From positions 1-57,903 of the IMG/VR virus record IMGVR_UViG_3300017828_000001: DNA of 57,903 bases; one strand, given 5' to 3'. This DNA is from a virus (lineage: Duplodnaviria > Caudoviricetes). Below, piece by piece: positions 1-57,903 of the stretch. Each line of letters begins with the position of its first letter. Within the stretch, counting starts at the first letter, position 1. The translations under genes were made by a program, and so were the position numbers. The notes under the pieces are model-generated. The model saw only the letters and a list, made by a program, of their open reading frames with translations. It searched no databases and was not told the origin of the DNA.

Positions 1-741
1 ACTTTTTTTTTGGTAGTAGATTCTTAGATTTTCACAGAAAATCTTTCGGTAGTGGTTTCAGAGTGAAACCACGACATTACTGTGAGTTATTTGCTCTCAG
101 TCGCGTCAGATTACGTCATAAGCGGTTTTTGATTCAATACGGTGGAAACCACTTACAGATAGATAGAATCTCTTAGCACGTATTCTAAGGCTATGTGTGG
201 CATATCAGTAATGGGGCTTCACCTATTTGGTAGTGCTATAGGTGTTTATCTGATAACACATTGAATCATATCAGATAGATAGAAAACACTATTTACTGTT
301 TTGTCGATCCGAGTTTTGATTGAATAGTGTTAGTTTTCATACTGTTTTGTGAATAGCTCCAGATAGTTGTTAGGCGGTTTAGTTGGGTGGGATATGCCAC
401 TTACGTAATACTTCAATGGGGTAATTCGGTTAGTAAATGGGGTTAATCGGTTATGCCGACAAAAATTACCTGTAGTAATACCCACTAACCTCACTAAACC
501 GCCATGACTTACGTGAGATAATGTACACATTTGTACATCAAAAGCCAAAAATCCCCATTAGGGCGCATATGTGGGTTAGGAGTTAATGTAAAATCGCCAA
601 AATTTAGATTAGGGCGTTTGGGTATGCACACACCCGCGTTATGCACAGTGGTAATACGGTATGATGGGTATGTCATTATAGATAATGAAGAATAGTGATC
701 TCCGAATCATAATGAACAATAATGAAGGTTGTCGATCCTCG

Positions 742-793
742 AATTAACTCGGTTACGTAGCTGAGTAAATTAACTGAGTTACGTAGCTGAGTA
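742..793. repeat. Tandem 26-bp repeat (2 copies, 2 mismatches)
   Basis: aattaactcggttacgtagctgagta (742-767) followed by aattaactgagttacgtagctgagta (768-793). Confidence 0.9.
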
Positions 794-853
794 AACGCCA
801 GTTTTGCAGTAACCCTAACCTTTAATACAATACGGAATAACAGTCTAATCGCA

Positions 854-1018
854 ATGTCAAGCAACAAAACGACTATCCAATACGATTACACTGATCCAGC
901 TTCGGAAGTCGAATTGATACAAGAGAACGGCGGTTGTGTCATTGAAGTGAGAGAAGATGGTAAATTTATTGGGTACGTGTTCATGGACGAAATCGCAAAG
1001 TTAGCTAAAGAAAAATAA
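854..1018 (+). CDS. Small hypothetical protein (54 aa, not in ORF track)
   Basis: ATG..TAA, MSSNKTTIQYDYTDPASEVELIQ...; acidic; CTTTAATA TATA-like element upstream and T-run downstream. Confidence 0.6.
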   Translation: MSSNKTTIQYDYTDPASEVELIQENGGCVIEVREDGKFIGYVFMDEIAKLAKEK

Positions 1019-1145
1019 CTCAAGCATCATTTTTTTTGTCGATCCTATTCTTCATTATTGTTCATTACATAGCACCTAAGTATAAACACTTATGTAGGTG
1101 GAGCCTCAAGTAAAGCACGTAGTAGGCACCTAACGCCGAATCATG

Positions 1146-1305
1146 TTCGACCACACTACGAGGGTTTTACCGACACCCTACAACCTTGAAACGCCGTAGT
1201 GTTTGAATCAAGTCTGGTACGTAGTGGGTACGGGTTGAACCACTAACGCACTAAGAGACTCACAAAGGCCGCATAACACGCATAAGCCCCGAACGTGAGA
1301 CTTAG
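1146..1305 (+). ncRNA. Candidate structured non-coding RNA
   Basis: Nested stems acactacg/cgtagtgt, agggt/accct, cgtagtgg/ccactaacg, ctaag-ctcac/gtgag-cttag; no credible ORF; strand uncertain. Confidence 0.35.
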
Positions 1306-1444
1306 ATATAAACCGTAGTAGTATCGCCACACAAGGCTCCAAAGGCCGACGTAGTACGTAAGACACAAGAAATACAGTCGTCGTGATTAGCTGAAAACTA
1401 TGCGACTCAATCACGATAAATAACCAGCTACACTGATCATAACA

Positions 1445-1603
1445 ATGAGTTTAAAATGTGAACACTGTGGTATTGAAGCCACATACTCTGATGCCAACAT
1501 TATGAAAATTCGAGATGTAACGTGTGAAGAAAATACCGAAACGCGGGAAGCTAATGGGTGGGAATACACCATTGAAAAAGACCACAATTGGGTAGAACAA
1601 TGA
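1445..1603 (+). CDS. Small CxxC-containing protein (52 aa)
   Basis: MSLKCEHCG...; its stop overlaps the next start (ATGA). Confidence 0.65.
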   Translation: MSLKCEHCGIEATYSDANIMKIRDVTCEENTETREANGWEYTIEKDHNWVEQ

Positions 1604-2130
1604 CATGGACAAACACAGACATCAAGAGGGTTGTGGGCAAGTGGTACGACAGACAGCCAAAACAGCAGTCTGACGACATACAGACCGCATACAATCAAAT
1701 AGCTACCATCAATGAAGCATGGTTCGATCTAATTCCCATTGAAGTGATATTTCAGTCGGACGACCCATATGATTCCTACATTGACATGAAAGAGACAGTC
1801 GAACGTGAAGGTAAACTAAGAGTTTTCAATGGTGGTTCCGATCCTAAGTTCATGTCAAAACAGCAAAACATCAAAGGCCGAGCAGTGCATGATTACTGGG
1901 GACACCTATCAGCAGACTGTGACTTTTCAATGAGAGGTGAACTACAAAAGTGGTCACATGTGAAAGACCACTATCCAAAAGAGGCACATAGTTTACTATT
2001 TACAGAAATAGTAGGGCAAAGGGCGGCAGTGTCGTATTATGATGGGTTTGAAGATGACAGATTTGTACAAAAAGCAGTAAGAGCCCCACAGTGGCTTATC
2101 GATCTAACATGTGAGTTTTATAATATGTAG
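1600..2130 (+). CDS. Hypothetical protein with RAVHDxxGH motif (possible metal-binding, zincin-like)
   Basis: Start set at the ATGA overlap; motifs RAVHDYWGH, FSMRGE, FTEIVGQ. Confidence 0.75.
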   Translation: MTWTNTDIKRVVGKWYDRQPKQQSDDIQTAYNQIATINEAWFDLIPIEVIFQSDDPYDSYIDMKETVEREGKLRVFNGGSDPKFMSKQQNIKGRAVHDYWGHLSADCDFSMRGELQKWSHVKDHYPKEAHSLLFTEIVGQRAAVSYYDGFEDDRFVQKAVRAPQWLIDLTCEFYNM

Positions 2131-2661
2131 TTGGTGCCTCCCGTCGAAAGTAGGTAGATTGGTCAGATTTTATACAGGTGGTAGGGGTGCATAAATGCCT
2201 GCTCTGTGTTTGAAAACAATATATTATATATGCGCCGACCCCACCACCACAGTAAAAATTATTATTTTTGTGAGACAGTTTTGACTCAAATTTACGGCCA
2301 AATTTTCTATTAGGAGGTCACGTAGTTGCAAAAAGACAATACGTTTGTAAAAGTGTTCGCAAACTCGCAACAACGTGATGTCAGTTAACCTACATGACCC
2401 CACTACCGAAATGGGTCGGAGCAATCATAGACAACGCCGTGTTGCGGGCACACAAGTTTGCAGTGCCGCTTAATCAACTCACAATCGCATTGTGGACAGC
2501 CTTTAGGGTTCACAAAACTTTACTAAACTCTTCACCACACGATTTGCACTTATAAAGACCCCACTGATCTTCCACGGACGCTTTTACTACCTTATACACG
2601 TCAGTATTGTATATTTTTGCCTCTACGCCACAACCGTCACATTTTTGTGTATATTTATTGC

Positions 2662-3057
2662 TCATGTTACTCCACTGTGAACAATTCCATGACAGTCCTC
2701 ACAGAGCGTTATGAGGTTGCTCTTTGCATTCGAGCCGCCTGCTCCAAGCGGAACAATGTGATGAACGTGTAGCTGTCTGTTATCAGCACCACAACTTCGA
2801 CATTGGTAATTGTCTCGCTTTTTAATTGCCTCTCGCTTGGACTCCCAATCGTCTGGATAGTCTAACATCGTGACAGAACCCAAGAACTCTTTGTATGGTT
2901 CGTCAAATATATCCGACGATGTTGAAACGACACCCGCGTTATCTCGGCCAGTTACTTTCCGAAACCAGACATTATTCAGTTCGTCTCTGTTAACTGTTAA
3001 CACTTCACCATACTCGTCGTGGTTATAAACGTTACCAAGTCGAATACGTTGGCTCAT
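2662..3057 (-). CDS. HNH endonuclease
   Basis: RDNYQCRSCG...LHVHHIVPLGAGGSNAKSNLITLCEDCH. Confidence 0.92.
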   Translation of the reverse strand: MSQRIRLGNVYNHDEYGEVLTVNRDELNNVWFRKVTGRDNAGVVSTSSDIFDEPYKEFLGSVTMLDYPDDWESKREAIKKRDNYQCRSCGADNRQLHVHHIVPLGAGGSNAKSNLITLCEDCHGIVHSGVT

Positions 3058-3298
3058 ACATTAGTGATTCGTCATATCCAGCGTCTTTGAGGACATCCAT
3101 CATACGTTGCTGTTTTTCAATCTCTTCTGTAAGTCGTTCTAATTGATTCTGTTGAAACTCAAACACTTGACGCCATTCAAGTGCCTCTTTTGCGGCACGG
3201 ACTTGATGCTCTTCAACGTTGTCTGACAGCCCGAAAACAACGTGGTGTCCGTTAACGTGCGTGACTCCAACATCTTCTGTTAGTATTTCAGTCCACAC
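3032..3298 (-). CDS. Hypothetical coiled-coil protein
   Basis: Acidic ORF overlapping the HNH gene; promoter-like repeat upstream. Confidence 0.6.
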   Translation of the reverse strand: MWTEILTEDVGVTHVNGHHVVFGLSDNVEEHQVRAAKEALEWRQVFEFQQNQLERLTEEIEKQQRMMDVLKDAGYDESLMYEPTYSTW

Positions 3299-3305
3299 AA
3301 CACAT

Positions 3306-3342
3306 CCCTTCTACTATAGTATAGATGCTGTACGTACTTAAC
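3306..3342 (-). repeat. 37-bp dispersed repeat, copy 1 (promoter-like, GTTAAGTA on minus strand)
   Basis: cccttctactatagtatagatgctgtacgtacttaac; matches 21402-21438 at 36/37. Confidence 0.85.
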
Positions 3343-3344
3343 AA

Positions 3345-3527
3345 TTACGGCCATGTTGGTTCATCGTAGTTGACTACTGCTCTGGCACAATATGAACACT
3401 GTCTGTCTCGGAGTATATTACACGAGACAAAATCGGGATGCGTCACAGAAATATTACGCTCGTAGTTCTCAACAAAGTCGTGGTACTTTTCACGCCGCTG
3501 CCAAAACCGACCTTCTGCAAGCGACAT
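3345..3527 (-). CDS. Small Cys/His-containing protein
   Basis: HPDFVSC...CSYC; ACTACTAA motif upstream on the minus strand. Confidence 0.55.
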   Translation of the reverse strand: MSLAEGRFWQRREKYHDFVENYERNISVTHPDFVSCNILRDRQCSYCARAVVNYDEPTWP

Positions 3528-3716
3528 ACATATGATTAGTAGTTATTAACAGATAAGTGTTGGGATGTGTTGGTTTAGTGATGAGTTGCTCAGTTGGGGT
3601 TTTGTGTATCCCTAAAAACGGGGAGCGGGGTGGTGCGATACTGAACCAACTATGCCCCACCGCAGTAATGTGTCCAAACATTTAAATAACTGTGGCTCAT
3701 AGTATCAAGTAGCACA

Positions 3717-4274
3717 ATGGTAGAAGAAGAACTATTGTATCGAGGAAAAGGCGGTGGAAGCCGCAGCGAAATAGGAGATGAAATGGTCACATCTGAGTGG
3801 TCGAGTAAAGACAAACGTGCTGGAACACACACAACCTACTATGCGTCTGACGTTGATGACTTAGATGTATCACAGAGGCGTAAGAAAGACCTCAAGCGGA
3901 TTCTTCGACTCCAAGAGGGTGAGCATCAAAACTCATCAAAATACAAAGACAGAAGCGCACAAAACCGCATAGAAGACCAACGCCGCTGGATTGACTCGTT
4001 TGCATCACAGTTGGATATGGCAGCCTCACAGAAAGAACGTATTAAACATCTTGTTATTGATGTGTTTGATCTCCGTAGCTATGGCCCATATGCAAGCGAG
4101 CAGATTATTCTTGCAGTGATTAACGTCGTGGCACGGGAACAGGGTCGGTTTATTGAGGATGAAGATGGGTTTGAAAATTTGATGGCCGACGTAGAAATCA
4201 CACACGAAGACGGTAAGCCAGACAAAGACACTATGCGCCGCCTTCGAGAACTGACCCGTGACCGTATGCCATAA
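3717..4274 (+). CDS. TFB/TFIIB-like protein (single cyclin-fold repeat, no zinc ribbon)
   Basis: RILRLQ...RSAQNR...IDSFASQLDM...KERIKHL...EQIILAVINVVAREQGR resembles the TFB linker plus first core repeat. Confidence 0.6.
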   Translation: MVEEELLYRGKGGGSRSEIGDEMVTSEWSSKDKRAGTHTTYYASDVDDLDVSQRRKKDLKRILRLQEGEHQNSSKYKDRSAQNRIEDQRRWIDSFASQLDMAASQKERIKHLVIDVFDLRSYGPYASEQIILAVINVVAREQGRFIEDEDGFENLMADVEITHEDGKPDKDTMRRLRELTRDRMP

Positions 4275-4413
4275 CATTTTATAACGCGAAACGACCCACT
4301 ACTAAAAATACGAAGCAGTAGTTCCACAGTGAACGCTGCTTCGCTTCGTCAGTTGTGTGGGAAGCAGCCGACGATGCTCCGCCTCTGCACACCCGTTTTT
4401 ACGCTACATTCAT

Positions 4414-5346
4414 ATGTCTGATAAAACACAAGAAGAACTGCGAGAGCAAGTCGCTGACTCTATTCCAGATGATGTGACACTTTTTGAGAGCGATGGCAAA
4501 ATTTACGGAACTGGCCCACACGGAGAGTTCCAAGTTGAACCAATGCGGGGCAGCGACGAACCTGTAGATGACAGATGTGGGTGGCCTGTCAAATACCACA
4601 TGGAGCGATATGGACAGGTTCGTTACTGTACGATGATGCCCGAAAAAACGTTTGTTGACGACGGTTCTGACTACTGTAGACACCACAAATGCGCTGAACA
4701 ACTTATGGAACAAGCACACGAACTTTTCAAACACGGCTACTTCGCAACGAACTACATCAACTTTGCTGAGAAACTCGATCCAGCAAAGTTCCTCTTTGCA
4801 GTAGAGATGGTTGGTGGTCTATTCGAGATGTCTGACCACGAGTTTGACCTCACTACTGAGCAACGAATTATCGAGACTGACGAATCTGATCTTATTGAGC
4901 AGAGTGAGATTGGTGTTGAACTACCAATCCCACAGAACGATTCACTGTCCGTCCAAGCAAACGAGCTTTGGACTGCTGCACTGAAAGAGGTGATGCAGCA
5001 AAATATGCAAGAGGCTATTTTCACTGAAGGAATGGAGAAAAAGACACTCGAAGCGTCTGAGGGTATGGAAGGTCAGATTACTGACACCCTTTATGGTGCT
5101 GACGAACACCATCTTCATCTACCACTGTCACGAGTTGCCAAAGACATTAAAGAACATCTCAAGAATGGTGGCGTTACCTTAGACGACGATGACGGCGGCA
5201 TTGTGACGTTCCAGCGCAATGACTACACGTTGGACGTGGAACCAAAAGAAATGGAATCTGACGCCGCTGAGGACTCCTCAGAGGTTGCTGGTGAGTTCTC
5301 CGAGTATCTTGAGTCAGAAGAAGCCGCTGAAATTGAAGTAGAATAA
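4414..5346 (+). CDS. Probable terminase small subunit
   Basis: Directly upstream of TerL; RCG..YC..YCRHH..KHGYFA pattern; start moved to the ATG at 4414. Confidence 0.6.
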   Translation: MSDKTQEELREQVADSIPDDVTLFESDGKIYGTGPHGEFQVEPMRGSDEPVDDRCGWPVKYHMERYGQVRYCTMMPEKTFVDDGSDYCRHHKCAEQLMEQAHELFKHGYFATNYINFAEKLDPAKFLFAVEMVGGLFEMSDHEFDLTTEQRIIETDESDLIEQSEIGVELPIPQNDSLSVQANELWTAALKEVMQQNMQEAIFTEGMEKKTLEASEGMEGQITDTLYGADEHHLHLPLSRVAKDIKEHLKNGGVTLDDDDGGIVTFQRNDYTLDVEPKEMESDAAEDSSEVAGEFSEYLESEEAAEIEVE

Positions 5347-5348
5347 CA

Positions 5349-7130
5349 ATGGGGCTTTGGGACAACGCACCATCGGAGTTGAAGCGTCGATTGCCACATG
5401 ACATTCGGCTATACATGCGTAACGCATGGACACACCCGAATGACCCCACTCGTGAGTACGACTTCTACGGCGATGACGGCGATGAGTACCTCCATTATCT
5501 TGCCGACGACGATGGCCCGCTTGTTCCAGAAAATTGGGGTGACATTGTAATCCTTAACTTTGCGCGTGGCTGTCTCAAGACGACGACGGCTGTTGCTGCT
5601 GCGGATTGGTCAGTTAGTCAGTTTCCGATGATTGAGGCTGACATTACTGCACCACGCCAAGAGCAGTTCAGTGAGGTGATGGATAGATTTAAAGGTGCTA
5701 TCAAAAACAGTGGCATGGCACAACTCCGTAGCAAAAACAACATTAGCCATCAGAAGTTTGAGAGACAACTTGAAAAAGACAACGGAGAAACCGTCCACGT
5801 CGAGGCAGATGTAAAAGCCCGATCTGCGTGGGGTGATGGTGACGCACTTCGTGGCCTACACGGACATCTTGGTATCATTGACGAGTTCCAAGATGTAGAC
5901 GAGTCAATGTTTTCGACTTTTCTCGAAGCAGTTGACCAATCTGTACCTCAAGTTCCGTACTTCCCCACAATTATTGTTATTGGAACACCAAAAATGGGTA
6001 ACTCATTTTTCCACGATTTGTGGAAAATGTCAGACCAAAAAACGTGGGATGATGACGAACTTGCGTGGGTTGAGCAGTCTGATGCAGACGAGTTTATTCC
6101 AACTGAACTTGAAAAACAACGTGAGGAACTTCGCCACGAAGTTGCACAACTGAAAGACCTTCGTGAAAACGATGACGTTGATCAAGCCGCCCTCGAAGCA
6201 GAGATTGAAACCAAACAGTCTGCTATCGACAAGATAGAGGGCTACACTGTTACGGGCTGGCACATTGATCAGTATTCTTCACCACTCCACGACGACGCTA
6301 AGATTGAGTTCAAACGTCAAAAATACTCAGAAAAGAAGTTCAAAAACGAAGTGCTTGCTGAGTTCTACACGCCAGAAAACGATCTGCTGGCTGATGAACA
6401 CGTTGAAGAGGCGTTTGACCCCGAACACGGCTTTGCGAGCCGACGCACCTACGAGGACAGCACGGTAGTTGTTGGCGTAGATTGGGGTGGCGGCAGTGCT
6501 GAAGGTGCTTCAGATACAGTCATTGTCGTGGGTGAACGCATCGAGATGGATGATGATTACACCATTGTTCTCCGCGACATTGAATTTGTTGACCCCGACC
6601 TCAATAAACAGGCAGAACTTGAAAAAGTTGAGGAGAAAATCCGTGACTTTGAGGCTGACCGCATCGCCGTAGACGAGGGGTATGGTGCAAAGCAGCGTGA
6701 AGATTTACAAGAAGGAAACAACATCTGGAACACAGATGGATACGATAACGTCTGTGGAATCATTTACGGAAATATTAAAGACAAAGACGAGCCAAAGTTT
6801 TCAGACAGTGGGTTTGAAGACTCTTCGTACTGCACTGTGGCCCGCACTCACATGATTGAAAACATGGTGAGTGACTTTAAGGCTGGCCGTATTGACATTC
6901 CAGCAGCCGACCTTTCTGACGGTCGTGAAGGGACTGAACAGAAAGTTATTGACCAACTGACGGCTCCTTACACTGACCGCAAAGAAACGTCAGATGGAAA
7001 GAAAAAACTGAAGGTAATGGCTGACCGTAATGATGATGCGTTCCAAGCATTTGTCTACTTATGGATAGCCGCTGAGAAGTTCGGTTCTCGACGGACACTC
7101 AAAAAGATTGGAACACATAACAGAGGATAA
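5349..7130 (+). CDS. terL: Terminase large subunit
   Basis: Walker A-like ARGCLKTT, Walker B IIDEFQD, motif III GTP, nuclease GVDWG and DDAFQA. Confidence 0.92.
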   Translation: MGLWDNAPSELKRRLPHDIRLYMRNAWTHPNDPTREYDFYGDDGDEYLHYLADDDGPLVPENWGDIVILNFARGCLKTTTAVAAADWSVSQFPMIEADITAPRQEQFSEVMDRFKGAIKNSGMAQLRSKNNISHQKFERQLEKDNGETVHVEADVKARSAWGDGDALRGLHGHLGIIDEFQDVDESMFSTFLEAVDQSVPQVPYFPTIIVIGTPKMGNSFFHDLWKMSDQKTWDDDELAWVEQSDADEFIPTELEKQREELRHEVAQLKDLRENDDVDQAALEAEIETKQSAIDKIEGYTVTGWHIDQYSSPLHDDAKIEFKRQKYSEKKFKNEVLAEFYTPENDLLADEHVEEAFDPEHGFASRRTYEDSTVVVGVDWGGGSAEGASDTVIVVGERIEMDDDYTIVLRDIEFVDPDLNKQAELEKVEEKIRDFEADRIAVDEGYGAKQREDLQEGNNIWNTDGYDNVCGIIYGNIKDKDEPKFSDSGFEDSSYCTVARTHMIENMVSDFKAGRIDIPAADLSDGREGTEQKVIDQLTAPYTDRKETSDGKKKLKVMADRNDDAFQAFVYLWIAAEKFGSRRTLKKIGTHNRG

Positions 7131-7135
7131 TACAT

Positions 7136-8806
7136 ATGACAGACAATTTTGATGTTGACGTTTCTAATGACTCAACAACCTCGTTTGAGTTGAGTGAGGT
7201 GTCGGCAAACACATACTCTGAACTATCAGAGCAACGCACAGCGGGTGTCGGGACGCAAACTGGCGACTCTTCGGATGAGATTAATCCACGTCAGTTAATG
7301 GGCGACCCCCACATCAACGAATTGCGGTGGCTGTATCGAACGTCACTCGGAAAAACTATTGTCAATAAACCAGTAGAAGACTCATTTAAAAATGGGTACG
7401 AGATTACTGCTGATGGCGAACGTGACCCATCACAACTCTTAGATGACATTGGGTGGGAAGACCACTACAAACGTGCAAAAAAGAAAGCACGTCGTGATGG
7501 GTTTTCACTGTCGTTTTTTGTCCTTAACGATTCTTCGGAAGGAGTATGGGAAGACCCTGAAAAAGACAGTGTGATGGTTAACGGTATTAAGAAAATGGAA
7601 ACCATCACACTGGATGACATGGCACGGTACAAAACGAGCCACGGGGCTATTCCAGCGGGCGCGGAAGCTGACCCGATTGAAGACTTAGAGTACGACCAGT
7701 ATGAGATTCGGCCTACTGGTATTGTAATGGACACTGATTCTGAATCAGAAACATATAAAGAACCGCTTGGATACCTTATTGGCCCGCCAGAGTGGATTGA
7801 CAGTTCTAAAACACTTGAGCAAGTAAAGTTCCACCACGCTAATCGGTTTATTCATCACACTGTTAATGATGAAGTAGATGGAGACTTGGACGACGATTCG
7901 TTAGGTCGTTGGGAAGGAGATAGCGTCCTTGTGTCTATCTATCACCTACTTCGGGGACTAAAGAAAGGTAACTGGTCTATTATGCAGACCATTTTCCGAT
8001 ATGCGGCTAAGATGTACCATGTTGAACTTCCCAAAGACGCCGATGAAGACGATTGGGACAACGCCAATGACAACATGGTTAATCTTAATGCAAAGTCTGA
8101 ACTCATTACACCATCTGGTTATGAGATTGAGGATTTCCAGACAGATGGGCAACTTCAACCCGAAGAATACTTTGATGTGATTTTTGAGCAAGTGTGTGCC
8201 TCTGTTGAGATGACAAAAAGCGTACTGTTCGGCACACAGAGCGGTACTGTCAGCGGTTCCGAAACTGACATCAAAAACTACTTCAATAAAGTTGAGCGGA
8301 TGCGGCAGCGGGACATTGCCCCCGACATGCGGAGGTTTGCGTCAAAGGCAATTAGTCTCGTTGACTCTCGCACTGGCGACGACTACGATCTTGACTTTAC
8401 AGTTGATTGGGGGCCACTGTTCAAACTCTCTGAACTTGACAAAGCCGAACGGATTAGTCGAATCATGCAAACACTTGGCATGGCGATTAACGACTTTATC
8501 CTCACACCACAAGAGGCTCGCTCCATTCTCCAAGAAGAGTGGGCAGAAGCCGACATCAATTGGGAATCTGACTTCAGTGAAGAAGAACAGAACTTCTTAG
8601 AGACACTCAACGTGGCTCAAATGGGTGCCGAAGCAGCGTTGCCTGCTGATGAAAACAGCAAGATGCAAGGCAACCCACGTGTCGGACAAAACGGTGGCGG
8701 GCGTGAAGAAGGACAGAATGGTTCTTCACAGCAGCCCAATACAGATTCACTGACAGAACAAGAAGCAGAACTAATTGCAGAAAAAGTAATTGAGATGAAA
8801 AAATAA
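7136..8806 (+). CDS. Portal protein (DUF1073-like)
   Basis: Follows TerL; LYRT..IVNKPVED, G.SVL, LFGTQSG..SGSETDIKNY, WGPLF.LSE. Confidence 0.88.
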   Translation: MTDNFDVDVSNDSTTSFELSEVSANTYSELSEQRTAGVGTQTGDSSDEINPRQLMGDPHINELRWLYRTSLGKTIVNKPVEDSFKNGYEITADGERDPSQLLDDIGWEDHYKRAKKKARRDGFSLSFFVLNDSSEGVWEDPEKDSVMVNGIKKMETITLDDMARYKTSHGAIPAGAEADPIEDLEYDQYEIRPTGIVMDTDSESETYKEPLGYLIGPPEWIDSSKTLEQVKFHHANRFIHHTVNDEVDGDLDDDSLGRWEGDSVLVSIYHLLRGLKKGNWSIMQTIFRYAAKMYHVELPKDADEDDWDNANDNMVNLNAKSELITPSGYEIEDFQTDGQLQPEEYFDVIFEQVCASVEMTKSVLFGTQSGTVSGSETDIKNYFNKVERMRQRDIAPDMRRFASKAISLVDSRTGDDYDLDFTVDWGPLFKLSELDKAERISRIMQTLGMAINDFILTPQEARSILQEEWAEADINWESDFSEEEQNFLETLNVAQMGAEAALPADENSKMQGNPRVGQNGGGREEGQNGSSQQPNTDSLTEQEAELIAEKVIEMKK

Positions 8807-9309
8807 TGGTAGAATACGCATTTCCAGAAAAGTTTTTATTTAGTGCCATTGTTGATGGTGAAGCATATTATGTTCCCTATATGGAAAATGTCTCATCAAA
8901 TGGGAATATAAATCTCCACGTTAAAAACCCACATACTGATAAAATTATGTGGCTTGTTGGTATAACAATTTACTCTGAAGGCAATGTTGACTATTATTTA
9001 TATGATTCGTTTGATTCAATAACAAACGGTTCTGAAATAACTATTCAGAATGTGTTGATGGACAGTAGTGGGGAAGGAGAAACAGACTCAGGCCCATTTT
9101 CTGCGTATTCAAATAGTACATTTACATCTACAAACAATTTGGGTGTTCCTATTGGATTCACAATTGATAAAGGGCCTGCATCTTCAAACGTTATTGATTT
9201 TTTCCCATCAGCACTTGAACCATCAAGAGAGGTTGTAATTGAACTCGACAACCAAGATGATAGTCAAAATAAAGCACTGATTACAGTTTTGCTTGTGACA
9301 TCGTACTAA
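8806..9309 (+). CDS. Hypothetical beta-rich protein (AT-rich)
   Basis: TAATG coupling to the portal gene. Confidence 0.7.
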   Translation: MVEYAFPEKFLFSAIVDGEAYYVPYMENVSSNGNINLHVKNPHTDKIMWLVGITIYSEGNVDYYLYDSFDSITNGSEITIQNVLMDSSGEGETDSGPFSAYSNSTFTSTNNLGVPIGFTIDKGPASSNVIDFFPSALEPSREVVIELDNQDDSQNKALITVLLVTSY

Positions 9310-9320
9310 CTCTACGAAAA

Positions 9321-9333
9321 ACTACTAATAACA
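9321..9333 (+). promoter_or_regulatory. Candidate late promoter motif ACTACTAATAACA
   Basis: 28 nt before ATG 9349; identical copies at 12619, 20591, 21519. Confidence 0.65.
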
Positions 9334-9348
9334 GGAATAAAACAACTT

Positions 9349-10845
9349 ATGCCATTTGAACTATCCGAAGATACGTTAAACACAGACGAATGGGTCTTTG
9401 ATGAAAACGAAAACGGCGATGGTGTGATGACGCACAAATCGACTGGTGCAACAATTGTTTACAACTCGACAGAAAACCAGTGGGAACCGAGTGGTGGAAT
9501 CAAGACGCCTGCTCTCGAAGCAGACGAAGTGAATAACGTCGGTCACGACGACACCGATCTCCCCCAAACCCGCTCGCTGACGGTCGAAGACTGGGAGAGC
9601 GGGACGCTCGATACTGATGTGTGGGAAGGTGGCGCAGGTCAAGCAACTGTTCAAGATTCGGTGGTTGCTGATGGCTCGTACTCGTTAGCGTTGGAAAATG
9701 GTTCAATCCGTTCTGACACTGGGTTAAATTCTTATCCACAACGGGGAGACAAAATCACGTTCAAATTCTACGCTACTGATATTACTGCTATTGATTCTAA
9801 TATTAGTTTCTTTGATAATGGTAATGGCGACCGATATAGAGCATTTATAAACGATAGTAACATACAGATTTATGAGCGAGGTAATCTGTTGGGAACAACA
9901 AACTTCACAAATCAAGGTTACTCAAATACATGGCTTCGTGGCGAAATAGAAGTTGGTGAGGTAGACATTACTTTCTCTTTATATGTGGACGCTACTGATG
10001 AACTTATTGCTGACTTGACTGTCACTGATGACAGTTTCAGCTCTGGAGGTGTTGGGTTTGCTACCAATGTGTTAAGTGGTTCTCCTACAACATATTGGGA
10101 TTCAATCAGCGTTGAACGCCGTTCTCCAGAATACTTCGGTGAGACACAGAAGGGAACGACGGAGTTGGGCAACGAGGTAGTTCCGTCTGGTGGTATCAAT
10201 ACAGGCCCGCAAGAAGTCCCCGAAAACCATCCGAACTACCCACTGGTCAATCTGCCAGTTACCGACGACCTCAACGATGGGGACACGGTTGGCTACCACC
10301 TGAATGTTAACGAGGAGAACGTGGCAACGGTCGAAGCGGAAGCCGATGGTAACGGCGGAATCAAAAATCGAAAGCTGAAGGCCCCTGCTCTCGAAGCAGA
10401 CTCAGTAACGATAGGCGGCAAACTTTACGATTTTGACGGAATCATTGAAACCAGTGGAACTGATGCTGTCAACTATAGCGTTTCTGGCGATTTTAATGAA
10501 ATTGTGATTTTACCCGACCCCACTGAGGGGGCAGGGTTTGATGAATTGCAAGTCAACGGTGATTTTAACAACAATTACAATTATATTGACAACGCAGACA
10601 ATAAGACAACTGGATCGCCAGATTGGATCATACCCTTCAGCGGAGCGCGATTGCACCGCATCCAAATTACAGACGTTGGTTTTGAGGTGCAGATGTCACT
10701 AACCCCGAGCAAAGCAACCACGGGAGCAACTGTAGCAGGAGATAATGGTAATCTCGGAGGTAACGGAATCAATAGCTTAACATTTAGCGAATCAGGAGGC
10801 AACAACAGGAGTTATCGGGCGCTCGTTTATGGGAGGGAAATATAA
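9349..10845 (+). CDS. Mosaic fibre/adhesin-like virion protein with ConA-like domain
   Basis: Beta-rich; EDWESG...DDSFSSGGVGF...YWD module; repeated PALEAD linker; alternating GC- and AT-rich blocks. Confidence 0.65.
   Translation: MPFELSEDTLNTDEWVFDENENGDGVMTHKSTGATIVYNSTENQWEPSGGIKTPALEADEVNNVGHDDTDLPQTRSLTVEDWESGTLDTDVWEGGAGQATVQDSVVADGSYSLALENGSIRSDTGLNSYPQRGDKITFKFYATDITAIDSNISFFDNGNGDRYRAFINDSNIQIYERGNLLGTTNFTNQGYSNTWLRGEIEVGEVDITFSLYVDATDELIADLTVTDDSFSSGGVGFATNVLSGSPTTYWDSISVERRSPEYFGETQKGTTELGNEVVPSGGINTGPQEVPENHPNYPLVNLPVTDDLNDGDTVGYHLNVNEENVATVEAEADGNGGIKNRKLKAPALEADSVTIGGKLYDFDGIIETSGTDAVNYSVSGDFNEIVILPDPTEGAGFDELQVNGDFNNNYNYIDNADNKTTGSPDWIIPFSGARLHRIQITDVGFEVQMSLTPSKATTGATVAGDNGNLGGNGINSLTFSESGGNNRSYRALVYGREI
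9508..9525 (+). repeat. 18-bp direct repeat, copy 1 (internal dyad)
   Basis: cctgctctcgaagcagac, identical at 10384-10401. Confidence 0.9.
10384..10401 (+). repeat. 18-bp direct repeat, copy 2
   Basis: cctgctctcgaagcagac; 876 bp (292 codons) from copy 1. Confidence 0.9.
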
Positions 10846-11102
10846 TGACGAAAAAACGGTACGACTATAACGATGGGCAATTCGTTGACATTGGCAATTA
10901 TAACTCTAACAGGATTATGCCAACAGATAGCGATGATTTAGCCGAAGAATTATACACACGACTTGGAGAGCGATTTAAGATAAAATGGCCGTCTGATTCT
11001 ATGGCTGAGCCAATAGTCGATACTGATGATTTACCAAAAAATCTAACATTATCAGACATTGCTGATTCATTAAATCAAATGAAGAATGACAATATTCTTT
11101 GA
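10845..11102 (+). CDS. Hypothetical protein
   Basis: TAATG coupling; acidic. Confidence 0.65.
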   Translation: MTKKRYDYNDGQFVDIGNYNSNRIMPTDSDDLAEELYTRLGERFKIKWPSDSMAEPIVDTDDLPKNLTLSDIADSLNQMKNDNIL

Positions 11103-11155
11103 TTTTAGTAACAGTCGAAACGTGAGTACAACAAACTAACAACAGAAACAAACCA

Positions 11156-11836
11156 ATGACACAACGAACAATCAATCTGTACGACGGACTCGAAGCACTG
11201 TACTACTTCGACCCGACGTACTACGACGGGACAGCAGGCGAAATCAAAGACAAGAGCGGAAATGGTCGTCACGCAGTAGCCAGCGGAGGGCCGACTGTCG
11301 GTGTGGAAGGGCCTGACGACTTTGAGGCCACGAGTTTCGATGGAACTGATGATTCGTTTAATTTCGATGCTACGAAGCCTGTTGAACAGACGTTGTTTGC
11401 TGTCTTCAAAGCGACAGACGCAAACGCTAACACATCTAAAGATAGAGGATGGGTTATAGGCGGCCAGACTTCAAGCAGTGGAAGCGCATTGGGATTTAAT
11501 ACAACTGAAGAATTAACGTTTCAGACTTCATCAATTAATGACACAAATATAAAAGCTGCTATACCTGCTCAACAAGATAGATGGTATGCAGTAGTTGGGA
11601 GATTTGATGGTACAAATCTGAGCATTGTTAATCAAAACGGAGAGGTTGGCACAAACACACAGTCAGCAGATTATCAAAAGTTCAGCGGTGATAGGCTATA
11701 TATTGGTAAAAGAAATAGTAGTTTTGGTTGGTTTGGTGGGCAAATTGCTGCTGCTGGCAAATGGTCACGCGCCCTCTCCGATGCTGAAGCCCAACATCTC
11801 ACTAATCTTACAGCCCCACGGAGGCAACTACTATGA
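11156..11836 (+). CDS. LamG/concanavalin A-like domain protein
   Basis: GLEALYYFD..KDKSGNGRH..FDGTDD..WYAVVGRFDG..LYIG..FGGQI..WSRALS. Confidence 0.88.
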   Translation: MTQRTINLYDGLEALYYFDPTYYDGTAGEIKDKSGNGRHAVASGGPTVGVEGPDDFEATSFDGTDDSFNFDATKPVEQTLFAVFKATDANANTSKDRGWVIGGQTSSSGSALGFNTTEELTFQTSSINDTNIKAAIPAQQDRWYAVVGRFDGTNLSIVNQNGEVGTNTQSADYQKFSGDRLYIGKRNSSFGWFGGQIAAAGKWSRALSDAEAQHLTNLTAPRRQLL

Positions 11837-12288
11837 GCCACATTGACCTACGCTACACGGTTCAAGGGAGTATCGTTAGCTCGGACACAGACCTACTCGA
11901 CGCAATCGAGTCGGCCCTTCCAGCCGAAGGGGACGATATTCTCGGAAACGAGTACAATATCTCCCGAACGCAGATCGAAGACAGTCCAAACGAACGACTA
12001 TCTGCCCGCATGACGTTTACCGACGACCAGAAATTGAACCCGAAAGACGCAGCCCTCTCGCTGTTTAATCAGGTCAAATCACATGACCTCGCTGCGAAAG
12101 CCGATGGATGGGAGCTACAAGTCTACAAATCTCCCGAAGGAGCTGTCCGAGCGAGCAATGTCCGAGGGTGGTACGAAGAAGACGAATCGAGACAGCCGAC
12201 TCGGATAGATGAAGATGGTAACGGGGAATCGTATACCCCATCGATATTTGATCCGTCAAATCACGTTATTGAGTCGGCACAAAGTTAG
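11833..12288 (+). CDS. Hypothetical protein
   Basis: ATGA coupling; acidic. Confidence 0.7.
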   Translation: MSHIDLRYTVQGSIVSSDTDLLDAIESALPAEGDDILGNEYNISRTQIEDSPNERLSARMTFTDDQKLNPKDAALSLFNQVKSHDLAAKADGWELQVYKSPEGAVRASNVRGWYEEDESRQPTRIDEDGNGESYTPSIFDPSNHVIESAQS

Positions 12289-12553
12289 CAAGCGATCTAC
12301 AGTATCCACATTCATCGCCGTTTTTAGATTTTGTGCATGGTTCTTCTTCTGGTATTTCTATCATTCCGTTTTTAAAGTCTACCCATTCTTCATTCATGTG
12401 CGCTATTTTGGCAGCCCTCATTCCAAGACGACCAGCCATCGTAACAACAAATTTTGTATAGTTGCGATACTAACTATCGTCTATCTGTTCTATATCCATC
12501 ATTATTGTTTCAAACTCTTTTTCGCTCAACGCTTTTTTTGAGTGTCGGGCCAT
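12266..12553 (-). pseudogene. Tyrosine recombinase/integrase pseudogene (N-terminal fragment)
   Basis: MARHSKKALSEKEFE...DDS*YRNYTKFVVTMAGRLGMRAAKIAHMNEEWVDF...IEIP...CTKSKNGDECGYCR; in-frame TAG, truncated before the catalytic HxxR and Tyr. Confidence 0.8.
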
Positions 12554-12618
12554 ACGTTACATCTATTAGCATCACATAAATGTTTTTTGTTTTGGCTTGT
12601 TTTTTAAGCGAAAGAAAA

Positions 12619-12631
12619 ACTACTAATAACA
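12619..12631 (+). promoter_or_regulatory. Candidate late promoter motif ACTACTAATAACA
   Basis: 26 nt before ATG 12645. Confidence 0.65.
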
Positions 12632-12644
12632 CGAACAAAAATAA

Positions 12645-14921
12645 ATGGGTGACGTTATTCTCACGCACGACAGCGGTGTTAGTGCATTTGATCAAGCAAG
12701 TGGCGTTGTTAACAGCAATGACGACAGTGTGAATTTTAGTTGGGACGAGCAACACATTGTTCGAGTTGACGCACCCGCAGATTTGGAAGGTGCGTTTGAT
12801 ACTGATAAATTCTACAAAATTGCTGATGCAACAATTACTCGTCCAATCAAGCAGAAATACCGTGTCGGTGATTCAATAAAAACCTACAAAAAACCAGCAG
12901 AAGAACTACAGAAAGCTGCATGGTCGTTTGATAATTCCCCATACACCATTGACCACCCATCGACTGGCATGGTCAAAGACATTGACGACGTTGAAGCCTT
13001 TTGGAGAAACGCCCGTTACGACAACGATTCTGAACGACTGTTAGCTGACCTATACGTTCCAGTAACAAATGACAAAGCACTCAATTACATCGAAGAAAAC
13101 CAAGATGTTTCTGTTGGGTTTTACAATCGAGTGTATAGTGAGTACGATGGAAACACTGGCAACCTCACCGACGATGATGTAGACGGGTTCCAAGTTGACA
13201 TTTTTGGCAACCACGTTGCTGGTGTTGAGCGAGGCCGCTGCTCTGCTGAAAACGGTTGTGGATTAGACAGTGGTGAATATGGCAGCGTCGTAATGGAAGC
13301 CTCTCAAGACGCTCAGATTGGCTCACAATCGGTTTCTATTGACGAAGGGGGTATGGATTTATCTATTCCAGAATCGGCACAGCAAGCCGCTCAGAGCTTT
13401 TTGGATGCTGTTGAGGATGGAAAGGTTCCAGACAGTTGTGGTGGGCCAGACGGTACTGGTCGTCGTCGTGCTGGTATGTTTGCTGAAGGTGGTAAACTCT
13501 CACTTGAAACGTGGGTGACTGGTGGCACAGACGCCGTTGCGAACTGGCACCCACGTCACGAAGGTAACGAAAAATACGACGAGAGTGAGGTTGACACACC
13601 GTGGGAAGATTGTGGGTATGCGATGTTCAAAGCGTGGGGCGGTGAAGCGGCACGAAACAAAGCCGCCCGACTCAAAGAACAAGTTAAATCACAAGACGCT
13701 TCCACTATTTTTGAAGGAGAACAAAATATGAAACATGCATATACAGAAGGCGACATGGTGCGTTGGATGGCAGACGCCCGTGTTGCCCACAACCCCGAGG
13801 ATGAAGATGGGGTTATGATTGAGATTATGGATCGAAACGGTAATTCTACTGAAATGGTTACGACTGTCGATCCAGAACAGTTGCGAATGGCACAGATGAC
13901 CGATGCTGAAGACACCTACAATGAAGGCACAACCGTAACGTGGCAAGGTGGTGATGCAAAGGGCGAGATTATTGATTACAAATCTGATGGCTGTTACAGT
14001 GACCGCATTGATGGCGATATGGAAATTTGTGCTGGCGACAGTGTTGTGTATTTGATTGAAGAGGATGATGGGAAAACGGTTGCTCACAAACACGATACGC
14101 TAACAGTTCAGTCATCTGACGCCAGTGGACAACCGCCACGTGGTATCTACGAAGCAAGCGACGGAACGTGGTTTGCTGTTGCACCCGACGAGCATCCAGA
14201 TGACAACACAGACCACGTAGATGATGCAAAGTTCAACGTCGATACGTGTTCCGACGTTGGTGACGCATGGAAGCTACGTGGAAGCGGCGACATCAGTATT
14301 GAAGAAAGCACACTTGAAGACCGTATTCTTCGTGTTGCTGAAATGATGGATTGCGACATGCCTGACACTGCAATGGAGCAGATGGATGGCGAGTTAACAA
14401 CTACTAAAAATACAGAAGATAGTAACAATAATATGTCCGAATCATTTAATATTCCAGACTTGAGTGTTGACGCACTCGCAGAAAAGCACGAGGCTGTTGG
14501 TAGCCTCGTTGAACAGAACGACTCTCTTGAGTCCACCCTCAACGAGATTGAGACTGCATTTGACGAGGCTGAACACATTGCACTTGATGACGACGAGTGC
14601 GTGTGTGATGCTGTTGACGATCTCGTTGACGAACTTGATCAGAAGGCCGCTAAGGTCGAGGACTTGACTGATGAACTAAAGGAGTATCGTCAAGAAGAGA
14701 TTGACGAAAAACTTGATAATCTCACCGAACTCGGTGCAGACCGAGACGAGTGGGAAGACAAATCGCTTGATGCGATTGAAGAGGAAATTGAACGGCGTGA
14801 GGAAGTTCTTGACGCCGCTCCCGAAACGTCTGTCAAAGACGTTGATGATGGTGGCACCGAAACCAACACCGACTCCACGAGCCGAGGTAGCCGTGAGTTC
14901 GGTCGTGGATACGGAGCCTAA
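12645..14921 (+). CDS. DUF2213-type prohead protease fused to accessory domains and a C-terminal scaffold
   Basis: PYTIDHP, VSVGF, NHVAGVERGRC motifs; C-terminal acidic coiled coil; lies before the capsid genes. Confidence 0.82.
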   Translation: MGDVILTHDSGVSAFDQASGVVNSNDDSVNFSWDEQHIVRVDAPADLEGAFDTDKFYKIADATITRPIKQKYRVGDSIKTYKKPAEELQKAAWSFDNSPYTIDHPSTGMVKDIDDVEAFWRNARYDNDSERLLADLYVPVTNDKALNYIEENQDVSVGFYNRVYSEYDGNTGNLTDDDVDGFQVDIFGNHVAGVERGRCSAENGCGLDSGEYGSVVMEASQDAQIGSQSVSIDEGGMDLSIPESAQQAAQSFLDAVEDGKVPDSCGGPDGTGRRRAGMFAEGGKLSLETWVTGGTDAVANWHPRHEGNEKYDESEVDTPWEDCGYAMFKAWGGEAARNKAARLKEQVKSQDASTIFEGEQNMKHAYTEGDMVRWMADARVAHNPEDEDGVMIEIMDRNGNSTEMVTTVDPEQLRMAQMTDAEDTYNEGTTVTWQGGDAKGEIIDYKSDGCYSDRIDGDMEICAGDSVVYLIEEDDGKTVAHKHDTLTVQSSDASGQPPRGIYEASDGTWFAVAPDEHPDDNTDHVDDAKFNVDTCSDVGDAWKLRGSGDISIEESTLEDRILRVAEMMDCDMPDTAMEQMDGELTTTKNTEDSNNNMSESFNIPDLSVDALAEKHEAVGSLVEQNDSLESTLNEIETAFDEAEHIALDDDECVCDAVDDLVDELDQKAAKVEDLTDELKEYRQEEIDEKLDNLTELGADRDEWEDKSLDAIEEEIERREEVLDAAPETSVKDVDDGGTETNTDSTSRGSREFGRGYGA
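14433..14921 (+). CDS. Putative nested in-frame scaffolding protein
   Basis: In-frame ATG (MSESFNIPDL) preceded by ACTACTAAAAATAC at 14400-14413 and an A-rich leader. Confidence 0.5.
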   Translation: MSESFNIPDLSVDALAEKHEAVGSLVEQNDSLESTLNEIETAFDEAEHIALDDDECVCDAVDDLVDELDQKAAKVEDLTDELKEYRQEEIDEKLDNLTELGADRDEWEDKSLDAIEEEIERREEVLDAAPETSVKDVDDGGTETNTDSTSRGSREFGRGYGA

Positions 14922-14978
14922 TAAGGTTTTTCCTTTTAAGTAACCAACATACTACTAAACATACGAAACAGAACACTT

Positions 14979-15539
14979 ATGGCACTTGAATTTTACGTTG
15001 AGCAGGCCGACCGAAGCCCTCTATCTGGTATCGTTAATGAGGTCATCACTGCTGGTGAACTCATTAGCGATACTGGCTCTGGTGTTGACAAACTAACGTT
15101 TGCCGACAGCGGTGACGGTGCTGGCCTTGCTCGATACGACGCTACTGCATTTGCACGAGACTACGACGACGACATTCGTTCTCCACAGTACGAACCGAAT
15201 GACCCACAGCGTGAGCGGGCACAGTACCAGCCGCTTGAAGACAGTGCGATTGTGAAGATTCGCACTCCCGAAGACAACGGCACTGACCCCGCACCCGCCA
15301 TTGGTCACAAGACCACTGTTGGGATTGTAGACGCTTCCGCACTACAAGGAAGTGCTGACGAGTATCAAGGTCGGATTGTTGAAGAGGGGTACGACGACGG
15401 TACGACCACCTTTAACCGATCTAACAACAACTTCAAGGCGGTTGGAGTTGCATACCGACCAGCGAAACAGGCTGCTGACACTGTTACGGACTACGACTCG
15501 CCAGTTCGTACCATTCTATTCAGCGAGCTAAAGGAGTAA
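14979..15539 (+). CDS. Capsid decoration/minor capsid protein
   Basis: Between scaffold and MCP; ACTACTAAACA at 14951. Confidence 0.65.
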   Translation: MALEFYVEQADRSPLSGIVNEVITAGELISDTGSGVDKLTFADSGDGAGLARYDATAFARDYDDDIRSPQYEPNDPQRERAQYQPLEDSAIVKIRTPEDNGTDPAPAIGHKTTVGIVDASALQGSADEYQGRIVEEGYDDGTTTFNRSNNNFKAVGVAYRPAKQAADTVTDYDSPVRTILFSELKE

Positions 15540-15546
15540 ATAACTA

Positions 15547-16629
15547 ATGGCTACTACTTCATTCCATCACGAAGACGACTTTACCGAGATGGTTGCCCCC
15601 GACGAAGATGTGATGCTTGAGCGTGAGGGGCGCGACCGTCGTGGACTACGACGAGAATTGGCACCGCTGACCGAAATGGAACGCGGAACTCGAAAGATTG
15701 AGGAAGGCGACGGTATCTACGTTGACCCCAACAGCGACATGCCGACTGGCACCACTGGTGTCGGTGAGGTGCTTGGTAATGTTGACATTGTTCGCTACAC
15801 TGGCGACGAAGTTAACATTCCACGCATGACCCACGGCATGACTGTCGATGCTGAAGACTTGGAGCTTGGTCAGGCATCTGAAAAGGTCAGTCGTGGTCAA
15901 GACGCCGTTATGGAGATGTTTGACATTCAGGCTGACCTTCAATTCCTTCTCGGAATCACTGACGAGGAAGGCAACGAGGTTCAGCCCGCTGTCTTCCACT
16001 GGCTTGATGATAACATGCCGAGTGAGAATATCATCAACGCTGGTGACTACACCTCAAAGTATTCCATTGACAACGGACAGCCGTCTAACATTATTCAGCA
16101 AGTTGCCTACGGAAAAACCGAAGGTATCTACGCTGACGACGGATGGGACATGGCTGCGATGACGCACTCGGTTGACGCCCTCTGGAACACCATTGACGAT
16201 AACAGCGGCGTTTCGCTCAAGTCTCAATGGGCTGACCTCGGTGACGACACTCGTGGCGTTGGATCGAGTGTTGTTAACGACATGTTCAAACTGCCACGCT
16301 TCACTGGCCTTCGGACGGCACCAGACGCCAATGACACGCTTCAGTTTGATCTCCACGAAGAGGCACTCCCGACCGCCTCTAACGGGGCTGACGATGACGT
16401 GATGTACCTCATCCCCGACCACGGTGGGGACTTCTTCAGCGTCTACGAGCATCCCGAACCCACGCTCATCGAGGAACCCATCCGTAAGAACGGTGGGGCA
16501 CTCGAATACGAGTTCTACTGGCGGGCTGGACAGGCCTTTGGGTTCGGCAGCCACCAGACTGATGACGGTGCTGGCGGGTCGGTCGCTCACGACGCCATCA
16601 AGATTGAGAACGTCTCTGCACTCTTCTAA
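15547..16629 (+). CDS. Major capsid protein (HK97-type, by position)
   Basis: 360 aa; synteny; C-ending codon bias suggesting high expression. Confidence 0.8.
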   Translation: MATTSFHHEDDFTEMVAPDEDVMLEREGRDRRGLRRELAPLTEMERGTRKIEEGDGIYVDPNSDMPTGTTGVGEVLGNVDIVRYTGDEVNIPRMTHGMTVDAEDLELGQASEKVSRGQDAVMEMFDIQADLQFLLGITDEEGNEVQPAVFHWLDDNMPSENIINAGDYTSKYSIDNGQPSNIIQQVAYGKTEGIYADDGWDMAAMTHSVDALWNTIDDNSGVSLKSQWADLGDDTRGVGSSVVNDMFKLPRFTGLRTAPDANDTLQFDLHEEALPTASNGADDDVMYLIPDHGGDFFSVYEHPEPTLIEEPIRKNGGALEYEFYWRAGQAFGFGSHQTDDGAGGSVAHDAIKIENVSALF

Positions 16630-16640
16630 GGTGGCTATGT

Positions 16641-16802
16641 ATGGGCGACGACCTTTCCTATCGTGAAAAAGACGTTGATGAAACACTCAACGACCACGAT
16701 AGACGGATTACCAGACTTGAAATGGCTGGTCTTGTCGCCCTCGGTTGGGGTCTTGCTGAGAGTACGCAACTAACTGACGCACTGTTGTCAATAATTCTAT
16801 GA
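16641..16802 (+). CDS. Small protein with hydrophobic C-terminus (53 aa)
   Basis: MGDDLSYREKDVDETLNDHDRRITRLEMAGLVALGWGLA...; ATGA coupling to the next gene. Confidence 0.65.
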   Translation: MGDDLSYREKDVDETLNDHDRRITRLEMAGLVALGWGLAESTQLTDALLSIIL

Positions 16803-17221
16803 GTTTGCCACCATTCGCCATTACGTCTGACACTGAATTGGAAGAAGCGGTGCGTGATAAAACTTCGTATTCAGATACGGGAGACGAGTGGCCCGCTGCC
16901 CAAGCAGGTGGCAATCTTGAAGATGCAAAACGTGTACTCTATATGAAAACTGACTCGACTGAGTGGTACAGTGACGTTGCCTATGGGCAAGCGTTGGTGG
17001 CGATGACGGCAATGAAGGCAAAAGAAGCTGTCGAAAACATCAACATTGACTCATACGGCATTGGTGACGAGTCACTCAGTTTCAGCAATGCCGACCCCGA
17101 AAGTTCACAACAGATTCAATCGTGGTCGAGTGAAGTTAACGAAGGGCTTGCAGAATCCAAAGTTAACTTTACGAAAAAGCAAGACCTTCAACTCCGCAAC
17201 ACGTCGTCATATATTGGATAA
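16799..17221 (+). CDS. Head-tail adaptor (by position)
   Basis: Helical 140-aa protein after the MCP. Confidence 0.6.
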   Translation: MSLPPFAITSDTELEEAVRDKTSYSDTGDEWPAAQAGGNLEDAKRVLYMKTDSTEWYSDVAYGQALVAMTAMKAKEAVENINIDSYGIGDESLSFSNADPESSQQIQSWSSEVNEGLAESKVNFTKKQDLQLRNTSSYIG

Positions 17222-17623
17222 ATGAGATCAACAGGCATCCCACGGTCAAAAGGACTTATTGGCATCAGGCGCATTATCGGTTCTCGAACGCGCTCTGTGA
17301 CTGTCAAACGTCCGTCAACCTCAACTGGTTCGTTGGGTGAGACTGATACAGACTCAACTGACAATCACACTGAACACATTTGGCTGTTTGAACCCAACGA
17401 AAGTATTTCCAGTGAGATAACTGGTGAACGACTTGACGGAAGTTTGGGTGGCCTTGTTGTGGCTGACGGAAGTGTTGATGTCCAACACAACGACCGTGTT
17501 GTGCATGGCGGTGTCGAGTACGAGGTCGATACGATTGTCGGCCATCCTGAAGACGCTGAACCAGATGGCACTGCAAGTCCTAACACAGATTTTTGGCACA
17601 TTACATTTAACCGACGACAATGA
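17222..17623 (+). CDS. Head closure protein (SPP1 gp16-like)
   Basis: VTVKR...NDRVVHGGVEYEV beta pattern; synteny. Confidence 0.7.
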   Translation: MRSTGIPRSKGLIGIRRIIGSRTRSVTVKRPSTSTGSLGETDTDSTDNHTEHIWLFEPNESISSEITGERLDGSLGGLVVADGSVDVQHNDRVVHGGVEYEVDTIVGHPEDAEPDGTASPNTDFWHITFNRRQ

Positions 17624-18243
17624 CAACACGAGTCAATCTTTCACACAACGTTGATGATGTCATTAGTGGCATTGATGATGTGAAAGATGATCTTCGTGCT
17701 GAACTCCGTAAGCGTCTCGGTGCTGCAATGAATGTGTTGTGGCAAGACGTTCGTGCCAACATCCGACACGACCCTCACCACACTGGAAACTTGCTACGGT
17801 CGATCCAACGAGAGACGAACGTTGGCTACGACGAACTTGAGTTTACTGTTGGCGTCCGTGGAAAAATGTTAGATTATGCAGCCATTGTTGAGTACGGGAG
17901 TGGTGAACGGACAAACAATGCTCCAATGGTTGCCAACTTAGCTGAGTGGGATTACCCGCCTAACTTCCCATACGAGTCACCAGATATTGACTACAATCAA
18001 GACAACCCTATTGACACTGAAGGATTCCCAAAGTTCTTTGGATTTTTGAAACACATCGAACACTGGATGAAGACCAAGCCAATTCAACCAGAGTACGGTA
18101 ATTATTTTGTGTCGGCGGCGTATATTGCAGCAACAATTATTGAGAAAGGTAACTTTGCTCACCCATACCTTCGACCAGCATGGTTCCGTCAAGAACCTAA
18201 CATTAAGCAAGCAGCGAAACACGCTGTTAAGAGGGCAGTCTAA
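17620..18243 (+). CDS. HK97 gp10-like neck/tail component
   Basis: TGNLLRSI, YAAIVEYG, AHPYLRPAW. Confidence 0.85.
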   Translation: MTTRVNLSHNVDDVISGIDDVKDDLRAELRKRLGAAMNVLWQDVRANIRHDPHHTGNLLRSIQRETNVGYDELEFTVGVRGKMLDYAAIVEYGSGERTNNAPMVANLAEWDYPPNFPYESPDIDYNQDNPIDTEGFPKFFGFLKHIEHWMKTKPIQPEYGNYFVSAAYIAATIIEKGNFAHPYLRPAWFRQEPNIKQAAKHAVKRAV

Positions 18244-18800
18244 TGGCGACGAGACGCGACGTTCGTGAGGCATTTTACGCTGAACTTGCTTCGGCTGCTG
18301 CTGGTTACGACGTGACTGTGACACAAGAGCAGCCGAATTTAGAAGAAGACCTACCAGCGTTGAAACATAACGACCTGTATCGTGAAGTGACGTTGAATCG
18401 AGGCAACGCGCCAACGTCGGTCACGACTGACGCTGATGGGGAACAAGAATACACGTACTCGTCACAGATGGAAGCGCAGTTCACATTGACAATTGTGGCT
18501 GCTGACGAGCAAAAAAAAGAAGATTTATACGAGCAAGTCCGATCATATTTTGAAGCATATACGCATCCGATCAAAGATGCATCAGATTTGCAGATGGACG
18601 TATATCACATTGAAGTTGGTGATTCTGAACCCAACGACATGCTTGAGCGTTCACCCCGTGCGAGAGCAGACACGTTGACGGTTAACGTGTTTTTTGAACG
18701 AATGTTTACTGAAGATGTTGACCCGACCACCGACGTTGTTCAGAACGTTGATTCTGACAACGATGGAACAATAGACGAAACATACACAACAACACAATAA
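18243..18800 (+). CDS. Tail terminator/completion protein
   Basis: Position before the sheath gene. Confidence 0.6.
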   Translation: MATRRDVREAFYAELASAAAGYDVTVTQEQPNLEEDLPALKHNDLYREVTLNRGNAPTSVTTDADGEQEYTYSSQMEAQFTLTIVAADEQKKEDLYEQVRSYFEAYTHPIKDASDLQMDVYHIEVGDSEPNDMLERSPRARADTLTVNVFFERMFTEDVDPTTDVVQNVDSDNDGTIDETYTTTQ

Positions 18801-18802
18801 TT

Positions 18803-20101
18803 ATGGCAGAAACATACGGTACAACGACAATTCCGAGCGATAGTGTCACCGTTCGTAGTGGTGGAACAGTCTCCATCGGGGCCGCGTTTGAAACGACGCT
18901 TGGCCTTGTCGGTGGGATGGACACCGCTAACGGTGACGCTTCCGAAGGAGATGTTATTACAGTAGAATCGACTTCTGATGCAGAACAGCAGTTTGGTGAG
19001 GACTCTGAACTTGCCAAAAACGTTGCAGCAGCCTATGCAAACGGTGCTGGAACGATTTACGCTGTTGGTGTGTCAGAAACACAGACAACTGAGAGCTTTG
19101 GTAGTTCCTCAAGTGGAACGTTAAGTGAGTCGCCAGTCTTTGACCCGACTGTGCATCCAGACCACGACATTACCGCAACTGACACAGTTGATGCAGCAAG
19201 CGTTACTGTTAATATTGTCTATGGGACACCGTCTGCCCCCACTGAGGCAAACACGATTAACCTTAATCCAGTGACGGGAGAGTGGGAAGCAGACGAGAGT
19301 TCCGACTACGATATTGACTATACGTATGGTGACTACGACAGTGCAATTACTGATGTTGTAAAGAAAGTTCCACGAATTGTTACTGTCCTCACCGAAAACG
19401 AGACAGTTGCGAACTCGTTGCTCACTGAACTCAACACCTATGACTCTGACTTTGAGTTTATGCATGGTGTTGTTGGGGCCGAACCCGAAGTTGATGCGGC
19501 CACCTATAGTGACAATCTTGATGACCGTCGGCTGTCCATTGTCGCCCCGAGTCGCGGGTGGCTTGATTCGGCTGAAACCGATCAAGTCCGTACAATAGGT
19601 GCTGTCGGTGGACGGGCGTCTGGAAAGCCGCTTGGTGACTCAATGACCTACGAACCACTGCAAGGCATTGTGTCGCTTAACACACAGTACACAAACAGCG
19701 AACTTGGCACACTGATTGACAGCCAAGTGATGCCGCTCCGTCAGAGTGGTGGAATTGATATTGTTAAAGATATGACCACCTCAACTGACGTGCGGTTTGA
19801 ACGACTGTACGCCAGTGAGATTATTGACGAAGCAACTGAAATTTCACACGAAATTTCACAGCAGTTCATTGGAAATGCCAACACCGAAGACAATCGACTA
19901 TTGCTTCGGGAATCGCATACCACATCGTACAATGAATTGCTCGAAGACCAACTCCTTGAAGATTTCCTCGTCAACGTGTCAAAAGGTGCCAACGACTTTG
20001 AGGTTGACATTGACATTGGCCTTGATGTCATTGGTGTCATTGATACAGTCGATGTCACAATTACTGTTGGTGATGTGGTTCAGAACGGAGGTGCTGCCTA
20101 A
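18803..20101 (+). CDS. Tail sheath protein
   Basis: DAEQQFGEDSEL..AYANGA, FIGNANT C-terminal sheath pattern. Confidence 0.88.
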   Translation: MAETYGTTTIPSDSVTVRSGGTVSIGAAFETTLGLVGGMDTANGDASEGDVITVESTSDAEQQFGEDSELAKNVAAAYANGAGTIYAVGVSETQTTESFGSSSSGTLSESPVFDPTVHPDHDITATDTVDAASVTVNIVYGTPSAPTEANTINLNPVTGEWEADESSDYDIDYTYGDYDSAITDVVKKVPRIVTVLTENETVANSLLTELNTYDSDFEFMHGVVGAEPEVDAATYSDNLDDRRLSIVAPSRGWLDSAETDQVRTIGAVGGRASGKPLGDSMTYEPLQGIVSLNTQYTNSELGTLIDSQVMPLRQSGGIDIVKDMTTSTDVRFERLYASEIIDEATEISHEISQQFIGNANTEDNRLLLRESHTTSYNELLEDQLLEDFLVNVSKGANDFEVDIDIGLDVIGVIDTVDVTITVGDVVQNGGAA

Positions 20102-20544
20102 TGACTTGGTATCCAACAAACGCAAACGATGTGACGCTTATTGTCAGTGAAGTAATCCGTAATGAAGACGGCTCTCGGGCTGGCTCAACGGAAATTGCTA
20201 ACACAAGTGCCATCACCGTCGATGACTTTACAATCGGCTCTGATGAAGATATGACGGGTTTGAGCGGTGTTGGCAACGCTAATCCGCTTGGTGTTTCGCA
20301 AGGAGATATTGAACACTCCTTTGACTTTACTGTGCAAGGTGAAGACGCAACTGTGTTTAACAACCTTGCTGAAGATGACAGTGGTCGGGCAAAAGAGCTT
20401 GAGATTATTGCTCGGGCTGAAGACTACAAAGCCAAACTCGTTGGTGCCTACGCGGGTACTCGGGAGTTCAGTGGATCGAGCGGCGATCCAGTTGAGTATG
20501 CCGTTGAAGGGATTGCAGTTGGCCGAGATGATGGAACTGTCTAA
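20101..20544 (+). CDS. Tail tube protein
   Basis: 147 aa directly after the sheath, TAATG coupling. Confidence 0.8.
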   Translation: MTWYPTNANDVTLIVSEVIRNEDGSRAGSTEIANTSAITVDDFTIGSDEDMTGLSGVGNANPLGVSQGDIEHSFDFTVQGEDATVFNNLAEDDSGRAKELEIIARAEDYKAKLVGAYAGTREFSGSSGDPVEYAVEGIAVGRDDGTV

Positions 20545-20590
20545 GTAATCTAAAAAAATTTATCATTCTATATTGTCTTGCGAAACAAAT

Positions 20591-20603
20591 ACTACTAATA
20601 ACA
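20591..20603 (+). promoter_or_regulatory. Candidate late promoter motif ACTACTAATAACA
   Basis: 20 nt before ATG 20611. Confidence 0.65.
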
Positions 20604-20610
20604 CGAAAGC

Positions 20611-21177
20611 ATGAGCGACCTTTTTGAAGTTCGACAGAAGACAGAAGAGGGTGCCAAGTGGCGTGGCACAATCAGCGTCACAATTGATGACGAACAAAAA
20701 GAACTAACGGTTCGTCAGTTGCGTGATCAAGAGTTTTGGGAAGTGATGTCGTCTATCGACACAGACGAGTTGGAAAACCTACAGACTGAACTGCCTGAAG
20801 AGACGATAGACGAGTATGAAGAACTGCAAAACAAAGATAATCTCACTGACGACGAACGTGGGCGGCTTGACGACCTGCAAGAAGAGGTCGAGAACGCAGA
20901 TGTCAACATTTTTGACGTTCTTTCTCGGGACACGTACAAAGGATTGAAACAGGCAGCTAAGTACGGTGTTGAGCCAGACGAGTCTGATGTTCAGACTGCC
21001 CTCACCCAACATGTTAATGAAATTGACAAAGAGTATGGCGGTACATCACACGAAGATGCACGTCAGTACGTCCAAGACCACGTAATTGAGCCAATGGTTG
21101 AACGCTCCACTGACTTTACTTCATTTGCTATCGGCATCCGCGCTCTCGGGGAGACACTGGACAGCGAGGGAAACTAA
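20611..21177 (+). CDS. Tail assembly chaperone (gpG-like)
   Basis: Between tube and TMP; ends at a slippery site. Confidence 0.78.
   Translation: MSDLFEVRQKTEEGAKWRGTISVTIDDEQKELTVRQLRDQEFWEVMSSIDTDELENLQTELPEETIDEYEELQNKDNLTDDERGRLDDLQEEVENADVNIFDVLSRDTYKGLKQAAKYGVEPDESDVQTALTQHVNEIDKEYGGTSHEDARQYVQDHVIEPMVERSTDFTSFAIGIRALGETLDSEGN
21168..21174 (+). other. Programmed -1 frameshift heptamer G GGA AAC
   Basis: X XXY YYZ directly before TAA; the -1 frame is open to 21380. Confidence 0.8.
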
Positions 21178-21380
21178 GGGAACTGGCAGAGTCCGACATG
21201 GGCAGGGAGATGTACCTACTCCACGACAATGGTCGGAAACTGTTTACATCCCCACACGACTGTACGCCAATGCAGCGGTTTGTCTACATAATGGCAAAAG
21301 ATTACCACACAGAAGATAAACAAACAGACCCCACTGGTATGGATAAATCAAACCAGTTTAACCAATCCAAACCGTTTTGA
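21168..21380 (+). CDS. Frameshifted extension of the tail chaperone (gpGT-like)
   Basis: -1 frame reads GKLRELAESDMGREMYLLHDNG...TPMQRFVY. Confidence 0.7.
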   Translation, partial: GKLRELAESDMGREMYLLHDNGRKLFTSPHDCTPMQRFVYIMAKDYHTEDKQTDPTGMDKSNQFNQSKPF

Positions 21381-21401
21381 CCAACCGCCACGCACTAAGT
21401 C

Positions 21402-21438
21402 CCCTTCTACTATAGTATAGTTGCTGTACGTACTTAAC
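21402..21438 (-). repeat. 37-bp dispersed repeat, copy 2
   Basis: 36/37 identical to 3306-3342. Confidence 0.85.
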
Positions 21439-21518
21439 TGTGTTGGTTACTACTGTAGTAGGAAGAAACTCGTGAGTTCAACTGAACTCACGTAGCTTGT
21501 GTTCTCGTGAGAACAAAA

Positions 21519-21531
21519 ACTACTAATAACA
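21519..21531 (+). promoter_or_regulatory. Candidate late promoter motif ACTACTAATAACA
   Basis: 25 nt before ATG 21544. Confidence 0.65.
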
Positions 21532-21543
21532 TAGAACCCACCA

Positions 21544-23175
21544 ATGGCCGACCAAAATCTTGAGATTCTTGTTAACGTTGACATCGGCAGTGCCATTGCT
21601 AATCTTAACCAACTCCAAAAAGAATTAGGTGATTTAGCTAAAAGTATTGAAGGAGTTGACCAAATTGGCACTGATGGTATTGATATTAATACACGTCTTG
21701 AACCAATTGCTGACGATCTTTTTGCGTTAGAATTGCGGCTTAAGCAGTGGGAAGCACGCAACAGTCTCAATATAGATACTAATATTTCTGGTATGGGACG
21801 TATGAGTTCTGGTGGCGGTCTGTTTGCAGGACTCTTTGGTGAAGGCAGACCAACATCTGGCGGCGGGGGTGGTGGTATAACACAAGCACCGTTTAGACAA
21901 GCCAACAAAAGTGCCATGTCATTTTCTGACATGATAGACGGACTACAAAGTCCAATGGAAAAATTTGACATTCGGATGACAGACCTCCATAACGCTGCTG
22001 CAAAACTCGTGCCGCTCATTCTCGTGCTTGTTGGTGCCGTTCCAGCCCTTTACACTGCAATGATTGGGTTGGCAACGGCTGCTGTTTCTGCCGCAGCAGC
22101 ATTGTTAGCTATTGGTGGGTTCGGTGCGTTAGGTGTTGGGCTGCAAGGTGGTGAGTTCGATATGCAGCGGCTCACAGACGTTTTAAGCGATATTAGAACA
22201 GAGTTCATTGAAGCCTTTGGGCCACTATCTGAACGGCTTGAGCCACTGTTTATGGACGCTGTGGGCGGCCTCAGTCTTCTCTTTGATGCGGTGGCTCGTA
22301 ATGGCGATGCGTTGATGCAACTAACAGATGACGCACGAGACTTTGGACAGTTCCTACTCTCGTTCATCCCATCTGCACTTGCGTCGATGGCGGCTATGGT
22401 AGAAACAATGCGTCCAGTGTTCTCGATGTTGGCCCGTGCTGTTGATGACGCAAGTGTTCTCCGCACACTAACAGCCCTAACACTTGACATCATTCCCGCT
22501 GTTGCCGCACTCACGTCTGTTGTTATTGACGCGCTTCCAGAACTGATTAGGTTCTCTGCTGGATTCGCTAAAGTTGCTGCTGGTGCTATTTCAATTATTG
22601 GCCTAATTGGTCAGTTAGTTACGCTGTTTGGAGTGTTTAGTTCAGAATCCATTGGTATGTTAATTGCCTCTGTACTAACTGCCGCCACAGCAATCTTTAT
22701 TCTTAATTCCAGTATGCTTACAACAGCAAGTACAGCACTAACAAAGCTCGGTGCCTCACTTCTCACGTCAATGTCAAGTATGTTAGCATATGCGTCTTCT
22801 GCTGGCATAGCAACGTTGGCAACAAACGCTCTTCGTAGTGCTTTAAGAGGGTTGCTTATTCTCAGTGGTGTTGGTTTTGGGCTTGTGTTGCTTGCTGAAG
22901 GACTTAATCTTGTTGCAGACCAATTCCTTTCAGCAGAGTCCAATATTCGTAGCACCACAGATGCTCTCAAAGAGTTTGATCGAGTTGCTGGCCGAACGAG
23001 TGGTGCGTTCAACCCATACGGCGGTGACGCACCCGTAAGTGGATCAAGAGCGGCTGGTGGTGGCGGCCAAAACGTTGCTGTTATTGAACCGAGCGGCAAC
23101 CCACAAGAACAAAGCAGTGATGTGAAAAGTGAAAATTGGAGAATGGGTCGAAAAACAGAGGAAGGTTGTATCTAA
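21544..23175 (+). CDS. Tape measure protein
   Basis: Ala/Leu/Gly-rich helical protein with hydrophobic segments; follows the chaperones. Confidence 0.85.
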   Translation: MADQNLEILVNVDIGSAIANLNQLQKELGDLAKSIEGVDQIGTDGIDINTRLEPIADDLFALELRLKQWEARNSLNIDTNISGMGRMSSGGGLFAGLFGEGRPTSGGGGGGITQAPFRQANKSAMSFSDMIDGLQSPMEKFDIRMTDLHNAAAKLVPLILVLVGAVPALYTAMIGLATAAVSAAAALLAIGGFGALGVGLQGGEFDMQRLTDVLSDIRTEFIEAFGPLSERLEPLFMDAVGGLSLLFDAVARNGDALMQLTDDARDFGQFLLSFIPSALASMAAMVETMRPVFSMLARAVDDASVLRTLTALTLDIIPAVAALTSVVIDALPELIRFSAGFAKVAAGAISIIGLIGQLVTLFGVFSSESIGMLIASVLTAATAIFILNSSMLTTASTALTKLGASLLTSMSSMLAYASSAGIATLATNALRSALRGLLILSGVGFGLVLLAEGLNLVADQFLSAESNIRSTTDALKEFDRVAGRTSGAFNPYGGDAPVSGSRAAGGGGQNVAVIEPSGNPQEQSSDVKSENWRMGRKTEEGCI

Positions 23176-23717
23176 TGCCAAAAGTTGAGTTTCTATCACA
23201 AAACGGATTTGAAGTTACAGAAGAGGTACTGAGCCGCAACCCACTGTTCACATTTTCAGAATCTATTACTCTACAACAAGGATTTACAGATGCATCAAGA
23301 GAACAAATTGGGCAGTTTAATCTAACTGAAGAATTTGAAAACAGAACGTTAGAGAACGTTGACACAACTGAAAACCAACAAATTTTTCGTCCAACGTTGA
23401 CACAGCGGCTTGAGTTTGATGAGAAAGGTAAACAGTCTCAAACAACAACGGTGTGTGGAGACACTGTAAACCGCCGAGAAGGTAGCAACTTGCCAGAGCT
23501 AACGCTTGAAGGAATCATCACCGAAGACAAAGTTGCTCAAATGAAAGCCCTCAAACGCCGTGCGAATCCAATCTTCATTTCCGATTTGTATAAAGGTGAA
23601 GTCTATATCAAACGAGTGACTATTGAACAAACGTCTGACCTATTGTATTGGGTTGAAGATGGTGAAAAGAAGCTTGCATTTAACTTCCAACTTCAGACGG
23701 GGAAACCAGAAGAATAA
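23175..23717 (+). CDS. Tail tube initiator/baseplate protein
   Basis: Start moved to MPKVEF (TAATG coupling); synteny. Confidence 0.55.
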   Translation: MPKVEFLSQNGFEVTEEVLSRNPLFTFSESITLQQGFTDASREQIGQFNLTEEFENRTLENVDTTENQQIFRPTLTQRLEFDEKGKQSQTTTVCGDTVNRREGSNLPELTLEGIITEDKVAQMKALKRRANPIFISDLYKGEVYIKRVTIEQTSDLLYWVEDGEKKLAFNFQLQTGKPEE

Positions 23718-25495
23718 TGGCATCTATTGAATTTCAAACCATTGGCACCGACGACAGTGATGCTGAACAGCGTCGAGCAATTCGTGAAAGTGGTCGCACC
23801 AAGACGGTTAGTGATGACAACTTTGAAGGGGTCAGCGGTACTGGATTGCCGTCTGTTGACCTCGATCTATCGTGTAAGACTGGTAACAACGAGAACCCAG
23901 AAGTTGTTGTTGATGTAACACAAAATGAAAAATGGATTCGTATTCCTGTCACAAAAGCAACACTGTGGGAAGACAAAGACGGTGCTGCCTCAATCACACG
24001 TACTGGACGTATTCACTTTCCAATGGAACTCGGCGGTGAGTCAATACTTCAGTTTATTGATGGGTTCCGAAGCAACAACGAGTTCTTAGAACAGAAAGAC
24101 CCATACGACCAGTGTCGTATTTTCTTCTACGACAACAATGTTGACAATGGCGAAGACAGTAAGTGGATACTAAAGCACTTTGGATACATCGGTGGTGTTG
24201 GATCGGCCTCAAACTCACTTGAGGGGCGGTTTTGGGTGTACGACCCCGCAGATATCATGGCTGGTATTCCAGTCGATAAGCCGTGGACACAACCAACATA
24301 CAAAGAAGTGCTGTCGTATGTGCAGTCTAAAATGGAAGAATCGTCTGTGTTCAGTAACATTTCGCTTGTTGATGTAACTGGTAACGACATTCCATCGTTA
24401 AAACTCTCTGAACAACAAGATGCAGAACCTCTTGATTTACCATCATTTGAAATTAAAGGCGAGTTACCCGTTATTGGGTCGTTCCAGCTTCCAGTAAACT
24501 ACTTTGCAGATAGCGTTCTTGAGTTCATCACAGACGAGTTATTTGAGGGGCAAAAAACGTTTAAACCAAATCGGCACAACCTTGTCGATGTGATGAACTG
24601 GTTTTCAAACTTGGCCGACTCTCGTTGGTGGTTTGAACCGCGTATTGATGGCACAGCACTTGTTGTTGACTCTGGTGCATACAAGAACAATGCGGAAAAC
24701 AGTGCCTACGAGCGTCGATACTTTGTTGACAGTAAAGCGATGGATAAATGGGATACAATCCAAACTGACCAACGCCGTCAATCAATTGAGCAACAGTCTG
24801 ATGACGACGAAAACTTGCTTGACAATGTTGACCTTAGTTTAGACTTTCAGTGGAGTTTGACTGATCGGCTGTCAAATAAAAATCAACAGACAAATATTCC
24901 AGAAGACTATCTCCCGCCGAGCAACTACAACACGTTTACTGATATAGATGTATTGAACAACAATGCGTTGGTTGATATGAAACCATTTAACACGTTGGAA
25001 GTGTTTGGTGAGTCCGAACGAGCAAGCCTTCGTGGAGACAATAACCCATATGACGATGCTGCTTCAAGTAGCGTGCCCTCCGAAGAATATCCATATGTAA
25101 AAGTACAGTATGGGCCACTGTTGGATAGAGCAAACGGGTTTGAGTTCGCCCCCAACCCGATTGAAAGTGATAAAGTAATTCTTGATGCGGCTGAACAGCA
25201 GGCCAAAAATGAACTCCGAAAACACCTCGAAGAAACAACTGAAGGTTCGTTACAACTGCGTGGAGAACCCCACATTGCACCACACGACTACATTGTAACG
25301 CTTCCAGTATGTGAGGATACCTACACCAACGTTGAGGCCGAACCAGTTGAGTTTGAAGTGAACGCTGTGAAACATGAACGCACTGCAACTGAACAGTACA
25401 CAACAGAGTTAGGAGTCAGTATTCAAGTGGTGGACAGTAAGATAAACGTTGTTGAATCAGAGTATCGAAAGGTGGGTGCCGATGGCTCGGAATAA
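23717..25495 (+). CDS. Baseplate hub protein
   Basis: Synteny; C-terminal GSLQLRGEPHI..FEVNAVKH..YTTEL pattern. Confidence 0.7.
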   Translation: MASIEFQTIGTDDSDAEQRRAIRESGRTKTVSDDNFEGVSGTGLPSVDLDLSCKTGNNENPEVVVDVTQNEKWIRIPVTKATLWEDKDGAASITRTGRIHFPMELGGESILQFIDGFRSNNEFLEQKDPYDQCRIFFYDNNVDNGEDSKWILKHFGYIGGVGSASNSLEGRFWVYDPADIMAGIPVDKPWTQPTYKEVLSYVQSKMEESSVFSNISLVDVTGNDIPSLKLSEQQDAEPLDLPSFEIKGELPVIGSFQLPVNYFADSVLEFITDELFEGQKTFKPNRHNLVDVMNWFSNLADSRWWFEPRIDGTALVVDSGAYKNNAENSAYERRYFVDSKAMDKWDTIQTDQRRQSIEQQSDDDENLLDNVDLSLDFQWSLTDRLSNKNQQTNIPEDYLPPSNYNTFTDIDVLNNNALVDMKPFNTLEVFGESERASLRGDNNPYDDAASSSVPSEEYPYVKVQYGPLLDRANGFEFAPNPIESDKVILDAAEQQAKNELRKHLEETTEGSLQLRGEPHIAPHDYIVTLPVCEDTYTNVEAEPVEFEVNAVKHERTATEQYTTELGVSIQVVDSKINVVESEYRKVGADGSE

Positions 25496-26354
25496 TCCAT
25501 CAAACCCCTATACACGGGAGTCTGAACACACTGCGAAGGACGTTCAGCAGGCAATTACGAAAGCTCGTGTTAAAGACGTAAACACGAGTGCTGAAGGTGG
25601 GGTTCACACGGTCAGAGTCCAACCCTACGGGACTAATTCCTCATTTATTGCACCAGTGTTGATGCCAGTGCAAGGATGTGTCTGGTTGCCAGAGCAAGGC
25701 ACTGATGTTGCATTGATGTTCACAAAAGAAAACAAACCGTGGGTGATTGGCAGTTGGTATGCATCTGATCGTATTGATTCAGGCAATGTAAATCTACCAG
25801 AGTACGAAGAAGGAGACTTACGGCTTGGCAACTCTACTGGTTCTCACGTTACAATTACGTCTGATGGTTCTATTGATATATTTTCATCTAACAACAGTGT
25901 CAATATTAACACACCAGAACAGTTTTTATCATATAACAGTCAAACACAGTCGTTTTCTGGAACTGATGCGTATGAAACTGTTGAATATGATACAATAAAA
26001 AGAGACACACAAAACTCATTTGATACTGGAACAAATAAGTACACGGTAGAAACTAATGGATATTTTTCAGTTGAGGCCTCTGTTACGTTTCCAAACCCCA
26101 ACAACAATGTTGGACTTATTGACGACAACAGTACAACAAACAAATACACAATAGCAGTTTTTCTCAATGGTTCAGAAGCAAAACGGAATACTTCTCATGC
26201 TATTATTGATGAAGAAATGTCTGTTTCAGTAACATTCAATGAAGATTTAGAAAAAGGAGATGTTGTTGATATTAGGTTGAAACAGAATACGGATACAAGT
26301 AAATCTATTAACGGAAGTAGAAAAACAAACAGTTTTAAAATTACAAAAGAATGA
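25482..26354 (+). CDS. Baseplate central spike (OB fold) with C1q-like C-terminal domain
   Basis: WLPEQGTDV..PWVIG; FDTGTNKYTVETNGYFSV..LEKGDVVDIR. Confidence 0.75.
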   Translation: MARNNPSNPYTRESEHTAKDVQQAITKARVKDVNTSAEGGVHTVRVQPYGTNSSFIAPVLMPVQGCVWLPEQGTDVALMFTKENKPWVIGSWYASDRIDSGNVNLPEYEEGDLRLGNSTGSHVTITSDGSIDIFSSNNSVNINTPEQFLSYNSQTQSFSGTDAYETVEYDTIKRDTQNSFDTGTNKYTVETNGYFSVEASVTFPNPNNNVGLIDDNSTTNKYTIAVFLNGSEAKRNTSHAIIDEEMSVSVTFNEDLEKGDVVDIRLKQNTDTSKSINGSRKTNSFKITKE

Positions 26355-26689
26355 CAACAGACTTACTCATTGACGAAGAACTCGATACGGTTATAGACAC
26401 TACTAACGATTTAGGAACAGTAAGCGGGATTCAACAACTTGAACAATCAGTTGCGATTGACGTGTTAGATGTGACACGTCAGTTTGTTGGTTCTTCGTTG
26501 ACTGGAGAACAAGTAGGACTGTTAGAAGAACGTGTTCTTCGGTCATTAGAAGATGACGAACAAGTTGGTGAAGTGCTTGACGTTGTTGTATCACAATACG
26601 ATAGAGCAACACAAACCGTTACGATGGAAATAATTGTGTTAGAAGATGAAAACTTTTCGATTGAACTACAAAATTTAGGTGATACGTAA
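26351..26689 (+). CDS. gp25-like baseplate wedge/sheath initiator
   Basis: NDLGTVSGIQQLEQSV; synteny. Confidence 0.7.
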   Translation: MTTDLLIDEELDTVIDTTNDLGTVSGIQQLEQSVAIDVLDVTRQFVGSSLTGEQVGLLEERVLRSLEDDEQVGEVLDVVVSQYDRATQTVTMEIIVLEDENFSIELQNLGDT

Positions 26690-28521
26690 TGCCAATTGTT
26701 GATGGAAACTATGTCCAACGAACAGCAGACGAGATTCAAACAGCACTCGAACAAGAGTTAATCAACGAGTTCGGTGCTGACATTGATCTTACAGAATCAT
26801 CAACATTTAGCACACTCGTTGAAGTGTTGGCAAGCGTTGCTTCAAACAACCAAGAAGAAACGTTGAAAGATGTCTATGAGTCTGCCTTTCTTGACACGGC
26901 TACTGGTGTTGATTTGGAACGTGTTGTCTCAATTATTGGCCTCCAACGTCGATCAGCTATTCACGCAACTGGTGTTCAGCGGTTTATTGCGCCGTCGCCT
27001 GTAACACAAGACTACACAATTCAAAAAGGTACAACAGTCCAAACTGGTAGCGATAATCCGATTGAGTTTGAAACAACAGAAGTTACTTTTTTTGAATTAG
27101 TTGATGACTTTAGTAGCGGCAACGTTGGTAACTATTCTGGCGACGTTGGTTCAGCAACAGTTGTTACAGACAACAACGCTATTCGAGGCAACAACGTTCT
27201 TCAACTTGACGCAACTGATGGGGCTGTAATTTATAACGATAGTATAACGTTTGATCAAGGTGTTACACTTCACTGCCACGTTCGCCCACAATCAAATACT
27301 ATTCCAGCAGTTGTGTTCGGACTTGATAGCAACAATGCAAATAATTACTATCAAATTGCCGTAGACGAGGCGGCAAATGAGGTTCGGTTAGAAGTTGTTG
27401 AAAGTGGGTCAATTACGACAACTGTTGACACACTTTCTGCAACTATTAATGCTGACTCTTTCCACGAAATTGAATTTGATTGGAATATTACTAACAATAT
27501 TGGAATCACAGTATATGACCCATCTGACAGTGAGTTAGGGACATTAGGTGGTGTTGATTCAACATTTACATCTGGTTCTCCCGCCTTCAAAAGCGGTGAT
27601 GCAAACGGAACAAAAGAGTTTGATTTCTACACAACATCTGAAACATCAGCAAACATTCGAGCAAAAGAAGGCGGTGTAGAAGGCAATGTTGGCCCCAACA
27701 GCATTACTGTTCTTCCGTCACCACCAAACGGCGTTGACGAATCTAAAAACCTTTACTCAACTGGTGACACAAGTTACGAAGACACAAATCAAAAAGTTTT
27801 TAGTGTAGGAACTAATAGAGAGCGAGATGACGAACTCCGTAACCGTGCAGAAGAGGCCGTTACTGGCGGCGGTGCTGCCACACACGACGCCATTGTTTCA
27901 GAACTAATTAACAACGTAGAAAACGTTACTTCTGTTCAACTTTATGAGAATAATACTGGCATAGACAACACTGACAGTGGTGGGCTTCCACCGTACTCGT
28001 TTGAAGCAGTTGTGTTTGGCGGCTCTGATGCAGAAATTGCAGAATCTATCTTTGATAAAAAAGCAGTAACGTCCCGCGATTACGGTGGTGCAAACGGTAC
28101 AAAGGTTACTGAAACAGTAACAGCAGAAACGAACGGGCAAACTCGACAAATTCAGTTTTCCCGACCAGCAAAAGTTAGTGTTGATATAACACTTGATATT
28201 GTTGTTAATGATACATATGTTGGAGATAATCAACTTCGAGATAACATTACACAATACATTGGTGGTGTGTTAAATAACGGTTCTGAAGTCATTGGATTAG
28301 GCGTTTCTGATAACGTTCGTATTGATCGTATTTCTGACATTGTTGTTGGCGAAGACACTGGTGTTGTTGGGTTAGATCAGTCTGTTGATGGGACACCAAT
28401 TGAAACAACACCAAGTAAGTCTACTGTGAATGGGCTTGAGGTTGTTGATATTGGTTCAAACGAAGTTGCACAGATAGACGCCTCTGATGGGTCAATAACA
28501 ATTAACAAACGGACACTATAA
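26689..28521 (+). CDS. Baseplate J-like wedge protein with inserted ConA-like domain
   Basis: FLDTATGVDLE, GGVEGNVGPNSI, GTNRERDDELRNR, LPPYSFE. Confidence 0.9.
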   Translation: MPIVDGNYVQRTADEIQTALEQELINEFGADIDLTESSTFSTLVEVLASVASNNQEETLKDVYESAFLDTATGVDLERVVSIIGLQRRSAIHATGVQRFIAPSPVTQDYTIQKGTTVQTGSDNPIEFETTEVTFFELVDDFSSGNVGNYSGDVGSATVVTDNNAIRGNNVLQLDATDGAVIYNDSITFDQGVTLHCHVRPQSNTIPAVVFGLDSNNANNYYQIAVDEAANEVRLEVVESGSITTTVDTLSATINADSFHEIEFDWNITNNIGITVYDPSDSELGTLGGVDSTFTSGSPAFKSGDANGTKEFDFYTTSETSANIRAKEGGVEGNVGPNSITVLPSPPNGVDESKNLYSTGDTSYEDTNQKVFSVGTNRERDDELRNRAEEAVTGGGAATHDAIVSELINNVENVTSVQLYENNTGIDNTDSGGLPPYSFEAVVFGGSDAEIAESIFDKKAVTSRDYGGANGTKVTETVTAETNGQTRQIQFSRPAKVSVDITLDIVVNDTYVGDNQLRDNITQYIGGVLNNGSEVIGLGVSDNVRIDRISDIVVGEDTGVVGLDQSVDGTPIETTPSKSTVNGLEVVDIGSNEVAQIDASDGSITINKRTL

Positions 28522-29369
28522 TGTCAGAATCATACACTGTTATTGAAAATAACGGACGTAACATCAGAGGAGCTGAACAGAGTTGGAACTATGCATTAAC
28601 ATTCAACACGGAGTCAAACAATAAAAAGTTATTCCGTGTATTTTCATCTCTGTTAGATAAAGCAGATAACGATATTGAAGAAATATATAACGCCCAACAT
28701 ATTAATTCTGCTACTGGTTACGACCTTGATAAATATGGACAACTTGTTAATGTAAACAGAAAATCTGATGAAGTAAATAAAGATGAATACATTTATGGCT
28801 TTCCGTTTGGTGACACGTTAGAAACTGGTGAAACGTTTACTGTTGAATCTACTGAAAAATACTTTATTCAACAAGACATTACAGTAGATGGATTGCTTGA
28901 AGTCAATGGTGAAATATTAAGTCAAAGTGGTTTTAGTGGAACTGGTGTTATTAGTGGGACTGGAACTGTTGTTGGCGATGCTGATGTGTTTTCCGAAGAC
29001 AAATTTAGAGCAAGAATCAAAGCAACGTTTCGCGCCTCAACAATTGGAACAACGTTTGACGAATTTGTTGAGTTTACAGCAAGTGTTTTAACCACGGAAT
29101 TTAGTAATATAGATTTTATCACGTCATATGATTCAACACCAGCAACGATAACAATTCAGGCAGAAGAGAGCATTTTCAATTCCGTTGGGTTTTCTTCTTC
29201 TGACATTAATGAATTGCTTAACAAAGGTGTACCAGCAGGACATAACGTAAATGTTCAAGTAGCAGGAACGTTTAGACTTAAATCGGATAGTCAAACAGAT
29301 GATGCTGACAAAGGACTTACGTCAGACAGTGTTCAAACTGGTGGAACACTAACAAAAGATATTGCATGA
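28521..29369 (+). CDS. Baseplate wedge protein (P2 gpI-like)
   Basis: INSATGYDLDKYG..R..FRARIK..VPAGH. Confidence 0.75.
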   Translation: MSESYTVIENNGRNIRGAEQSWNYALTFNTESNNKKLFRVFSSLLDKADNDIEEIYNAQHINSATGYDLDKYGQLVNVNRKSDEVNKDEYIYGFPFGDTLETGETFTVESTEKYFIQQDITVDGLLEVNGEILSQSGFSGTGVISGTGTVVGDADVFSEDKFRARIKATFRASTIGTTFDEFVEFTASVLTTEFSNIDFITSYDSTPATITIQAEESIFNSVGFSSSDINELLNKGVPAGHNVNVQVAGTFRLKSDSQTDDADKGLTSDSVQTGGTLTKDIA

Positions 29370-29881
29370 AACTGAAATCTCTCACAACGGTTGTGAGGCG
29401 CATAGAGAGACATTTGTCACCAGCCGATGATTGGGCCTCAAAACTCAGAAAAATTGCTTACAAACGCGCACAGAGCGTTCTGAGTCCACTCATAGGCATC
29501 CAGTTTACACGAGAAAAAAGCAGAGCAGATTACATCTGTACTGTTGAAACAAATGTTGATGCTGTTGAAACAGCACTCTGGAACGCTGGCTACCAACGCA
29601 ACATGCTTTCAACGTGGAAGTATAGAAACGTTGGTGGAAAACGGCAAGATATTGTAAGTGCGTGGGTGTACGATCCCCCAACAACAGAAACACAACATGA
29701 CGTGTACTTATTTGACAATGCCGACACAGTAGATGTGTATGGACATAAGGAACCATCAATCCGTAATCCAGTTAAGCATCTTGACCTTTCAACTGGTATT
29801 AACGGCGACCCAGATAACAGAGCAAAAGCGGCGTTAGCTGAAGCTGGCATTAAAACCACTACTACGTACACGAAACAATGA
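29366..29881 (+). CDS. Hypothetical protein (unusually basic for this genome)
   Basis: ATGA coupling at both ends. Confidence 0.7.
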   Translation: MKLKSLTTVVRRIERHLSPADDWASKLRKIAYKRAQSVLSPLIGIQFTREKSRADYICTVETNVDAVETALWNAGYQRNMLSTWKYRNVGGKRQDIVSAWVYDPPTTETQHDVYLFDNADTVDVYGHKEPSIRNPVKHLDLSTGINGDPDNRAKAALAEAGIKTTTTYTKQ

Positions 29882-30666
29882 CATGGAATATTACAGATAG
29901 ATTTCCTGATTGGGGCGAAACTGGTGAATCTCCCCCAAACGGGTTTTTCTACGAAGGTGGAGATCAAGTTAATGAAAAACATCTTGATTATCTTTGGAAC
30001 TCTATTAAGGGTCTTGAAGAAGATGTTCAATCAGCCTTAAATGATATTGATTCCGATGGTGATGGAAAAGTAGATAATGCTGACCAGTTAGATGGCAATA
30101 ACGCAGCGTCATTTGCTGATAACCCACATGGAAATGGACAACACAGCGAAACGTATCTTGATGAGTCTACATATGACTCTGATGGTAATGGTAAAGTAGA
30201 CGCTGCTGAAAGTGCTGATAGTGCTACTGACGCAACAAACGTCACCTCAACTTATAAAGGAAACGACATTGACAGTGATGGGGACGGAAAAGTAGATGCA
30301 GCGGATAGTGCTGACACTGCATCTGGAATAACTGGTGTTCGCCTTCAAGACCTTGAAGATGTGGAGTTGGCTGTTTTCGGAACTACAACAGTTAGTGCAG
30401 GAAGTACAGTAACCGTAGAGAATAGTTATAGCAAAAACAACTCTTCTGCGACATTACTCACGATGGCAACCCCTGCGGAAACTTCGGGGCCAGACGCAAG
30501 GTCACTTGTTGGTGCGACAAATCCTGACAGAGATAGTTTTGTTGAGGGCGATATTGGTATTTACACAAGTGAAACTGGAAACTCTACATACGAACTTGCT
30601 GTTGTGAATCTTAGTTCAAGCAGCAGAGAAGTTGAGTATCAAATTTACGAGGTGCAACGACTATGA
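29878..30666 (+). CDS. Tail fibre protein with DxDGxGKVD repeats
   Basis: Fibre-type N-terminus (WGETGE.PP); three D-SDG-GKVD repeats; NADQLDG motif. Confidence 0.75.
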   Translation: MTWNITDRFPDWGETGESPPNGFFYEGGDQVNEKHLDYLWNSIKGLEEDVQSALNDIDSDGDGKVDNADQLDGNNAASFADNPHGNGQHSETYLDESTYDSDGNGKVDAAESADSATDATNVTSTYKGNDIDSDGDGKVDAADSADTASGITGVRLQDLEDVELAVFGTTTVSAGSTVTVENSYSKNNSSATLLTMATPAETSGPDARSLVGATNPDRDSFVEGDIGIYTSETGNSTYELAVVNLSSSSREVEYQIYEVQRL

Positions 30667-31076
30667 CACGAGTTATTTACGACGCACAAAGCGGTGACGT
30701 TATCGCAACGGGAGACGCTGTAGCCACAGAGGGTGAGATGTCTGCTGAGATTGACGGGGATAATATCACAAAACCGATCAGTGGGACAAAGGTGGACGAT
30801 GTAAATAACCCTACAAAAACTGTATCAGACCTACAGAAAATAAAGTCCCAAAAGAAATCTCAAATAAAAAACGAAGCCTATAGTCTGTTAGAACCGTATG
30901 ACTGGTACGTAATCCGCAAGCAGGAGGAAGGAACTGCTATCCCAACTGAAGTCTCTCAGTACCGAAGTGATGTTCGCACAACGGAAGACAACGTAACTGC
31001 TGCTGTTGAAGCAGCAACATCTGCATCTGAAGTGCGGTCAATTGAACCTAACTGGCCTGATGAACCAGACATATGA
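30663..31076 (+). CDS. Tail fibre assembly chaperone
   Basis: LLEPYDWYVIR..IPTEV.QYR..VR...WPDEP. Confidence 0.75.
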   Translation: MTRVIYDAQSGDVIATGDAVATEGEMSAEIDGDNITKPISGTKVDDVNNPTKTVSDLQKIKSQKKSQIKNEAYSLLEPYDWYVIRKQEEGTAIPTEVSQYRSDVRTTEDNVTAAVEAATSASEVRSIEPNWPDEPDI

Positions 31077-31216
31077 TACCAGAATTTGTTAGTTTTGAGT
31101 TTCTTGCTCAACCAGTGCCGTTGTGGTTCGCATTGCTGATGGCATACACAGCACCATATATGTGGTCAAAATATATTAAACAAGCAACCAAATCTATTTT
31201 GAGTCGTTATACTTAA
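31073..31216 (+). CDS. Small membrane protein (47 aa), possible lysis factor
   Basis: ATGA coupling; one hydrophobic segment and a basic tail; last gene of the late module. Confidence 0.55.
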   Translation: MIPEFVSFEFLAQPVPLWFALLMAYTAPYMWSKYIKQATKSILSRYT

Positions 31217-31245
31217 GTAAGTCCATCACGTAACTATAATTACTG

Positions 31246-32163
31246 ATGGATATAACAAGAGACGTTGTAGAAGGTGTTGGCCCAAACGGTGTTGATGTTC
31301 GGCTGTATGATTACAACGGTGACAAATTGCCTTCAGTTACCTCTGTTTTAAAAACACGAAACCAAGATAAGTCAAATCTATACGACTGGCAAGACCGCAA
31401 TGACGGAGACAATGGGAACGCCGACCACGAACACCTCTTTTGGTACTCTCGTCACATTGGGACGTTAGGCCACTGGCATGCTCTACGGCAGTTAGACCCG
31501 TCACTTGAATGGTCAGATGACGAACAACAGTCAGTCGATGAACTTAATCAACTAACTGCCGACGAAGTTAACTCAGACAGTCCTCGTGAAGTGTTGTACT
31601 CAATTCTTCGTGGTGACAAAAACAAAGGTGGCGGGGCAGTAAGTTCGTGGGGGGAGTTCTACGAACAGTATCCACCCTACAAGAAAGGTTCGTACTACCG
31701 AGACGAACTTGTAAAACAGGCACAGCGAGACATTGAGTTTTTCAAAGACGCCCAACAGCGTCTCTGGAACAAGTTAGGTGTCAATCAAGACAGCGTTGTG
31801 GCCGTCGAGAAGTACCTCTTTGAAGACGAGGTTGGCTATGCAGGCCAAGTTGATCTCGTCTACGAGGATGGTGACACAACTGTAGTGGCCGACCTCAAAT
31901 CCTCGTCTGGCTGCTATAGTAAACATCAGATGCAAGGTGCTGCCTATGGAAAAGCCATTGAGCGGTCAGATGTGGATGTCGATACTGTAGACCGTCTTGA
32001 AGTACATAGAACCCACCCTCGAAGCGGAGAGATGGCTGTCCACACGCATAAAGATGCGCCAAATCAAACGAGTATTCACACAACAAAATACTGGAACGAA
32101 AGTTACGACGAGCTTTGGCAACAGTTTAAATCACTTGTCGAGGACTTTGAATATGAGACTTGA
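31246..32163 (+). CDS. PD-(D/E)XK exonuclease (RecB/Cas4-like superfamily)
   Basis: LPSVTSVL, GTLGH, YAGQVDL, ADLKSS, QGAAY. Confidence 0.85.
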   Translation: MDITRDVVEGVGPNGVDVRLYDYNGDKLPSVTSVLKTRNQDKSNLYDWQDRNDGDNGNADHEHLFWYSRHIGTLGHWHALRQLDPSLEWSDDEQQSVDELNQLTADEVNSDSPREVLYSILRGDKNKGGGAVSSWGEFYEQYPPYKKGSYYRDELVKQAQRDIEFFKDAQQRLWNKLGVNQDSVVAVEKYLFEDEVGYAGQVDLVYEDGDTTVVADLKSSSGCYSKHQMQGAAYGKAIERSDVDVDTVDRLEVHRTHPRSGEMAVHTHKDAPNQTSIHTTKYWNESYDELWQQFKSLVEDFEYET

Positions 32164-32437
32164 GAACGCTCCATCAATGTCGTTTACGGGAGAAGACGAA
32201 GAGCCTGAAGAATGTGATGTTTGTGGCACTGAAGAGCCATACGTCAAATACGATAACAATAAAACATGTAAATGTTGTGGCTACCTTCCAAACCAGTCCA
32301 CCCACTCAACTGAAGACAAAGGCCCGTGGGAAAGTTGGTGGGAACATCGTGAGGACATGTACGGTGGTTTCTTCGGTGAAAACAGAGTAAAAATGGTAGG
32401 AGGATTCAGTTCAGCGTGGGACGAGTTTGACTTTTAG
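32153..32437 (+). CDS. Zinc-ribbon protein
   Basis: CDVCG..CKCCG; start moved to MRLENA. Confidence 0.65.
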   Translation: MRLENAPSMSFTGEDEEPEECDVCGTEEPYVKYDNNKTCKCCGYLPNQSTHSTEDKGPWESWWEHREDMYGGFFGENRVKMVGGFSSAWDEFDF

Positions 32438-32438
32438 A

Positions 32439-32759
32439 CTACTCTAACGTCCACCCATCTGGCAGATTTGTTTTCAGTTCACTTGTTTTACCCAACTCAT
32501 ACTCCGAACAGTCACACTCAACGAGTGCAACAAAGTACAGTCGGTTGGGATAATTTGTATGGCCTCTCAAACGCTCTGTGCGCCGCAGTGAGGCGTTACA
32601 GTCACTACATGACCTATCCATCCTAATTCCGTTAGAATCCGATTGTGAGCCGCCTGTGCGCTTCCAGAGGGCTGCAAAGCGAGTATCTTTGTGTTGATGG
32701 CAGAATGGCTCTTGTTCTCTACCGCACTGTTCGCCGTCGTCTTTGATGTAGTTACACAT
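32439..32759 (-). CDS. Zinc-finger protein
   Basis: C..C..CHQH and CSDC..CDC. Confidence 0.7.
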   Translation of the reverse strand: MCNYIKDDGEQCGREQEPFCHQHKDTRFAALWKRTGGSQSDSNGIRMDRSCSDCNASLRRTERLRGHTNYPNRLYFVALVECDCSEYELGKTSELKTNLPDGWTLE

Positions 32760-33300
32760 TGATGTAGTCTTTTGGAACGCCGATCTCTTTCAGTAGCGTT
32801 ACGTAATCCGCATCACCCGACGAACTTGAGTTCCACCCATCCAACGTGGGCTTCCGCATCGACACGTTGTTGGAAGGAGTCAAACGTTCATCGAGCAACG
32901 ACACTTCACCAACACCGTTCAGTGAGTTGAGCAGTTCAGTTGCGTTGAACACCGCCATCTCTCGGTGTGGGAACTTCACCGCAACCCACTGTGTCGTCCA
33001 GTAGGGTGACTCGGAAATGAGTTCTTCAATCTCTTCTTGCCCGTTTTGGTCTTGGGAACTACCCGCCAATACGGTTGTTCGGTTGCCTTCAGCAACGTTG
33101 CCCCGCTTTTTTAGTTCGATGTAGGCGACCTCTCTTGTTGGTTCGCCCAACATACAACCATTTTCCCACACAACCATCACATCAGCTACTTCACCCGTAC
33201 TGTTACCACTGAAGTCTGGTCGGTGTGCCTTTACCGCTCTGTCGGTGTTGGTATTAATGTTGTTCTTTAACGACAACTCAAAACGTTTGCCTTTTCCCAT
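32752..33300 (-). CDS. Holliday junction resolvase-like PD-(D/E)XK nuclease
   Basis: GKRFE, SG, ADV, IELK (Hjc pattern); start moved to MGKGKRFE. Confidence 0.8.
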   Translation of the reverse strand: MGKGKRFELSLKNNINTNTDRAVKAHRPDFSGNSTGEVADVMVVWENGCMLGEPTREVAYIELKKRGNVAEGNRTTVLAGSSQDQNGQEEIEELISESPYWTTQWVAVKFPHREMAVFNATELLNSLNGVGEVSLLDERLTPSNNVSMRKPTLDGWNSSSSGDADYVTLLKEIGVPKDYINV

Positions 33301-33363
33301 TCTACTACAGTTACGAACCACCCGCAAAAAAGACTTACGATTTCTGAAAACGCAATTTCTTAG

Positions 33364-33492
33364 TTAGTGGAATACTCTACCACACCGAGGACATTTACGT
33401 TTAACACCGCTTGTGTCTGGATTAGTTAGCATCCGTTCAACATGTCCGTTAGGGTACTTTTCAAGCGTTGGCCCGCCTTTTATCCACGGCAT
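33364..33492 (-). CDS. Small CPRCG protein (42 aa)
   Basis: MPWIKGG...KCPRCGRVFH. Confidence 0.5.
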   Translation of the reverse strand: MPWIKGGPTLEKYPNGHVERMLTNPDTSGVKRKCPRCGRVFH

Positions 33493-33494
33493 AT

Positions 33495-33638
33495 TTACCC
33501 CTCCCACACTCGTCGGGCCTTATCACACCGCTTGCACACATCAATCCGATACCCTTTCTTCTGTCGTGCAGTGAGTAAGTCACTTTTTGTCCACTGATGC
33601 CCGTACCAACGGCAATATGCGTGTGTGTCGTCACTCAT
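33495..33638 (-). CDS. Small C-H-CxxC protein (47 aa)
   Basis: YCRWYGHQW...CKRCD; ATGA coupling. Confidence 0.6.
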   Translation of the reverse strand: MSDDTHAYCRWYGHQWTKSDLLTARQKKGYRIDVCKRCDKARRVWEG

Positions 33639-34306
33639 AGTACGTTCTCCACAAACCAGTCAAAGTTCTCATAATACTCTTCATCAAACTCGATTACCGC
33701 ATTGCCATCTCGGTACTTGAATGTACTTGTTACCCTATCACAGTCGTCAACAATGTCACGCCACTCGATGTGGTTGTTTGTATTCCTGTTGAAGTGTTCC
33801 AGATACTCGTCCAATCTTTCAAAGGGCTCAATTGGGATTAGGACGTTTTCATCACCAACAGTCTCGCTGTCGGTGTCAACGATGGTGAAATACACAAAAA
33901 CTGGTACATCGTACCGTCGTGCCCATTCAGCATAATTGACAAGATGGCGTAGGTTCATCTTGCCCATCCAGCTTTGTGAGGACTTTGATTTTACATCAAC
34001 TAACGAACGGAGCAACCACCACTGTCCGTTAGCGTAGTAAGAATCACACTGACGAGAGTCAGGCCAGTTGTCTGGCTCGTCTTGGGTGCCTTTCGGTTCC
34101 CACAACCGCAAGTCCATTTTGTTGTCGAATATGAGGTTTTCATCGTTACCTCTCATGTCGATGCCCCATTGTTCGGTGTGAAGCCCGATTTGATTTACAC
34201 GGCCTTTGAAGTAGGCCTCTGCGATGTCATGAAGTGTGTAATTCGCTTTAAGACTGTTCCAGTCAGGCCGTTTCAACGTCTCTGGACTGATGTTTGTCTC
34301 TTCCAT
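33635..34306 (-). CDS. Restriction-endonuclease-like PD-(D/E)XK protein
   Basis: IAE, KMDL, VDVKSK; start at the TAATG overlap. Confidence 0.65.
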   Translation of the reverse strand: MEETNISPETLKRPDWNSLKANYTLHDIAEAYFKGRVNQIGLHTEQWGIDMRGNDENLIFDNKMDLRLWEPKGTQDEPDNWPDSRQCDSYYANGQWWLLRSLVDVKSKSSQSWMGKMNLRHLVNYAEWARRYDVPVFVYFTIVDTDSETVGDENVLIPIEPFERLDEYLEHFNRNTNNHIEWRDIVDDCDRVTSTFKYRDGNAVIEFDEEYYENFDWFVENVL

Positions 34307-34578
34307 TATTCCCACTCAGTTTCGTCAAACGATTGCAGAATTTCTGTACCGAGTTCAAGCACAGTTGAAACTGGCATCAACTCTACTTCGCTCTGTTTCA
34401 TTTCTGTTGTTTCAACAACAACACTTTTCATGCAGTTGACAAACGTAGTTGGACTGGTTACGTACTCAACTTCACACGGTTCTCCATACATTTCTATTTC
34501 AGTAATCTTCGTCATCGTGTTGGGAGTGGAATCGGCACTTTGATTGGGAACACTATCATCGTGTATCACAATAGGCAA
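34306..34578 (-). CDS. Hypothetical protein
   Basis: Acidic ORF downstream of polB; start uncertain. Confidence 0.55.
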   Translation of the reverse strand: MPIVIHDDSVPNQSADSTPNTMTKITEIEMYGEPCEVEYVTSPTTFVNCMKSVVVETTEMKQSEVELMPVSTVLELGTEILQSFDETEWE

Positions 34579-34606
34579 CTCATATATAAAAACGTTGCGT
34601 CTCGTG

Positions 34607-37345
34607 TTACATGAAACGACTCAGCTCACCTTGCGAACTATCTGCCAGAGCTTCATCCACAGACCAACCCATAGCGGCCAGAATTGGGTTGAGAGGGTCT
34701 TCAACTACTTTCTCAACCATCTTGTCGTAGTCGATTGTAAACGCCTCTGGCAACTTGTTAGGCTCTTCTAAGGCGACTGCATCAACCTTCTTTCCGCCCT
34801 CTCTGGTGTCAGCAGTGTACGTGCGTGGGTAATCCCCACGAACTTTGTCAATGTAGAGCAATGCGGGTTTTGAGCCTTCATCCATGTTCTCCCACTCAAA
34901 GTGTTGGTTGGCATACTTCGCACCTCGATAGGTTGGTTGGGGTGTGTTAGACAGCGAACCATATTCCTCTGGTGGTTGTCCCATGCCTTTGGGACGGGCC
35001 AAACGTGCCTTCTCCACGTTTCCGTTTTTGATGTCTGTTACGACGGTGTTCAGACGTTCATACACTTTCTCACGCACCTTTGAGCGGTCATCGGTGCGAA
35101 GAATTGTGTCGATAACGTCTTCAGCCACGTCACGGGTTACTTCTGCCCTATCAGACCGCACAATGTCAATGCCAGTGGCACTGAACTCGGGTTCATCGTA
35201 CCACTCACCTTCTTCCCACGCAGTGATTTGGGCATATCGTTTCTTCCCTTCTGCACTAGCTGTCTTGGGTTCTGGTACAAAGAGGTATGGTGAGTAGGAC
35301 TCAATTTCAAGTTCCATGTAGTCACCAGTGGCATTGAACGTCTCGCTGGCGAACTCGTCGTAAGAGTCGTTCACCATCTCACAGGCCTCTTGTGCGATGT
35401 TGACGACCTTTTGTTGGCCGCTGCGGTCAGTAGCGTCCACGTAAGGTACTGAACTCATAACCGAGTCTGTGTCTCCACCGACTTGATAGGCGTTCTGACC
35501 GTCGTGCCCATACTCGTCTTTGAGTACATTCAAATTGTTGACATACTCTTCAGCCGAGTATTGAATCATCTTCCGTCCGAACAGCGTCACCGACTCGCCT
35601 AATCGCCAGTCAAAAAGTCTGTATCCTTTGCCGTAGGAGTCTGCATCGCCCAACACACCCCACACTGCATTGACAACAATTTTGACTGGCCCATAGAGTT
35701 CTGTGCCGCTATAGTCGTCTTTGAGGCCCATCAGCATGTCAACGACTTCTGGCATAAACCCACGCTCGATCTCTGGTTTCACATAGTAATATTTCTCGTA
35801 CTCTGGACTGTCTTCTTTTTTAATCGCGTCCTTGCGGGTATCGACGTATGACCACACACAGTCGTCTTCAGTGTACTGTGAGTCTTCTAAGTCCTCTTTC
35901 GTACCCACAGCCGTCTCTGGGGAAATGTTGCACGTCCGAATCCCGTTGGGGTATTCACTCCACACGTCGGGGTAGACAGCATTTTCATGGCGTCCAAACT
36001 TCGGTGTGAAGACGTGACCGCCGTAAAACCACGAGCGTTCTGGCGTCTCGTTGGTCGGTAGTGCCATATTACGTTCGTTGGCAATCCGAATGATGTAGGG
36101 GTCAAGCATGTCAATCGGATTATGGACGTTCTCGAACTGGACGCCAGTAAGTTTCCGAATATTCTGGAACAAATCAAGCACTTCCGCACTCTCATTTATG
36201 TCCAACACTGCCGACACGTCACGGATGTTGTACTTGAGGAACGTCCCGACATCGTTCTTCCACGCCTTGTCAATGTCGTCAATGTCTTCTTTGCCGTAGT
36301 GACACTCTTTTTGAGCAATATTTTCAAGGCCGTAGCCGCCTTTCGGCTTACTCCATTGGGTCTTTTTGTAGCCTTTCAACATGTCAAAGAACCCAACGCC
36401 TTTGGCTGTCGGCCCCCAACTGCCGTCCCACACTTGTTCAAGTGGCGACCAGTCAATGTAGGAAGACACGTTGCATTTCTGACAGCGGTGGATAAGATAT
36501 GGGTAATCGAACCCTTGTCCCATATCCGACGCAGAGGAGTTCCACCCACTGAGTAGGTCTGGACGCATGTCACTCACGTAGTTGTTGAAATCATCCAACA
36601 TGCGTGTTTCATCTTCGTAGACCTCTACTGCGTCGATACGCTTGTGGTTTGGACGGCTCTCTACAGCTTTGTTTTTTACTTCCGTGTCGCTTAGGTTCCA
36701 GCTATCACAGCGGAGTACCCATACACTATACTCGTCAGTGTGGTTGTCATGGGCGGTTATTGCAGTAACGGGCTGTTCAGCCGACTGTGGTTCGGGGAAG
36801 CCGTCTGGTGACAATACCTCGATGTCAATGGTGATCATCCGTGGTGTGGCACGCCAATCGGCATCGACAGGCTCAATGTCACTGTACTCTACACGAAATT
36901 CGCCTTTTGAAGCAGATTTGTGGGAGTCGTCTGGAACGCTGAAGTGGGTTTTGATACCACTGTCAATGAGGAACCGACTGTTGTAGAACACATCGGCCTC
37001 GTAGGTTTTCTCAAAGTGATCTCGAAGGCCTTTACGGTTGTCGTCACCGCCAATGTGTTTCGGGAGTTGGGCAAAAATTCTGATTAGCGGCTTGCCGTGG
37101 ATGGATTCATAGCCACGTTCAGCATCCACAACCCAATCGTGGTTTTTGACACGTTTACTGTAGGCGTCTTCGCTGATGTAGAACGATGGTCGATGACCTT
37201 CCACCTCAATGTGGTGTTTCTGATTATCTTTGTCACGACAAAATAGATGAACGACTGATTTACCAAATTCTTCTGTGTACTCTATGTTGAAAAGGTGGTA
37301 CTCTGTTGAGTCGTCTACCTCAACAAACTCGTTTAGGCCACTCAT
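34607..37345 (-). CDS. polB: Family B DNA polymerase with 3'-5' exonuclease
   Basis: ExoI DIEV, ExoII GWNS..FDYPY, ExoIII YNIRDV; DVWSEYP, KIVVNAVWG, GDTDS, KKRYA; start moved to MSGLNE. Confidence 0.95.
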   Translation of the reverse strand: MSGLNEFVEVDDSTEYHLFNIEYTEEFGKSVVHLFCRDKDNQKHHIEVEGHRPSFYISEDAYSKRVKNHDWVVDAERGYESIHGKPLIRIFAQLPKHIGGDDNRKGLRDHFEKTYEADVFYNSRFLIDSGIKTHFSVPDDSHKSASKGEFRVEYSDIEPVDADWRATPRMITIDIEVLSPDGFPEPQSAEQPVTAITAHDNHTDEYSVWVLRCDSWNLSDTEVKNKAVESRPNHKRIDAVEVYEDETRMLDDFNNYVSDMRPDLLSGWNSSASDMGQGFDYPYLIHRCQKCNVSSYIDWSPLEQVWDGSWGPTAKGVGFFDMLKGYKKTQWSKPKGGYGLENIAQKECHYGKEDIDDIDKAWKNDVGTFLKYNIRDVSAVLDINESAEVLDLFQNIRKLTGVQFENVHNPIDMLDPYIIRIANERNMALPTNETPERSWFYGGHVFTPKFGRHENAVYPDVWSEYPNGIRTCNISPETAVGTKEDLEDSQYTEDDCVWSYVDTRKDAIKKEDSPEYEKYYYVKPEIERGFMPEVVDMLMGLKDDYSGTELYGPVKIVVNAVWGVLGDADSYGKGYRLFDWRLGESVTLFGRKMIQYSAEEYVNNLNVLKDEYGHDGQNAYQVGGDTDSVMSSVPYVDATDRSGQQKVVNIAQEACEMVNDSYDEFASETFNATGDYMELEIESYSPYLFVPEPKTASAEGKKRYAQITAWEEGEWYDEPEFSATGIDIVRSDRAEVTRDVAEDVIDTILRTDDRSKVREKVYERLNTVVTDIKNGNVEKARLARPKGMGQPPEEYGSLSNTPQPTYRGAKYANQHFEWENMDEGSKPALLYIDKVRGDYPRTYTADTREGGKKVDAVALEEPNKLPEAFTIDYDKMVEKVVEDPLNPILAAMGWSVDEALADSSQGELSRFM

Positions 37346-37369
37346 GACTGCTAATAGAAGACAGCAGCA

Positions 37370-37382
37370 TAAAAGAGTTACG
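37370..37382 (-). promoter_or_regulatory. Representative host-type early promoter (BRE CGTAAC + T-run TATA)
   Basis: cgtaactctttta about 25 nt before the polB ATG; close variants near 33326, 37564, 38040, 47345, 48649, 51425, 51875, 52175 and on + at 56896. Confidence 0.75.
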
Positions 37383-37538
37383 TTAGTAATGTTGCATTTG
37401 AAACGCGACTGAAATAAAAACGATCCCAATATACACACCAAATAACGTGATGCCCCATTTTGGTTCTGTTGCCCAACCAACAACAGAACTGATTATTGCC
37501 GCACCAATCCACTCAACCACGTCAGCTATTGAAATCAT
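37383..37538 (-). CDS. Small two-helix membrane protein (51 aa)
   Basis: MISIADVVEWIGAAIISSVVGW...; own promoter at 37564-37576. Confidence 0.65.
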   Translation of the reverse strand: MISIADVVEWIGAAIISSVVGWATEPKWGITLFGVYIGIVFISVAFQMQHY

Positions 37539-37571
37539 ACAAGTGTGTTAGTAGGCGGCTACGTAAAAGAG

Positions 37572-38015
37572 TTACGAATGTTCTGTAATGAACCGCACTG
37601 CATGTTGTTGCATAATGTAATTTGGATTTGCGATACTTCTGGCCTCTCGAATCCGCTCGTATGCCTCACCATAGGTGATGTCGTAATAGCAGCCCATTGC
37701 AGCCGCGCAGACGGCTACAGATCGGTTTCTACCTTTGTGACAATGTATGAGGCTTGCAGAAATTGAATCGTCTTGCAGGCCTCTCAGCAGCGTTAGAGCC
37801 GCTTTCTCAAACGTCTCATAATGGTAGCTGCCGCCCCAATTTTCTGCACTCTCTTCATCATCAGCAATGTTGAAGCAGTGGTACTCTGTGTCTTCACTCA
37901 CATTGTCGTAAATACAGTCTTGACAGACTGTAAGTATCTGATCAAACTGTGACTTATCAGCGAACCTCACGGTGTCTATATCTGTCAACCACACCTCGTC
38001 TGTTATCTTATTCAC
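37572..38015 (-). CDS. Dual-specificity/PTP-family phosphatase
   Basis: IHCHKGRNRS (CX5R), ANPN; GTG start inferred from promoter spacing. Confidence 0.88.
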   Translation of the reverse strand: MNKITDEVWLTDIDTVRFADKSQFDQILTVCQDCIYDNVSEDTEYHCFNIADDEESAENWGGSYHYETFEKAALTLLRGLQDDSISASLIHCHKGRNRSVAVCAAAMGCYYDITYGEAYERIREARSIANPNYIMQQHAVRFITEHS

Positions 38016-38059
38016 AACACTTACTACACTGCTCCGCAATAAAAAAGTTACGAACCGAT

Positions 38060-38524
38060 CTACAAGTCGTTGCGAATGGTTTTCAACTTCGATGGGCCAA
38101 TGCCGCTCACTTCAAGCAGTTCGTCATCGCTGGCCTCACGTAAGTCGTCAGCGTTGTAGATGCCGTTTTGTTCAAGTGTTTGACCCAAAGACGGCCCAAC
38201 TCCCTTCACATCAAGCAGCGTTTCTCCTTCAGTTTTTTCAGTTGCGTTGAACACTTCTTCAGCAGAAGAGTTCTTCTCAACAGCTTCTTCTGGTGACGTT
38301 GCAGGCTCATCGTCGTCTACACGTTTAGGAAAACCCCCATCAATACTCTGCACCATTTCAATCTCTTTATCTTCACCTCCGAACGTCACTTCATCTTCAC
38401 CGTCGTTATCAACGTCAACAGACGCCTTGTTACCAGTGAAGTAACTGTAGACGGCTGCCGACGCAAGTGCCAATCCCGCTGTTCCAACTGCAATGACTGT
38501 CGGGTTTGTTAGTTGATCAATCAT
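38060..38524 (-). CDS. Membrane-anchored helix-hairpin-helix protein
   Basis: N-terminal hydrophobic helix; VKGVGP and VSGIGP HhH motifs. Confidence 0.82.
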   Translation of the reverse strand: MIDQLTNPTVIAVGTAGLALASAAVYSYFTGNKASVDVDNDGEDEVTFGGEDKEIEMVQSIDGGFPKRVDDDEPATSPEEAVEKNSSAEEVFNATEKTEGETLLDVKGVGPSLGQTLEQNGIYNADDLREASDDELLEVSGIGPSKLKTIRNDL

Positions 38525-38526
38525 TA

Positions 38527-39084
38527 TTATAGTCCTTCATCCAAAACCAGTTTCCCACCGCTCTCAAGTGTTAGTTCTTCCATACGGTCTTCAACTTCAG
38601 CCATCGTTAGTTGTCCAGTGAGGAAACCACTATACGCTGACCGCATCTCTTGGAGTTCAGTAAGACCTCGCTCAATGTTACTGACTGCGGCCTCAAATTC
38701 GGGTTGGAGTTCCGCAAGTTCGTCGTCTTCCAGTTCAGTGATCGTGATGTCTGGTGCAGAAACCTCGTCTTCCCAATTGATTACTGCGTTTACATCTTGT
38801 TCGTCTCCATCGCCAACAACCGCGTAGACCACGTAATCGTCATCGCTGTTGTCAATGCCAAACGGTTCGTCGTCACCAACGTACTCAACGGCGATGTTGA
38901 TACAGCCTTCCTCAAGTGCGTCGAGTTCCAACTCTACTGGTGTGTTGTCTTCAAGCACCTCGTCCTCGAAAACGGTAGTGACAACGCCACGATAGGTGTC
39001 GCCACCGATGTTTGCACTGATCTCGTCTCCGCTTTCTACACCGTTCAACGCTCGTGCCAGTTGTTTGTTGCGATAGTAAACCAT
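38527..39084 (-). CDS. Hypothetical acidic protein
   Basis: ORF in an operon-like array. Confidence 0.7.
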   Translation of the reverse strand: MVYYRNKQLARALNGVESGDEISANIGGDTYRGVVTTVFEDEVLEDNTPVELELDALEEGCINIAVEYVGDDEPFGIDNSDDDYVVYAVVGDGDEQDVNAVINWEDEVSAPDITITELEDDELAELQPEFEAAVSNIERGLTELQEMRSAYSGFLTGQLTMAEVEDRMEELTLESGGKLVLDEGL

Positions 39085-39086
39085 TT

Positions 39087-39314
39087 TCAGTCATCACCGT
39101 ACATCTCTTCACATTCTTCAAGCGTATCGGGCATCCCATCCCAACCGTCGAAATCGTAATGCCTTGTTGAAGTTTCATCAAACTCTTGGCCGCTCTCAAT
39201 GTAATCACGGAGGATTTGACCCTCCATGTATGATTCACCACGACCGTCAAGCTCGCCATCAATGTAAAATCCGAGTGTGCGCGGTTCAAATGTGACTACT
39301 GTTAGTGTTGTCAT
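39087..39314 (-). CDS. Hypothetical protein
   Basis: Acidic, tightly packed. Confidence 0.65.
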   Translation of the reverse strand: MTTLTVVTFEPRTLGFYIDGELDGRGESYMEGQILRDYIESGQEFDETSTRHYDFDGWDGMPDTLEECEEMYGDD

Positions 39315-39316
39315 TG

Positions 39317-39646
39317 TTAGTTGAGTTCCTCAAGTCGGTCTTCAAGCCGCCGATACAGTTTCTTTTGGAGCCATGCAGCACGGTTGAACGTGCCATTGTG
39401 CAGTCGGGTGAGCGAGGACAGCAGCGTTGTCCATTTGTCTGATTCAAGGAACAACCGTTCGTCACTGTCTTCCAAGCCCTCAACAACTGTGTGGATGTCT
39501 TCAAGCTCTTCGACTCGTTCATCGAAGTTGTTTTTCTCAGTTGCGTGTTCGCTGTACCCATCAATGAGCATCGGGACAAACTCACGTAGCTGACTACGTT
39601 CGTGTGTCCGTAGGTCGATGGGTACTGGAACCGTTTTCTCTCCCAT
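39317..39646 (-). CDS. Hypothetical helical protein
   Basis: TTTTTATA element about 25 nt upstream. Confidence 0.7.
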   Translation of the reverse strand: MGEKTVPVPIDLRTHERSQLREFVPMLIDGYSEHATEKNNFDERVEELEDIHTVVEGLEDSDERLFLESDKWTTLLSSLTRLHNGTFNRAAWLQKKLYRRLEDRLEELN

Positions 39647-39679
39647 GCACTTGTGTTAGGTGGTGGGAGTATAAAAAAA

Positions 39680-39812
39680 TTTGGAATTTGTACCACGTTT
39701 CTCTGCGGCGTGGGCAACCGCGTATTTTACGTTCCCGATGGGTCTTTTCGCCCTTTTTACCACCTCTAAGTGCGGCGGCAATGGCGTTCGGGCAGACGCA
39801 CTTACACTTACG
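39680..39812 (-). ncRNA. Candidate small RNA ending in an H-type pseudoknot
   Basis: GC-rich intergenic stretch: two hairpins, then gcgg-ttgc-ccacg-ccgc-agagaaa-cgtgg, then a T-run. Confidence 0.4.
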
Positions 39813-39820
39813 CACTACCG

Positions 39821-40273
39821 TTAGTTAAACGTTTCGTCGTCATCGTGACGGTACTGTTCTGACGACGTGCGTTCGGCCTCGTCACGCCGTTGTTCAAATC
39901 CCCGACCCCACGGAGTATCTTGATTAGCCGCTTGGTTGGCCGCACGATCATGCGACATCCACTCCGACTTTTCTTTGTCACTCATTTCTCGCCAATGTTG
40001 TGGGAAATCGTAATCTGTTTGGTTTCGTTTGTACTCTGTGTGGACACTGAAGCTATCTTTGTCGTACTTTTCGTGTTGGTGGATTTTGTCGCCTATCATA
40101 AACACAGTAACAACGTCGGCATCTTCGCGCCACACGAATCGAATACCGAGTTCGGCACGGTTGTCGGCAGCTACGTGGGCTATAGTGTTGTTCAGTTCAA
40201 CTGTTTTGTGGTTTGTGACTGTGAACCAATCGCCAAAGTGTTCAATGGAGTCGTACTGACTAATGTTGTCCAT
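39821..40273 (-). CDS. Hypothetical protein
   Basis: Acidic ORF with its own promoter. Confidence 0.7.
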   Translation of the reverse strand: MDNISQYDSIEHFGDWFTVTNHKTVELNNTIAHVAADNRAELGIRFVWREDADVVTVFMIGDKIHQHEKYDKDSFSVHTEYKRNQTDYDFPQHWREMSDKEKSEWMSHDRAANQAANQDTPWGRGFEQRRDEAERTSSEQYRHDDDETFN

Positions 40274-40318
40274 TACAGCCTAACAAACGTCACTGAAGAA
40301 TAAAAGTGTTTGGGTTAA

Positions 40319-40468
40319 CTACTCAAACTTGTCTATCCAGAAGTCAATGTAATCTAAATACTTCTCCATTAACGGATCAAAGTATTTATAAAAAAGGCCT
40401 AAAGTCGGTGGGATTAACAACACACCAAAAACTGTTGTTAACGTGTAAAACGCTATTAGTTTTATCAT
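40319..40468 (-). CDS. Small membrane protein (49 aa)
   Basis: ATGA coupling; hydrophobic N-terminal half. Confidence 0.55.
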   Translation of the reverse strand: MIKLIAFYTLTTVFGVLLIPPTLGLFYKYFDPLMEKYLDYIDFWIDKFE

Positions 40469-40773
40469 TGTAGTGCAGTGATGTCGTCCAGACTAACGTC
40501 TTCTTCAGCAGTTCCGTTCACTTCCTCAATATTTACAGTGTCGTTGCCTTGCAGCCATTTCAGCGTGATTAGTGAGTCGTCCTCAGTCGCCTCAGATGCC
40601 GTTGTTTCGTCGGAACCTACGGATTCCGACTCAATAGTGGCTTCCTTAGAAGCCACAACGACGGATATTGTGCCTATACCAATGGATTGGGTCGTGTGGT
40701 CAATGACTTCCCACGTGACGCCGCTGAACGGTTCTGAATTGATCTCAATATAGTTGGTGTTTTCATCAATCAT
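40465..40773 (-). CDS. Hypothetical acidic protein
   Basis: ATGA coupling. Confidence 0.65.
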   Translation of the reverse strand: MIDENTNYIEINSEPFSGVTWEVIDHTTQSIGIGTISVVVASKEATIESESVGSDETTASEATEDDSLITLKWLQGNDTVNIEEVNGTAEEDVSLDDITALQ

Positions 40774-41087
40774 CGTTCGTCACCGCTGCCTTGCAGCACG
40801 TCTCGTTCTTGTCGGTCAAACAACTTATCTAAGTTGGCATCAGCGACCTCGTTCAGACGAATGTCAAGTTCGTCGGCCAGTCGAGTGAGATACCACAACA
40901 CATCACCCAACTCATTTTCAAGTTCAGTGAGATCAATGTCGTCGCCACGTTTGTGTTTCTTTACCTTTTCTGCAACTTCACCAGCTTCGCCGTTCAGCCC
41001 CAATGCGAGGTAGCCAACAGCCTCGCCATCTGGATAAATTGCAGTCTCTTCCGTTCGGTCTTGGTAGTGGTCAAACTCGTGAATCAT
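40770..41087 (-). CDS. mazG: MazG-like nucleoside triphosphate pyrophosphohydrolase
   Basis: LGLNGEAGEVAEKVKK, ELGDVLWYL, NLDKL.DR. Confidence 0.92.
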   Translation of the reverse strand: MIHEFDHYQDRTEETAIYPDGEAVGYLALGLNGEAGEVAEKVKKHKRGDDIDLTELENELGDVLWYLTRLADELDIRLNEVADANLDKLFDRQERDVLQGSGDER

Positions 41088-41090
41088 CAG

Positions 41091-41282
41091 TCAAGTACGC
41101 CTCCATACTTTACTGCCTGACGCCAGTCTGGTTTGGGCGTTTCCAAATTTCCCTCCTCGTTCATTTTTTTTCGTTACACCAACCATTTCAATGTCGAGTT
41201 TTGGAAACTTCTTTTCTACTGTTTTGTCTTCAATCCAATAGTCGTCTTGTTTGTTTAACCACTGTAGGAACTCTCGTGTCAT
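41091..41282 (-). CDS. Hypothetical protein
   Basis: ATGA coupling. Confidence 0.5.
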   Translation of the reverse strand: MTREFLQWLNKQDDYWIEDKTVEKKFPKLDIEMVGVTKKNERGGKFGNAQTRLASGSKVWRRT

Positions 41283-41884
41283 CGTTCATCGACCCGTGGA
41301 AACGCATCTTCGAGGACTGGATGTAGGTCTTTGACAGCTACGTGGTTGTTCGTGTCAGATGCATAGAGATCAGCAACGTGAACCATTTGTGATAGGTGTG
41401 ACGTTGGTTGAGAACCAGCATACCACGGCCCACCATGTGATTCAACCGCATCAGTCACGTTATTTGGCAGTTCAGTGTTTTTCCGAAGCCAGTTTGCAGC
41501 GACGAGTCCAGCATTATTTACTGGTTCAACAACCGACGTTGGGGGGTGGCCGTATTTAAACATCTCGTGGAGGATGCACGCTGATCGACCACAATCAATT
41601 TCTTCCCACGATAAATGGCCCTGATTTACCATCGACTGTGTGATTCGCTCAAACGTTGTGCAGGTTCGTTTGACGTGAAGCCACAATCCATGTCGTTGTC
41701 GGTGTTCAGGCGGGTGGTGTCGCTTAGCCGCCCGTGCCGTCCAAAAGTACGATGGGAAATCTCTAACGGCCCCAATGGTCATCTCACGGAGTTCAGAATC
41801 GCTAATGTCCTCAATCTCTGGTAGTCGATTGATAGCTTCTTCTCTACCAAAGTCGTCGTATAAACCGCTTGTCGTAACTTCCAT
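41279..41884 (-). CDS. HD-domain phosphohydrolase-like protein (HD replaced by HE)
   Basis: HH..GLWLHV, ILHEMFKYG, SHGG.W, VHVADLYAS. Confidence 0.8.
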   Translation of the reverse strand: MEVTTSGLYDDFGREEAINRLPEIEDISDSELREMTIGAVRDFPSYFWTARAAKRHHPPEHRQRHGLWLHVKRTCTTFERITQSMVNQGHLSWEEIDCGRSACILHEMFKYGHPPTSVVEPVNNAGLVAANWLRKNTELPNNVTDAVESHGGPWYAGSQPTSHLSQMVHVADLYASDTNNHVAVKDLHPVLEDAFPRVDER

Positions 41885-41916
41885 ACAGAATTATTACGGA
41901 TTAGAGCAATAAAAGA

Positions 41917-42621
41917 CTATCGGTACTCTTCGGGCCACTTATATTCAAAGTCTGGTAACGGTTCACCCATGTAGTCCCATAGTTTTGGTGAGTCTTCTAC
42001 TGTCCAATAAACAATACCATATCCAGAGTAATTATTTTCTCGTATGTCGTAGTTTGATGGTTCTGGCAAACCAAGGTCAGTAAAATATTTTGAAATTTTT
42101 TCTGTATTTTCTATTTCATTAGAAATTCCTATTGATATTCTTCTACCATCTTTTTCATAACACCCATCTCCAACATACCAGTGTTTCAACACTGTTGGAG
42201 TTAATTCTATATCTTCGGGCCACACTTTTTTACCGCTCTCATACCATTCACGGAACTGATTAAATTTCGGATGTGACCTTGTTCTCCAAATAAATATGTC
42301 AGAGTAATTTTCCTCTTTTGCGTTCGGTCTAAAACCGTTTTTCTTATTCATTTTAACACTTTCAGCAGCAGTTTGTTCTAATGAAACACCAGTAGATAAA
42401 CAACCAAAAACATTATCTAAATATTCAAGATAGTTTGGACTAATCATTTCCACCATGAGACGTTTATTCTTACCATTTTTATTAATCCAACCATCACCCA
42501 TAAGAACGCCAGTTGTTATTTCAATCTGTTTTTGCGTGAGTTTTGGTCTATGTGAAGGTGAACCATTCCAGTGCATACCAATGCGCTTATACTTGTCACC
42601 ACATTCAGGACACTTGACCAT
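41917..42621 (-). mobile_element. Free-standing LAGLIDADG-type homing endonuclease with N-terminal zinc finger
   Basis: CPECG..HW, ITTGVLMGDG, LKHWYVGDG; AT-rich, basic; start moved to MVKCPECG. Confidence 0.85.
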
Positions 42622-42652
42622 GTAATAATTAACAGATAGAAATATAAAAAAG

Positions 42653-43114
42653 TTACTTTTCTTTAGAAAAGAGTGACGCAAGCAGACTTGTATATCCGAT
42701 TAAATCTTTAAGTGAGTCTAAAACTGTCTCATTTTCAACTGATACATCACTCTTAACCATAGTAAGATAATACGATCTAACAACCTTATCAAGTAAACGA
42801 TTAAATACACCATCAAACGTTTCCTCAAACAGTGACGTTGTTTGGGGTGTGTCAGATAGTTGAACAAACTCTACTTCGTTGGTTTCGTTGAAAAATTTTT
42901 CTGGAACACGAACACGGACTATTTTTTCACCACTGTTTTCACCCACAACAACACGTCCATCAATGTTGTCTCGACTCAGTGTAATCGTCTGTGGGCCATC
43001 TTCGTCTGCAATGATACGTTTGATTACAGCAGTTTTCTCCCAACTGTTACCATAATCGTCGTTCTTGTCGGCAACTGTCTCACTAACGTCGTTTAGCAGT
43101 TCAGTTTGGTTCAT
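42653..43114 (-). CDS. DUF1599-like (nucleotide modification associated domain 1) protein
   Basis: KNDDYGNSW, RLLDKVVR, ETVLDSLKDLIGY. Confidence 0.75.
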   Translation of the reverse strand: MNQTELLNDVSETVADKNDDYGNSWEKTAVIKRIIADEDGPQTITLSRDNIDGRVVVGENSGEKIVRVRVPEKFFNETNEVEFVQLSDTPQTTSLFEETFDGVFNRLLDKVVRSYYLTMVKSDVSVENETVLDSLKDLIGYTSLLASLFSKEK

Positions 43115-43335
43115 TGACGCTCTCCCTCAAGAACCTCTACTGAACCGTCTTCTTCACTGACATTCATCACACATTCGCACTCAACGGCCATTGTAAATTC
43201 GTACAGTTTTCCATCGTGCGCTAATGCCAACACATCATCGCTAACCCACTCAAGTTTGCCAGATTTATTCATTTGGTTTTCGGGCAATTCATCAAGTCCG
43301 TATTTATCACCAACTTTTATATCAGTTTGGTTCAT
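43111..43335 (-). CDS. Hypothetical protein
   Basis: ATGA coupling. Confidence 0.6.
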   Translation of the reverse strand: MNQTDIKVGDKYGLDELPENQMNKSGKLEWVSDDVLALAHDGKLYEFTMAVECECVMNVSEEDGSVEVLEGERQ

Positions 43336-43433
43336 TCTAACAGCTGTTCAACAAATGTGTTAATGAAGAACCCCAATCCAGCACCAGCGAAGAACAACAG
43401 CGTGTAATACGTTAGCGGGTTTACTTCAATCAT
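43332..43433 (-). CDS. Micro membrane protein (33 aa)
   Basis: MIEVNPLTYYTLLFFAGAGLGFFI...; ATGA coupling. Confidence 0.5.
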   Translation of the reverse strand: MIEVNPLTYYTLLFFAGAGLGFFINTFVEQLLE

Positions 43434-43617
43434 TCATCATCACTTCCAACTGGTGTTTCGTCGTACTCTTTTTTCTCGTCAAGTGTTTCAACAATAGTGT
43501 CCTCGTCTTCAGCCTCGTCAGAAACTTCACCAATTGCGCCGCTGTTCTCAAGCTGTTCTGTGATTTGGTCAGTATCGTCTGCCATCAAAATACATTAGCA
43601 GTCGAAGCTATAAAAAA

Positions 43618-44091
43618 CTATTGGAAACCTCTACCGCTTTCTTCGTGATCGTACTCTTCAGTCATTGGATTAGCACCCGCCATCATGTTAGCAATCTCAC
43701 TTTCATCGAGATGTTCGTCTAACACCTCCATCCGCTCGTCAACTGTTTCCGCATCTTCCATTTCTTCCTCAAGTTGTTCGTATTTTTCAATGTCGTCCAT
43801 CCGCTGTTCAAACGCTTCAGCAATGTCGAGATCATATTCACTTCGGAGAGACCCCAACGCAAGCAACACATCAACAGCGTCTTTGGTCAGCATTTTCTGT
43901 TTGTCTGGACTGTAGTCAGTGTCTTCGGCCTCAGCGACACGACAATTGACAAGTGTCTGAAGCAAATCCGAAGCGGTGTTCACAAGGAGTTCTGCACCAT
44001 GATTGGGTATTTCACCATCGAACTCTTCGTCTTCGTACTGGACTTTTTCATCAACAAACTCAAACATCTCTGTTAACGTTAGTTCCGACAT
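43618..44091 (-). CDS. Degenerate MazG-fold protein
   Basis: KDAVDVLLAL...DLDIAEAFEQRM resembles the MazG C-terminal helices but lacks the ExxE motif. Confidence 0.5.
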   Translation of the reverse strand: MSELTLTEMFEFVDEKVQYEDEEFDGEIPNHGAELLVNTASDLLQTLVNCRVAEAEDTDYSPDKQKMLTKDAVDVLLALGSLRSEYDLDIAEAFEQRMDDIEKYEQLEEEMEDAETVDERMEVLDEHLDESEIANMMAGANPMTEEYDHEESGRGFQ

Positions 44092-44163
44092 TACAAACTT
44101 TAGTAGGAACTACTGGCTTATAAATATTCCGACTAAAATCGCAGAATTAGAATTAGGGGCTTC

Positions 44164-44196
44164 TCAGCAGAGTGAGAAGCCACAGCCAGCACTACA
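44164..44196 (-). pseudogene. Orphaned 3' end of the zinc-ribbon minigene
   Basis: Reads CSAGCGFSLC-stop immediately after the endonuclease stop codon; 9/10 aa match the end of 44951-45052. Confidence 0.8.
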
Positions 44197-44916
44197 TCAC
44201 CTATACTTTTCAGGCCACTTATATTCAAACCCGTCTAACGGTTCTCCCATATATTCCCATAATTTTTCTGAATCATCAACTGAAAACCTCAGAACCATAC
44301 CTTCTCCAAAATCTCTCTCATAATGAGTGAGTGAAGGTTTAGGCAAACCCGAATCTACAAAATACTTTTTTACTTTTTCTCCATTCTCTGACTCATTGAA
44401 AGCAGATATTGTTATATAGTTACTTCCTGATTTATAATTAGCGCAACCATCCCCTACATACCAGTGTTTCAATACAGTTGGTGTTAATTGTATGTTATCA
44501 GGCCATATCTTCTCACCACTTTTATACCAGTTATGTAGATTAGTAAAGTATGGGTGTGTTTTTGACTCCCAAATATATTGATCTTGATAGTTTTCTTCTT
44601 TTGCATTTGGGCTGAAACCACTATCCCTGTTTTCTTTCGCTTTTTCTTCAGCCGTTTTTGAAATAGAGACCTTACTTGAAACAATATCAAAAGAATCGTA
44701 TAGATATTCAAGATATTGTTTTGCTACCATTATACACCGTATTTTACCCGTGTTTGATGGTGTGAGATAAACGTTCCCATCACCCATCAATAAACCCGTA
44801 GCTATTTCTTTTTGTTTTTCTGAAAGCGGTGGATATTCACAAGATGAAGAACGTGCCCAATGTTGGGCCAAACCTTTGTACTTTCCACCACACTTTGGAC
44901 AAACTTCTTTACCCAT
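44197..44916 (-). mobile_element. Free-standing LAGLIDADG-type homing endonuclease with N-terminal zinc finger
   Basis: CPKCG..HW..C, IATGLLMGDG, LKHWYVGDG; paralogue of 41917-42621; start moved to MGKEVCP. Confidence 0.85.
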
Positions 44917-44950
44917 ACTATTATTAATGTATGAAAAGGTATAAAAGCTT

Positions 44951-45052
44951 TTATCCGCAAAGCGAGAAGCCGCATCCAGCAACGCATCGGACACAGCCTT
45001 CCATTTGACATAGCTCTGCACCACAGTCAGGACATTGGTTTAGGTGTGACAT
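44951..45052 (-). CDS. 33-aa Cys-rich zinc-ribbon microprotein
   Basis: MSHLNQCPDCGAELCQMEGCVRCVAGCGFSLCG; ACTACTAATAG motif upstream. Confidence 0.75.
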   Translation of the reverse strand: MSHLNQCPDCGAELCQMEGCVRCVAGCGFSLCG

Positions 45053-45080
45053 TGGGTGTACTATTAGTAGTGTCTGTAAT

Positions 45081-47015
45081 CTATTTCAAGTCCTCTACAA
45101 GCAGATATTTGTGCCCATCTTTCTGCCCTTCATCATCGACTTGGAACACTTCGTGTTTACGCAGCTTCGCAACCGAGTTCTCTATCTTACTCTCCACTTG
45201 GCCGTTTGATACATCACCCCATAGTGGATTCGACGCATCGAGAATCGTGTTGGTGATGTCTTCGGAGTCTCGTGGTCGTTCAGCACGCACGTATCGCAGC
45301 CCTCTGTCGTCGGTGTAGTATTCAATCGGACTAATGCCGAGCATGTGAGTCAAGCCGAGTGAGTCAATGTCTTCGGGCGTTGTCCGACAGTCGTCAATGG
45401 CGTCTTGAAGGCTCTCACAGACGCGCTGATCGACTTCTGTCCACTCCACGTCCTCACCACCATCATCAGAACCAAACGCACTGAGGCCGCCCTCAGCGTC
45501 GTCTGAGCCAGATGACGGTTCGCCAGCATCAATGGGGTCATCGCCCATTAGGTCATCAACGGTGGTGCCACTAAGTTCTTCACGCATGTCGGCAACCGTC
45601 TCAGCAATCGGCTGGTCACGAATGGGGTCTGTCACATCACTGAAGAGCTCCTCGTAGATCGCTAAGTTCGGGTGGCCGAAGGTGTTGCCGCCGAGGAACT
45701 CATAGAGGTGGGCACCGTTCGGCCCTTCTCCTTCGTGGACTTCAATGAGGTAATCCTCTTCCATCTGGTCGAGAATGCCGTTGTCTCGTTGGTTGGTTAG
45801 TTGGGATTTTGACGGTGTTGTAATGTTGGCATATTCGTCAATGTATTCACGAATGTCCATATGCGTGGCCTGCATACCGCCATTCGGCCCCATTCCACCG
45901 ACACCATTGATGTCATCTGTAAGGGCCTCAATGACAGCAAGTTTCTGTTCGTTCATGTCGTGGGTGACGGCCAACAGTAGATCGCGGTAAGCGAGAACGT
46001 TACCCACGTCTTGTGGATCAGCGACGTAGTGAGTGACGCCATTGATTTCCATTGTCTCTCGATTGTGGTAGTTCAGCCGCGTCCACGCCCGAATGTGGTT
46101 AAATATCGCTTTGGCACCACGTTTCGACTGTGTTTTCTTGTAGCTAAGAATGTCATCAACCACTTTGAAACAGTCCCACCCATACGTATCGTTGTCAGTG
46201 ACGCTTACAGGCCACTCAATATCCTCGTCGTGGGGTATTACCACTGGATACGAATAGCCGTTTTTGGGGTCTTCATCCCACAGTGGGTCAAGTGGTCGTG
46301 GAATATTACTGATATGATTACGAACAGCATCTTTGCCATCATCAAAGTTGAAGTTGTATTCGTAATCTCTATCCTTTACTTCAACTTCTTTGTGGTCGGC
46401 CATCGTCTTCGCCACAGCCCGATTAATGTCTTGATCAGACTCCACCCGAATCTCCATCTGCCGTGTACGGAGTTCTTTTGGAATTTCTGAGTTGTTTTCA
46501 TCAGCAAACAAGAACACCGTTGGCATTGCCTGTTTTTCAATTTCTTTACCCTCCCGACCACCATCACCATCATCAACGTTCCGAGTGTGGGTAAAGCCAA
46601 CACCATCTTCGTTTGCATCGTCACCGCTACTGGACTTAACCATTTCCAACATCTTGCCTTGCATCTGTTGGAACTCTGCAAAGGCACCGATGTATTTTTC
46701 ATCCCACATATCTGCATCAACCATCCCCATGTCAGATGTGGAACCAGTGCGAAGCAGCCAGTGTTTCGGCCAAACACCATCAACATTTTGTTTGACCTCT
46801 GTCTTGCCCTCACCGCTTTTACCCTTCACAACAAGTTGAATGTACTCGTCTGGTTCTATTGATAATCCACTGGAATAGGCCGCATTGACCGCAAGGAATT
46901 GCGATTCATTACCGATCATTTCGCTCCGAATCACGTCAACCAAGTTTTCAGCGATGTTATCAGCTACACTATAGTCTGGTGATGTTTTGTCATCAACCTC
47001 TATCTCAAATGCCAT
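45081..47015 (-). CDS. P-loop ATPase, probable replicative helicase
   Basis: Walker A GKSGEGKT, Walker B-like AFAEF, Arg-finger-like ELRTR; located in the replication module. Confidence 0.7.
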   Translation of the reverse strand: MAFEIEVDDKTSPDYSVADNIAENLVDVIRSEMIGNESQFLAVNAAYSSGLSIEPDEYIQLVVKGKSGEGKTEVKQNVDGVWPKHWLLRTGSTSDMGMVDADMWDEKYIGAFAEFQQMQGKMLEMVKSSSGDDANEDGVGFTHTRNVDDGDGGREGKEIEKQAMPTVFLFADENNSEIPKELRTRQMEIRVESDQDINRAVAKTMADHKEVEVKDRDYEYNFNFDDGKDAVRNHISNIPRPLDPLWDEDPKNGYSYPVVIPHDEDIEWPVSVTDNDTYGWDCFKVVDDILSYKKTQSKRGAKAIFNHIRAWTRLNYHNRETMEINGVTHYVADPQDVGNVLAYRDLLLAVTHDMNEQKLAVIEALTDDINGVGGMGPNGGMQATHMDIREYIDEYANITTPSKSQLTNQRDNGILDQMEEDYLIEVHEGEGPNGAHLYEFLGGNTFGHPNLAIYEELFSDVTDPIRDQPIAETVADMREELSGTTVDDLMGDDPIDAGEPSSGSDDAEGGLSAFGSDDGGEDVEWTEVDQRVCESLQDAIDDCRTTPEDIDSLGLTHMLGISPIEYYTDDRGLRYVRAERPRDSEDITNTILDASNPLWGDVSNGQVESKIENSVAKLRKHEVFQVDDEGQKDGHKYLLVEDLK

Positions 47016-47054
47016 CTGTGCCCCAACGTAGTCGTTGGTGGGTAAAAAGCCTTA

Positions 47055-47318
47055 CTATTCTCGAACGAACTCAACTTCTGGCCCGTGTTCCCCGTTAGAA
47101 ACGTTGGAAACGCACCACTGACTATTTTTCAGGTCAAGAAAGTCAGCACGTTTCCACGCTCCGCCCTTTACTGGAGTCGCAATGACAACATCGCTCGCAA
47201 CTGACTCAACATCAGTCCAGCGTTCATATACACTACGGCGGTCGTCGTCAACAGCCTCGTCCAAAAACACTTCTTCTGTTGGAATCTCAGCAGTTTTCTC
47301 AATTGTATGGTCTGACAT
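47055..47318 (-). CDS. Hypothetical protein
   Basis: Start moved to MSDHTI; own promoter. Confidence 0.65.
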   Translation of the reverse strand: MSDHTIEKTAEIPTEEVFLDEAVDDDRRSVYERWTDVESVASDVVIATPVKGGAWKRADFLDLKNSQWCVSNVSNGEHGPEVEFVRE

Positions 47319-47360
47319 ACAAAAATAAATAAACAACCTATAGCAAAAAGAGTTACGCTT

Positions 47361-47468
47361 CTACAGCAACGTTTGAATCAGAAAAATAACATATCCGAGC
47401 GCATAGACACCAAACAGCAGTGCGACAATGTACCAAATCAGCGGCGTCTCTTGTAGTTCTCTAATCAT
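47361..47468 (-). CDS. Micro membrane protein (35 aa)
   Basis: MIRELQETPLIWYIVALLFGVYALGYVIFLIQTLL; ATGA coupling. Confidence 0.55.
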   Translation of the reverse strand: MIRELQETPLIWYIVALLFGVYALGYVIFLIQTLL

Positions 47469-48115
47469 ATGTACTGTTTCACCATTGTTTCTTCTTTTGA
47501 TGGAAACGGATTGTTCCGCAAGTAACACGTCTTGTCGTCGTTTACAATGGCGTCAACAATGGTTTCTGATCGAGCTTGGAGCATGTTTTCATCTCCGTTG
47601 TTCTGTAAGATAAAGTCATAATAGGACTCATTACACAACAGTTCTACACTGTTACGTTCGTTTACTTCAAACTGTTGTCGCTCCTTAAACAACGGCCATT
47701 GTTTGTCTTCAGCATGTGGTTTCTTGCCATACATTCGTTCGTATCGAACGTCTGGTAGTGTCCACATACTGATGTTTTCCGCGCCGTTGAAATACCAATT
47801 CAAGTTCTGTACTTGTTTTGGTGAGTTTAGTCCACACACGACGAGGTTGGCGTGTTCAATGTCCCACGTTTCTGCAATTCGTGAGGCAAACACGCCGTCG
47901 TCGTATTTTGAACGGACTATCTGTGCCCACTCTCGATACGTTTCCCAATTGGCGATGTCGGTTTTATTGACAATCTCGTAGCGGGACTTGATGTAGTCAC
48001 GAATGTCAACGACGTTAGTCGTCTCGCCGTACTCCGATTCGTAATAGTCAGCGATGTGTTCGGCGGCTGTTGATGTTCCAGTGCCGTAACACCCGCTTAC
48101 TGTAATTACTGTCAT
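47465..48115 (-). CDS. Nucleotide-kinase-fold protein with degenerate P-loop
   Basis: ITVSGCYGTGTSTAA, VRYERM lid, YDFILQNNG. Confidence 0.7.
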   Translation of the reverse strand: MTVITVSGCYGTGTSTAAEHIADYYESEYGETTNVVDIRDYIKSRYEIVNKTDIANWETYREWAQIVRSKYDDGVFASRIAETWDIEHANLVVCGLNSPKQVQNLNWYFNGAENISMWTLPDVRYERMYGKKPHAEDKQWPLFKERQQFEVNERNSVELLCNESYYDFILQNNGDENMLQARSETIVDAIVNDDKTCYLRNNPFPSKEETMVKQYI

Positions 48116-48155
48116 TGCAGTCTAACAAAGTAGACTGCTACGTAAAAAGTTTGCG

Positions 48156-48620
48156 TTAGTAATCCTCTGAAACGCCACTAAGTTCGTAAGTGAGGTAGAA
48201 CGGCTGTCCATCGTATTCTATCTCAACCATATGAGACGATTCATCAACGTGTTCGCGGTCAAGAAAGTCAACAATAGCCCCCTCTGTAAGCCGCTCACAG
48301 GCCGCCTCTTCAATTTCTTCAACGAACGAGGGGCATTGGTCGTATAGCTCAATAACTTCGCTGAACGACTCTGTAATCGTCGCTGTGAACTCAGTGTCTT
48401 CAGTACGGTGGGCGGCCTCGATGGTGGTGAGATCGAAGCGGTAGGTGCGTGACGCCTCACACTCAGCACCATAGCCGTAGAACGTCTCGTCGTGTTTTTC
48501 TGAATGTTGTGCCGACGTTACTTCAGCGTAGTCACACTCGGCAATGATGTGAACCGCGCCATCTTCGTAGAGCCAGCCATCATCATCGTCTCTGGCAATG
48601 AACTCGTGTTTGTGCGTCAT
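48156..48620 (-). CDS. Hypothetical acidic protein
   Basis: Own BRE/TATA promoter. Confidence 0.7.
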   Translation of the reverse strand: MTHKHEFIARDDDDGWLYEDGAVHIIAECDYAEVTSAQHSEKHDETFYGYGAECEASRTYRFDLTTIEAAHRTEDTEFTATITESFSEVIELYDQCPSFVEEIEEAACERLTEGAIVDFLDREHVDESSHMVEIEYDGQPFYLTYELSGVSEDY

Positions 48621-48663
48621 TACAAATGGGTCAACGCACCACCGCTATAAAAAAGTAACGAAG

Positions 48664-49044
48664 TTAATCGAGAGTGTACTTCCGCTCAACGTCGTAGTCG
48701 AGTGTCTCAAACACCGACAGAATTGCGTTCTTCGTGTCAGCATCAATCTCGTCGTTGAGCATGTCAAGCAAGTGGTTGCGAGCAAACTCTGGTAGCTCTT
48801 CAGTGTCTTCACTATCGTCAATTTGTTCAATCCAGATGCGAGTGTCGCCACCAGTGTAGTTGGGGTCAGTTTTGTAGAGATCGCCAACACCAGTAACGTT
48901 GTATCCCATATCACGTAAGTTTCTAAACGTTCCAGCGGTGACTTTTCCAGCTACGTCAAAGTACCCATACCCCTTGTTCACTGTGTATACTGATACGTCC
49001 ACTGCGTCACGAATTGCGTTTTCGTCGTGGTTGATGTCTCCCAT
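48664..49044 (-). CDS. Hypothetical protein
   Basis: Own promoter; actgcaATG start context. Confidence 0.7.
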   Translation of the reverse strand: MGDINHDENAIRDAVDVSVYTVNKGYGYFDVAGKVTAGTFRNLRDMGYNVTGVGDLYKTDPNYTGGDTRIWIEQIDDSEDTEELPEFARNHLLDMLNDEIDADTKNAILSVFETLDYDVERKYTLD

Positions 49045-49143
49045 TGCAGTTCCAACAAAAGTGTCCGTAGTAAAAAGTCTAACGGTATTCGTGACAGTAA
49101 TAACGTTATGTCAAAAAAAAAGAAACCTATCTAACCGCCTACG

Positions 49144-50481
49144 TTAGAGATCGGACGTAGAGAGGTGTTCAACCCGCTCAAACACCGCTTCAGTAATCGC
49201 ATCAACGTCGGGCGTTACCTCAAAGTTACCAGAGTTGGCACCGATAAGCCCTTCAAGATCAACGTCATTGCCAGCAGCGTTGAAGATGTCCTCACGGGGG
49301 TCGGCACCAGTGCCAGCAATCTGTTCGGCAACCATCTCAGCGAACTGCACCTCACCATCAGTCGGGTGATCAACACCACCGCTGTCATCATCAGAGACAT
49401 CAACGTTGAACGACCCACCACCGTCTTCGCCACTGTCGTCAGTGACGTTTTGGGCGTTGTCGGGAGTGTCTTGCCAGCCCTCACCCGTGTAGAGTGTGTA
49501 AATCTCGTCGGGGTTGTCAAACTCTTCAGCGAGCCGCTCTTCTGGAGCGTTGTCGTACCGCATGTCAAGTTCGTCGGCCTCTTCGTCGTCGTTGAGGTAG
49601 CCACTGTAGTCATCGAGGGCACGAATGGCGTGGATTTCGTACATGTCACCACCGTTGAGTCGTCCAAGGTCAATGGCAACTCGGTCATCAATATCGTCTC
49701 GGAGTAGCGGGGGACGCGCCACACGCGGCGGGCGACCGAGGTCAGTAGCGAGTTCTTTACGGTTGGTCGAAGGAACGTTGTCGAACTGATCAACGTCGGC
49801 ATCGCCACGCCAGCCGATTGGGGCCTGATACAGCCCCTTCATCAAATAGCCGTCGTCGGTGTAGCGGGCGAACGGCAGTCCGTTGAAGTCCAGTGCCCGC
49901 GAAAGGAACTGGCCTGCCATACCGCCGTACCACACCATAATGGTGTCCGATAGCTCCTCAACCTCTTCGGACTCGAAGACGCCACCACTCACGTCGATGC
50001 CGAGGGTGTTGCCGTTAATCTCTTGGACAGACGCTTCTTGGTCGGTGGGGTCAGCCACCTTGAAGTCCGTCCCATCGACTTTCTCTTCCTCGTAGGAGAG
50101 TTCTCCCCACTCACCATCAACTTCGTCGGTGACGGCACTGCGGGCCTCTTCAACGAGGCTGTCAGTGACCTCACGCCCGCGAATGTAGTTGATGTCAGTG
50201 CCTTCAATGGCGACACGGAGGGTGTCGTTGTACTCAGATGTGGACTCGAAGCCGTCTGGGATGTTGCGGTTTCGCCAAATGGTGCCTTCTGGCACAGTCG
50301 GATTCTCGATGATGACACCGAAGTTAGAACCCGTATTTTCAATATTGTCATCCAAATCCGCCCCAGTGACAATATCTACAACATTACCTTCAATGATAGT
50401 TGATGGATGTTGCGTTGTCTGTGGGTGGTACTGAAAGTCCTCTTCGCCCTCTTCCGTTTCCGCGATAGTTGCCGTACTCAT
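49144..50481 (-). CDS. Large, very acidic protein of unknown function
   Basis: 445 aa; GC-rich codon bias; T-run terminator downstream. Confidence 0.8.
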   Translation of the reverse strand: MSTATIAETEEGEEDFQYHPQTTQHPSTIIEGNVVDIVTGADLDDNIENTGSNFGVIIENPTVPEGTIWRNRNIPDGFESTSEYNDTLRVAIEGTDINYIRGREVTDSLVEEARSAVTDEVDGEWGELSYEEEKVDGTDFKVADPTDQEASVQEINGNTLGIDVSGGVFESEEVEELSDTIMVWYGGMAGQFLSRALDFNGLPFARYTDDGYLMKGLYQAPIGWRGDADVDQFDNVPSTNRKELATDLGRPPRVARPPLLRDDIDDRVAIDLGRLNGGDMYEIHAIRALDDYSGYLNDDEEADELDMRYDNAPEERLAEEFDNPDEIYTLYTGEGWQDTPDNAQNVTDDSGEDGGGSFNVDVSDDDSGGVDHPTDGEVQFAEMVAEQIAGTGADPREDIFNAAGNDVDLEGLIGANSGNFEVTPDVDAITEAVFERVEHLSTSDL

Positions 50482-50610
50482 TGTTCTGACGCCTTAGCCT
50501 ACGGAACGGCCTTTGGCTACCTTTACTTACGAGATACGGGGTAAAAAGGGTTTCGTTTTCGGTTATTTCAATGACCGAAACACCGAATCAACCGAATGGT
50601 TGAGAGGTTT

Positions 50611-50799
50611 CTATTCTATCGGAGTGTGATGTGGTTTCCCATACACCACTAAGAGTGTCAACAACACACCACAAACGCCACCGAACAGTGCGTTATAGAG
50701 TCCGTACCGAACACCGATACCGAACCCACCAACGAACGCCATCAATGACAGCGTTTTGATGGGATGAGTAACTGATTTAGCCAGTATTTCCTTAATCAT
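50611..50799 (-). CDS. Small two-helix membrane protein
   Basis: Two hydrophobic segments; ATGA coupling. Confidence 0.6.
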   Translation of the reverse strand: MIKEILAKSVTHPIKTLSLMAFVGGFGIGVRYGLYNALFGGVCGVLLTLLVVYGKPHHTPIE

Positions 50800-50891
50800 G
50801 TGAATACTAACAACAGTATTACCACTGTGAATATTGTGTAGATGGCTATCGTCGCTGCAATTGCCAACACATATATCAATTCGTCAATCAT
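50796..50891 (-). CDS. Micro membrane protein (31 aa)
   Basis: MIDELIYVLAIAATIAIYTIFTVVILLLVFT; ATGA coupling at both ends. Confidence 0.5.
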   Translation of the reverse strand: MIDELIYVLAIAATIAIYTIFTVVILLLVFT

Positions 50892-51400
50892 ACTGCATCA
50901 GCCAAACTGGTCTGACCGTGGATTAGTTCACTCGATAACTCAAACATGGCAATGTAGTCAGCCGCCTTATGGGCCACCCATAGATCGCCAACGTCGCTTC
51001 CATCGTAATCATCATCCTCGTAGTGTTTAATTTGCGTCCGACGTGCATCACCACTTTGCAGCCACCCTTGTTGGACGACAACAGTATTGTTGAACAACGT
51101 AGCCCGTTTTCCAGCCGACACATCAACGTTGAGTTCCCCCAACGCAAATTTGTTCAGCAAGTTATCATCGTAGCCGAAGTTATCACTTGCATAGCCGTTC
51201 CATGTTGTTGCGATTAGCACCTCTTTGGTGTCGGCATCGAGAGCAGACTCTTCGCCACGGTTGTTGGCACGTTGTTGAGCGAGTTCTACGAGTCGTTGCG
51301 CTTCGTCGTCACTGATGTCGGGAGCAACATCATTGGCATTGCACAACGTTTGTAGGTTGTCAACGGTGTAGGCCGTTTCGTCAGTGTAGTTCGCTTGCAT
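50888..51400 (-). CDS. Hypothetical protein
   Basis: Own promoter at 51425-51439. Confidence 0.7.
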   Translation of the reverse strand: MQANYTDETAYTVDNLQTLCNANDVAPDISDDEAQRLVELAQQRANNRGEESALDADTKEVLIATTWNGYASDNFGYDDNLLNKFALGELNVDVSAGKRATLFNNTVVVQQGWLQSGDARRTQIKHYEDDDYDGSDVGDLWVAHKAADYIAMFELSSELIHGQTSLADAV

Positions 51401-51439
51401 ACACTGCTATCAACGGTATGGGGGTAAAAAAAGGTTACG

Positions 51440-51847
51440 TTATTCTGAAACCATAGCTTCGTCTGCGCCAGATACATCAATCCAGAGATCACCAACACAG
51501 TCCTCAACTTCTTGACACACCGAACGTGAATACTGGTTAACACTTACCCTCTCTTTGTATTCGAGTAAAGCATCCATCAACGTCTCAACAGCAACGTCCG
51601 TATGTGTATAGAGGTTCACACTGCGGCGACCCTCGTCTCGAATCTTCTTGTTGATGAACTCCACGTAGGCCATTGCGATGTCGGCTTGTACGTCTTTGTC
51701 GTGGTCGCCGTAGTTTGCGTACTCGCGTAGGGCTTCAGCCATCCACAACGCTTGGAAATCCGACAACGTTGTGTAATCGGCTTCGTCACGTTCGTCTGGC
51801 GTTTGGGGCTGAACCACATGGTTTAGGACAGTGTTGTAAGTCTCCAT
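51440..51847 (-). CDS. Hypothetical protein
   Basis: Own promoter. Confidence 0.7.
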   Translation of the reverse strand: METYNTVLNHVVQPQTPDERDEADYTTLSDFQALWMAEALREYANYGDHDKDVQADIAMAYVEFINKKIRDEGRRSVNLYTHTDVAVETLMDALLEYKERVSVNQYSRSVCQEVEDCVGDLWIDVSGADEAMVSE

Positions 51848-51933
51848 TACAACAGTGTCTACCAGTTACGACAATAAAAAAGTTGCGGTTATTCGTTGTG
51901 GTTATACTCAACCTTTGAGTTTCTGTTAAAAAC

Positions 51934-52152
51934 TCATTCGGGAGAGTCTTCTCTTCGAGAATACTCAACGGAAAGCGAGTGCAAATTATTCACCGACTCA
52001 AACGGGTCAATGGAAACCAGTTCACGGGGGTCAGTCACCCCGCCCCACACAACATCACCAGATTCGTGTTTCTTACCGCATTTACACTTTCCTTCTTCAG
52101 TCGTGACAATTTGATGTTCATACTCGTCAATGGGTTGGTATTCAACTTCCAT
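51934..52152 (-). CDS. Hypothetical protein (CKCG..H)
   Basis: Own promoter. Confidence 0.6.
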   Translation of the reverse strand: MEVEYQPIDEYEHQIVTTEEGKCKCGKKHESGDVVWGGVTDPRELVSIDPFESVNNLHSLSVEYSRREDSPE

Positions 52153-52273
52153 ACCGTTATTAGTAGTTTCTAAGTAAAAAGAGTTATGGAACAGCTATAC
52201 AACGAGAGTAAAGCCCCACCACCGCACAACCCTATGTTGTTATAGTATATACTAACGTAAAAAGGTTCGGTTC

Positions 52274-52807
52274 CTACGTGTCACTAACCTCAACGGTGAA
52301 CCCACTGTCACTCTCTTCGTCGGCCAGTGTGACACCAACTTGGCCGCCCTGTTCGGAATTAGATTCCGAACCTGACCGTGAGTTCTTGAACTCACCGCCG
52401 CCACCGTCATCAGAACCGCCACCAATCGGTTCAGATTGGCCGCTGTTGGATTCTTCTCCATCGTGAGGGGCAAACCACTCGGCTTCTTCTAAGGCCGCTG
52501 TGCCGCCGCTCAGCGCGTTCTGATGGAGACGGAACTCGTAGCCAGATACAGCCAATTGAACAAGCCAGTGTTGATCAGAAACGTCTAACGAGGTGCCATC
52601 AAAGTCAGATGGCCGAATGTCATTTAGTGCCATGAACTGAAGTGTTGGATTCTCAACACTCCAACTATTGTTCGGTAATACGTGATGGTAATACTCACCA
52701 TCAGGCGCGTGGAAAAACACGTGAAACACTGACGTATCTGCGGCCATCTGTGGTGATGAATCTCGATAGCGTAGCTTCACCACACGACCCATCGGTACGT
52801 TAAGCAT
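52274..52807 (-). CDS. Hypothetical protein with Gly/Ser-rich acidic tail
   Basis: Overlaps the upstream gene. Confidence 0.65.
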   Translation of the reverse strand: MLNVPMGRVVKLRYRDSSPQMAADTSVFHVFFHAPDGEYYHHVLPNNSWSVENPTLQFMALNDIRPSDFDGTSLDVSDQHWLVQLAVSGYEFRLHQNALSGGTAALEEAEWFAPHDGEESNSGQSEPIGGGSDDGGGGEFKNSRSGSESNSEQGGQVGVTLADEESDSGFTVEVSDT

Positions 52808-53135
52808 GGTTTTGTATGTCTTCAGTTTCTTCTACTGCACCCACAATTCTGTCATTGAAAAACACTTTATTCGTGCCTGTTTTTTCAATAACTTTTTTAA
52901 TACTTTCTGTGTGTGGGAAATTTATAAACTCGTCGTCGGAGTGGTACTTGTCTTGTGTTTCAACATGATGAATACCGTCAGGCTTCATCTCAAACACATC
53001 AATAACAACTTTGTCATAAATTTCTTCATCTGGAATTTGTATTACTATTTCAACATGGACTGTAGTGTTTTCACTCGTTGTTCGTGGTTTTTTTATTTCG
53101 CAACCGTTGATGTTGACGACATTTGTTTTAAGCAT
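52800..53135 (-). CDS. Hypothetical protein
   Basis: Overlapping array; AT-rich. Confidence 0.6.
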   Translation of the reverse strand: MLKTNVVNINGCEIKKPRTTSENTTVHVEIVIQIPDEEIYDKVVIDVFEMKPDGIHHVETQDKYHSDDEFINFPHTESIKKVIEKTGTNKVFFNDRIVGAVEETEDIQNHA

Positions 53136-53400
53136 TAGTTAGTTCACCGCCTTCAAGTTCGTACATACCTTGCCGAACGCCTTTGCAGCGGTTCCAAATG
53201 CGGTCGGACGTGCGGTGAGAACGTTGTCCATCAGTCCAGAACCGAATTGCCGTCCGAATCTCGTATAGTGTGGCCGACGTTTCAACGTTAAGTTTGATTT
53301 CTGTTTCTGCGCCGTACTCGTTACGCAAATCCATTAGACGTGCCTCGTCATACAACACTACATCGCGTGGAACAGACTTGTCTTTTGTTTCAAGTCGCAT
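53128..53400 (-). CDS. Hypothetical protein
   Basis: TTTTTATA element upstream. Confidence 0.6.
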   Translation of the reverse strand: MRLETKDKSVPRDVVLYDEARLMDLRNEYGAETEIKLNVETSATLYEIRTAIRFWTDGQRSHRTSDRIWNRCKGVRQGMYELEGGELTNA

Positions 53401-53541
53401 TACGTCTCACTATTACGTTAGGGTGTATAAAAAACTTTTGGTTAGTAAAAATGCTAAATAAAAAAGTCAGAAATCAGATTAGACCGTTACTCGTTTCGCA
53501 CATCTTGTTGTCAGAAACTCTGACAACTAATAGTTGGGACT

Positions 53542-54045
53542 CTACGACTCCCGAACATCGTCCAAACCGTACATGATACCATCGTCAACTGGTTTCATAA
53601 ATCCAATTTCAATTCCTTCAACATTGTCAAATGAATCAAACCGACCTCGACTCATTCCGTAGTCACGGCAAAGAAGATAATCATACCCATGACCGAAGCC
53701 AGATGCGTGAATGTTTTTCACCTTCTTACCGATTCGACATTTGAAGTCGTACTTGTCAGCATTTTCTTTCACATAGTCTTCAAAGGATTGTTGGGCATCA
53801 ATAGCGTCTTCTGCCTTACTAATCAACGCTTCAGTATCAGTAAGGCGAGATTCAGACTCACCAACAAGAATAACATTACAGTCTACATCAACATACCCAT
53901 CATCAGCAACAATAACGTCACCACTTTGTGCAGAACCTTCACCATTAGGTTCATCGGCAACAGCTTGGGCCGCTTCAAGCAGATCGTTTGCGTTTACTTC
54001 TGTGTCGAGTCCACGAACGTCAACGGTAGGTTCCTCGTCTGACAT
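53542..54045 (-). CDS. Hypothetical protein
   Basis: First leftward gene; CGAAAC-ACTTTTTA promoter. Confidence 0.7.
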   Translation of the reverse strand: MSDEEPTVDVRGLDTEVNANDLLEAAQAVADEPNGEGSAQSGDVIVADDGYVDVDCNVILVGESESRLTDTEALISKAEDAIDAQQSFEDYVKENADKYDFKCRIGKKVKNIHASGFGHGYDYLLCRDYGMSRGRFDSFDNVEGIEIGFMKPVDDGIMYGLDDVRES

Positions 54046-54070
54046 TGCAGTTTGAACAAACAGTTGTATA

Positions 54071-54280
54071 GTAAAAAGTGTTTCGTTTTCGGCTTAAATT
54101 TCTATTAGGGGCTGTTTCGGTTAACAATTTACTTATATAGTCAACCGAAAACTCAGAGTTTCACAGAAACTCATTCGGTGGTCGTGGCGTTCAAGCAACG
54201 CCACGTACTGCAATAGATTCTGCGAATCTCTAAAGTGGTTTCAAAGTGAAACCACAACACCAAAACCTATTTATACCATC
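54071..54280. promoter_or_regulatory. Divergent control region with clustered palindromes
   Basis: Strand switch; cgtggcgtt/aacgccacg, gtggtttca/tgaaaccac and gagtttc/gaaactc dyads. Confidence 0.6.
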
Positions 54281-54297
54281 CTAACAATTGGTTGCAT

Positions 54298-54621
54298 ATG
54301 GAATCACCATACCAGAGTGGTGCGATCCAGAAGATGCGTGAACGGCTCGTCCAATTAGATGGGTTTATGAGTGCCAACAACGTAGGTGCAACCGTCGAGG
54401 ACGTGGGTGATTGTCCGATTGACGTTATTCCACAGGCCGAAGACCTTGCTGATGCCGATATGGACTGTGACAATGGATATGTCAGTGGTCGATACTGTAC
54501 AATGGAGACTAACGGCGGCCAGATGAAACTCTTTGATGCTCCGTGTGATGCACTTGCGGGCGATAGAGTTGTAGTTGCTGATCGTGGCAGCTACGTGGAA
54601 GATGTAAGTGCGTGGCGTTGA
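54298..54621 (+). CDS. Hypothetical protein
   Basis: ATTTATA element upstream; start moved to MESPYQ. Confidence 0.65.
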   Translation: MESPYQSGAIQKMRERLVQLDGFMSANNVGATVEDVGDCPIDVIPQAEDLADADMDCDNGYVSGRYCTMETNGGQMKLFDAPCDALAGDRVVVADRGSYVEDVSAWR

Positions 54622-54663
54622 ATCGTTAGAGTTAAGTACCCGTACAACAACAGACTAACTGCA

Positions 54664-54972
54664 ATGGCAAACTGGATTACCGTTCCGACGAAGTACGCCG
54701 ATAGTATTGAAGTCAAAAATGGTGACTACCTCAAACGGCTGCGCAGTGGTGACCTGCGAGCAACGTTTGACGAGATGAAGATATTTGAGACGGATTCCAC
54801 AACCTCTGACTCTCAAGAGAGTCATTCGATAGTTGATTCGAGCGAATCAACAACTTCTGTTGAGTTCTGGCTTGGTGGTAAGTTGGTGTGTAGCTACTTC
54901 ATCAAGCCCCATCTCGCTCGTGCCTTTGAAGTTGCGTGGTCACACGAAAGCGATTACGTCGTTGATTCGTAG
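54664..54972 (+). CDS. Hypothetical protein
   Basis: GTTAAGTA element and actgcaATG context. Confidence 0.65.
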   Translation: MANWITVPTKYADSIEVKNGDYLKRLRSGDLRATFDEMKIFETDSTTSDSQESHSIVDSSESTTSVEFWLGGKLVCSYFIKPHLARAFEVAWSHESDYVVDS

Positions 54973-55077
54973 AATCAACTATTAAGAGAGTTTCTTTGAA
55001 ACTCTCAAGTTGTGAGTTCATAGAATCCACTATTAATTCGGAAGCCGTAGGTTCCGAAAAAATTGCAGAGTAGGCAT

Positions 55078-55118
55078 AACAACACTTTTTTATACCCACA
55101 GACTAATTGTGTGGTATG
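55078..55118 (+). repeat. 41-bp perfect promoter+start duplication, copy 1
   Basis: aacaacacttttttatacccacagactaattgtgtggtatg. Confidence 0.92.
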
Positions 55119-55637
55119 GTCTTACGAACTGACCGCATTGATAGCGATGAAACAGAAGTGTTATTGGCACAAGTTGCATCACCAACATCACGCACTGATC
55201 CAAAATCAATCTACGTTAAGATTCCACGTATCGACCGCAGTCGTCGCACTGACGGTGGTGCTGAGAACTTCGGTGGCCCAAACCTATCAATGTTTGAAGA
55301 AGACATTGATTCATACGAGCGTGGAGATCATTGCCGACTGACATTTGAACCAATGGAATTTAACGACGACAAACACGAACTTGTCAAAGTTGAGAAAGCG
55401 CACGTTGTCAAACCACAAGACTCAAATGAACCAACATTCCCCCACACTGATATACCAAAAACATGTCCACAATGTGGTAGAGAAGCTGCTGCAATAGTTA
55501 AAACAGAGTACGATACTACAACAACTGGTGGTAAAGTAAGCGACACAGCCGACATGTGTACTGTACATGAAGAAAATAGAGGTTCTTGGTTCGGACTTCT
55601 TGGCGAGTGGTCGTTCGTCCACGGCGTTGAAGAATAA
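55116..55637 (+). CDS. Hypothetical protein with CPQCG motif
   Basis: Start at the ATG ending the repeat. Confidence 0.7.
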   Translation: MVLRTDRIDSDETEVLLAQVASPTSRTDPKSIYVKIPRIDRSRRTDGGAENFGGPNLSMFEEDIDSYERGDHCRLTFEPMEFNDDKHELVKVEKAHVVKPQDSNEPTFPHTDIPKTCPQCGREAAAIVKTEYDTTTTGGKVSDTADMCTVHEENRGSWFGLLGEWSFVHGVEE

Positions 55638-55677
55638 ACAACACTTTTTTATACCCACAGACTAATTGTGTGGTATG
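55637..55677 (+). repeat. 41-bp perfect promoter+start duplication, copy 2
   Basis: Identical to 55078-55118. Confidence 0.92.
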
Positions 55678-56055
55678 CGAGTTAACGCAACTGGCCGCCA
55701 AGAGACGTATGATGGAAAGGTCGTTGTCAAATACGGCCTCGACATGCAAGCAAACGAACTGTACGCAGTTCAATACATGGTTGGTATTGGTGGCGAAGAG
55801 CTTTGGGCGATGGACGCCGATGTGTTTGAGAGAATTAGTGTGAGCGTTGACACAATTCTCATAGCTGATCACGAACAAGGTTTGTTCAAAGCACAAAAGT
55901 CAGACTACACCGAACGAGTTGTCGATGGTCGTCGTCAATACTTCATTTCAGATGTTGAACACGTTGGCGACCCCGCTGATCATCTTCGCCAACCATTGTG
56001 GTTTTCGAGTGGCAACCGCGTTGAAGAGAACTATCACGTCGAGGCGGGTCACTAA
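55675..56055 (+). CDS. Hypothetical protein
   Basis: Start at the ATG ending the repeat. Confidence 0.7.
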   Translation: MRVNATGRQETYDGKVVVKYGLDMQANELYAVQYMVGIGGEELWAMDADVFERISVSVDTILIADHEQGLFKAQKSDYTERVVDGRRQYFISDVEHVGDPADHLRQPLWFSSGNRVEENYHVEAGH

Positions 56056-56382
56056 TCGGTAGAGTTAAGTGGTAGTGTGATAACGGTGTGATATGGTTCA
56101 GTATTACTGCAACCAACACAACTGCACCGTTTCCCAACAAGACTGCCCACACTGCGATGAAAAGCACACTACAACAGTAGACTTGTAACCACGTTTGGTT
56201 ACATACGTTTTTTGGAGTATCGTTACCTTTTTATAGAAACAAACACTATTACTATTATAGGGGCTGTGTGGTAAGGGTGTAGGTTGGTTAGTGGGATTGT
56301 TTTACCTATTGCAGTATAGGCTATTCTCTTTTTCTCTAACTGGAATCAACACTATTAAGTGGCAGCACGATAACAGTGAAGT

Positions 56383-56682
56383 ATGCCGACAGGAACTATA
56401 ATCATACCCACACCACCAGAAGAAAGCAAATACGTTATTGAGGCCGCCAAACAGCACCTCGCTGAACACTTCGGCGGATACAGTTGTTACGAGGGCGAAG
56501 GTGGGTGGATTGACGATAGTGGTGAGTTAATCGAAGAGAATCACGTTCGGTTAGAAGTTACCCACAATCGGAAAATGCGGCTCCGAACAGAGCTGTACGT
56601 CATCGCCCACTACGTCAAAGACTTCTGTGACGAAAATGAGGTTTTCGTGCAGTTCCGTGACGACGAGACGAATTTTGTCTGA
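56383..56682 (+). CDS. DUF3574/PII-like fold protein
   Basis: FGGYS.YEGEGGWIDDSGELIEE pattern. Confidence 0.6.
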   Translation: MPTGTIIIPTPPEESKYVIEAAKQHLAEHFGGYSCYEGEGGWIDDSGELIEENHVRLEVTHNRKMRLRTELYVIAHYVKDFCDENEVFVQFRDDETNFV

Positions 56683-56934
56683 AGCCTCTCACAGCCCGCT
56701 GACGCCGTTTCTATTCTCGTAATGGGTAATCATCGTAGGAATATACTCAACGGCTTGTGACGTATTCTGACGCCGTTGAGAGCAAACGAACGGTGATGTC
56801 GCCCCAACATCACTGAAGGCCAGAAATCAGATTAGGAATGAAACTATAATTATCTGGATTATAATAATCGTAATAATATAACCAACGCGAATACAGTAAC
56901 GTTTTTATACCCGTACCCCATTGTGTGAAGTACA

Positions 56935-57255
56935 ATGGTTTCAAAAACCAAGACGACGGAAATCGTTGAAGAGGCTGTAGCTGACACCGTTGAGGAAAAT
57001 GTGTACTTTAACGGTAATCGCGTAGCCGTGTACGGTAAATACCACGATGATGAACGAAGTGCTGATCAAGAAGACTTCTTAGCCGCGCTTGACTTGGTTG
57101 AAAATGGAGAGTTTAAAAGTGTGACAAGTGGTGGGTTGACTGTTGAAGACAGTGACCGCTACGATAATGAAGTGTTTGTCAAATATCGTGGCGGCGACGG
57201 TCGTCGGGCAACCAACTACGACGAGTTGCGTGAAGCGGCGGCTCTTGTTGATTGA
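56935..57255 (+). CDS. Hypothetical protein
   Basis: GTAACGTTTTTATA promoter upstream. Confidence 0.7.
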   Translation: MVSKTKTTEIVEEAVADTVEENVYFNGNRVAVYGKYHDDERSADQEDFLAALDLVENGEFKSVTSGGLTVEDSDRYDNEVFVKYRGGDGRRATNYDELREAAALVD

Positions 57256-57375
57256 ACGCCAGAAATCCTATTAGGAGGTTTTTTCAGTTATTTAATACTT
57301 TGTAGCCGTTACTACATAAGTGAATTTCACCACTACCGTAAAGTTTATACCATAATGGCCCGTTGACTGAATTGC

Positions 57376-57576
57376 ATGGCACTAACCAAAATCGCTGAAT
57401 CAATCAGCACGGTCGAAGACGTAACAGGCAAAGAAGCTCGCTGTATCGGCGCAACGATTTTCGTCAATGGGTCGATCAGTGACGAGGAAAAGACCAAAAT
57501 CCAACACGAACTCAACCCCAAAAATATCAAGGAAACAACCCTCGTTGGCCCAAAACGAACTGTTATCTCACTATAA
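57376..57576 (+). CDS. Hypothetical protein
   Basis: TTTATA element upstream. Confidence 0.55.
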   Translation: MALTKIAESISTVEDVTGKEARCIGATIFVNGSISDEEKTKIQHELNPKNIKETTLVGPKRTVISL

Positions 57577-57578
57577 CA

Positions 57579-57758
57579 ATGAAGAGCCAAGATGAAATGC
57601 AGATGACAAGCAAAGAACTGTTAGCTGGCGACACCGACGTTGACCATATCGTTTGTGGCGAGTGCGGTGACACCGACGTAACCTATAAACACTGTGATAG
57701 ACACCGAAGTTATTACGAGTGTTCCAACGGTCACTCTATCACAGTCCACGAGTATTAG
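57579..57758 (+). CDS. Small zinc-ribbon protein (59 aa)
   Basis: CGECG...YECSNGH. Confidence 0.6.
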   Translation: MKSQDEMQMTSKELLAGDTDVDHIVCGECGDTDVTYKHCDRHRSYYECSNGHSITVHEY

Positions 57759-57903
57759 GGCGTGAGTTCAAGAACTCACTCCCAAAATCCAAAATCGCAG
57801 ATTTTGTATTAGGTCGGTCTAATTTTCCAGAATTTCTATTAGGAGTTTATTTGTTTAGTATAACCTATCAGTGACTACATAAGTCAAAAATTACCATCGG
57901 TTA

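Follow-up and report, generated by a model that had tools for sequence, protein, structure and literature searches.

In tailed viruses, the distal domains of receptor-binding proteins are usually exchanged by general recombination at a domain boundary, and in the distal tail-fibre genes of T-even phages the exchange of adhesins takes place at conserved motifs while the N-terminal anchor is kept. A shufflon or integron consists of multiple sites delimiting alternative cassettes together with an active dedicated recombinase, and the core site of a tyrosine recombinase has a crossover region of 6-8 bp flanked by binding arms in inverted orientation. Published reports describe the Int1 family as inverting the tail-fibre genes of phiCh1, phiH and ChaoS9 (PMC6210493, PMC6471424, PMC4284463), with phiCh1 Int1 acting on repeats within the fibre genes (PMC6210493). 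In these three viruses Int1 lies between two opposed, repeat-containing fibre genes, whereas the locus studied here holds a truncated, stop-bearing recombinase; the likeness to their module is that this pseudogene is homologous to Int1. In phiCh1, int1 converges on the 3' end of an adhesin gene on one side, and the pseudogene does likewise.

The window, that is, the whole stretch of 57,903 nucleotides that was analysed, is the whole of a haloarchaeal myovirus record and is collinear with HATV-2, Haloarcula tailed virus 2 (Soleiviridae, Eilatmyovirus). HATV-2 was the closest isolate, with collinear TerL, portal, protease, putative major capsid ORF (15547-16629 in the window) and sheath at 41-50% amino acid identity. 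Its portal, gp10 and protease genes are contiguous, with a single small gene between portal and protease, whereas the window has an accessory block of 3.3 kb (9316-12613) in this slot. HATV-2 in turn carries three extra genes between TerL and portal, one of them annotated as "BppU N-terminal domain", and a homologue of the 498-aa protein of the window (P0001) was not found in HATV-2. The block codes for lectin-like proteins, which probably bind the host surface; for the 498-aa protein the similarity to lectins lies at the level of the fold. In L006, orthologues of the 498-, 226- and 151-aa genes (43, 43 and 50% identity, respectively) stand directly upstream of the head protease. Searches of Pfam and phrog gave no family match for the 151-aa ORF, and the similarity between the 85-aa ORF and the small ORF after the phiCh1 fibre gene was not significant (E 0.055). 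The features of the locus are shown in Table 1.

Table 1. Features of the block between the portal and prohead protease genes and of its borders (window coordinates).
Feature	Position	Strand	Basis or remark
Portal gene, left border	7136..8806	+	Pfam Phage_portal_3 E 5e-25; phrog_146 E 1e-41; 42.5% to HATV-2 portal
167-aa ORF	8806..9309	+	Low GC3 (0.20-0.30); place of HATV-2 gp10, no detectable similarity
Gene-start (promoter-like) 27-mer, left copy	9316..9342	+	25/27 identical to right copy, spacing 3298
Three-module lectin-like fibre/adhesin-type gene (P0001, 498 aa)	9349..10845	+	ORF, translation, phmmer
N-terminal anchor module, aa 1-53	9349..9507	+	Four beta-strands, pLDDT 83-92 at aa 11-50
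18-mer copy 1	9508..9525	+	PALEAD aa 54-59, conserved hinge closing the N-module; low-pLDDT linker aa 55-58
Central module, aa 60-345	9526..10383	+	ConA-like jelly roll, then conserved ...EAEADGNGGIK(NRKLKA)
18-mer copy 2	10384..10401	+	PALEAD aa 346-351, hinge right before first C-module strand; low-pLDDT linker
C-terminal beta-sandwich module, aa 352-498	10402..10842	+	AF2 pTM 0.73; short-protein relatives
85-aa ORF	10845..11102	+	Not significantly similar to small ORF after phiCh1 fibre gene (E 0.055)
LamG/ConA-like protein, 226 aa	11156..11836	+	Pfam Laminin_G_3 E 2.9e-9; L006 ortholog
151-aa ORF, conserved partner of two lectin-like genes	11833..12288	+	L006 ortholog
Tyrosine recombinase pseudogene, Int1/HCTV-5 type	12263..12553	-	N-terminal ~95 codons only; in-frame TAG at codon 28
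Gene-start (promoter-like) 27-mer, right copy	12614..12640	+	Upstream of head protease gene
Prohead protease/scaffold gene, right border	12645..14921	+	Pfam DUF2213 E 2e-11; phrog_530/12864; 44% to HATV-2

Judged from its homologues, the 498-aa gene was pieced together in evolution from three modules, each of which circulates independently. A phmmer search of 1.84e9 representatives gave 256 matches at E<=1e-3, and each of the best 150 of these covered essentially one part of the query (aa 1-62/75, approximately 60-345 or approximately 346-498). The N-module was present in 10 proteins, that of the window included, and ended in GG[IV][KS]T[PS]xxxx ("GGIKTP-ALEA"), while the tails beyond it fell into 7 mutually unrelated groups (all-vs-all blastp, E<=1e-3). 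One of these proteins (P0035) demonstrated 87% identity over aa 1-62 and was unrelated thereafter. One N-terminal module is thus joined to unrelated C-terminal domains across genomes, the pattern by which modular receptor-binding proteins are recognised, and this architecture suggests the "fibre-like" character of the protein. The hinge peptide was PALEA in 5 of the 10 proteins, and PVVDS, PAVKA, PSLEA, PTLEA and SALEA in the others. With its hinge PALEAD included, the anchor of the window's protein spans aa 1-59.

The ConA-like nature of the central module, as the earlier note had it, was borne out by its fold (AF2 model and Foldseek against the PDB). The model had pLDDT values mostly of 77-95 over aa 101-260, with lectin/LamG-like matches at E 7e-8 to 1e-6 and target-normalised TM-scores that reached 0.60 for chains of the legume lectin type; the 498-aa protein produced no hit in Pfam, where Laminin_G_3 belongs to the adjoining 226-aa gene. 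Homologues of this module (14 aligned) were conserved from GHD... through ...EAEADGNGG and diverged after it, with PALEAD at neither place. The C-module gave weak galectin-like Foldseek matches (E 5e-3) and was found mostly in proteins of approximately 150-310 aa. The short forms that were inspected had a small N-domain of their own and a linker (...ALDADSV.T..LVIGG or TLEADSLTIG), followed by the C-module, and one protein of 251 aa (P0149) matched the query both at aa 1-72 and in the C-module but lacked the lectin insert.

The two identical 18-mers on which the earlier note was built, CCTGCTCTCGAAGCAGAC, are present at a spacing of 876 nt (292 codons), both reading in frame as PALEAD, and lie exactly on the module junctions of this mosaic adhesin-like gene. 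In the AF2 models both hinges are low-confidence inter-domain linkers. Copy 2 aligns with ALDAD, TLEAD or AADAD in the short-form relatives, and hhalign of the N-module family against the short forms (probability 93.5%, E 2.2e-7) placed PALEAD copies 1 and 2 in register. The product of an in-frame 876-bp deletion would resemble natural short forms. Chance is insufficient to explain the exact repeat at the DNA level, since two codings of the same peptide, with codons chosen independently, would coincide at P = 1.25e-3. The repeat exceeds 18 nt, with 25/29 identities over 29 nt in the repeat search and 33/38 aligned nt identical in a junction alignment that includes a 15-nt indel (counted on the printed alignment). 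The junction peptides are GGIK-T-PALEAD-EV for copy 1 and GGIK-NRKLKA-PALEAD-SV for copy 2, and identity beyond the hexapeptide comprises GGxGGAATCAA and AAG upstream and AGT downstream. Because the junction copies are approximately 87% identical overall, 18 straight identities are unremarkable, and by its sequence the junction DNA looks like one segment in two diverged copies.

The most probable reading, in our judgement, is that the 18-mers are a duplicated hinge motif, the footprint of a domain-level fusion or insertion and not a recombinase target. The ancestral short form would have been an anchor-hinge-C-module protein of approximately 205-250 aa, in which PALEAD closed the anchor and opened the distal domain. 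A lectin module may have been inserted in frame at this hinge, or paralogous fibre genes, neighbouring or co-infecting, may have been fused by a crossover at the GG-GGA-ATC-AA ("GGIK") microhomology, and the hinge would be duplicated by either route. The repeat would then be a scar left at a domain boundary by general recombination, whether homologous or mediated by microhomology; this route is inferred. The codon identity calls for a process at the DNA level, which is attributed to common descent of both copies, the alternative being that the DNA was selected as a site. A tandem-gene fusion predicts that the N-module resembles the terminal part of the lectin module, and this likeness was marginal (p = 0.019 with GGIK, 0.35 without). 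GC3 along the gene is a mosaic of at least four segments, which fits repeated recombination with donors differing in GC content. The coincidence of the 18-mers with composition shifts, claimed earlier, was loose: GC3 changed modestly at site 2 (0.60 to 0.39) and not significantly at site 1 (0.47 to 0.59, Fisher p = 0.31), and the largest shifts were within the lectin module, around aa 105 (p = 0.0015) and aa 255 (p = 1.5e-5). Counting against a scar are the codon identity, the modest shift at site 2 (p = 0.021) and the origin of the neighbouring pseudogene, whose family is the sole one of archaeal viruses with known action on fibre-gene repeats. The phiCh1 repeat peptide ETAMDAVSTS is also loosely like A-L-E/D-A-D, without statistical support.

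That pseudogene is a real tyrosine recombinase remnant, as the earlier note had it, and kin to the fibre-inverting family of phiCh1, phiH and ChaoS9. Read through the TAG codon, 12547-12284 (minus strand) aligned with residues 5-92 of the 224-aa phiCh1 Int1 at 44% identity (E 1e-19), rising to 55% over 56 aa (residues 37-92), and the C-terminal 130 or so residues are lacking. The best match was the HCTV-5 integrase (52% over 62 aa), so that the nearest relatives are this integrase and the Int1 fibre invertases; a tblastn search with the remnant gave 18 phage records, all haloviruses. HCTV-5 genes 112/113, which encode a 'sialidase' and a small integrase and adjoin a head gene of the Mu gpF type, have the same convergent layout in a head-gene neighbourhood, although the HCTV-5 integrase is intact (233 aa) whereas that of the window is truncated, and the HCTV-5 cargo proteins are unrelated to those of the window. 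Neither an intact recombinase nor a second copy was found anywhere in the window, including 10 further ORFs that were scanned. The recombinase gene is a dead relic of a family whose genes adjoin adhesin or fibre genes in other haloviruses. It may be a trace of a time when the slot was associated with a recombinase, and no link between it and the 18-mers is demonstrable.

In the reading of the earlier note, taken here with an enzyme of the Int1 type, the 18-mers are core sites by which the lectin module was inserted or could be excised in frame, as in a shufflon or integron, until the system was frozen by decay of the recombinase. Perfect 18-bp direct repeats do bound an in-frame segment, the natural short forms resemble the predicted excision product, the DNA identity is above the codon-choice expectation, and the remnant is close to phiCh1 Int1, an enzyme reported to recombine fibre-gene repeats (PMC6210493). 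This reading is nevertheless unlikely, and the sites themselves argue against it. The dyad described for them does have perfect arms, but of 4 nt only, and the pattern is common, with 326 dyads of the 4+7+4 type in the window and 7 within the 498-aa gene. Around the central 7 nt no extended dyad was present beyond these arms at either 18-mer (6/8 outward positions matched at copy 1 and 5/8 at copy 2), and the hairpin z-scores of -1.7 and -1.0 were within the range of shuffles. Tandem or inverted repeat clusters were absent, leaving just the two direct copies 876 bp apart; TRF gave no tandem-repeat arrays in 8800-12700, whereas phiCh1 has 30-bp tandem repeat clusters that TRF recovered as arrays. 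There is no opposed fibre paralogue, all cargo genes being on the plus strand and a tblastn search of the window with the cargo proteins giving no second copy. The 498-aa protein has no similarity to phiCh1 gp36, nor is the cargo related to the int neighbours in phiCh1, HCTV-5 and CGphi46. The N-module relatives still switch tails at the hinge although its peptide, and with it the underlying DNA, differs among them. The search for the 18-mer in relatives likewise went against the proposal, as IMG/VR gave 4 matches, all unrelated, and L006, the only relative with DNA compared, has its gene trio with no 18-mer, no recombinase and no repeat flanking the lectin module. With a single segment between a pair of sites and without an active recombinase, the window also differs from a shufflon or integron. 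A further view, that the two PALEAD codings are independent at a structurally favoured hinge and their codon identity coincidental, is very improbable: the hinge motifs ALDAD, TLEAD and ALDVS do recur across families, and further exact repeats of at least 18 nt are present elsewhere in the window, but the low probability of identical codons and the identity on both sides of the hexapeptide speak against it, as does the sole other long intraprotein peptide repeat in the window, in a 262-aa ORF, whose copies differ at the DNA level.

A recombinase could have concerned the borders of the block and not the PALEAD 18-mers, the 3.3-kb block being a (former) integrating cassette with an Int1-type integrase at its right end and the bracketing 27-mers as attL and attR. 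These direct repeats bound exactly the region missing from HATV-2, the int start codon is 60 nt from the right repeat, and the HCTV-5 lectin-like 'sialidase' and integrase pair is placed alike. We consider the cassette unlikely, however, as the 18-nt core of the 27-mer occurs 5 times in the window at <=3 mismatches, against 0.06 expected, so three more times than the cassette needs (1-3 mismatches), two of these right upstream of ORFs 20611 and 21544. Four of the five cores end 7-15 nt before the ATG of a listed ORF (9349, 12645, 20611 and 21544), and the fifth (minus strand, 52155-52172) has an ATG 2 nt later that is not tied to a listed ORF. Because the core recurs before ORF starts, the 27-mer would seem to serve regulation in this virus or to mark gene starts. 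The motif is also absent from the first 14.8 kb of HATV-2 and from 10.3 kb of L006, and the IMG/VR matches to the core 17-mer (37) are all unrelated. It is less probable still that small recombinases of the Int1/HCTV-5 type are general movers of adhesin DNA and not just fibre invertases. The block would then have come into the head-gene region as a cassette carried by a recombinase to a gene-start motif, and the PALEAD 18-mers would be secondary in-frame sites where this enzyme put in or took out the lectin module; if true, archaeal viruses would have their own equivalent of shufflons or integrons, working within coding sequence. A site-specific mechanism was the interesting part of the earlier proposal, and it is unsupported.

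With the duplicated hinge as the preferred reading, the locus holds a mosaic receptor-binding gene of an ordinary kind, the relic of the Int1 family being its notable feature, and current views stand. It adds an archaeal-virus case of receptor-binding proteins built from circulating modules, with one anchor, seven distal domains and a visible scar, and the hinge motif GGIKTP-ALEA could help to predict host range or to design domain swaps in haloviruses. In this virus and in L006 the variable slots of the head-gene module are taken up by lectin-like accessory genes, and by analogy the 'BppU N-terminal domain' and 'sialidase' annotations hint at similar slots in HATV-2 and HCTV-5; their place in the head module raises the question of whether they decorate the head or the tail. 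The relic widens the association of recombinase and adhesin beyond phiCh1-like viruses. The likeness to domain swapping in tailed phages lies in the conserved N-module with 7 unrelated tails, the sharp boundary at a short motif, the mosaic composition and the lectin-like distal domains. The present case differs from those systems in belonging to an archaeal virus, in the position of the gene between portal and prohead protease and not behind baseplate genes, and in a hinge motif that is duplicated inside one gene.

The virus is a complete IMG/VR record of 57,903 bp with a GC content of 45.4%. The nearest isolate was Haloarcula tailed virus 2 (HATV-2, Soleiviridae), with amino acid identities of 50% for TerL, 42.5% for the portal, 44% for the protease, 41% for the putative major capsid ORF and 47% for the tail sheath. 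All five genes were collinear with those of HATV-2, and the window is therefore assigned to a haloarchaeal myovirus. The mapped features are collected in the table; a tape-measure-like protein was also encoded.

Mapped features of the window (head-to-tail genes, extra block, gene-start motif copies and other arm)
Feature	Position	Strand	Remark
TerL	5349-7130		
Portal	7136-8806		
Gene-start motif copy	9316-9333	+	
498-aa gene	9349-10845	+	within extra block
226-aa LamG protein	extra block		Pfam Laminin_G_3, E 2.9e-9
85-aa ORF, 151-aa ORF and integrase remnant	rest of extra block 9316-12613		
Tyrosine recombinase remnant	12553-12263	-	27 N-terminal codons, TAG, then 67 codons
Gene-start motif copy	12614-12631	+	
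Prohead protease/scaffold	12645-14921		
Putative major capsid ORF	15547-16629		no family match of its own; assigned against HATV-2
Tail sheath	18803-20101		
Head-closure and neck proteins			same arm as tail sheath
Gene-start motif copy	20586-20603	+	
Gene-start motif copy	21514-21531	+	
Baseplate J/wedge	26689-28521		
Family-B DNA polymerase	34607-37483		other arm
LAGLIDADG_2 homing-endonuclease ORF	41917-42681	-	Pfam E 1.5e-16
LAGLIDADG_2 homing-endonuclease ORF	44197-45024	-	Pfam E 1.4e-13
Gene-start motif copy	52155-52172	-	

Downstream of the baseplate genes, a 262-aa ORF (29878-30666, +) is a candidate tail fibre; it carries a 12-aa internal repeat, NDIDSDGDGKVD, at aa 55 and 129, the DNA of the two copies being different, and the next ORF (30663-31076) matched a tail-fibre-assembly PHROG (E 1e-6). 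Both LAGLIDADG_2 ORFs, also on the other arm, lie in low-GC stretches (1-kb GC 0.35-0.37), a few kb either side of ORFs neighbouring the family-B DNA polymerase gene. In the small-ORF region of the right end, an exact 41-nt direct repeat (55078-55118 and 55637-55677, spacing 559 nt) may have a regulatory or origin-type role. Four more exact direct repeats of 18-19 nt were found (3306-3324/21402-21420, 32935/38237, 40861/49562 and 752/778), with about 0.02 expected by chance in the whole window by our own estimate; the copy at 21402 is about 110 nt upstream of the gene-start motif copy at 21514.

A phmmer search with the 498-aa protein against 1.84 billion representatives gave 256 matches at E<=1e-3, and those among the best 150 listed divided essentially over three distinct stretches of the protein. 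The N-module (aa 1-62/75) was common to 10 proteins including that of the window and ends in GG[IV][KS]T[PS]; the next four residues were ALEA in 5 of the 10 and otherwise VVDS, AVKA, SLEA, TLEA, or ALEA after TS. Directly beyond this module the 10 proteins diverged into seven mutually unrelated tail groups, and the homologue P0035, with 87% identity to the window protein over aa 1-62, was unrelated thereafter. The lectin family (aa ~60-345) showed a variable core between two conserved blocks, GHDxVxVPQVRxLTVEDWESGTLDTDVW and RREPE...GNEVVPSG.IQTGPQEVP...EAEADGNGG, with N- and C-termini that varied from member to member; PALEAD was not found at either border of the lectin module in these homologues. 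Four of the lectin-module homologues (P0002, P0005, P0007 and P0012) shared a short conserved end, ...ADSMTADPESASEDG[FY][IV]EVDI.GTTYQVPMYQA, which to the eye may resemble a foldon-type trimerisation tag. The C-module (aa ~346-498) occurred mostly in proteins of ~150-310 aa, and those inspected had a small N-domain of their own followed by a linker, such as ...GALDADSVSTGSLVIGG or ...TLEADSLTIG, upstream of the C-module. P0149, of 251 aa, lacked the lectin part but matched the C-module as well as the N-module (aa 1-72). On hhalign, the N-module family matched these short forms with a probability of 93.5% (E 2.2e-7), and the first PALEAD of the window protein was in register with the second. 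The hhalign match of the N-module alignment to the lectin-family alignment was discarded as a self-match, since the window protein belongs to the latter, and a marginal homology of the N-module to the end of the lectin module was not relied on.

In AlphaFold models, both PALEADs lay in low-confidence linkers between confident domains. The central domain resembled ConA/legume-lectin/LamG-type jelly rolls (Foldseek E 7e-8 to 1e-6), while the C-module was a beta-sandwich with weak galectin-like matches (Foldseek E 5e-3). The structure of the latter was taken from a separate AF2 fold with the alignment of short forms; in the whole-protein AF2 model, built with a mixed alignment, the C-module was misaligned (pLDDT 30-46 at aa 350-447).

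The two identical 18-mers (CCTGCTCTCGAAGCAGAC) described in the earlier note were confirmed at 9508-9525 and 10384-10401, in frame and 876 nt apart, each encoding PALEAD (aa 54-59 and 346-351). The note's idea of module boundaries holds: they fall at junctions of modules that occur separately elsewhere. The repeat is longer than the 18 nt claimed, extending to 29 nt at 25/29 and, with a 15-nt indel, to 38 aligned nt with 33 identical (counted by eye on the alignment); the surrounding peptides are GGIK-T-PALEAD-EV for copy 1 and GGIK-NRKLKA-PALEAD-SV for copy 2. Chance likeness of the two copies is very improbable, because independent codon choice with the codon usage of this virus would give identical DNA for the same hexapeptide at only P = 1.25e-3; either a common DNA ancestor or a constraint on the DNA itself must accordingly lie behind both copies.

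The palindrome seen in the 18-mer does have perfect 4-nt arms but is trivial, as 326 such 4+7+4 dyads occur in the window, seven of them inside the 498-aa gene, and the hairpins were no stabler than those of shuffled sequences (z -1.7 and -1.0). The composition shifts reported at the 18-mers followed the sites only roughly: GC3 changed from 0.60 to 0.39 at site 2 (Fisher p 0.021) and from 0.47 to 0.59 at site 1 (p 0.31), and the strongest shifts were inside the lectin module, near aa 105 (0.59 to 0.31, p 0.0015) and aa 255 (0.31 to 0.60, p 1.5e-5). GC3 was mosaic within single genes: in the 498-aa and 226-aa lectin-like genes it was 0.6-0.7 in conserved blocks and 0.2-0.35 in variable cores (0.3 in the lectin core of the 498-aa gene). 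Values were 0.4-0.63 in the 151-aa gene (mostly 0.57-0.63 over the first two thirds) and 0.20-0.30 in the 167-aa gene, with a genome mean of 0.43.

The note's dead tyrosine recombinase was correctly recognised. A tblastn search of the 67 residues after its TAG against isolate phages gave 18 records, all haloviruses. Identity was 52% over 62 aa to the HCTV-5 integrase and 55% over 56 aa to phiCh1 Int1, the two best; CGphi46, ChaoS9 int1 and phiH int1 came next. The link to the phiCh1 fibre invertase is real at the level of homology and evolution. Read through its in-frame TAG, the remnant (12547-12284) aligned to Int1 residues 5-92 of 224; about 130 C-terminal residues are missing, and with them the second catalytic box and the tyrosine. 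There was no second Int1-like stretch anywhere in the window and no recombinase among ten further large ORFs scanned. In phiCh1, two opposed fibre genes with internal repeats flank int1 (PMC6210493, PMC6471424 and PMC4284463), and the GenBank annotation places int1 and the opposed fibre genes inside the invertible segment.

On this basis, the 18-mers could be taken as sites of the recombinase in a shufflon- or integron-like exchange of adhesin modules, now frozen, as the earlier note had it. We consider such site-specific exchange improbable, although some points do speak for it. The dyad is weak, the window has no opposed partner gene, and clusters of tandem or inverted repeats are missing from the region, in contrast to phiCh1 with its 30-bp arrays. 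Neither the 498-aa protein and phiCh1 gp36 nor the 85-aa ORF and the small ORF that follows the fibre gene in phiCh1 showed significant similarity, and the cargo is unrelated to the int neighbours in phiCh1, HCTV-5 and CGphi46. On the note's model the 18-mer would be expected beside different downstream modules in related genomes; IMG/VR gave only four matches, all in unrelated frames and contexts and mostly in high-GC contigs, with about two expected by chance by our own estimate. A relative, L006, had no recombinase in the examined part (67% complete) and no repeat flanking its lectin module.

The reading that we favour, with moderate confidence, is a hinge that was duplicated when a lectin-like receptor-binding gene, beside a decayed Int1-family gene, underwent ordinary domain shuffling. 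The archetype would be a short protein of anchor, hinge and distal beta-sandwich, and in the window's gene a 292-codon lectin segment separates two copies of the hinge. The lectin module may have been inserted in frame at the hinge, or two paralogous genes (anchor-hinge-lectin and anchor-hinge-C-module) may have fused by a crossover at the GGxGGAATCAA ("GGIK") microhomology common to both; ...GNGG is the end of the lectin family and ...SGGIK that of the anchor. By either route, the 18-mers would be copies of a single hinge-coding segment that have diverged to ~87% identity over 38 nt, and at that level 18 identical positions in a row call for no special constraint. The mosaic GC3 is consistent with recurrent general recombination involving donors of differing GC content, a mode of evolution known for receptor-binding proteins of tailed phages.

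In HATV-2 a single small gene, gp10, separates the portal from the protease. Relative to that layout, segment 9316-12613 is extra, and a 27-nt direct repeat (25/27) flanks it. A whole block that integrated as a cassette at this repeat is an unlikely origin, because the core of the repeat recurs elsewhere in the genome, mostly just before ORF starts. The motif AAACTACTAATAACA, with the 18-nt core (G/C)AAA(A/T)ACTACTAATAACA, had five copies with <=3 mismatches, where 0.06 would be expected. In four of them, 7-15 nt separate the end of the core from the ATG of a listed ORF (9349, 12645, 20611 and 21544); for the minus-strand copy, the ATG 2 nt further on was not tied to a listed ORF. We take the core to be more probably a gene-start or promoter-like signal of this virus than an att site. 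It was absent from the examined parts of the HATV-2 and L006 records, and a 17-mer of it had 37 loci in IMG/VR, none related to the window by tblastn of 12 of its proteins.

Searches with the 498-aa protein and the alignments of its three modules against viral, metagenome and genome contigs gave one locus in all, L006, with orthologues of the 498-, 226- and 151-aa genes (43, 43 and 50% identity) directly upstream of its head protease. No isolate phage matched the region or the 498-aa protein on blastn and tblastn, and plasmids gave only two matches, both to distant lectin domains. HCTV-5 (4890-7588) has a 'sialidase' and an intact small integrase in convergent orientation, next to a Mu gpF-like head gene; the lectin-like genes and the decayed integrase of the window are convergent in the same way. 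HATV-2 (4325-6311) has three extra genes between TerL and the portal, one annotated 'BppU N-terminal domain'. Variable accessory-gene slots therefore recur inside the halovirus head-gene module, and the genes in them are lectin-like in the window and L006, with adhesin-type annotations for some of those in HCTV-5 and HATV-2.

Follow-up and report, generated by a model that had tools for sequence, protein, structure and literature searches.

A LAGLIDADG endonuclease gene lies between two diverged versions of a microgene 3′ end in a haloarchaeal tailed virus

Results

An endonuclease gene is flanked by two versions of one gene end

The window, that is, the whole 57,903-nucleotide stretch of DNA that was analysed, carries on its minus strand a minigene of 33 codons, a LAGLIDADG endonuclease gene and, directly behind the latter, a second version of the minigene's 3′ end. 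The features of this locus and of its surroundings are as follows.

45052..44951, minus strand: intact minigene, 33 codons plus TAA (open reading frame list); product MSHLNQCPDCGAELCQMEGCVRCVAGCGFSLCG, followed by the stop
44951..44988, minus strand: upstream copy of a 38-nt imperfect direct repeat (repeat search of the window, family D2)
44917..44950, minus strand: spacer of 34 nt from the minigene stop to the endonuclease ATG (sequence)
44916..44197, minus strand: LAGLIDADG endonuclease gene, 239 aa plus TGA, free-standing, double-motif (Pfam PF03161 and structure model)
44161..44198, minus strand: downstream copy of the 38-nt repeat (repeat search and reading of frames)
44196..44164, minus strand: gene-end fragment CSAGCGFSLC plus stop, directly after the endonuclease TGA and in the same frame
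44092..44163, minus strand: intergenic flank, ancestral, reaching the ATG of the next gene (alignment with the L007 flank; joint of an X1 contig)
44091..43618, minus strand: gene of a 157-aa acidic protein, the next after the flank
41917..42621, minus strand: second LAGLIDADG gene, a paralogue of 234 aa, 50.6% identical, without flanking duplication

The paralogue is given as context and lies outside the duplicated structure. The C-terminus of the minigene product reads CVAGCGFSLCG before the stop, and its peptide is identical to that of the downstream fragment at 9 of 10 residues, while the DNA of the two gene ends carries five synonymous third-position changes and a GTT/AGT codon that differs at two positions. 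The two 38-nt repeat copies (44161-44198 vs. 44951-44988) are 76% identical and are spaced, start to start, by exactly 790 nt, the upstream copy running from the second nucleotide of codon 22 through codons 23–33 and the stop. The endonuclease ORF starts with ATG at 44916 and ends with TGA at 44199..44197 on the minus strand; this TGA aligns with the CGA of the minigene (codon 22), and GATG is common to the junction of endonuclease stop and fragment and to codons 22/23. The letters of both gene ends that the initial annotation had quoted, and its alignment of TGA with CGA, were all found in place on the minus strand. The downstream fragment, which lacks its own start codon, is presumably untranslated.

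Resemblance by chance was assessed by comparing, in all frames, the 300 nt before the endonuclease start with the 150 nt past its stop, the downstream stretch being shuffled. The best 10-residue match across the endonuclease was 9/10, while none of 100 shuffles reached 9 and their maximum was 6, which excludes chance.

The endonuclease has the predicted fold of two-motif LAGLIDADG enzymes

The 239-aa product matched the PF03161 profile over residues 37–189 with 52.1 bits (cut-off 25; E 9.6e-14), and its two motifs read GLLMGDG and HWYVGDG. D46/G47 and D156/G157 were invariant in all eight aligned family members, and in the predicted model D46 and D156 close helices 33–44 and 146–156, respectively. 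With this model (pLDDT 91.5, pTM 0.89), 118 structural matches were obtained at E ≤ 0.001, the best solved one being I-SceI (E 5.8e-10, TM 0.64–0.71), with I-WcaI (TM 0.69) and I-DmoI (E about 3e-6) among the further ones, whereas phmmer against PDB sequences returned nothing at E ≤ 0.01. With I-SceI, the endonuclease of a yeast mitochondrial group I intron, the enzyme is predicted to share the monomeric two-motif LAGLIDADG fold at a sequence identity of 16–18%; unlike I-SceI, it is not intron-borne and has an extra N-terminal CxxC...H...C segment. The profile score and the I-SceI-like predicted structure thus agree with its initial identification as a LAGLIDADG homing endonuclease.

The GC content of the endonuclease cassette was 0.33–0.39, compared with 0.44–0.57 in the flanks, and the AT-rich cassette has a foreign look. 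In the spacer, a TTTTATA box (44946..44940) of TATA-like sequence has its centre about 27 nt ahead of the endonuclease ATG and is presumably the own promoter of a leaderless endonuclease transcript. Similarity to the upstream spacer of the paralogue begins immediately past the stop of the upstream gene, and this point is taken as the left edge of the cassette. Among the 314 relatives of the enzyme in the search, the closest one, a fragment of 196 aa, was just 63% identical, giving no sign of a very recent spread.

Behind both endonuclease genes, and in only these two places of the window, the pattern CTAATYC-N(0-6)-TAATTCTG was found, while none of 100 shuffles contained any. As a common target the motif was rejected, since it had been built from those two sites and the score of an unbiased local alignment was reached by 208 of 2000 shuffles. 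Comparison of the two upstream gene ends likewise gave no significant likeness (660 of 2000 shuffles reached the score), nor did that of the fragment with the end of the 153-aa gene (222 of 2000).

Endonuclease-free alleles occur in distant and close relatives

Endonuclease-free alleles, the search for which had been proposed as a check, were found in distant as well as close relatives. Four distinct ones were present in related viral contigs (L005, L006, L007 and L011); all have 32 codons, end with SLC plus stop and are placed behind a homologue of the 644-aa gene. The close relatives came from four hypersaline-lake runs of one study, as short contigs with a word share of 0.07–0.09 and with no more than 30 of their non-matching letters visible. 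In detail, positions 44157 and 44970 are linked in a contig of run X1 by 22 letters, so that on balance exactly 790 bp are missing; a loose end in X3 at 44970 agrees with this joint, and in an X3 contig 44095 is connected to 45045. Both the joint in X1 and the loose end in X3 have the ending ...FSLCG and a stop, after which the flank of the window follows. Further, the match of X3 record 20 and X4 record 26 to the window extends from 45137 exactly to the stop at 44951, without gaps and with 17 differences in 187 nt. The close endonuclease-free relatives thus bear an end of the upstream type (Gly33 plus stop). As is seen with homing elements, the element is present in one genome and absent from others, namely from the four empty alleles and, as a net 790 bp, from the X1 contig.

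The flank behind the fragment aligned with the L007 flank at a score of 15, which none of 300 shuffles reached (mean 4.7, sd 2.0); with the flanks of L005, L006 and L011, the score was reached by 146, 135 and 128 of 300 shuffles, respectively. The spacer behind the upstream copy gave a weak signal against the L011 flank (9 of 300 shuffles), which is regarded as compositional.

No second endonuclease-bearing allele of the minigene was found in IMG/VR, JGI metagenome contigs and GTDB genomes, collections that are sparse for this virus group; the locus searches in IMG/VR used the endonuclease alone and also the neighbouring 157-aa protein. Scans with degenerate patterns gave, in IMG/VR, four matches that were all true minigenes and, in another scan, nine matches of which four were true and five due to chance. 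The three matches in JGI metagenome contigs were the L007 allele twice (one of them probably from the same contig) and one chance match, and the single match in GTDB genomes was a chance one.

The microgene is under purifying selection

An alignment of five minigene alleles had 18 invariant columns, including C7, C10, C20, C23, C27 and C32. The values of pN (0.10–0.29) were below those of pS (0.49–0.96) in 10 of 10 pairs, and the minigene is under purifying selection. The view that so tiny a target is conserved and functional is thereby supported: this 32-codon Cys-rich gene, overlooked by most gene callers, is a real gene under selection and is shared, in conserved form, by a group of tailed viruses of haloarchaea.

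Judged from its sequence, the product is a probable Cys-rich, zinc-ribbon-like microprotein. C(P)XCG zinc-finger micro-proteins of haloarchaea have been described as a class (PMC11241148); the minigene product has one canonical CP(D/E)CG (residues 7–11), and its C20-x-x-C23 is followed by V/A/S, not G, which places it outside the C(P)XCG definition, although it may still act as a zinc ribbon. The fold models were weak (one with pLDDT 85.4, four with 52–56), and a fold search against the PDB gave no match at E ≤ 0.001.

The two gene ends differ as natural alleles do

The two ends differ at 5.0 of 7.0 synonymous sites vs. 2.0 of 23.0 non-synonymous ones. As they differ almost only synonymously, they are diverged alleles and not a fresh duplication. 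They share 23 of 30 nt, and natural alleles of different viruses share 15–24 of 30, so that ordinary allelic divergence suffices to account for their differences. That the recoding protects the repaired allele, as the initial annotation had proposed, could not be secured with a value inside this natural range.

Direct repeats placed exactly at the ends of an inserted element would also be expected if 38 bp had been duplicated in situ, as a target-site duplication or by slippage, and the downstream copy had then drifted as junk. Such an origin is very improbable. The distribution of differences over synonymous and non-synonymous sites is unexpected for unselected drift (the binomial estimate is about 0.045 for at least five of seven third-position differences), the fragment is free of frame-breaking changes although its synonymous sites are near saturation, and no transposase is encoded in the 790 bp. 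Moreover, LAGLIDADG enzymes leave 4-nt overhangs, from which a 38-bp duplication cannot result.

The junction of endonuclease and fragment is known from one metagenome-assembled virus record, and among the contigs from the four runs, which are short and from relatives only, none was shown bridging it, parts of the window left uncovered by them carrying no weight as evidence. The runs contain, side by side, related strains of 85–99% identity, and none of the listed contigs covers the stretch in full; a contig with the endonuclease end might thus have been joined during assembly to the minigene end of another strain. This chimera is, however, highly unlikely: the two copies have no exact word longer than about 9 nt in common, and no repeat family was found at the junction of endonuclease stop and fragment, so a k-mer false join is unlikely. 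The 790-bp spacing, moreover, is the very net length absent from the X1 contig.

Archaeal rRNA introns often bear LAGLIDADG genes, and removal of the 790 bp would give a 32-codon gene, as in the four distant alleles. The 790 bp could in that case be an intron (group I, group II or archaeal bulge-helix-bulge) or an intein, with the fragment as second exon. However, the frame of the endonuclease differs from that of the minigene with stops between them, the upstream copy already closes the gene with its own stop, and only 70 of the 790 nt lie outside the ORF. An Rfam scan of 43500-45600 found no intron family, its sole match being a snoRNA model with E 0.94. Bulge-helix-bulge-like pairings across the junctions numbered 6 vs. 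a mean of 8.8 in 200 shuffles, and the energy of the junction duplex was -27.0 vs. -28.8 ± 3.9 in the shuffles. The probability of a spliced element is thus close to negligible, and the insertion without intron or intein that had been proposed initially is in agreement with the Rfam result, the lack of a bulge-helix-bulge excess and the differing, stop-divided frames.

Direction of the exchange

Which of the two ends was imported was considered from their likeness to the empty alleles. Over 30 nt, the upstream end shares 16–23 and the downstream end 17–24 nt with the four empty alleles, neither being clearly nearer. The initial annotation had taken the upstream end as a replacement supplied with the endonuclease. 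In favour of this, the downstream fragment shares its SLC-stop form of 32 codons with each of the four distant alleles and continues directly into the ancestral flank; against it, the close empty relatives already have Gly33 and the stop, which fits poorly with the upstream end as the import. The direction proposed in the annotation is thus not secured by these data. Within the clade of close relatives, the fragment is the outlier, and in codons 23–27, where the X1 contig aligns on the upstream copy, 5 of its 15 nt deviate from that copy. On balance, the upstream end has nearly an even chance of being the imported one and the downstream fragment a clearly smaller one, the rest falling to both or neither.

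The reverse direction deserves to be weighed with the same data. The upstream minigene would then be the clade's own allele, the cassette would have been inserted just behind its stop, as with other members of the endonuclease family, and the 33-nt fragment would have come along from a donor virus whose own gene end lay behind the endonuclease, so that no end would have been replaced at all. The close endonuclease-free contigs that match down to the stop (X3 record 20 and X4 record 26), the FSLCG ending and shared flank at the joint in X1 and the loose end in X3, and the 5 of 15 differing nucleotides all point in this direction, as does the intergenic position of the paralogue, of HGTV-1 gene 50 and of the VOLN27B gene, the paralogue's cassette starting at the stop of its upstream gene. 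Yet a donor with the endonuclease at codon 22/23, that is, with a broken or already duplicated gene, would be needed, which moves the question back one step; the SLC-stop ending of the fragment and its contiguity with the ancestral flank also speak against this direction, and the supporting contigs are short, with up to 30 non-matching letters visible. We regard the reverse direction as a minor, though real, possibility.

Discussion

A model of recombination between two viruses

We consider it reasonably probable that the locus holds a homing cassette between two diverged alleles of the microgene end, brought together by recombination of two viruses, and that the cassette propagates in the manner of mobile-ORF elements. 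In structure, a 790-bp cassette of putative TATA-like promoter and 239-aa ORF has its place where the conserved microgene of this haloarchaeal tailed virus ends; the upstream version of the end completes the intact microgene, and the downstream version is a dead relic on the ancestral flank. The arrangement may have arisen when two viruses with different alleles recombined or a double-strand break was repaired between them, one side being resolved in the homologous gene and the other at a short microhomology (GATG). In a mixed infection, the enzyme would cut endonuclease-free alleles in or beside the 3′ end of the gene, and the endonuclease-bearing genome would serve as repair template, with the 5′ part of the gene as left homology and the relic plus flank as right homology. 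The cassette would thereby be copied in and the microgene kept whole. Propagation of this kind would work on the same principle as that of mobile-ORF elements in fungal mitochondria.

In a stronger form of the model, microgene 3′ end, promoter and LAGLIDADG gene would together be a self-propagating homing cassette of archaeal viruses that enters the conserved zinc-ribbon microgene behind the third and before the fourth cysteine ligand and mends the damage with a cleavage-resistant end of its own, while the displaced native end serves as right homology arm. This form is conceivable, though rather unlikely in our judgement. If true, the cassette would extend mobile-ORF-type elements beyond organelles for the first time, and a selfish endonuclease would drive a segment of a viral protein from one virus lineage into another, in place of the resident one.

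The architecture of an endonuclease plus a spare gene end, described for fungal mitochondria, can arise in an archaeal virus too, which suggests that homing between diverged alleles leads to it generally and that it is not a peculiarity of organelles. The locus also offers a small test system, with an enzyme of 239 aa, a candidate target roughly 100 bp long and two types of natural empty alleles, in which one can ask where the enzyme cuts and what immunises its own genome.

Comparison with fungal mobile-ORF elements

Mobile-ORF elements have been described in atp6 of Allomyces macrogynus and in atp6, atp9, cox2 and nad3 of Glomus sp., as endonuclease ORFs in atp6, atp9, cox2 and nad3, each preceded by an inserted C-terminal end and followed by the native one (PMC3630166). 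The likeness to fungal mitochondrial endonuclease elements that was pointed out in the initial annotation extends to the whole architecture as described in that source: an ORF for an endonuclease, in most cases of the LAGLIDADG type, within the 3′ portion of a protein-coding gene, an in-phase C-terminal copy upstream that completes the gene, a diverged copy behind the ORF, and ORF-less alleles in relatives (PMC3630166). In both cases the copies differ mainly in DNA, with 64–81% nucleotide identity in the fungal elements (PMC3630166) and 76% over 38 nt in the window. The element sizes of the window are close to those of the Glomus atp9 case, which has an inserted end of 51 nt, an ORF of 786 nt and a native end of 52 nt (PMC3630166).

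The window differs from the fungal elements in its host, an archaeal tailed virus, in its target, a microgene of 32/33 codons, and in being a single instance. Unlike in the fungal elements, its ORF is no in-phase fusion with the gene and lies in a separate, stop-divided frame with a TATA-like promoter. Further, the downstream copy was identified as native by sister-species comparison in the fungal elements (PMC3630166), while the data on the window do not separate the two copies, or even point the opposite way.

Free-standing endonucleases of T4-like phages and haloarchaeal viruses

In the literature searched, with most subscription journals outside the search, no precedent from an archaeal virus or phage was found for a duplicated gene end beside a homing endonuclease. 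In the intronless homing of T4-like phages, breaks are repaired with co-conversion of neighbouring sequence, and the neighbour gene stays functional. The Seg and Mob enzymes belong to the GIY-YIG and HNH families, unlike the LAGLIDADG enzyme of the window, and T4 gene 60 has a ribosomal bypass in place of a second gene end. To our knowledge, no duplicated gene end lies beside a free-standing homing endonuclease of T4-like phages. The window's gene is like these free-standing endonucleases (Seg and Mob; 'intronless homing') and like the T4 mobA/gene 60 cassette (10.1101/2022.08.31.505936) in lying between genes with expression signals of its own.

A flanking duplication was found at none of eight other loci of the endonuclease family, namely HGTV-1 gene 50, VOLN27B, HVTV-1 gene 143, four IMG/VR loci and the paralogue of the window; HCTV-5 gene 82, HRTV-7 gene 85, Bacillus phage matches and additional places in HGTV-1 (three places) and HVTV-1 (two places) were outside this screen. 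It is therefore possible that the duplication arose just once, as a by-product, and is no part of a propagating unit, and its role as a general strategy was not borne out by these loci. HGTV-1 gene 50, VOLN27B and HVTV-1 gene 143 thus differ from the window in having no duplicated gene end. Homing endonuclease genes are described as abundant in HVTV-1 and HCTV-5 (PMC3950731). The LAGLIDADG genes of haloarchaeal tailed viruses (HGTV-1 gene 50, HVTV-1 gene 143, HCTV-5 gene 82, HRTV-7 gene 85 and VOLN27B) belong to the same family, being 27–45% identical to the window's over 91–98% of the query, and, like the window's, they are free-standing and partly AT-rich.

Locus Layout and the Repeated Gene End

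The window is a whole metagenomic virus record from IMG/VR, of 57,903 bases and with an estimated completeness of about 90%. Homologues of its 644-aa protein occur at 28% identity in HATV-2 (gp68) and HGTV-1 (gp124), two tailed viruses of haloarchaea, and at 63–73% identity in three IMG/VR contigs; on the strength of these homologues the window is assigned to a haloarchaeal tailed virus. A Pfam search of the 644-aa protein (45081–47015, minus strand) gave no match at E ≤ 0.1. Small Cys-rich genes adjoin the 644-aa gene homologue in HATV-2, HGTV-1, and four IMG/VR relatives. All genes treated here lie on the minus strand.

Features of the locus, in gene direction
47015..45081, minus strand: gene of the 644-aa protein, with homologues in haloarchaeal tailed viruses and IMG/VR contigs
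Between 45081 and 45052, minus strand: 28 nt spacer from the 644-aa gene end to the minigene start
45052 to 44951, minus strand: minigene of 33 codons, MSHLNQCPDCGAELCQMEGCVRCVAGCGFSLCG and stop
Minigene stop to endonuclease ATG, minus strand: 34 nt spacer holding TTTTATA
44946..44940, minus strand: TTTTATA, centred about 27 nt 5′ of the endonuclease ATG
44916 to TGA at 44199..44197, minus strand: endonuclease ORF, 239 codons
44196..44164, minus strand: downstream fragment CSAGCGFSLC, ten codons and a stop, in the endonuclease frame directly 3′ of its TGA
42621..41917, minus strand: paralogous LAGLIDADG endonuclease, 234 aa, 50.6% identical to the 239-aa enzyme

The letters that the initial annotation quoted for the minigene end and its downstream copy were all present in the window. 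Re-reading confirmed nine of ten common residues and five synonymous third-position differences, and one further codon differs at two positions. A repeat search returned the two copies as a direct repeat of 38 nt with 76% identity and a spacing of exactly 790. Over 10 residues, the two endonuclease flanks agreed at best in 9, and none of 100 shuffles exceeded 6. The duplication and its junctions are known from one instance in one assembled metagenomic record.

Separately, the 21 nt at 44916–44936, ending at the endonuclease start codon, are 81% identical to 45059–45079 in the spacer before the minigene ATG (repeat family D20), a likeness that chance or a common 5′ signal might explain.

The Minigene Is Conserved

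Four distinct endonuclease-free minigene alleles were found directly after the 644-aa gene homologue in the related contigs L005, L006, L007, and L011, each of 32 codons and ending in CGFSLC and stop. The five-allele alignment has 18 invariant columns, including C7, P8, C10, G11, C20, C23, C27, and C32, and Nei–Gojobori counts gave pN of 0.10–0.29 vs. pS of 0.49–0.96, with pN below pS in all ten pairs. Judged by these counts the minigene is a real gene under strong purifying selection, which bears out the earlier expectation of a conserved, functional target. The cysteines are spaced as CPxCG…CxxC…C…C, a pattern suggestive of a zinc-ribbon-like microprotein; both gene-end copies start at the boundary of codons 22 and 23, which lies within the second CxxC knuckle. 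Support from fold prediction is weak: one of five fold models of the product reached pLDDT 85.4 and the other four 52–56, a PDB structure search with the model gave no match at E ≤ 0.001, and the product falls outside the strict haloarchaeal C(P)XCG micro-protein definition, which asks for two such motifs.

At codons 15–22 (44987–45010, minus strand), immediately 5′ of the repeat, the window reads LCQMEGCVR and all four distant alleles (L/I)AFIEGCE(R/K), with Val in place of the otherwise invariant Glu21; the cause could be plain divergence, a change linked to immunity, or a co-conversion tract. An extra 108–119-aa gene lies between the minigene and the 157-aa gene homologue in three of the four relatives (minus strand; L005 6253–6612, L007 4343–4687, L011 4184–4510), and the window and L006 are without it.

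A LAGLIDADG Endonuclease Outside Introns and Inteins

The 239-aa protein matched Pfam LAGLIDADG_2 with 52.1 bits (cut-off 25), and D46/G47 and D156/G157, the pair closing each motif, were invariant in all eight aligned relatives. A structure search with its AlphaFold model (pLDDT 91.5, pTM 0.89) returned 118 chains at E ≤ 0.001 and matched the monomeric two-motif enzymes I-SceI (the best, E 5.8e-10, TM 0.64–0.71), I-WcaI, and I-DmoI; a search of PDB chains by sequence alone returned none at E ≤ 0.01. These sequence and predicted-fold features place the protein in the LAGLIDADG family, and its ORF is whole and apparently active. The gene is AT-rich (GC 0.33–0.39 vs. 0.44–0.57 in the flanks). 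Among 516 candidates in public metagenomes, 314 were relatives at E ≤ 1e-10, which points to a large family; the closest non-self relative was a 196-aa fragment with 63% identity, and the remainder reached at most 54%.

An intein or intron was rejected, as the endonuclease frame differs from that of the minigene and stops intervene; the upstream copy also ends with its own stop. An Rfam E-value scan of 43500–45600 found no intron family, bulge-helix-bulge-like pairings between the junctions were in no excess (6 vs. a shuffle mean of 8.8), and the junction duplex energy was ordinary (−27.0 vs. −28.8 ± 3.9 in shuffles). The intron-less, intein-less setting proposed initially was thus upheld.

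Empty Alleles and the Origin of the Two Ends

Endonuclease-free alleles, whose complete absence was to count against homing, were found in distant relatives (L005, L006, L007, L011) and in close ones, so an uninterrupted allele does exist. The close ones come from X1–X4, four runs of one hypersaline-lake study, as contigs of related viruses with 85–99% identity, which are short and show only a few letters. In one X1 contig, 44157 and 44970 are separated by just 22 other letters, so that exactly 790 bp net are missing; in gene direction this contig runs through FSLCG and a stop into the flank found behind the downstream fragment in the window. An X3 loose end at 44970 gives the same reading, and another X3 contig joins 44095 to 45045. 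Over 44951–45137, X3 record 20 and X4 record 26 align to the window without gaps and with 17 differences in 187, and the match ends exactly at the minigene stop codon.

Between the two gene ends of the window, 5.0 of 7.0 synonymous sites differ vs. 2.0 of 23.0 non-synonymous ones. Drift in a copy that had arisen in situ would not be expected to leave silent changes almost exclusively, and this origin is very unlikely; evidently the two ends evolved within working genes of different lineages and were later brought together. Their identity of 23/30, a comparison of thirty nucleotides, lies within the 15–24/30 found between alleles of different viruses. The synonymous divergence that had been read as protective recoding is therefore real, but as a distance normal between alleles it needs no special explanation.

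The 72 nt from the downstream fragment to the next gene aligned to the flank behind the empty minigene of L007 with a score of 15 (shuffle mean 4.7, sd 2.0; 0/300 shuffles reached 15), and the sequence behind the upstream copy did not align to it (112/300 shuffles as good). Against the flanks of L005, L006, and L011, which are too diverged to be informative, 146, 135, and 128 of 300 shuffles did as well. By the L007 alignment, the downstream fragment adjoins the ancestral flank. This position, its SLC-stop ending, common to all four distant alleles, and the modest need for a donor whose own gene is followed by an ordinary intergenic cassette argue that the upstream end was imported with the enzyme, as proposed initially and as in fungi; to this we give a little under an even chance. 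Import of the downstream fragment instead, which we rate as somewhat less likely, is favoured by other observations: the close empty relatives share the upstream Gly33 and stop, their match extends to the very stop codon, and an empty upstream-type recipient with the right flank is actually seen in X1. Import of both ends or of neither takes the remaining probability.

Repair between different alleles is the most likely origin of the structure. A break in one minigene allele would have been repaired from a genome with a different allele and its adjoining cassette, one side being resolved by homology within the minigene and the other at a microhomology, the letters GATG, which codons 22/23 have in common with the junction of endonuclease stop and fragment. 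Once formed, the arrangement could home as a unit, with the 5′ part of the gene as left arm and the downstream fragment plus flank as right arm, so that a recipient would acquire the cassette and keep an intact minigene. We infer that the enzyme cuts, where it does so, that a promoter is present, and in which order the steps took place.

Comparison With Known Elements and Other Loci

As described in PMC3630166, fungal mitochondrial mobile ORFs, including the Allomyces atp6 case summarised there, home as a unit with an intact target gene, and they share this anatomy and proposed working principle with the virus element. They differ in that their downstream copy is native, whereas the evidence on the native copy is split here, and in that the fungal element recurs, whereas the viral one was met once. 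Free-standing phage endonucleases have their own expression signals, like the putative promoter here. Homing endonuclease genes are common in some haloarchaeal tailed viruses, according to PMC3950731. In the literature covered, outside which most subscription journals lie, no duplicated gene end beside a homing endonuclease was found in an archaeal virus or phage.

A screen of eight other loci of the family found no flanking duplication. The paralogue, HGTV-1 gene 50, VOLN27B, and HVTV-1 gene 143 reached 5–6 of 10 residues (18–96 of 100 shuffles as good), and the IMG/VR loci L024–L027 reached 5 of 10 (76–86 of 100). With one in nine loci, the duplication is not a habit of the family. Other members are intergenic wherever annotation or ORF lists were seen, and the spacers before the window's two enzymes are alike from directly after the upstream gene's stop codon, so the basic cassette is a putative promoter plus ORF.

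The paralogue, 2.3 kb from the 239-aa endonuclease gene, is free-standing (GC 0.31–0.36) between a 153-aa and a 201-aa gene; in its stead, L005, L006, and L007 have one to three small genes (27–106 aa) in this interval, without a counterpart there in the window. A short way behind each of the two endonuclease genes (44142–44156 and 41886–41904, minus strand), and nowhere else in the window, stands the composite motif CTAATYC-N(0-6)-TAATTCTG; endonuclease-free L005 has a similar stretch 5′ of its 201-aa gene homologue. The motif was rejected as a sign of a shared target, the pattern being post hoc and an unbiased alignment not significant (208/2000).

At 44200–44990 of the window, many short X1–X4 contigs are confined to the conserved stretches of the endonuclease and skip from one to the next (from 44229 to 44446, 44587, 44775, and others), which indicates that many diverged copies of the family coexist in these hypersaline-lake communities.
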